In this document: positions 1-24,000 of the stretch, piece after piece | How the letters are laid out: every line of letters starts with the position of its first letter | How positions within the stretch are numbered: position 1 is the stretch's first letter | Position numbers and translations under genes: made by a program | Origin: Candidatus Electrothrix gigas | Lineage (GTDB): Bacteria > Desulfobacterota > Desulfobulbia > Desulfobulbales > Desulfobulbaceae | Direction: 5' to 3' | Assembly (NCBI GenBank): GCA_022766165.1 | Contig: QYLO01000035.1 | Location: forward strand, 1 to 24,000 | Length of the DNA stretch: 24,000 nucleotides | Notes under the pieces: model-generated | Told to the model about the DNA's origin: nothing | Databases searched by the model: none | Seen by the model: only the letters and a program-made list of their open reading frames with translations

Positions 1-1
1 G

Positions 2-112
2 GCAGGGCAGTCGCTCACGGGCACGGTGGAGAATCTGGCCGACCTGATCAGCCTGACACGGGACAACTACAGCGGCAGGCTGGTGGATGTCTTGGACATC
101 AGGATGACGTAG
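2..112 (+). CDS. 3' end of an upstream gene (partial, product unknown)
   Basis: The frame is open from the window edge and reads AGQSLTGTVENLADLISLTRDNYSGRLVDVLDIRMT*, with stop TAG at 110-112. A strong hairpin terminator follows at 170-204. The fragment is too short to assign a family. Confidence 0.35.
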   Translation, partial: AGQSLTGTVENLADLISLTRDNYSGRLVDVLDIRMT

Positions 113-169
113 GCGACTAAAGAGGAGAAGAGAGAGAGCAAGGTAAGACAGGTTGACAAGGCAAAGAAG

Positions 170-204
170 AAAAGCCCCAACCGATAAACTCGGAAGGGGC
201 TTTT
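170..204. terminator. Bidirectional intrinsic terminator between convergent genes
   Basis: Perfect 9-bp stem AAAAGCCCC (170-178) / GGGGCTTTT (196-204), with an inner 4-bp stem CCGA (181-184) / TCGG (190-193). It is T-rich on the + strand (TTTTAT). On the - strand it is followed by TTTTCTTCTTT, i.e. downstream of the PFOR stop. Confidence 0.7.
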
Positions 205-256
205 ATCAGGCTGCGTTATACGTTAGTAGCCTGTTTGGATGAAGCAAGAAGCGTTC

Positions 257-274
257 TTAGCTCTCTTAGCTCTC
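257..274. repeat. Perfect 9-bp tandem duplication TTAGCTCTC x2 spanning the PFOR stop codon
   Basis: Positions 257-265 and 266-274 are identical. On the minus strand this reads GAG AGC TAA GAG AGC TAA (E S stop, E S stop). Confidence 0.9.
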
Positions 275-3200
275 CTCAAGCGCCTTAAAGCGGCTCTGGA
301 GGAACTTCCAGCTCTTATCCACATCCTTCTGTGAAGCTTCCATCAGCTCATCGCACTGCTCAGGATTAGCCATCTTGAGCATCCGGTAACGGTTCTCGTT
401 CAGAGCATAGTCAGCAAATTTGATGGTCGGCTCTTTGGAGTCAATGATCAGCGGGTTCTTGCCCTCATCTTCCAGTTGCGGATTGTAGCGATACAGGGGC
501 CAATGTCCACAGGCAACCGCTTTCTTCTGCTGCTCCAGACCCATAGCCAGGTTCAGGCCGTGGTTGATGCAGTGAGCATAAGCAATAATGATGGACGGTC
601 CGTCATAAGCCTCGGCCTCGTTAAGAGCCTTAACCACCTGCTGCGGGTTGGCACCCAGAGCAATCCTGGCCACATAGACGTTACCATAGGTGGAGAAGAT
701 CATGCCCATATCTTTTTTAGCCATTTTCTTCCCACCAGCAGCAAACTGCGCCACAGCCGCACGCGGGGTAGACTTGGACATCTGACCACCGGTGTTGGAG
801 TAGACCTCAGTATCCAGAACCAGCACGTTGATGTTCTCACCAGACGCCAGAACGTGGTCCAGTCCACCGTAGCCGATATCGTAGGCCCAACCGTCGCCGC
901 CAAAGCACCAGACAGACTTCTTGACCAGGTAGTCAGCAACCGGCAGGAGGCGAGTAGCGGTGGTGCTGTTGCTGCCTGCCAGAGCAGCTTTTAGCTCCTC
1001 AACCCGAACACGCTGTGCTTCGATCTCATCCTGAGTTGTCTGGCTTGCATCCAACAGAGAATCTGCCAGCTCTTTACTGACCAGCCCTTCTTCAACAGCC
1101 AGTTCCAGCAGCTCTGCTGCCTGCATTCCCAGCTTGTTCACAGATTGGCGCATACCCAGACCGTACTCGGCATTGTCCTCAAACAGGGAGTTAGACCAGG
1201 AAGGACCGCGTCCGTCTTCACGCTGACAATACGGAGTGGTGGGCAGGTTACCGCCGTAGATGGAGGAACAACCGGTTGCATTGGCAACCATCAGACGATC
1301 ACCGAAAAGCTGAGTAACCAGCTTGATGTACGGGGTCTCACCACAACCTGCACAGGCTCCAGAGAACTCGAACAGGGGTCGCTTGAGCTGGCTGCCCTTA
1401 ACGGTTGCCGGGTTGATGGAGGCGTTATCCATCTCAGGCAGTGCCATAAAGGTCTTCCAGTTGGCCAGCGACTCGTTCAAGACCTCTTCGGTATTGGTGA
1501 TCATGGTCAGCGCAGACTCTTCGGTCTTGTTGCCTTCAGCATCTTTCTTGCGTGCCGGACAGGCAGTGGAACAGAGGGTGCAGCCTGCGCAGTCTGCTGT
1601 GGAGATCTGAACAGTGAACTTTTTACCCTTAAAATCTTTGCCATTGGCATCAGCGGTTTTAAAGCTCTCTCCTGCTCCTGCTGCTTGGAGATCTTCCTCA
1701 GAGGCAACCTTGATACGGATACAGCCATGCGGGCAGACCAGGGAGCATTTACCACACTGGATACAGGTTGCAGGAGACCATTCCGGTACTTTTACCGCAA
1801 TGTTCCGTTTTTCCCACTGGGTAGTGGCGGTGGGCCAGCGACCGTCAGCAGGCATCTCAGAGACCTTGATCTCCTCGCCCTTGCCTTCGATCATCTTAGC
1901 AGTTACTTCCTTAACAAACTCAGGAGCCTCAGCAGGTACGGTCGGCGGTAACTCATGCCCGGTGATCTTATCAGACAGAGTAACTTCAACGATGTTCTCC
2001 ACTGCTGCATCAACAGCATCGTAGTTCATGTTGACGATCTTGTCGCCTTTCTTGCCGTAGGTCTTCTTGATCGCAGTCTTGATCGCATCAATGGCCTCGT
2101 CTTTCTTGAGGATACCAGAGATCAGGAAGAAGGCGGTCTGCATGATCATGTTGATGCGTGCGCCCAGACCAATGGCTAGCCCCAGCTTAATTGCATCAAT
2201 GATGTAGAATTTGGCGTTCTTGTCAATGAGCTGCTGCTGCACCTTGGCCGGGAGATGATCCCAAACCGTGTCCTTGTCAAAGGTGGTGGTCAGCAGAAAG
2301 GTGCCGCCGTCTTCCAGATTAGCCAGCATGTCGTAGCTGTCCAGAAAGGTAAAGTTATGGCAGGCAATGAAACTGGCCTTGTTGATCAGGTACGGAGCAA
2401 CAACCTGGTTCTCACCAAAACGGAGATGAGACACGGTCATGGACCCGGATTTCTTGGAGTCGTAGACAAAATAGCCCTGCGCCGAGTTGTCTGTTTCAGT
2501 GCCGATGATCTTGATGGTGTTCTTGTTGGCACCCACCGTCCCGTCAGAACCCAGACCGTAGAACATGGCCCGATACACGTCGTTGCCTTCAATGTTGTAG
2601 GTCTTATCGTAGTCCAAAGAGGTGTGGGTTACGTCATCATTGGGACCAACACAGAAGTGATTTTTCGGAGCCAGAGCAGCCATGTTGTCGTACACAGCTT
2701 TCACCATAGCCGGGCTGAATTCCGCAGAACCCAGACCGTAACGACCGCCCAGTACCAGCGGCGTAATCATGGTTGGATTGGCTTCAGCAGCCTCACCTAA
2801 AGCAGCACGGACATCCAAGTACAGGGGATCACCGGGTGCGCCTGGTTCTTTGCAGCGATCCATAACCGTAATGCGTTCAACGCATGAGGGCAGAGCATTC
2901 ACCATAGCCTTCATGTCAAACGGACGGAACAGGCGAACAATAACCATACCCACCTTGCGGCCCTCTGCGACCAATTGGTCAATGGTGGCAGCAACCGTCT
3001 CTGCACCGGAACCCATGATCACAACAACGTCGGTTGCATCAGGTGCGCCGTAGTAATCAAAGAGGTTGTACTGACGACCAGTCAGGGCTGCGAATTTGTT
3101 CATGGTTTCTTGAACAATACCCGGCACCGCATTATAGTACTTGTTCACGGTCTCACGACCGGTGAAGTAAACATCTGGGTTCTGAGCTGTACCAGACATA

Positions 3201-3841
3201 GACGGGCGATCCGGGGTCAGGGCCCGCTCACGGTGTTCGGTGATCAGCTTCTCATCGATCATCTCCAGCATGTCTTCGTTGGTCAACTGCTCCATCTTCT
3301 GGATCTCATGAGAGGTGCGGAAACCGTCAAAGAAGTGGAGAAAGGGAATCCGTGAAGCCAGGGTGGCCTGAGTGGAGATCAGTGCCATATCCTGTGCTTC
3401 CTGAACATTCTGCGAGCAGAGTTGCGCCCAACCAGTCTGACGGGCGCTCATCACGTCGCCGTGATCGCCAAAAATAGACAGACCTTGGCAGGCAACAGAG
3501 CGGGCCGTAACATGGAAAACAGTTGGGGTCAACTCACCAGCCAGTTTGTACATGTTGGGCAGCATCAGCAACAGGCCCTGAGAAGCGGTAAAGGTGGTGC
3601 AGAGCGCACCAGTGGCCAAAGAGCCGTGCAGGGAGCCGGCAACACCGCCCTCGGACTGCATCTGAGAAATAACCGGTATTGAACCCCAGATATTTTTCTG
3701 CTTCGCAGTGGCCTTGGCATCCGCCTCAGCCGCCATCGGTGAAGAAGGAGTGATGGGGTAGATGGTGATGACTTCACTGGTGGCGTAGGCTACATGGGTA
3801 CATGCCTGATTGCCGTCAATGGTGACCATTTTTCGCGACAT
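266..3841 (-). CDS. por: Pyruvate:ferredoxin (flavodoxin) oxidoreductase, homodimeric single-polypeptide type
   Basis: 1191-aa ORF. The N-terminus MVTIDGNQACTHVAYATSEVITIYPITPSS, the GGVAGSLHGSL motif, the internal 2x[4Fe-4S] ferredoxin domain (CIQCGKCSLVCPHGCI ... CAGCTLCSTACP) and the TPP-binding GGDGWAYDIGYGGLDH motif are all classic NifJ/PFOR hallmarks. SD GGGAGA lies upstream of the ATG at 3841. Confidence 0.97.
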   Translation of the reverse strand: MSRKMVTIDGNQACTHVAYATSEVITIYPITPSSPMAAEADAKATAKQKNIWGSIPVISQMQSEGGVAGSLHGSLATGALCTTFTASQGLLLMLPNMYKLAGELTPTVFHVTARSVACQGLSIFGDHGDVMSARQTGWAQLCSQNVQEAQDMALISTQATLASRIPFLHFFDGFRTSHEIQKMEQLTNEDMLEMIDEKLITEHRERALTPDRPSMSGTAQNPDVYFTGRETVNKYYNAVPGIVQETMNKFAALTGRQYNLFDYYGAPDATDVVVIMGSGAETVAATIDQLVAEGRKVGMVIVRLFRPFDMKAMVNALPSCVERITVMDRCKEPGAPGDPLYLDVRAALGEAAEANPTMITPLVLGGRYGLGSAEFSPAMVKAVYDNMAALAPKNHFCVGPNDDVTHTSLDYDKTYNIEGNDVYRAMFYGLGSDGTVGANKNTIKIIGTETDNSAQGYFVYDSKKSGSMTVSHLRFGENQVVAPYLINKASFIACHNFTFLDSYDMLANLEDGGTFLLTTTFDKDTVWDHLPAKVQQQLIDKNAKFYIIDAIKLGLAIGLGARINMIMQTAFFLISGILKKDEAIDAIKTAIKKTYGKKGDKIVNMNYDAVDAAVENIVEVTLSDKITGHELPPTVPAEAPEFVKEVTAKMIEGKGEEIKVSEMPADGRWPTATTQWEKRNIAVKVPEWSPATCIQCGKCSLVCPHGCIRIKVASEEDLQAAGAGESFKTADANGKDFKGKKFTVQISTADCAGCTLCSTACPARKKDAEGNKTEESALTMITNTEEVLNESLANWKTFMALPEMDNASINPATVKGSQLKRPLFEFSGACAGCGETPYIKLVTQLFGDRLMVANATGCSSIYGGNLPTTPYCQREDGRGPSWSNSLFEDNAEYGLGMRQSVNKLGMQAAELLELAVEEGLVSKELADSLLDASQTTQDEIEAQRVRVEELKAALAGSNSTTATRLLPVADYLVKKSVWCFGGDGWAYDIGYGGLDHVLASGENINVLVLDTEVYSNTGGQMSKSTPRAAVAQFAAGGKKMAKKDMGMIFSTYGNVYVARIALGANPQQVVKALNEAEAYDGPSIIIAYAHCINHGLNLAMGLEQQKKAVACGHWPLYRYNPQLEDEGKNPLIIDSKEPTIKFADYALNENRYRMLKMANPEQCDELMEASQKDVDKSWKFLQSRFKALEES

Positions 3842-4312
3842 TGATAAATTCTCCCTTAATCGTGAGGTTAACGTGTTCCGGCAATTCTACCGGAAAATAT
3901 AATAAAAAGACTACAGTGTGATCTGTTCGTTCGGGTCTGGAGTGACATATTTCTTCAGCCTTGCGTCTGCTCAACATATTGCGCTGTGCCGGTTTCCATG
4001 ATACAACATAGAGATTTTCTGAGAGGTTGCCTGCCTTTGTTTGAAAGACTCTATTGAACACAATATCTTTGTAAAAGGGCAAAAGTTTATCATTATAGAA
4101 TATAATCGTCAACTATGCAATATTAAATCCGGTCGATACGAGAAGGACGGTAAGAAAGAAATCAGACAGGGCTATGGATTGCCTTTGAGATAGGACGTTG
4201 ATACTACTAGCTTACGGAGGGTGGATAGGGGATATTTTTATCGTAGGAATCCATCCCCCTCCCCCTCTGAAGGGAAAGAGGGAGGGATAGACTATTTGCC
4301 TTTTATTTGCTT

Positions 4313-5080
4313 TTATTTGTACTCGTCCAAATAAATCCAGAGAACAGCACCCAACTCAACACCTTTTTCCTGACCGTTCGGATCAGTAATCGTGTAATCA
4401 GCCTCATTCAGCGCTGCAAATCCCCACCAGCCTGCTTGAGGACAGGTAAAGGTAAATACCCCGTTATCATCAGCCTTAACTACCTGGGTGACATGGTATT
4501 CGCTCGGCGCTGTGAATTTTTTATCTTTATTGTACAGCTCTACTTCAACCTCTGCACCGGGAACCGGATCGCCATTCAGCAGAACTTGGCCGGAAAAGCT
4601 GTTGCCTGCATAGTTACCAAAAGGACGGGTAAGCGGAACAATCTCTGTGGCAATACCGACTGGCTCGTCCCAGCCCTGATCACCACCAAAGGCTGCGATC
4701 ATCGTCTTGGTGTAATGGATGATGGAGACATCCTCAGCCGGTTCCCAGTATGGGGTCGGCTCCATGACAAAGGTGTATACACCAGGGCGTTTAATGGGTA
4801 CCTCGGCTTTCCAGGCAGCACGATCCATTATATTGGTTGCCCTGAGCTTAGACAACAGATCGGTTGTTTGGCCGTCCTTAACCATGAAAAATTTCTTGGG
4901 TTTGTTCAAATTCATCCCAATCATTTCAAAGGGATGAGAAAAAGAGAGGTCAAGTGTAACACTCCTTTCTCTCGCTTCCAAAATGTTGTCCGAGGGGATA
5001 ACCATCCCAAAATGAGCAAGGGCCTCTCCGGTCATACAGGCAAGAAAGAGTGCAGCTACAGCAATGGCTTTCATCTTCAT
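4313..5080 (-). CDS. Periplasmic DUF4198 / NikK-like metal-binding protein (family assignment from memory)
   Basis: 255-aa ORF with SD AAGGAG 9 nt upstream of the ATG. It has a Sec signal peptide MKMKAIAVAALFLACMTGEALA, so the predicted mature N-terminus starts with His (HFGMVIP). Overall length and layout fit DUF4198 proteins annotated as the additional periplasmic component NikK of Ni/Co ECF transporters. Confidence 0.75.
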   Translation of the reverse strand: MKMKAIAVAALFLACMTGEALAHFGMVIPSDNILEARERSVTLDLSFSHPFEMIGMNLNKPKKFFMVKDGQTTDLLSKLRATNIMDRAAWKAEVPIKRPGVYTFVMEPTPYWEPAEDVSIIHYTKTMIAAFGGDQGWDEPVGIATEIVPLTRPFGNYAGNSFSGQVLLNGDPVPGAEVEVELYNKDKKFTAPSEYHVTQVVKADDNGVFTFTCPQAGWWGFAALNEADYTITDPNGQEKGVELGAVLWIYLDEYK

Positions 5081-5152
5081 CGTGAAATACTCCTTTTTTT
5101 ATCGTTAATCAGGTATTACTAAGTAATTATAACAACAGGAACCGATTATTCC

Positions 5153-5857
5153 TTATCCGTTTATCGACTTGTTTTTCTTCTTTTCTTGAAACCAGGCAAG
5201 GATACCAGTGAATCCGATAATACAGCCAATCCCTAAAAGGATATTCTGAATATTCGGTTTCTTATCTTGTGATTCTGCTAGTTTACGTTTAACAGGAAGT
5301 AGCTCCTTATTAACCTCTTGCCGAATCATTGCCCGTATACTCTCCATATCAATATTATCTATATTGAGCTGTTTTGTGTCCTGGGGAGAAGATGCTGCAT
5401 CTGGTACTTCCGATACTTCCGATACTTCCGATACTTCTGATGGTGCTGATTGTGCAGATGATGCAGAGGCTTCTACTGTTGATGCCGGAAGATACTCGTC
5501 TGCTGTCAGAAGCCATTCTCCACGATGACCATCACCTGCATTTACTGAGATCAAAAGATCTGACTTTTGCTTAACAGCCTGTTGAGGCGGGGCAAATTGA
5601 AATTTGCCTTGCTGGTCAGTTTTGGTTGTAAAGAGCAGAACAAGCGATTTGGCGTCTTGTACATGAACAGGGACATTTTTTGCTTTACGGCCACCGCTAA
5701 AGTATGTTTCTCCATATATCTGTTGATCACCTGACCAGCAAAAAACATTGAGCTTATGCGATTGAGCCTGTTGGGTAAAGGACAAAGAGAGTAGTGTAAA
5801 GAGTACCGTAAAGCGTACAGTAAAAAAAAGTACTGTGAGAGAAGGAGGTCGATTCAT
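5153..5857 (-). CDS. NikL-like periplasmic/membrane-anchored protein (signal peptide, beta-sandwich, C-terminal TM helix)
   Basis: The ORF track gives 5153..5908. I prefer the internal Met (MNRPPSLTVLFF...) at 5857, which yields a normal signal peptide ending AQS|HKLNVF. The carboxypeptidase-regulatory-like segment is VPVHVQDAKSLVLLFTTKTDQQGKFQF. An acidic SEVSEVSEVSEV linker and a C-terminal TM helix ILLGIGCIIGFTGILAWF follow. The start codon is uncertain, since there is no strong SD for either Met. Confidence 0.7.
   Translation of the reverse strand: MNRPPSLTVLFFTVRFTVLFTLLSLSFTQQAQSHKLNVFCWSGDQQIYGETYFSGGRKAKNVPVHVQDAKSLVLLFTTKTDQQGKFQFAPPQQAVKQKSDLLISVNAGDGHRGEWLLTADEYLPASTVEASASSAQSAPSEVSEVSEVSEVPDAASSPQDTKQLNIDNIDMESIRAMIRQEVNKELLPVKRKLAESQDKKPNIQNILLGIGCIIGFTGILAWFQEKKKNKSING
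5403..5438. repeat. 9-nt tandem repeat x4 (GATACTTCC-type) encoding (SEV)4 in the NikL-like gene
   Basis: GGTACTTCC GATACTTCC GATACTTCC GATACTTCT on the + strand. It is in-frame on the minus strand as SEVSEVSEVSEV. Confidence 0.9.
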
Positions 5858-6197
5858 TCTACCGCTTATTACAACCGGTACCGAAAGAATTTCTTTTGAA
5901 ATATGCATAACGCATTACCAGTAATATTTTTTTATTTTTTGTAATACTAAAAATTGTATTTACTGTACAGGAAATATTCTGTCAAGCCTTTTCATACGAT
6001 AGGTAAAGAGACCTAAAGAGAGAGGGGGGGGATATCGAAATCAAGAAGAGCAGGATAAGAAAAATCCAGGAAGAATTAATGCGTTAGAAAAATATTTCAA
6101 TGTGACTTGATATAACGATTGAAATTGTATATAAACATCTATTGTACTCACTCAGATATTTCATCAAGGACTTCACTCTGGCCGATAAAAAAATATA

Positions 6198-6225
6198 TTG
6201 ACAGTAAAAATATTACGGGTATCTT
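6198..6225 (+). promoter_or_regulatory. Candidate sigma70-type promoter upstream of the ferredoxin gene
   Basis: TTGACA (6198-6203), 16-nt spacer, TATCTT (6220-6225), in an AT-rich divergent intergenic region about 165 nt upstream of the ATG at 6390. Pattern match only. Confidence 0.3.
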
Positions 6226-6389
6226 TGCCCAAGTCAGTACTTATATGAAGAGTACCTCTTTCCTATCTTACGCCTCTTTTCAGAGGAAAAGTCAGGGGAG
6301 CTATTTGTCCATAATTAATCTTTAGTTTATTTTTAGTTTACTTAATTATAAAAAGGGCTCTGAGAGCCGCTAACAAGAAGGAGAAAGCT

Positions 6390-6575
6390 ATGTATGAAAT
6401 AGAAGTAGATAAAGACAAATGTACCGGTTGTGAAGAGTGTGTTGGTGCCTGTCCGGCAGGTGTTTTTGAGATTGTCGATGGAAAATCTTCCCCTGTAAAT
6501 GACGATGAATGTCTGGGTTGCGAAACCTGCGTTGAGGTTTGTGAGGTAGATGCCATCACTGTAACTGAATCCTAA
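6390..6575 (+). CDS. fdx: Small 2x[4Fe-4S] ferredoxin
   Basis: 61 aa with two cluster motifs, CTGCEECVGACP and CLGCETCVEVCE. Strong SD AAGGAG lies 7 nt upstream of the ATG. It is a plausible electron acceptor for the nearby PFOR. Confidence 0.9.
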   Translation: MYEIEVDKDKCTGCEECVGACPAGVFEIVDGKSSPVNDDECLGCETCVEVCEVDAITVTES

Positions 6576-6593
6576 AGATCGCAGTTGATGCAA

Positions 6594-6635
6594 GGGCAAC
6601 GGTTTTGTTGTTACATGTTTTCATGACCGTTGCCC
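6594..6635 (+). terminator. Possible hairpin downstream of ferredoxin
   Basis: 9-bp stem GGGCAACGG (6594-6602) / CCGTTGCCC (6627-6635), but with a long 24-nt loop and no following T-run. Confidence 0.3.
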
Positions 6636-6835
6636 AGTACTATCAAATACTCTTAAATATTATCAAGTATTTCCAGTATGATCTTTTGATGCTGAGGTCT
6701 AATCTTCGCTCTGCATACTCTTCTCTTTCTGATTTCTCCCCTCCCCTGTTTCAGTCTTTATTTCTTCTCTATTGCAGTACCGCAGCACCTTGCGTTGTAC
6801 TGTACTCATAATCAAACTTATTCGTGTTTTCATAC

Positions 6836-6868
6836 AAAAAGGGCACAAAGATTGAATCCCTGCGCCCT
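6836..6868 (-). terminator. Intrinsic terminator for the Cys-rich barrel protein gene
   Basis: The minus-strand RNA would fold as AGGGCGCA (from 6861-6868) / UGUGCCCU (from 6840-6847). That is 8 bp including one G-U, with a 13-nt loop, followed by U5 (the A-run at 6836-6840, whose innermost position 6840 also closes the stem). It lies about 80-110 nt downstream of the stop at 6950. Confidence 0.5.
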
Positions 6869-6949
6869 AAAAGCTCATCTAATATCAAAGGCATCGAATA
6901 CCCGCCGCTAGTTGCCTGCGAGTATAAAAATAAGTATTAAGCCGTCTCG

Positions 6950-8197
6950 TTAATACTGAAAACGTATCCCAATACCAAAGCGTCCATAATCAGAGATATC
7001 ACTGAGTTCATCAATAGCATTGCGCGCCTCTAAAAAGACTGAGGCGTTAAATTTGTCCGGTTCACCATACACACGAGCACCAACATTAAGTAATATATCT
7101 AAATCACTATCTTGATCATCAAAATCTTCGTCTCCTGCGCTGATCCAAGCGCCGAGTCCAAGTCCGACAAAACCATCAAAGGGATCTGAAAAGTTGTATT
7201 GAGCAATACCATCAAGCAACAGGGCACTGGCACCATCTTCGTCATCGTCACTCAGTTTAGGAGCAGAACCGATCATAAGTAAATAAGAGATATTCTCATA
7301 AGGTGTTCCTGCATAACGTGCTCTTGTATAAGGACTGTATTGAACACCTAAGCGGGCAAAGAGAAAATCTGCTGGATCACCAAGACGTAGATAACCGAGG
7401 TCACCGATAAAACGAAGATGTTGCGCTGTTGCTGTTGGCTTACGTGTTGGTTGTTGTGTTGGTTGTTGTGTTGGGATAAAATCATCATCAGAGCAATCAA
7501 GTTTTCGGCACTCGGGAGGACAGTCATCACAACTGATATCCTTGGGAAGGATCGGGTCTTCTTCTGGAATAACTGGATAATCTTCCGGAGTAATCGGGTC
7601 TTCTTCTGGTTCTTCTGGAATGATTGGATCTATTGGATATTCTTCTGGGATTGGAATATCTATTTCTTCGGAAAGACATTCCTCTGGTATATCCTGACAT
7701 GCAGTCGGACAATCTTCTTGATTATAAGACCCCTTTTTACAGGATGCTGGGCAGTCTGGAGGGAATTTATCACAGATATTGCAGCCCAGCTCATCACAGA
7801 CAGGCGGGCAGTCTTGTCCCTCTGGGTTTTCAATACATTCTACAGAGCAGTCATCACAGCTATAGCATTTTATGTCACGACATATATCGGGACAACCGTT
7901 GCCATAGGGGTTAATCTTGCAGTCCTCTGTACAATCCTCACATGATTGACAGGTAACATCACGACAAATATCAGGACAATCTATATCGTATGGATTTTGT
8001 CTACATCTGAATGAGCAGTCATCGCAGGATACCCGACATTCTGGATCTTTACAGACAGGCGGGCAGCCCTTGCTGTAAGGATTTTCTAAACATGCATCTG
8101 AGCAGTCGTCGCAGGTCATGACTCTGCCTCCAGCAAAGGCTACACCCGCCGACAGCAGAAGTAAAACAGTAACCCGTGTCAATACGTTCAGTTTCAT
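6950..8197 (-). CDS. Secreted Cys-rich repeat protein with Pro/Glu spacer and C-terminal small beta-barrel (outer-membrane anchor); family unknown
   Basis: The ORF track gives 6950..8233. I prefer the ATG at 8197 (MKLNVLTRVTVLLLLSAGVAFA), which has SD AAGGAG (8208-8213) 10 nt upstream. There are four regular 28-29 aa six-Cys repeats plus degenerate units. The C-terminal ~150 aa is Cys-free, has alternating hydrophobicity and ends GIGIRFQY. Confidence 0.8.
   Translation of the reverse strand: MKLNVLTRVTVLLLLSAGVAFAGGRVMTCDDCSDACLENPYSKGCPPVCKDPECRVSCDDCSFRCRQNPYDIDCPDICRDVTCQSCEDCTEDCKINPYGNGCPDICRDIKCYSCDDCSVECIENPEGQDCPPVCDELGCNICDKFPPDCPASCKKGSYNQEDCPTACQDIPEECLSEEIDIPIPEEYPIDPIIPEEPEEDPITPEDYPVIPEEDPILPKDISCDDCPPECRKLDCSDDDFIPTQQPTQQPTRKPTATAQHLRFIGDLGYLRLGDPADFLFARLGVQYSPYTRARYAGTPYENISYLLMIGSAPKLSDDDEDGASALLLDGIAQYNFSDPFDGFVGLGLGAWISAGDEDFDDQDSDLDILLNVGARVYGEPDKFNASVFLEARNAIDELSDISDYGRFGIGIRFQY
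7445..7474. repeat. 12-nt tandem repeat x2.5 (TGTTGGTTGTTG) encoding PTQQPTQQPT hinge
   Basis: Read directly: 7445-7456 and 7457-7468 are identical and 7469-7474 is a partial third unit. It lies in the linker between the Cys-rich part and the barrel. Confidence 0.85.
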
Positions 8198-8304
8198 AGT
8201 TCTTGCTCTCCTTTTCTGAGAAATTAATTTCATTGCCCGTGATTTCGGACGAACTGCATTCTACCTAAAGAAGAAAGGTAAAATTTTTTTTACTTTGTCT
8301 ATAT

Positions 8305-8333
8305 TATATATAAGCTCCTTGGTTTTCTGGCAA
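8305..8333 (-). promoter_or_regulatory. Candidate sigma70-type promoter for the Cys-rich barrel protein gene
   Basis: On the minus strand: TTGCCA (8333-8328), 17-nt spacer, TATATA (8310-8305, overlapping TATAAT). It is about 100 nt upstream of the ATG at 8197. Pattern match only. Confidence 0.3.
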
Positions 8334-8919
8334 CAGAAAAAAAACAACCTATAGCTCCATTTTCCTGAAAAATGGGAACAGGGCAGTGAAAAATGCATTG
8401 TTGTAACATTTTTGGCATTAGGCTTGAATGATCAACACAGGGGCATGGAGAATCCAATTTGTTTGAATAGTTGCTATGGTTTTTTTAGGAAAAAATGTAG
8501 GTTCTGACAGGTTCTGAGCGGATACTTTGTCAGCATTGATAAGATTGTTTATACTGTACAGTATTTTATATTGGGTTCTATTTTTTTTATAGTTGCTTTC
8601 AGGAGAATAACTTGCTGATTTTTTTACCTGTACAGGCAGTGTAGTACAGAATAACTGTCTCGTAGGGATCAATTCTTGAAGAATGTTGAATTTATTTGAC
8701 AAATTTAAGTTTTTTATTTTATACTTAGGTTCTTTTTTATTAAAAGTGTTTGGTAGCGATTATTGCCGTATAATAACTCTCGTCCCTCGTAACTGAGAAG
8801 GTGAGAAGGGATGGTTTTATACAGGACCCTCTCTCATATTTTGTTGACCCGACCCAAGGGCCAGGATGGGGGTATAGAAGGGGATAGAAAAAAGAATATT
8901 GAATCCTAAAAAATTCTAA

Positions 8920-9231
8920 GCAAGCCTCTCCGTCAATACTAATCGTTCTCGTGGGATTTTCAAGTTCAGCCAACTGAAAAAACGAAACAGGTGTGTTCTT
9001 GATGAAAGGCAGAGACTTGAATGGATAGCCTTGAAAAAAGGTTGTCGTGTGGTGATAAACACCGAAGAATATACCAGTAAAACGCATCCGCAAACTGGTG
9101 TGGTGAACAGGAAACTTGGTAGTGCAAAAACTGTCAAGTTGACTGATGGGTCAAGAGCTTGCAGAGATATAGTAGGTGCTTTCAATTTCTTTTTGAAAAC
9201 GCTTGTGGTAGATACACCCACCTTTAATTAG
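8920..9231 (+). pseudogene. C-terminal remnant of an IS200/IS605- or IS607-associated TnpB (RuvC-II/III region), degenerate
   Basis: The frame is open from the stop at 8917-8919 and reads ...RQRLEWIALKKGCRVVINTEEYTSKTHPQTGVVNRKLGSAKTVKLTDGSRACRDIVGAFNFFLK... This matches the TnpB tail pattern (Y/W)KA..G..VV.V.E.YTS(K/Q)TC..CG...C..C...DRD.N(G/A)A.NI. The four Zn-finger Cys are replaced (THPQTG, KLTDGSRA) and no N-terminal 300 aa is present. Confidence 0.5.
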
Positions 9232-9270
9232 GTGCAACTTATAACTATTTATAAGAAAAAAAGTATCGGA
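9005..9270 (+). repeat. Copy A (full, 266 bp) of TnpB-tail/right-end-derived repeat, ending 13 nt before the operon start codon
   Basis: 9005-9080 matches 21886-21961 (74/76 identical) and 9212-9270 matches 21961-22019 (59/59 identical). The right block contains hairpins CACCT-ttaatt-AGGTG and CTTATAA-ctat-TTATAAG (9238-9255). Confidence 0.9.
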
Positions 9271-9283
9271 TAAGAGCTGTTCA

Positions 9284-11116
9284 ATGAAAAAAGTATTGTT
9301 GGTAGATGACGATGAAATGATCCATGAAATCGTGGACTCTACTCTGGGTAGCTACAAGAAGTCTTTTGAGATATCACATGCCTACGATATAAAAGAGGCT
9401 GTTAGGCAAATAGATAGAGGAGATATTGCTCTTGTTATCACCGATCTTGTTATGCCCGGGGGAGACGGTTTTCAGCTGTTATCCTATATTCAAAAAAAAC
9501 ACTCTGATATACCAAGAATCGTTATAACTTCCTACGACCTTCCTGAGCTGAAGAATCGGCTCGCAGGCAAGGCATTTCAGGTTTTTAAAAAACCTTTGGC
9601 TTCTGAAGAACTTGCCGACGCAATTATACAAGGTCTCAAAACGCAGCAAAAAAAAGGGGATCTTGGAAAATTTTCTGTTGTCGGTATAGTGCAACTGATG
9701 GAAACAGAAGAGACCACCTGTCGTCTTGATGTGCATAACTGCGATGAACATCAGGATATTGATCATTGTATAGAGCATAACTGTCCTGAGTACAAGGGAA
9801 GTCTTTTTCTCGTTAAAGGCAAAATTTACGATGCTGTTTGCGGAAAGCTAATTGGCGAAGAGGCCGTGCTCAAATTACTCAGTTTGGAAGGAGTTCAGGT
9901 CAGCAGTTGCACATTGAAAAATGATGTACTCAGAAGGGTGCATAAAAGCAACCAGAATCTGTTGATCAATGCAATGATTCAGAAAGATAATCAATCTGAT
10001 GACCCTGCATCGACTGGATCACCCCGACAAAAACTTCTTGATGAAGGCATTAAACTCTGTGAACGACTGGAACTCAACAAGGCTCAAAAGAAGCTTATGT
10101 CCTTTGTTCGCGATAATCGTAAAAGTGCGCTGGGTTGGCTTTGGCTCTCCCGTTCCTTAACCGATCTGCCAAAAATTAAAAAGGCACTGGGTGAGGCATA
10201 TAAATGTTCACCTAAAGATCCTCAGATTCTCGAAGATGTAAAAAAAGCACGTCTCTTTCAAGGAAGCGGAAAACTTATTCGTTGCCCTTTCTGTTTTGCC
10301 CCACTGGAACAGCATATCATACTTTGCTCGTATTGTCAGGCAAACGCCCTCTCAAATTCCTCAACCCTAGCGCAAATTGATCCGTACAAGGTTGAACGGA
10401 AAGTTGTGCTGCGAGCTGCTACACGTTTTGAACGTTTGCTGGCTGATGAAGTCAATCCGAGACTGCTGTACTATGCCGGGGCAGCGTATCTCAATTTAAA
10501 TGATTTTGAAAAGGCATTGACCTATTTTGATCTTCTGATGCCTATTGTTCAGGTTGACAAGAAGTTGCAAAAAATTTCCAAACAGGTTCGTGAAATAGTT
10601 GACTATATTGCCTCAAGCCAAAATATGGACACTGATGATAGGGCAAAGAATAGTTGGCATGAGCAAAAGGAAAAAAGAGAAAAACGTTTAATTACAAATC
10701 GTTCAGCTTGTAAAACAGTTTTGGTTGTCGAAGACAGCCCGACCACCAGAAAGGTTATTAAAATGACGCTGACCAGCGGTGATTTTCGCGTCATTGAAGC
10801 TGCCGATGGTGTTGAGGCATTGAGTAGATTAAATGAAGAACGACCAGATCTTGTCCTGCTTGATATTATGCTGCCAAAGATTGATGGATATCGTATACTC
10901 TCTATTTTGAAAAAAAATAGTGATACGAAAGATATACCAGTTGTTATGTTGACAAGTAAAAATAGAATAATTGATAAGGTGAAGGGGAGGCTGTCCGCAG
11001 CCAGTGCGTACCTGACAAAGCCGTTTAAACCTGCTGAACTTATTGACATGGTCAATACGATTATCGTGAAAGATAGCGCAAGGGCTGAACACTCAACTGA
11101 AAACACAGTTAATTGA
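9284..11116 (+). CDS. Dual-receiver response regulator: REC - PATAN/DUF4388 - TPR-like region with CxxC-x10-CxxC zinc ribbon - REC (PatA/PilG-like)
   Basis: 610 aa. REC1 has DDDE, ITDLVMPGGDG, ITSY and FKKP. The DUF4388 signature is GDLGKFSVVGIVQLMETEETTCRLDV...GSLFLVKGKIYDAVCGKLIGEEAVLKLL. The zinc ribbon is CPFCFAPLEQHIILCSYC. REC2 has VVEDSP, LLDIMLPKIDG, MLTSK and YLTKPF. Confidence 0.9.
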   Translation: MKKVLLVDDDEMIHEIVDSTLGSYKKSFEISHAYDIKEAVRQIDRGDIALVITDLVMPGGDGFQLLSYIQKKHSDIPRIVITSYDLPELKNRLAGKAFQVFKKPLASEELADAIIQGLKTQQKKGDLGKFSVVGIVQLMETEETTCRLDVHNCDEHQDIDHCIEHNCPEYKGSLFLVKGKIYDAVCGKLIGEEAVLKLLSLEGVQVSSCTLKNDVLRRVHKSNQNLLINAMIQKDNQSDDPASTGSPRQKLLDEGIKLCERLELNKAQKKLMSFVRDNRKSALGWLWLSRSLTDLPKIKKALGEAYKCSPKDPQILEDVKKARLFQGSGKLIRCPFCFAPLEQHIILCSYCQANALSNSSTLAQIDPYKVERKVVLRAATRFERLLADEVNPRLLYYAGAAYLNLNDFEKALTYFDLLMPIVQVDKKLQKISKQVREIVDYIASSQNMDTDDRAKNSWHEQKEKREKRLITNRSACKTVLVVEDSPTTRKVIKMTLTSGDFRVIEAADGVEALSRLNEERPDLVLLDIMLPKIDGYRILSILKKNSDTKDIPVVMLTSKNRIIDKVKGRLSAASAYLTKPFKPAELIDMVNTIIVKDSARAEHSTENTVN

Positions 11117-11155
11117 AAGCTTACAACTTCCATCCAAAATAAAAGAGGAGAAACT

Positions 11156-11524
11156 ATGTCTACGAGAAAATTACTGATTGTTGACGATAGTCCAACAGAA
11201 CTCAAGTTGATAACCGATGTGTTTAATACATCTGAATATGATGTTGTTACTGCTGAAGACGGTGAAGCTGGTGTAGAAATGGCAATAGCAGAAAAACCAG
11301 AGTTGATCATTCTTGACGTTGTTATGCCAAAAATGAATGGGTTCCAAGCGTGTCGCAAAATTAAATCCCTTCCCGACTTAGAGAATATACCAGTTATCTT
11401 GCTGACCAGCAAAAATCAAAAATCAGATGAATTTTGGGGAAAAAAACAGGGCGCAGATGTCTATCTGACAAAACCTTTTCATGCCGATCAGGTACTGGAG
11501 GCTGTAACCGGTCTTCTTTCTTGA
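11156..11524 (+). CDS. cheY: Single-domain CheY-like response regulator (PilH/PixH-like)
   Basis: 122 aa with IVDDSP, ILDVVMPKMNG, LLTSK and YLTKPF. Strong SD AGAGGAGA. Confidence 0.93.
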   Translation: MSTRKLLIVDDSPTELKLITDVFNTSEYDVVTAEDGEAGVEMAIAEKPELIILDVVMPKMNGFQACRKIKSLPDLENIPVILLTSKNQKSDEFWGKKQGADVYLTKPFHADQVLEAVTGLLS

Positions 11525-11567
11525 TCTTTTACATTATTTCTTCATGTAAAAAACAAGGCGTGACGAT

Positions 11568-12185
11568 ATGAACGATCAAGCCGCTCTTTTTCCCAGTACC
11601 TCTCCTGAGGTTACAGAGGGTACAGACCTTGCAGAGCTGTTAGGTAATATTGATCAGGAGATAATGCAAGTCGCACTCAAGTACGGCGATGGCTTAAAAA
11701 AGATTGCTGGCGATAATCAGCAAGAACTTGGAAGGCATATATGCTTTGACTTGGGCAACAGGCGACTGGCCTTACCTCTCTCCTTTGTCGTTGAAGTAGG
11801 AGAGTTGGAGGATGTACGCTCACTCCCCTTTTTACCTGAGTGGGTACAAGGTGTAACCAACATACGGGGAGAAATCGTCTCTGTCACCGATATAGCTCTT
11901 TTTTTTAATATTCCAACAGAACAGCACAGAAAAAAGGGTCGTACATTTATTATCATTTATAACGGTGAAGTAAAAACCGCAGTGGTTGTTGATCGTATCG
12001 CTACCACGCGCATGTTATACAAAAAAGAGGGGGCTGCGCAGCATGATACAGAGGACGACAAAGGGGAACAGAGTGGTCTATCCAATTTTTTACTTGGTTC
12101 AGCTCTGTATCATACTGGTGAAAGAGAAGAAGTTGTCCAGCTTTTTGACGGTGAACAGTTACTCTCATCTATAAAAATATCATAA
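11568..12185 (+). CDS. cheW: CheW-like coupling protein (PilI-like) with ~55-aa N-terminal extension
   Basis: 205 aa. CheW fold signature: HICFDLGNRRLALPLSFVVEVGELEDVRSLPFLPEWVQGVTNIRGEIVSVTDIALFF ... TFIIIYNGEVKTAVVVDRI. Confidence 0.9.
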   Translation: MNDQAALFPSTSPEVTEGTDLAELLGNIDQEIMQVALKYGDGLKKIAGDNQQELGRHICFDLGNRRLALPLSFVVEVGELEDVRSLPFLPEWVQGVTNIRGEIVSVTDIALFFNIPTEQHRKKGRTFIIIYNGEVKTAVVVDRIATTRMLYKKEGAAQHDTEDDKGEQSGLSNFLLGSALYHTGEREEVVQLFDGEQLLSSIKIS

Positions 12186-12206
12186 CAAGCAGCTTGGAGA
12201 GAGTAG

Positions 12207-15200
12207 ATGACGAGTAGTGTAGGCAATGAGATTATAACAGGGTTTATTGAGGAGGTAGAAGGATATCTGCCTGATATGAGCCGTTGCCTTCAGACCCTGC
12301 AGCAGGATCGTATCCATAGACCATCGTTAGCCGAGTTGCACCGAATCACTCATACCATCAAGGGTGCCGCCGCTATGGTAGGGCTAGATGACCTGAGTGC
12401 TTTTGGTGAACTGCTTGAAAAAGTGATGGAAGATATTCTCGGCTCTTCTTTGGAGGTAGATGATGAGATGCTTCATCTCTTGCAAGACGCAACCCAGCAT
12501 ATTGCCCAGTACTGCGTCATGCAACATGAGGAGCAACATGAGGAAAATGAAGGAAGAACTCATGACAGTCGCCTTTTCCTACAACTTATTAAGACCCTTG
12601 AAGAGAAGCTTAACAGCACTGAATTTGCTGAATCTGCCCAATCTGGTGCAAGGACCAATCCTGAGAATATTTTTTTTGATAACGTAGCAGAGGAAAATGT
12701 TGCAGGAGATACGCAGGCTAGTCAGGAGAGCAACAGCGTAGATGATCTTTTTGCTGACCTTGATGCCGACTTTGAACCGGAGCCATCTGGCATCGAAGAC
12801 TCTTTCTGTGATCCTGACATTGAAAGTATTTTTGATAAAATTCCTCCAGCAACTTCACAGACACCGCTCTTCGCTGAAACAGAGGATGAGAGCGAGTCAA
12901 CAGCATCTCAGACAGCATTAATTGATCCAGAACTCTTGGAGTGCTTTCGAGAGGAAACAGAGGAACATCTGGAGAATATTGACCGTTGCCTAGATGAGCT
13001 TACCAACCAAATAACCAATCCTGTTGCACTCACTCCGCCCACCCAAGAAACACTTCATTCCCTGCGTCGTTCTGTACATACGCTCAAAGGTGCAGCAGCC
13101 GTTATCGGCATAGAACAGATTGCGGCCTGGGGCCATGATTTTGAAGATTTTCTTGACTGGCTACATGACGAGGCAAAACGGCTTGATCCTACAACAGTGG
13201 CCGCTCTACGGGACGGAGCTGATCTGCTGGCCTCCCTTGCTGACAATCCTGGCGTATCCATTGAAAAAGATAAGCAAAGGATTCTTGCAAAGTTCAATGA
13301 TATTACCAAAAAAATGCGTCCTACAGTATCACTTTCACCTGGAACAGGTAATACGTTGGCAGATGATGTAACGGCACCCTCTGCGGCCTCCTTTCTCTTT
13401 GAAGAAACTGATGAGAAAAAATCTGAAGAGACAGACAGTTTTTTTGATGCGTTTACTACCGATACAACCTCTGCGACCGATACTGAGGAAGAGGATCTCT
13501 TTTTTCAGGATGTTGAAGAAAAGGAGGAGGATGATTTTTTTAGCTCCATAGCAGCAGAGAGTGGAAACTCTGAGACTGTGGATGAGTACGAGCAAGAGAA
13601 TATTGATGAAGAACTGCTGCAATGTTTTCATGAAGAGGCTAAAGAACATCTTGATAATCTTGATCGTCAGCTCAATCATCTCAATGTAACGATTTCTGAT
13701 AAGGTAGCACTGAATGATTTTAGAAGAGGAACACTGCACTCTATCCGACGGTCTGTTCATACGCTCAAAGGTGCAGCAGCCGTTATCGGCATAGAAAAGA
13801 TTGCGGCTTGGGGCCATGATTTTGAAGATTTTCTTGATTGGCTACATGATGAGGCACAGAGTATACACCCTGATATTGTTCAGGTAATGCAGGAAGCCAC
13901 TGATATCCTTGTTCGGCTTGTTGAAGACCCAACGTGTTCAGTTATTCGCGCTCAACACACTGTTCAGGAAGAATTTCAACGAATTACAGCAAAGAAAGAA
14001 GAGAGTAAACACGTATTACCAGATACATTACCAGATACATTACCAGATGCATTACCAGATGCTCTTGAAAAAAATCTTGAGGAAAAGGCAACAACTGCTC
14101 CTGTTCAGCAGCAACGAAAAAAATCCGCAACTCTACGAACTCTCCGTGTTGATGTGAACAGGGTTGATCAGTTAGTTGGTTTAAGCGGAGATATGGTTAT
14201 TAACCTGAGTAGTTTTGAGGACTCAATGGATACCATGTCTGGAACAACAAAAGAGTTGGATATGATTCTGCAACGTTTAAAGAATATCAACTCCAGCTTA
14301 GAGGCAGGATATGAACTGGCCTCAATCCCTCATCTTGGCAGTTCAGAAGATGGTCAGGATTCTGATATGGTTGAAGATTTTGACCCTCTGGAGATGGACA
14401 GGTATTCAGAACTAAATATTTTGATCCGTTCGCTCACTGAGGCGGTCAGTGACCTTGATTCGATCATGGGACAAAATGCCTTGGACACAGCCAGTTGGCA
14501 AAAAACGATTGAGCATCAGGGCATGATCCTGAAAGATCTGCAGAACAGGATGATGGGCATCCGCATGACGCCTTTTTCTACCCTATCAAGCAGGATGCAC
14601 AGGACAGTGCGAGAAGCAGAGCGCACAACCGGACATCCGGCCCAGTTAACTATTGAGGGTGAATCCATCATGATGGATACTCGTGTTTGGGAGGTTATGG
14701 CTGATCCCCTCATGCACATTCTTCGTAATGCAGTTGCTCATGGTGGCAGCTTGCCTCAAAAAGGCAGGGGAAAGGGCGAAGATGACAGCGAAGGACTTTC
14801 TATTACAATACAGGCTCGCAGAAAGGGTGGGTTATGTATTCTTCAGGTCAGTGATACCGGGAAAGGATTGGATTATCAGGCTATTCGGATCAAGGGCATG
14901 AAGTTGTACCCCAATGAACGGGTCAACCTTATGAGCGATAGTGAACTGGCAGATTTGATCTTTCGGCATGGCTTTTCAAGTACCGGTGCAATAACCAATA
15001 TCGCAGGTCGGGGTGTGGGTATGGATGTTGTTCGGGATGCGGTCGACCAACTTAACGGTTCTATTGAGCTTATTTCAGAGCAAGGTCAAGGAACTGCATT
15101 TATTATGCGTCTTCCTGTTGCTGTTGCCCAGCTTCCAGCTATTCTGGCTCGTTTTGGAAACCAGGTATATGCAATTCCGATGCATGATGTTGCAAGCGTT

Positions 15201-15971
15201 GTCCGGGCTACAGCCAAAGAGAAAAAGGCCCGTGAATACACCTTTGATGGTAACAAAATATTGCTTCTCCATCCTGCTGAGATACCAGGTTTTGAAACTG
15301 GCAGACTCTCTGGGCATGAAAATTTTACTGAGGATGACCAGGCTCTGATTATTGTACATACGGGAAGAAAACAGGCTGCAATGCTCTGTGAACAGCTTGT
15401 TGGTCAGAGAGATATTGTCTTTAAGGATTTAGGCAGCCATTTGCACAGTGTTCCCTGTGTCTCAGGGGTAACCATTATGGGTGATGGTTCCCTGATCCCC
15501 ATTCTGCAAGTTGAGGAAGTCCTTCGCACCTGGAGAACTGCAAGCAAAGAACAGCAGGCTCAAGGGCATCTGCAACGACCAGTCCAAGAGCCTACGCTGC
15601 TTCGCGTTTTGGTGGTTGACGATTCCATCAGTGTCCGAAAAGTGGTTTCCAATCTCATTACCCAGCAGGGGTGGATGCCCATAGCAGCCCGCAATGGTAT
15701 TGAGGCAATTGAAAAAATACGTGAAGAAAAACCAGACATTGTGCTTCTGGACGTTGAGATGCCCCGAATGAATGGCTTTGAAGTCCTCCAGGCTCTGCAA
15801 GCGCAACCTGAGTTACATGATATTCCTGTTGCCATGCTGACATCAAGAAGTGCAGAAAAATATCAAACCAAGGCTCGCGAACTGGGTGCCCGAGGTTTTA
15901 TGACCAAACCCTTTAAAGCTGATGAGGTTATTCGCTTTATTCGTAAAGTAACGCCGGATAAACAGTTGTAA
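12207..15971 (+). CDS. cheA: Hybrid CheA histidine kinase, ChpA/PixL-like: 3 Hpt domains - dimerisation - HATPase - CheW-like - REC
   Basis: 1254 aa. The Hpt His boxes are HRITHTIKGAAAMVG and RRSVHTLKGAAAVIG (twice). It also has the N-box LMHILRNAVAHG, G1 SDTGKGLD, G2 GRGVGMDVV, a CheW-like region (AILARFGNQVYAIPMHDV) and a C-terminal REC (VVDDSISV, LLDVEMPRMNG, MLTSRS, FMTKPF). SD GGAGAG. Confidence 0.96.
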   Translation: MTSSVGNEIITGFIEEVEGYLPDMSRCLQTLQQDRIHRPSLAELHRITHTIKGAAAMVGLDDLSAFGELLEKVMEDILGSSLEVDDEMLHLLQDATQHIAQYCVMQHEEQHEENEGRTHDSRLFLQLIKTLEEKLNSTEFAESAQSGARTNPENIFFDNVAEENVAGDTQASQESNSVDDLFADLDADFEPEPSGIEDSFCDPDIESIFDKIPPATSQTPLFAETEDESESTASQTALIDPELLECFREETEEHLENIDRCLDELTNQITNPVALTPPTQETLHSLRRSVHTLKGAAAVIGIEQIAAWGHDFEDFLDWLHDEAKRLDPTTVAALRDGADLLASLADNPGVSIEKDKQRILAKFNDITKKMRPTVSLSPGTGNTLADDVTAPSAASFLFEETDEKKSEETDSFFDAFTTDTTSATDTEEEDLFFQDVEEKEEDDFFSSIAAESGNSETVDEYEQENIDEELLQCFHEEAKEHLDNLDRQLNHLNVTISDKVALNDFRRGTLHSIRRSVHTLKGAAAVIGIEKIAAWGHDFEDFLDWLHDEAQSIHPDIVQVMQEATDILVRLVEDPTCSVIRAQHTVQEEFQRITAKKEESKHVLPDTLPDTLPDALPDALEKNLEEKATTAPVQQQRKKSATLRTLRVDVNRVDQLVGLSGDMVINLSSFEDSMDTMSGTTKELDMILQRLKNINSSLEAGYELASIPHLGSSEDGQDSDMVEDFDPLEMDRYSELNILIRSLTEAVSDLDSIMGQNALDTASWQKTIEHQGMILKDLQNRMMGIRMTPFSTLSSRMHRTVREAERTTGHPAQLTIEGESIMMDTRVWEVMADPLMHILRNAVAHGGSLPQKGRGKGEDDSEGLSITIQARRKGGLCILQVSDTGKGLDYQAIRIKGMKLYPNERVNLMSDSELADLIFRHGFSSTGAITNIAGRGVGMDVVRDAVDQLNGSIELISEQGQGTAFIMRLPVAVAQLPAILARFGNQVYAIPMHDVASVVRATAKEKKAREYTFDGNKILLLHPAEIPGFETGRLSGHENFTEDDQALIIVHTGRKQAAMLCEQLVGQRDIVFKDLGSHLHSVPCVSGVTIMGDGSLIPILQVEEVLRTWRTASKEQQAQGHLQRPVQEPTLLRVLVVDDSISVRKVVSNLITQQGWMPIAARNGIEAIEKIREEKPDIVLLDVEMPRMNGFEVLQALQAQPELHDIPVAMLTSRSAEKYQTKARELGARGFMTKPFKADEVIRFIRKVTPDKQL
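13077..13175 (+). repeat. Intragenic near-identical segment, copy 1 (core of Hpt2)
   Basis: 99 nt, 95/99 identical to 13758-13856 (offset 681 nt = 227 codons), while the flanking parts of the duplicated Hpt modules are much more diverged. Confidence 0.9.
13758..13856 (+). repeat. Intragenic near-identical segment, copy 2 (core of Hpt3)
   Basis: See 13077-13175. The four differences are c/a, c/t, c/t and c/t; three are synonymous third-position changes and one changes Q to K (IEQI vs IEKI). Confidence 0.9.
14016..14063 (+). repeat. 12-nt tandem repeat x4 encoding LPDTLPDTLPDALPDA in the CheA linker
   Basis: TTACCAGATACA x2, then TTACCAGATGCA and TTACCAGATGCT. Read directly. Confidence 0.9.
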
Positions 15972-16002
15972 CCATCCCCATAATCTTACCTAACTAAAAA
16001 AA

Positions 16003-16800
16003 ATGAAAAAAGTTTGTTTGGTCAAAGGAGGCAATTTTGTTTTGGGGATTGAAGACTGCTATATTCTTTCTCGCCAAAATGGAACACTTGCTCCTGAAAC
16101 GGTTAAAAAGAAAATAAACATCTTTCATCTTAGCTCTTTACTTTCCTGTAAGCACTGTGATCGTCCAGAACCTGGCTCTGTTTTTTTGCAAATCAAAAAG
16201 GGAAAGAGCAGCTTTTTTTTACTGGTTGATCAGGTCATTGATGAAATAGAATTGCCAGCAGAAACGACGAGACTTCCGCCACCTTCGCCTGAATTTGCCC
16301 AACAGCTTTTTCCAAAGGTTGCTGTTTGTATGAATCTTATTGTCCTGTTGCTGGACCCTGGGCAGATTATTCCTGTTGCCAAGAAGTTGGGTCCAAAAAT
16401 TGGGCTTCTTTCTCCCAAGTATTGCGTACAGGTACAGGTACACAAAGAGACAAATAAACAGGCAAACAAACAGGTTCTTTCTGTTGCCCCTGCTGCAACT
16501 ATGACTGAGAACGGGAAAAAAGCCAAACCAGTTGCTGTAAGAAAAAAGATTAAAAAGGATAAAAAAAGACCCAAATCTGTAGATGAGGAAACCTTTAAAG
16601 GTGTTATGGCCTGGACTATTGCCCAATTTAAGCAGGGCAAGGTCAGTGAGGAACAACTCAGTGCAAAAAGACTCCCCCCAGGTGTAGTGCAGCAGGAAGA
16701 GTTGAGCGATACGGTTATTCAGTATCTGATAGACCAGATATCTCTCCGGTGTCAGGAAAGTATCACTCCACATCGGCCTGGAGAGCATCATGGCAGGTAA
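16003..16800 (+). CDS. Hypothetical protein: degenerate CheW-like N-terminal domain + Lys-rich linker + unknown C-terminal domain
   Basis: 265 aa, sitting in the operon in the same orientation with tight spacing. The N-terminal ~125 aa keep the CheW-like strand pattern (NFVLGIEDCYILS ... SSFFLLVDQVIDEIELPAETTRLPPP ... VCMNLIVLLLDPGQII) but lack the usual RG loop. Then comes a KKAKPVAVRKKIKKDKKRPK basic stretch. There is no obvious SD; the leader is A-rich. Confidence 0.7.
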   Translation: MKKVCLVKGGNFVLGIEDCYILSRQNGTLAPETVKKKINIFHLSSLLSCKHCDRPEPGSVFLQIKKGKSSFFLLVDQVIDEIELPAETTRLPPPSPEFAQQLFPKVAVCMNLIVLLLDPGQIIPVAKKLGPKIGLLSPKYCVQVQVHKETNKQANKQVLSVAPAATMTENGKKAKPVAVRKKIKKDKKRPKSVDEETFKGVMAWTIAQFKQGKVSEEQLSAKRLPPGVVQQEELSDTVIQYLIDQISLRCQESITPHRPGEHHGR

Positions 16801-16805
16801 GAACC

Positions 16806-16816
16806 AAAAAAAAAAA
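16806..16816 (+). repeat. A11 homopolymer at the junction of two chemosensory genes (candidate slippage site)
   Basis: Eleven consecutive A residues, read directly. They lie between an SD-preceded ATG (16790) in one frame and the CheW-domain ORF in the -1 frame. Confidence 0.95.
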
Positions 16817-16836
16817 TACATACTGTTTCTCTGTCG

Positions 16837-17295
16837 TTGCCTGCTGAACAGATCCAGGGAAAGAGTCCGGTTCTCCTCTTGACAGCCAGCCAAATTGACG
16901 AAGTCCTTGCAGATGTTGAAATTCAGATGTTGCCCTTTGCCGCAGAGTATCTTCTTGGTCTCTGTGCCTGGCGAGAGAACGTCCTACCGATTATAGATCT
17001 TGTTTCATTTTTTGGCATGATTCCAACACAAAAAAAAGAGGACGCACGGTATGTGGTCGTGCGAACAGTTGATAAAAATAAAAAGGATGTTCGCATGATC
17101 CTTCGCTGTGTTCTGAAAGTCTCGGATCATATTATCAGTGGAGAGAGTCCCACAGACTGCAAAGCTGTGTTGCCAAAACAGGCAGGTTTGCAGGCAGGTT
17201 TTGCCCCAATTTTTGTCAGAGGACTTTTTCAAAGAGAGAAAGAGTTGTTTATTCTCCCTGATATTGCGGCAATATTACATTCAAATTCAACGTAA
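16837..17295 (+). CDS. cheW: CheW-like coupling protein (start uncertain: TTG 16837, or ATG 16790 plus -1 frameshift)
   Basis: CheW signature: SPVLLLTASQIDEVLADVEIQMLPFAAEYLLGLCAWRENVLPIIDLVSFFG ... RYVVVRTVD ... ILRCVLKVSDHI ... LFILPDIAAIL. The first in-frame conventional start is a TTG with no SD. See the finding on the A11 tract. Confidence 0.8.
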   Translation: MPAEQIQGKSPVLLLTASQIDEVLADVEIQMLPFAAEYLLGLCAWRENVLPIIDLVSFFGMIPTQKKEDARYVVVRTVDKNKKDVRMILRCVLKVSDHIISGESPTDCKAVLPKQAGLQAGFAPIFVRGLFQREKELFILPDIAAILHSNST

Positions 17296-17387
17296 CGTAA
17301 AAAACCGTAATTTTTAAATTTTAAAACAAGCAGTTAGCTGTTTATTTTCAAGTTGTTTTTTTGGGTAATTTTTTCAAAGGAGAAAAA

Positions 17388-20300
17388 ATGGCACAGAAGG
17401 CTAAGGGTAGAAAGATGTTCAATATAAAGAAGCCGTTTCAGGGCCGACAGACTATCAGGGGTAAGCTGCTGTTCTGGCTTCTGATTATCTCGTTAGTCCC
17501 AATGACTGTTATCGGCCTTGTCAGTTATCAATACTCCTCCTCCTCATTGCAACGCCAGTCCTTTGAACAGTTGGAGACAACCTTGGCATTTCAGTATCAG
17601 GCCCTGCATCGCTACTTTGATGATCAGGCAAACAAACTGGAAAATATCTCCACGAATATGCAGATGTTCCAGGAAGAGGCATATATAAAACTCTCTGCTG
17701 TCCGTGCGTTGCAGAAGAGGCAAATACAAGCCTATTTTAAAACGCGTTTTGAGGATGTACAGATGTTTGGCGAAAGTCCTCAACAGCAGCAGGTCTTTGG
17801 TGTTTTGCTGAACAAGAGCAATATGAAACCTGGTGTTTCCAGTGGAACGGGCCTACCCCACACTGATTTTGTTGAGTTTATTGAGGCGTGGCTTAAAAAA
17901 CGAGATTTTTTCTCGCTCACTCAGCTCACTCAAGATGGTAAGGTTGTCTACTCCACAGATAAGAGCATCCGTCGTGGTGACCAAGTACAGGAAGGCACAG
18001 CAGAATGGGAAGCCTTGCAAAAGGGGATGCTCACGACCCGTTTTATTGATTACCGATCTTCTTCTTTTCAAGAACTCAATCATGTTGCCTATTTTTCTAC
18101 CCCTCTACTGACTGCTGACCATTCCCCGAGCCTGTTGCTTTTTCGGCTTCAGGATAATGCCTTAGACAGTATTATGAAGGATACAGTCGGACTAGGTGAG
18201 AGCGGTGAGATCTATCTGGTGGGTATGGACGGTATGTTTCGTTCCAACTCCCGTTATTTTGACGAATCCACAATTGCTAACCCCTCTTTTCTTGTGGATA
18301 CAGAAAGTATCGTATATGCCTTGGCAGGTGAAGAGGGGGAAACAACTGTTGTGAACTATCGCGGTGATAATGTTTTGTCCGCATATACAGCAGTGACCAT
18401 ATACGGTGTGACCTGGGTGTTGATGGTTGAGATTGATCAGGAGGAAGCTGTGGTTCCCAAGTTAGGCGAAGGAAAAACAGACCTTCTATCCAAGCTTGCC
18501 AAGACATACGAATTTTCTGACCTCTATCTGGTTGCTCCTGATGGATATATTTTTGCCTCTGCCAAGAATAAAAAGGATTACCTGACCAATATTTTGACCG
18601 GTCCTTATGCTCATTCAATGTTTAATACGGCAGTACAGAATGTTTTGAAGACAAAGAAAATTGCAATCAGTGACTATGCATTTTATGAACCCGCTGGCGG
18701 ACAAGCTACGGCATTTATGGCTGTTCCGGTAATGAACCAAGAAAAAGCCATTTCAATGATCGTTGTTTTGCAGATATCTGATGATCCAATCAATGAAATC
18801 ATGACAACCCGCTATGATTTTGAGAAACAGGTCGGGCATACAGAACTGGGAGAGCATACAGAGATGATCCATGTTGATACCTATCTTGTTGGGTCAGATA
18901 ACCTCTGGCGTTCAGAAGCACGGGACCCAGCACGGTATAAGGTGAAATCCACGCTTTTAAATCCGCAGACAAAGATAGAGACAGAAGCGGTTCAGCAGGC
19001 TCTTGCCGGTCAGAGTGATACAAAAATTATTGTAAACAGTTTGGGAGAAAAGGCTCTGACTTCCTGGACACCGGTTCGATACAAGGGGTTAAACTGGGTT
19101 ATGATCAGTGAGGTTGCTCAGAAGGAAGTTGCCCGTCCTGTTATGCAGTTGCTCAGGATTGTTGGTTTACTTGTTCTGCTTGCTGCGGTTGCAGTTGTTG
19201 TCGTGAGTTTGCGGGTTGCTGGCGGCGTGACCAAGCAGGTTGATGAAATTATGCAGGGTATTTCGCATGTTGAAAAAGGTGAATACGGTGAGCAGGTTAG
19301 GGTAACCAGTAAGGATGAGTTGGGTCGAATGGCGGATTCGTTTAATCAGATGACAACGACGATCCACGATCTTATTGAATCCAGACAAAAAGAGCATGAC
19401 GAGTTGCAGGATTCTATTATTCGCCTTCTTGAGGAAATTACCGAGCTGGCAGACGGTGATCTGAGTATTCGAGCTACGGTAACAGAAGACGTCATCGGCA
19501 CCTTGGCTGATTCACTGAACCTTATGCTTGAAGAACTGGGAACAGCCTTTGCCAAAATTAAACGATCCGCTGAACAGGTCAACTCCACTGCAAATATTCT
19601 CAGTACATCAACAGGAGAACTGGCTGGCCAGAACAACAATCAGTCAAGTATGATTAACGAGGCTGTACAGGAGATCAATCTGCTCACAAAGGCTATTCGG
19701 AAAGCTGCTGATCAGGCCAATACATCGGCGAGCTTCTCTCTTGAATCCAGTAAAGTTGCCGAAGAGGGCGCACAGGCTGTCCGTGAAACCAGTCACTCTA
19801 TGGAGGCTATCCGAGGGAATGTACAGAATACAGCACGTTCCATTAAACGATTGGGTGAGAGTTCACAGGAAATCAGCGACTTTGCACGTACAATCAACGA
19901 GATTTCTGACCGTACTTCTATCTTGGCCCTCAATGCATCTATTCAGGCGGCAGCGGCTGGTGAAGAGGGGCGTGGTTTTGCTGTTGTTGCAGAAGAGATT
20001 CAGCGTTTGGCTGAACGGGCTGCTGTGTCAACCCGACAGATTGAAACCTTGATTAAAAATATTCTTGGCGAGATCACAGAGGCAGGTGTCAGCATGGATT
20101 CCAGTATTCAAGAGGTGGTGCAGGGAACGCAGCTTTCTCAAAACGCCCTGTCAAGACTTGAAGAGATTACCAATCGTTCTAACGAGGTTTTTGAACTTAT
20201 TCAGGGTGTTGCTTCTGCTGCCCAGCAACAGGCCGACACCACAGCTGTTTTGGCAACCTCAATGGGCGAGATTAGCAGCATCAGTTTAGAAACCGCTGAA

Positions 20301-20450
20301 GAGGCTATGGGAGCTTCGGTTTCTATGCAGGAAATGGCGGTTATGGGAGATGACATGCTGCAGTCTGTTGCCACCTTTAAACTTGTATCTGACGAGCAGG
20401 CTGATAATACTGTCGACGATATATTGGAAGCAGGTAGGTTGGATACGTAA
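17388..20450 (+). CDS. Methyl-accepting chemotaxis protein with ~540-aa periplasmic region containing two Cache-like modules, HAMP, PilJ-like signalling domain
   Basis: The ORF track starts at 17361. I prefer the ATG at 17388, which is preceded by SD AAGGAG. TM1 is [21 protein letters not shown]. The Cache-like modules are [15 protein letters not shown]...[31 protein letters not shown] and [14 protein letters not shown]...[31 protein letters not shown]2 is [18 protein letters not shown], followed by HAMP. The conserved hairpin tip is [35 protein letters not shown]. Confidence 0.93.
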
Positions 20451-20522
20451 ACGTACGTTCGATTTCTAAAAAAACGTATGTTTTATTGGTTAGAACTGAA
20501 CAAGGGAAAAGGGTTGAAAAAA

Positions 20523-21734
20523 ATGAAAAATAACAGATGGAATATCCTCTGGAGCTGCTGTCTGTATATTATAGCAGCTCTAGCTCTGCCAGGACAGAGT
20601 GATGCAAGGGTGCAGCTTGGTCAATCCTGTTCATTAACAGGTGCTACTCAGTTGACTGGGCAGGAACTACATAAGGGCGCACAAGCCTATTTTAAAGCGC
20701 ATGCTGGTAATGCAATCAAGCTACTGGTAAAAGATGATGGCTATGAACCAGACCGTTGCCTTGAAAATACAGAACAATTTTTAAAAAATGGTGTTGATGC
20801 TCTGTTTGGCTACTTTGGTACACCGACATCAAAAGTTGCTGTTCCCCTGGCAACAGAACATAAGGTGGTCTTTTTTGCTCCTTTTACAGGTGCTTCTTTT
20901 TTAAGTGATTTCAAAACAAACCCCTATTCTTTTGTTCTCCGTGCCAGTTATGCAACAGAAGTTGAAAACATGATCCGGCACCTGAAAGAGGATTTGGACA
21001 TCACTCGCATTGGACTGTTTGTGCAGCGAGATGCCTTTGGCATGGCAGGAGTACGAGGAGCTGTTCAGGCTCAAAAAAAAATCAAAGGAATAACAATTAT
21101 TCCTCCTGTTCCAGAACTCCCTGACGAGCAAAGCTCTATGGATCAATGGAATAAATTTTGGAAAAGCGTACCAAATTATCGCAGAAATACCGTAGCAGTT
21201 GGTGGTGCTGTCCGTCAGATCAGGGGGCAGGCGGTTGAGGCCGTTATTCTGATCGGGGGCAGCAGGCCCAGTGCCTTGGCTATCAATCAATGGCATAAGA
21301 TTCACTTTAACGTACCCATGTTAAATATCTCTTTTGTTGGCTCTAAGAGTTTGGCAAGCCGACTGCAAAAGACCGATAATGTCTATATCAGTCAAGTGGT
21401 ACCAAACCCTTGGGATAGCAGTATTCCACTGATTAAGCAGTACCAGCAGGATATGAATGGATCAAAGTACAGTTTTGCAAGCTTAGAGGGATATCTGAAT
21501 GCCAAAGTTTTTCATCATGCTCTTTCACGAGTTCAAGGAAAGTTGACAGGACAAGCACTGAAAGACGCTATAGAGTCAATAACACGATACGATGCAGGCG
21601 GTGTGGAGATTTCTTTTGGCAAGGATGATCATCGGGGGATGGATTCGGTATATTTAACCAAAATAGAGCGATCTGGAAAGGACATTACATTTCCTACAGT
21701 AACGGCATTATCCCCTCTCTCTGTTGAGGAATAA
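20523..21734 (+). CDS. Periplasmic type-I solute-binding protein (LivK / Peripla_BP_6-like), last gene of the operon
   Basis: The ORF track starts at 20478. I prefer the Met at 20523 (MKNNRWNILWSCCLYIIAALALPGQSDA), which gives a signal peptide. The mature protein starts QLGQSCSLTGATQLTGQELHKGAQAYF...LLVKDDGYEPDRCLENTEQFLKNGVDALFGYFGTPTS...FFAPFTGAS, typical of branched-chain amino-acid-type binding proteins. Confidence 0.85.
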   Translation: MKNNRWNILWSCCLYIIAALALPGQSDARVQLGQSCSLTGATQLTGQELHKGAQAYFKAHAGNAIKLLVKDDGYEPDRCLENTEQFLKNGVDALFGYFGTPTSKVAVPLATEHKVVFFAPFTGASFLSDFKTNPYSFVLRASYATEVENMIRHLKEDLDITRIGLFVQRDAFGMAGVRGAVQAQKKIKGITIIPPVPELPDEQSSMDQWNKFWKSVPNYRRNTVAVGGAVRQIRGQAVEAVILIGGSRPSALAINQWHKIHFNVPMLNISFVGSKSLASRLQKTDNVYISQVVPNPWDSSIPLIKQYQQDMNGSKYSFASLEGYLNAKVFHHALSRVQGKLTGQALKDAIESITRYDAGGVEISFGKDDHRGMDSVYLTKIERSGKDITFPTVTALSPLSVEE

Positions 21735-21846
21735 TTTTTTGGGAGAGGAAGAACGTCGTCCGATCAGCTTTCATATTTGTATGTTTTCTTCTCCCTTGGT
21801 TCTTTGGGGCGACTTGGAATAACGAACGATACTTCATGTAAAAAAG

Positions 21847-21880
21847 CCGATCCCTTCCCCCTGAGGTAGGGTCGATTTTT
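21847..21880 (+). terminator. Possible intrinsic terminator at the end of the chemosensory operon
   Basis: Imperfect hairpin CGA(T)CCC (21848-21854) / GGGTCG (21869-21874) followed by ATTTTT (to 21880). It is weak: 6 bp with one bulge and a 14-nt loop. Confidence 0.35.
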
Positions 21881-21885
21881 ATAAA

Positions 21886-22019
21886 AAAGGCAGAGGCTTG
21901 AATGGGTAGCCTTGAAAAAAGGTTGTCGTGTGGTGATAAACACCGAAGAATATACCAGTAATACACCCACCTTTAATTAGGTGCAACTTATAACTATTTA
22001 TAAGAAAAAAAGTATCGGA
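21886..22019 (+). repeat. Copy B (134 bp, internal 132-bp deletion) of the TnpB-tail-derived repeat, ending 10 nt before the two-CW gene start codon
   Basis: 21886-21961 matches 9005-9080 and 21961-22019 matches 9212-9270. The deletion junction sits in GTAA/GTAGA microhomology. Same orientation as copy A. Confidence 0.9.
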
Positions 22020-22029
22020 ACATCTGAAA

Positions 22030-22341
22030 ATGAAAAAAAACTGTTGGGAAGTAAAAAAATGCGGACGAGAGCCGGGTGGAGCAAAAGAAAGTGAATTTGG
22101 CGTATGTCCGGCTGCAGAGGAAAAAAGGGCTGAAGGTATTCATCACGGTAAGAACGGTGGTCGCTGCTGTTGGGTGGTTACTGGCACCCTATGCAAAGGA
22201 GCAAATGCGCAAGGTTCTTACGTGGAAAAGTTCAGCGGCGACTGCCAGAGATGTGATTTTTATGGCCTGGTAAAGCGAGAAGAGGAACCTCAATTTAAGA
22301 TAGGGTTGACTATTTTAAAGGAAATACGAAACAAGGGATAG
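22030..22341 (+). CDS. Small stand-alone Cys-rich protein of the two-CW type (family name from memory)
   Basis: 103 aa: MKKNCWEVKKCGREPGG...GVCPA...GGRCCWVVTGTLCKG...GDCQRCDFY. It has eight Cys and two CW dipeptides (NCWE, CCWV). This matches my recollection of the two-CW domain that usually forms the N-terminus of sensor kinases and cyclases. No SD is visible. Confidence 0.7.
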   Translation: MKKNCWEVKKCGREPGGAKESEFGVCPAAEEKRAEGIHHGKNGGRCCWVVTGTLCKGANAQGSYVEKFSGDCQRCDFYGLVKREEEPQFKIGLTILKEIRNKG

Positions 22342-22351
22342 GAGGGGGTTC

Positions 22352-22373
22352 TGCGCCCTGTTGCTAGGGCGCA
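22352..22373. terminator. Hairpin between convergent genes
   Basis: 8-bp stem TGCGCCCT (22352-22359), loop GTTGCT, AGGGCGCA (22366-22373). There is no clear U-run on either strand. Confidence 0.45.
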
Positions 22374-22404
22374 TGAGTATGAGCGGTTACGAGTTTTTTG
22401 AGAT

Positions 22405-23202
22405 CTAGTTATTCATCGCCTTACCATGATGAAAGTTTTCCAAAACCTTGAGTTCCTTTTCTAGTTTCTCAACAGAGGCCAGAACAATCACTGGCAGACT
22501 CCCCTTCTCAATATCAACAAAGAACTCCTTGGCAACAGGCCAGAATTTATTGATTTTATTCCGGCTTGCCAGTGATCCTTCTGTGTATTCAGTATACGCA
22601 TTAATCTTCGCCAGGGTGGTTTCAAAATCCTTCACAGCCCTCTTTAACTGCACAACATTGTTGTAATCATCAAAACCTGCTTGATAGGCAATATAAAACT
22701 TATTGATTCTCTCAAGAAAAAACAGCAAATGCTCTACGGAAACAAGGAGTCGTTCCTCAGCATCCTGTTTATCCGCATGCTGTCCAACAATAAAATCAGC
22801 CCCCTCAAGCAATGACTCACTGTAGTCGATCATCAAGGCTCCATTGTCTTTACTGTAGGGCTTATCAACAATGTCTAACAGTTCATCTAGAGTATATTCG
22901 AGATACACCACAATATTTTTTTCTTCCTTGCTTGCATTTTGTAGCCCGTCTTGAATTATAATCAGATCCTTTTTTAAAAGAACAAGGCTCTTTTTTAAAT
23001 CCTCAGTCGCACGATCCTGGCGGATGCCCTGTTGTTTATAAAAATATGCCTTGGTTATTGCTTGGCTGGAAAATTTTATATTTTCAGCAGCCTCTACTGT
23101 GAGCAGGTCATGACGTTGGTCTGCGGCAAATGCCGGGACAACGTATAATGCGCAAACTATCCCTAATATTATCTCTGCTGTTAAATACCTGACTGTTTTC
23201 AT
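22405..23202 (-). CDS. Periplasmic all-helical protein with two PilJ-N / NIT-like four-helix-bundle halves
   Basis: 265 aa with signal peptide MKTVRYLTAEIILGIVCALYVVPAFA. Its motifs AENIKFSSQAITKAYFYKQQG and LERINKFYIAYQAG resemble the (A)GRQRMLSQR.AKAY.. motif of PilJ/NarX-type periplasmic sensor domains. The start ATG overlaps the upstream stop (ATGA). Confidence 0.7.
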   Translation of the reverse strand: MKTVRYLTAEIILGIVCALYVVPAFAADQRHDLLTVEAAENIKFSSQAITKAYFYKQQGIRQDRATEDLKKSLVLLKKDLIIIQDGLQNASKEEKNIVVYLEYTLDELLDIVDKPYSKDNGALMIDYSESLLEGADFIVGQHADKQDAEERLLVSVEHLLFFLERINKFYIAYQAGFDDYNNVVQLKRAVKDFETTLAKINAYTEYTEGSLASRNKINKFWPVAKEFFVDIEKGSLPVIVLASVEKLEKELKVLENFHHGKAMNN

Positions 23203-24000
23203 ACTTTAATTTCTCCTTGTGCATATACTCTTCCGGTGAGTACTCTAAAGATTTCGCCTGCAGTTTTTTCATCAGCAACAGGCATGAAATAGCCTGAAAC
23301 TTTTCCTTCAACCAATTTTTGCTCCATATCTAGAATGGATCGAAGTGCTTTAAAGATCTTTGTTGCCATTTTTGCTGCTTGTGATGGCATAAAACGACCT
23401 GAGTTGCTCGTTGCCATCACACTAAAGGCGATAAAATCTTTTTCAACCTTTTTCAGTTTTGCCTTAATTTCCTTGGAAACAAATTCTTCCTTTGCCTCAA
23501 GGAGTTCGTTATAGATTTTTTCTGTTTGCTCAACAACCTGTTTGATCTCTGTTTCGTAATCAGAGTCAGTTACACCCCAGGCTTTCATCAGATAAAGGGC
23601 GGCCAGACGTTGTGATTCCATGCCAAGAGCCGCTGCAAGGACGACATTATGCTCACCCTTGATACCGGTGTCTTTGGAGATATCTTCGGCTACCTCTTCG
23701 CAGCGAGCAGTGAATTTTTCAACTCTTTTACGAAGGTTGAGCATTTCTGCCCTTGCTGGCGTCTTTTCAAATTCTGGCTTAATGGCGTGCCAAGATTTTT
23801 CAATTTCAACGATTTCAGCAGCCAGTTTATCGTTAACCTTTTGTCCTTCAAGATCCTTGAATTCTTGTTCCATAATCTTCAGGTTCTCTTTAAGATCCTT
23901 GGCTGGATCACTATACTTGACCTTCATGCCAACCAGTGCGTAATCCTTTAAAAGGCGATTGGCCTGCATGCAGATATTTGCCATCTCATGGACGTTTTCT
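23199..24000 (-). CDS. Helical PilJ-N / NIT-like protein, 5'-truncated by the window edge
   Basis: The frame stays open upstream of the listed Met (..ENVHEMANICMQANRLLKDYALVGMK), so the true start is probably beyond 24000. A second motif is LGMESQRLAALYLMKAWG. The stop overlaps the next gene's ATG by 4 nt. Confidence 0.7.
   Translation of the reverse strand, partial: ENVHEMANICMQANRLLKDYALVGMKVKYSDPAKDLKENLKIMEQEFKDLEGQKVNDKLAAEIVEIEKSWHAIKPEFEKTPARAEMLNLRKRVEKFTARCEEVAEDISKDTGIKGEHNVVLAAALGMESQRLAALYLMKAWGVTDSDYETEIKQVVEQTEKIYNELLEAKEEFVSKEIKAKLKKVEKDFIAFSVMATSNSGRFMPSQAAKMATKIFKALRSILDMEQKLVEGKVSGYFMPVADEKTAGEIFRVLTGRVYAQGEIKV

Follow-up and report, generated by a model that had tools for sequence, protein, structure and literature searches.

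A cable-bacterium-specific cysteine-repeat protein with a predicted outer-membrane barrel: a possible disulfide-stapled module of the periplasm

Outer-membrane barrels of the OmpA/OmpX type, built from eight strands, keep both termini in the periplasm and have no pore wide enough for the export of a passenger. A different structural principle operates in the small Tim proteins and the alpha-hairpinins, where a CX3C-loop-CX3C sequence forms two ladder disulfides; the small Tim proteins, when reduced, bind Zn through their twin-CX3C motifs. Likenesses to both kinds of system are found in a single protein encoded by Candidatus Electrothrix gigas, a cable bacterium in which a nickel-dithiolene framework in periplasmic fibres conducts over centimetres. 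The sediment around part of the cable-bacterium filament is sulfidic and reducing, and disulfides in the periplasm there may not survive. The gene came to attention in a sequence-only reading of the window considered here (24,000 nucleotides, positions 1 to 24,000 of the forward strand of contig QYLO01000035.1, assembly GCA_022766165.1), and the cable-bacterial origin of the DNA alters the meaning of what was then noticed. Searches of the cable-bacterium literature found no report of a cysteine-rich protein in these organisms and no named fibre protein or periplasmic Ni/S partner; the accessions of the orthologs described below were absent from the main texts.

The open reading frame (6950..8233, minus strand) could encode 427 amino acids. 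The start was set at the ATG at 8197, rather than at 8233, because all orthologs begin MKLxVL and because an AAGGAG Shine-Dalgarno sequence lies 8-10 nt upstream; the coding sequence proper (6950..8197, minus strand) specifies 415 amino acids (Table 1). The Sec signal peptide proposed at the outset is borne out by the leader MKLNVLTRVTVLLLLSAGVAFA. Inspection of this signal peptide revealed neither a lipobox nor a twin-arginine motif. The gene looks monocistronic. An antisense open reading frame (7418-7945, plus strand), reading CCCW..., is not a gene and simply mirrors the Cys codons. Rfam and tRNA scans of the whole window were empty, and comparison of the full-length protein with Pfam and NCBIfam returned nothing but a sub-threshold PT-repeat match in the hinge.

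Table 1. Features of the Cys-repeat locus and its neighbours, in window coordinates.
Feature	Position	Strand	Remarks
nikK (DUF4198)	4313..5080	-	83% identical to E. aestuarii gene within nikMLKQ cluster
nikL	5153..5908	-	NCBIfam NF058648, 157 bits (cutoff 100)
2x[4Fe-4S] ferredoxin gene	6390..6575	+	Strand opposite to Cys-repeat gene
Terminator-like hairpin	6840..6868	-	13 bp stem followed by T-run, ~80 nt past stop codon
Complete CDS, Cys-repeat protein (predicted outer-membrane)	6950..8197	-	415 aa + stop; ORF list, ortholog starts
Predicted C-terminal 8-stranded beta-barrel, residues 262-415	6953..7414	-	Cys-free, acidic loops, beta-signal-like end ...GIGIRFQY; AF2, Foldseek
Acidic PTQQ hinge, residues 236-261	7415..7492	-	12-bp unit, 2.6 perfect repeats
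Sixth-unit remnant CDDCPPECRKLDC, residues 223-235	7493..7531	-	4 Cys; ortholog comparison
Pro/Glu-rich spacer, residues 176-222	7532..7672	-	Imperfect 21-bp tandem repeat; AF2 pLDDT <50
Cys core, residues 28-175	7673..8116	-	148 aa, 30 Cys, pI ~4, five repeat units; AF2 core-alone pLDDT 89
Unit 5, residues 142-174	7676..7774	-	Symmetric variant C-x6-C-x3-C-x9-C-x3-C-x6-C; Cys spacing
Unit 4, residues 114-139, CDDCSVECIENPEGQDCPPVCDELGC	7781..7858	-	Regular expression
Unit 3, residues 86-111, CEDCTEDCKINPYGNGCPDICRDIKC	7865..7942	-	Regular expression
Unit 2, residues 58-83, CDDCSFRCRQNPYDIDCPDICRDVTC	7949..8026	-	Regular expression
Unit 1, residues 29-54, CDDCSDACLENPYSKGCPPVCKDPEC	8036..8113	-	Regular expression
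Sec-type signal peptide MKLNVLTRVTVLLLLSAGVAFA	8132..8197	-	Predicted cleavage AFA|GG; read by eye
Shine-Dalgarno AAGGAG	8208..8213	-	8-10 nt 5' of start codon; read from sequence

The protein contains 34 Cys, all within residues 29-235, and none in the last 180 residues; both the count and the Cys-free anchor had been given correctly by the sequence-only reading. A regular expression for the pattern C-x2-C-x3-C-x8-C-x3-C-x4-C returns exactly the four units then described. The spacing within them is exact; the two-residue tail assigned to each unit is not uniform, as the spacers between units measure 3, 2 and 2 residues. The looser fifth unit is also present and turns out to be symmetric. Where the E. 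gigas protein has the four-Cys remnant CDDCPPECRKLDC, most orthologs possess a full six-Cys sixth unit (CDDCPPECEDNPYAKGCPAECQELDC). The remaining landmarks of that reading (Pro/Glu spacer, CDDCPPECRKLDC motif, PTQQPTQQPT hinge and GIGIRFQY end) were all found in the sequence. The spacer and the hinge are the sole tandem repeats of the gene at the DNA level and are recent lineage-specific expansions, as no ortholog apart from the proteins of E. gigas and "Desulfobulbus sp. TB" has them; the length of the PTQQ hinge differs even among E. gigas strains.

At the 30 Cys positions of the 148-residue core, some 20 orthologs (44-93% identity) show no variation or almost none, and the pattern is therefore not due to chance. 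Across both cable-bacterial genera, 57 of the 148 core columns are invariant, and 27 of these 57 are occupied by residues other than Cys. The core is 20% Cys, carries acidic CDDC/CEDC motifs and has a pI of about 4; a conserved Tyr is found in most units, and conserved Pro and Asn also recur per unit. Neither sequence models (Pfam, NCBIfam, PDB) nor a structure search of the PDB gave a match to the core. Its best PDB profile match, poxvirus A16/OPG143 (E 0.05), was discounted as Cys-composition noise. An exhaustive HMMER search with the core profile, covering 1.84 billion representative proteins, returned only family members and one other match, a eukaryotic EGF/DSL-like repeat protein (P0040) that we attribute to chance. 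In agreement with the initial impression that the repeat belongs to no named family, the array defines a new, previously undescribed bacterial Cys-repeat domain.

Each unit of each family member contains a CX3C-loop-CX3C motif with a loop of 6-13 residues. The number of Cys on one arm always equals that on the other (2+2, 3+3 or 4+4), and the distances of these Cys from the loop are mirrored: (7,4,0|0,4,9), (11,4,0|0,4,11) and (11,8,4,0|0,4,7,11). In 30 orthologs the Cys total of the mature N-terminal region is always even (30, 34, 36 or 44), which constitutes weak evidence, these four states being few and phylogenetically dependent; the changes in Cys count among the same orthologs include steps that are not multiples of six. 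When the core alone was modelled metal-free, AF2 gave a pLDDT of 89 and a pTM of 0.66, with the arms of the units as short helical turns; confident as it is, this model does not separate a disulfide from a metal state, because AF2 is also good at folding metal sites when the metal is left out.

The AF2 model of the full-length protein has a core at pLDDT 80-91, a linker below 50 and eight strands at pLDDT 84-95. Foldseek matched the C-terminal domain to the N-terminal barrel of OprF (4rlc, E 3.6e-5), OmpA (1qjp), OmpW, OmpX and PagL; the matches 4rlc, 1qjp, 2f1t, 2m06 and 2erv have E values from 4e-5 to 5e-4 and a probability of 1.00, and the target-normalised TM-score is about 0.6 for eight-stranded outer-membrane barrels. 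Modelling thus shows residues 262-415 as an eight-stranded barrel of the OmpA/OprF/OmpX kind, and gives a predicted form to the membrane barrel surmised earlier. Pfam and NCBIfam barrel models (such as OMP_b-brl or OmpA_membrane) did not match it even at E <=10, and a word-index search with the barrel alone yielded only fragments. Two features of the domain speak for termini in the periplasm: it has an even number of strands, and its C-terminus is beta-signal-like. The aromatic C-terminus to which the sequence-only reading had pointed holds for E. gigas (...GIGIRFQY) and does not extend to the family, where the last residue may be Y, H, R, Q, L, M or F; the Phe at -2, unlike the last residue, is nearly invariant. 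An autotransporter (type V) was considered and rejected, since eight strands are predicted and not 12, and 3aeh and 1uyn match with E values of only ~1e-2 and TM-scores <=0.24.

If the N-terminus is placed in the periplasm, DSSP analysis of the AF2 model gives three of the four external loops a length of 11-12 residues and two of the three periplasmic turns a length of 3-5 residues, values that fit the expectation for eight-stranded barrels. As a barrel of this size would have both its termini in the periplasm and would be too narrow to export a passenger domain, the Cys array is most likely periplasmic rather than exposed at the cell surface. The linker between array and barrel ranges from 18 to 87 residues among orthologs, with 85-87 residues in E. 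gigas and 24 in YB6. This argues against a precise spacing function, and the idea that the array is held at a fixed distance from the outer membrane was abandoned. Likewise, the "TonB-like" character attributed to the spacer reduces to a resemblance in composition: no TonB_C match was obtained and the spacer is missing from most orthologs.

A scan of GTDB species genomes found the Cys-rich form only in Electrothrix, Electronema and three to four unclassified Desulfobulbaceae MAGs. The barrel occurs with another, Cys-poor N-domain in Desulforhopalus, Desulfopila, Desulfofustis, Desulfotalea and other Desulfobulbales, and in a barrel tree the Cys-rich forms make up a single clade nested within this wider family. 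The Desulfobulbales proteins that join an "IGRxPFHxPPL" N-domain to the barrel (for example P0027 and P0030 of Desulforhopalus) have a homologous barrel, 35-48% identical, but differ in having 1-7 Cys and a weak PKD-like middle domain in place of the Cys array; unlike the Cys-rich form, these uncharacterised proteins occur beyond the cable bacteria. Cable bacteria retain paralogs of this type, together with hybrids that combine the N-domain, a Cys-rich region and the barrel. The "IGRxPFHxPPL" barrel proteins are the evolutionary parents of the Cys-repeat family. Even if the module were only a disulfide-stapled strut of the envelope, the locus would clearly illustrate how a module confined to one lineage has been joined to an outer-membrane anchor of older date.

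The Cys-repeat gene is under strong purifying selection, with dN/dS values of 0.03-0.14 in core and barrel alike. The orthologs are also expressed: CAK8722701.1 of En. aureum GS was detected at an iBAQ of 1.67e7 and 1608 TPM, and WLE97771.1 of E. communis RB at an iBAQ of 1.3e6 (Plum-Jensen 2026, PMC13293266, Data Supplement 2). In the same table a "protein-disulfide isomerase" ranks within the ~12 proteins of highest abundance, and DsbC is detected too (PMC13293266, Data Supplement 2). A spurious or decaying gene, envisaged earlier should homologs and expression both be lacking, is ruled out by the dN/dS values and by detection in the proteomes of two genera. The abundance of the orthologs in the proteome is moderate, below that of a major structural protein; the measured values are perhaps too low, as a cross-linked, trypsin-poor protein would be under-detected. 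The family seems to have been missed by a published screen for core hypothetical proteins, probably because identity between genera falls below its 50% clustering threshold and because the protein bears an automatic "beta-barrel" name.

Taken together, these data lead us to favour, tentatively, the interpretation that this expressed, cable-bacterium-specific protein is an outer-membrane barrel with a disulfide-stapled Cys array in the periplasm, one that may contact the fibre/ridge compartment. Following Sec export and removal of the signal peptide, the last 154 residues would insert in the outer membrane as an eight-stranded OmpA/OmpX-type barrel. Both barrel ends would face the periplasm, leaving the 148-residue N-terminal array to hang there from a flexible, acidic, Pro-rich tether whose length depends on the species. 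The array would comprise five units (six in most species) of 26-33 residues, each folding as a short helical hairpin with the invariant CX3C-loop-CX3C core and one extra Cys per arm. Three ladder disulfides per unit (C3-C4, C2-C5 and C1-C6) would turn the array into a rigid, very acidic module resistant to detergent and chelators.

Judging from the Cys spacing, this ladder is the most likely state of the array. We lean toward stapling because of the mirror-symmetric, twin-CX3C-like spacing, the equal numbers of Cys on the arms and the even totals. The choice initially offered, between a disulfide knot and a metal array, is in this way tipped by symmetry and even parity toward disulfides, in the form of stapled hairpins. 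Abundant protein disulfide bridges have been proposed to explain the SDS/EDTA resistance and high sulfur content of the fibre sheath (Boschker 2021). In another study the S/Ni ratio was measured at 11.6 in the skeleton, 7.3 in the fibres and 3-4.6 in the Ni ribbons, and S-rich peptides had to be assumed (Meysman 2025). The array probably contacts a specific periplasmic partner found only in cable bacteria, since surface residues other than Cys are strongly conserved as well; the most plausible candidate, we infer, would be the cable-bacterial fibre/ridge compartment directly beneath the outer membrane. Such a placement at fibres or ridges is putative.

The alternative that fares best, one we consider unlikely but worth serious thought, sees in the array a reduced thiolate metal binder, assisted by Asp/Glu, which would serve as a periplasmic buffer, store or chaperone for Ni(II), Cu or Zn and might supply Ni for uptake by the NikMLKQ importer or for building the fibre cofactor. 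The Cys content of the core, its CDDC/CEDC motifs and its low pI are compatible with such a role, as is the Zn binding of small Tim proteins in the reduced state. Cable bacteria are reported to hold ~18 million Ni atoms per cell in their periplasmic fibres, Cu and S were found to co-localise in the cartwheels of cell junctions, and no periplasmic Ni-binding candidate is known, a homology-based screen having reportedly failed to find one. Genomic context speaks on both sides. In every Electrothrix locus examined the Cys-repeat gene adjoins fd-nikM-nikL-nikK-nikQ (nikL-nikK in this window), a conserved neighbourhood already noted by Hiralal 2024. However, in all these loci the opposite-strand ferredoxin gene sits between the Cys-repeat gene and the nik genes, the Cys-repeat gene has its own terminator, and the linkage is confined to one genus: it is absent from Electronema, where most loci have an sdhC-like neighbour and En. 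aureum has other genes.

The upstream genes vary too. They encode a 204-residue membrane protein in E. aestuarii, an M16 peptidase in YB6, an sdhC b558-like protein in most Electronema and a MoCF_biosynth-domain protein in En. aureum. Since they differ among Electrothrix and Electronema loci, a co-transcribed partner was rejected, and the check on conserved synteny suggested along with the first description identified no operon partner common to both genera. Molybdopterin is a dithiolene, which makes the MoCF_biosynth-domain (molybdopterin) neighbour a tempting partner, yet it is found only in En. aureum and is not conserved. Further points against a metal binder come from the protein itself: mirror-symmetric arms and a strictly even Cys count are what pairing predicts, the per-unit conservation of Tyr, Pro and Asn and the confident metal-free fold are unlike metallothioneins, and the whole protein has at most one His.

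It is improbable that the array is a scaffold rich in disulfides and thiolates, anchored in the outer membrane, which would use Cys-S links to cap the Ni-bis(dithiolene) nanoribbons, to nucleate them or to hold them in place, with the Cu/S-rich junction cartwheel as another possible target, and that it is also the source of the "excess" protein sulfur and of the SDS/EDTA resistance of the skeleton. Somewhat more doubtful again is the specific proposal that the array anchors or nucleates the ribbons at the outer-membrane ridge, with S-S or S-Ni bonds joining its Cys to the sulfur atoms at the ends of Ni(ett) oligomers. In published models Cys-type S-S links close off the oligomers, and possible Cys termini have been invoked for an additional band in Raman spectra and for a shoulder in XANES; the protein is expressed, by prediction faces the compartment required, and is restricted to the sole lineage that makes this cofactor. 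Against this, the case is purely circumstantial, the measured abundance is moderate, and were all Cys engaged in intramolecular disulfides, none would be free for linkage.

Very unlikely, in our view, is a surface-exposed array that would serve as an adhesin, hold a surface layer or sheath in place, or bind minerals. Extracellular proteins often carry disulfide-rich repeats, and a putative surface layer has been described in cable bacteria, as have extracellular sheaths in strain YB6; but with eight contiguous C-terminal strands the N-terminus should emerge in the periplasm, eight-stranded barrels offer no pore for passenger export, and AF2 predicts no 12-stranded, autotransporter-type barrel. 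Hardly credible, finally, is an array that holds Fe-S clusters or carries polysulfide/persulfide sulfur in periplasmic sulfur metabolism: it would suit the Cys density, the sulfide-oxidising organism and the adjacent ferredoxin gene, but the signal peptide is of the Sec and not the Tat type, so that a cluster assembled in the cytoplasm could not be exported with the protein, the Cys spacing is unlike the CX2CX2CX3C motifs of ferredoxins, the neighbouring ferredoxin is a cytoplasmic protein encoded on the opposite strand, the protein is absent from published surveys of sulfur metabolism, and a sequence scan for features of c-type cytochromes or Tat-exported Fe-S proteins found no CXXCH, no RR motif and a single His, making the Fe-S array of the sequence-only reading unlikely.

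The Cys-repeat protein is a candidate for the protein part of the Ni/S conductive machinery, being lineage-exclusive, constrained and expressed in both genera, predicted to face the fibre compartment, 20% Cys in a core whose fold has no known relative, and encoded beside a nickel importer in Electrothrix; its link to the Ni/S fibres is circumstantial. Should it prove to be a structural scaffold of the fibres, its gene would be the first to be linked directly to them. If it is only a disulfide-stapled strut of the envelope, it still represents a new bacterial Cys-repeat domain.

How does the protein compare with known systems? Like OmpA, the N-domain of OprF, OmpX, OmpW and PagL, its residues 262-415 are predicted to form eight antiparallel strands with a beta-signal-like end and a polar interior. 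The domain order of OmpA is reversed, with the barrel C-terminal and the soluble module N-terminal, and the barrel loops are conserved and very acidic (GDxDxDSxDSDLD), unlike those of known eight-stranded barrels. Other elements anchored in the outer membrane likewise reach into the periplasm, such as Lpp, the C-domain of OmpA and peptidoglycan-cross-linked barrels, to which the rod of TonB may be added; the Cys-repeat protein has no OmpA_C or other peptidoglycan-binding domain. Its Pro/Glu linker is similar to the TonB rod in composition, with neither the N-terminal anchor nor the C-terminal domain of TonB; of the inner-membrane anchor, Pro-rich rod and TonB domain by which TonB is recognised, only a Pro/Glu stretch is present. 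Metallothioneins and bacterial Cys-rich metal sponges are also rich in Cys, in CxxC and CxxxC motifs. The array differs from them in its regular units of ~28 residues with conserved Tyr, Pro and Asn, in its predicted helical structure in the absence of metal, in its strong acidity and in its export by Sec; whereas metallothioneins have few aromatics and no stable metal-free fold, most units here contain Tyr and the AF2 pLDDT is 89. In Cys arrangement the protein resembles the twin-CX3C hairpins of mitochondrial small Tim proteins and plant alpha-hairpinin peptides, which share the CX3C-loop-CX3C sequence with Cys on the facing arms of a helical hairpin. There is no sequence homology to these proteins; the loop of the Cys-repeat units has 6-13 residues and each arm an extra Cys, and five or six such units follow one another in tandem within a bacterial protein that is predicted to be periplasmic and membrane-anchored.

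The open reading frame of the Cys-repeat gene extends beyond its functional start codon, the ATG at 8197, which was assigned because MKLxVL opens all of the orthologs and an AAGGAG Shine-Dalgarno sequence lies 8-10 nt upstream. A terminator-like hairpin is found 3′ of the stop codon, and the gene therefore looks monocistronic. A contig from Logan accession SRR27356120 (L065, 1220 bp) contains the En. aureum ortholog alone, flanked by 83 nt on the 5′ side and 12 nt on the 3′ side; it resembles a transcript, as would suit a monocistronic mRNA of that ortholog. The architecture proposed in the sequence-only reading proved correct. All 34 Cys of the 415-residue protein fall within residues 29-235; four units match C-x2-C-x3-C-x8-C-x3-C-x4-C exactly, the fifth reads C-x6-C-x3-C-x9-C-x3-C-x6-C, and a Pro/Glu spacer, a 4-Cys remnant unit and a PTQQ hinge precede a C-terminal segment of 154 residues that is free of Cys and ends in GIGIRFQY. 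The canonical units have 11-15 of 26 residues in common and only 54-68% DNA identity, and Tandem Repeats Finder locates DNA repeats in the linker only; hence the Cys units are old duplications and the linker repeats recent ones.

Coordinates of features in the window and at two loci of relatives
Feature	Sequence	Coordinates	Details
Partial nickel ECF importer locus	window	3841-6950	nikK and nikL only
nikK	window	4313-5080	
nikL	window	5153-5908	NCBIfam NF058648
Terminator-like hairpin	window	6868-6840	3′ of the Cys-repeat gene stop codon
Cys-repeat ORF	window	6950-8233	minus strand
Predicted external loop	window	7052-7160	residues 347-382
Upstream region (~1 kb)	window	8234-9283	no convincing gene
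66-aa ORF	window	9031-9231	plus strand; weak TnpB/Cas12f TNB match
Chemosensory cluster	window	9284-21734, 23199-23984	
MoCF_biosynth (molybdopterin-binding) domain gene	L018 (En. aureum GS)	8260-9285	divergent from the ortholog
Hybrid paralog H206_05481	L026 (E. aarhusensis MCF)	1851-3650	600 aa, 57 Cys

Among the 31 proteins recovered in a search for homologs, all full-length Cys-rich matches with an organism name belonged to cable bacteria (Ca. Electrothrix, Ca. Electronema and early “Desulfobulbus sp.” single-filament genomes); a C-terminal fragment from Ca. Electrothrix sp. AS4_5, an E. gigas genome, is 100% identical, and a homolog cluster at 93% is annotated as Ca. Electrothrix gigas. 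The Cys core has exactly 30 Cys in about 20 orthologs (44-93% identity), and 57 of its 148 columns, 27 of them non-Cys, are invariant across both genera. Values of dN/dS range from 0.03 to 0.14 in core and barrel alike, with synonymous sites close to saturation. Existing annotation goes no further than hypothetical or “beta-barrel domain-containing” protein, and no analysis of the gene was found in the accessible literature.

One genome per GTDB species was scanned for the family, canonical units being counted by regular expression. The Cys-rich form (30-37 Cys, 3-5 canonical units) was confined to Electrothrix, Electronema and a handful of unclassified Desulfobulbaceae MAGs that are of Electrothrix or Electronema type in both sequence and synteny. 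Desulforhopalus, Desulfopila, Desulfofustis, Desulfotalea and related MAGs have a homologous barrel with another N-terminus, an “IGRxPFHxPPL” domain (N-domain) followed by a weak PKD-like domain, with 1-7 Cys. Cable bacteria also carry this protein, as a paralog, and there are hybrids that combine N-domain, Cys-rich region and barrel. In one of these, H206_05481, the Desulfobulbales N-domain and the same barrel as in the Cys-repeat protein accompany a much larger, differently spaced Cys-rich region; two further proteins (P0024, P0025) and locus L025 provide similar examples. In Electronema sp. TJ the hybrid adjoins the canonical gene and their barrels are nearly identical. A neighbour-joining tree of barrels groups all the Cys-rich forms in a single clade, which lies inside the Desulfobulbales family and has the N-domain paralogs of cable bacteria as its sister group. 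Judging from this tree and the GTDB distribution, the Cys module arose within the cable-bacterium lineage and was added to a barrel anchor of older origin.

The AF2 model of the full-length protein comprises the core (pLDDT 80-91), a disordered linker (<50) and eight beta-strands (84-95), and Foldseek matched the OprF N-terminal barrel, the OmpA transmembrane domain, OmpW, OmpX and PagL (E 4e-5 to 5e-4). The barrel anchor claimed from sequence is thus supported by confidently predicted strands and by matches to 8-stranded outer-membrane barrels; the idea that it holds the array at a fixed distance found no support. Several points strongly argue that the Cys array is periplasmic, making this location likelier than surface exposure: the strand count is even, the C-terminal motif is beta-signal-like, a periplasmic N-terminus gives the usual barrel pattern of long loops outside and short turns on the periplasmic side, and a barrel of eight strands offers no lumen through which a passenger domain could be exported. 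One predicted external loop, GDxDxDSxDSDLD, is very acidic and kept in all homologs across the whole Desulfobulbales family; it could constitute a surface site for divalent cations.

In Electrothrix, every locus with sufficient flanking sequence shows the order Cys-repeat gene, ferredoxin (opposite strand), nikM, nikL, nikK, nikQ, pgp where present, nifJ. In the window, the nikM, nikQ and pgp/HAD genes of other Electrothrix species are absent from the partial importer locus, with no detectable remnant. Hiralal et al. 2024 describe the same E. gigas rearrangement, as well as the conserved neighbourhood, in which one gene, possibly the Cys-repeat gene, is labelled just “hyp.”. The nik genes are not adjacent to the Cys-repeat gene at Electronema loci; therefore, the nickel linkage represents genus-level synteny rather than a conserved operon. 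Most Electronema loci have a stand-alone gene for an sdhC b558-family cytochrome b (TIGR02046, 117 bits), transcribed divergently from the Cys-repeat gene or from its hybrid paralog (Electronema-type loci L005, L007, L015-L017, L021, L025). The neighbours differ again in En. aureum, where strain GS has a molybdopterin-binding domain gene, absent beside the gene at the other loci with upstream region available. As molybdopterin is a dithiolene, this neighbour is suggestive.

Along the window, GC content is ~53% over the PFOR (nifJ) gene (1-4000) vs 38-40% from nikL to the Cys-repeat gene (5000-9000). The 66-aa ORF (E 4e-5, below cutoff) probably represents the decayed remains of an IS200/IS605-type TnpB. 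The large chemosensory cluster includes a PatA-type (DUF4388) double response regulator with TPR, CheY, CheW, a second CheW-like protein, a 1254-aa CheA with three Hpt domains, a 1029-aa dCache-HAMP MCP, a periplasmic binding protein and, on the opposite strand, a PilJ-N-like ORF. At L005, too, PatA_N regulators are encoded upstream of the ortholog.

In published data (Plum-Jensen et al. 2026, PMC13293266, Data Supplement 2), the En. aureum GS ortholog CAK8722701.1 reaches an iBAQ of 1.67e7 and 1608 TPM (dsrA, for scale, 1746 TPM), and the E. communis RB ortholog WLE97771.1 an iBAQ of 1.3e6. The protein is not included in the core-gene list of that study, probably because its inter-genus orthologs, 44-49% identical, fall under the 50% identity cutoff used with Roary. 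The same supplement places a “protein-disulfide isomerase” (CAK8720654.1) at about rank 12 by iBAQ in the En. aureum proteome, where DsbC was detected as well; for a bacterium from a sulfate-reducer family, such prominence of oxidative-folding proteins is unusual.

The accessible cable-bacteria literature names no fibre protein. The fibre skeleton has far more S per Ni than Ni ribbons, S-containing residues being invoked (Meysman 2025), and published Ni(ett) oligomer models have Cys-type S-S end caps. A lineage-specific, periplasm-facing, 20%-Cys protein anchored in the outer membrane fits the expectations raised by the sulfur excess and the Cys caps; as a direct fibre scaffold it is a candidate, albeit an improbable one.

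The sequence-only reading had left the array as either disulfide-bonded or metal-binding. Every unit type shares the element CX3C-loop(6-13)-CX3C; extra Cys occur in equal numbers per arm at mirrored distances from the loop, and the Cys count of the mature N-terminal region is always even (30, 34, 36 or 44). An inter-arm disulfide ladder would be expected to give mirrored arms and even counts, and on this pattern we lean towards the disulfide form. Such a ladder would also fit Boschker et al. 2021, who proposed abundant disulfide bridges to account for the sulfur content of the fibre sheath and for its resistance to SDS/EDTA. The array could still bind metal: a four-Cys site would be compatible with this geometry, the pI of ~4 makes the array very acidic, nik genes adjoin the gene in Electrothrix, and each filament lies partly under reducing conditions. 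Fe-S clusters or heme are unlikely, given the Sec-type signal peptide, the single His and the lack of CXXCH. The favoured disulfide ladder, linking the two arms of each Cys-repeat unit, would resemble that of twin-CX3C hairpins.
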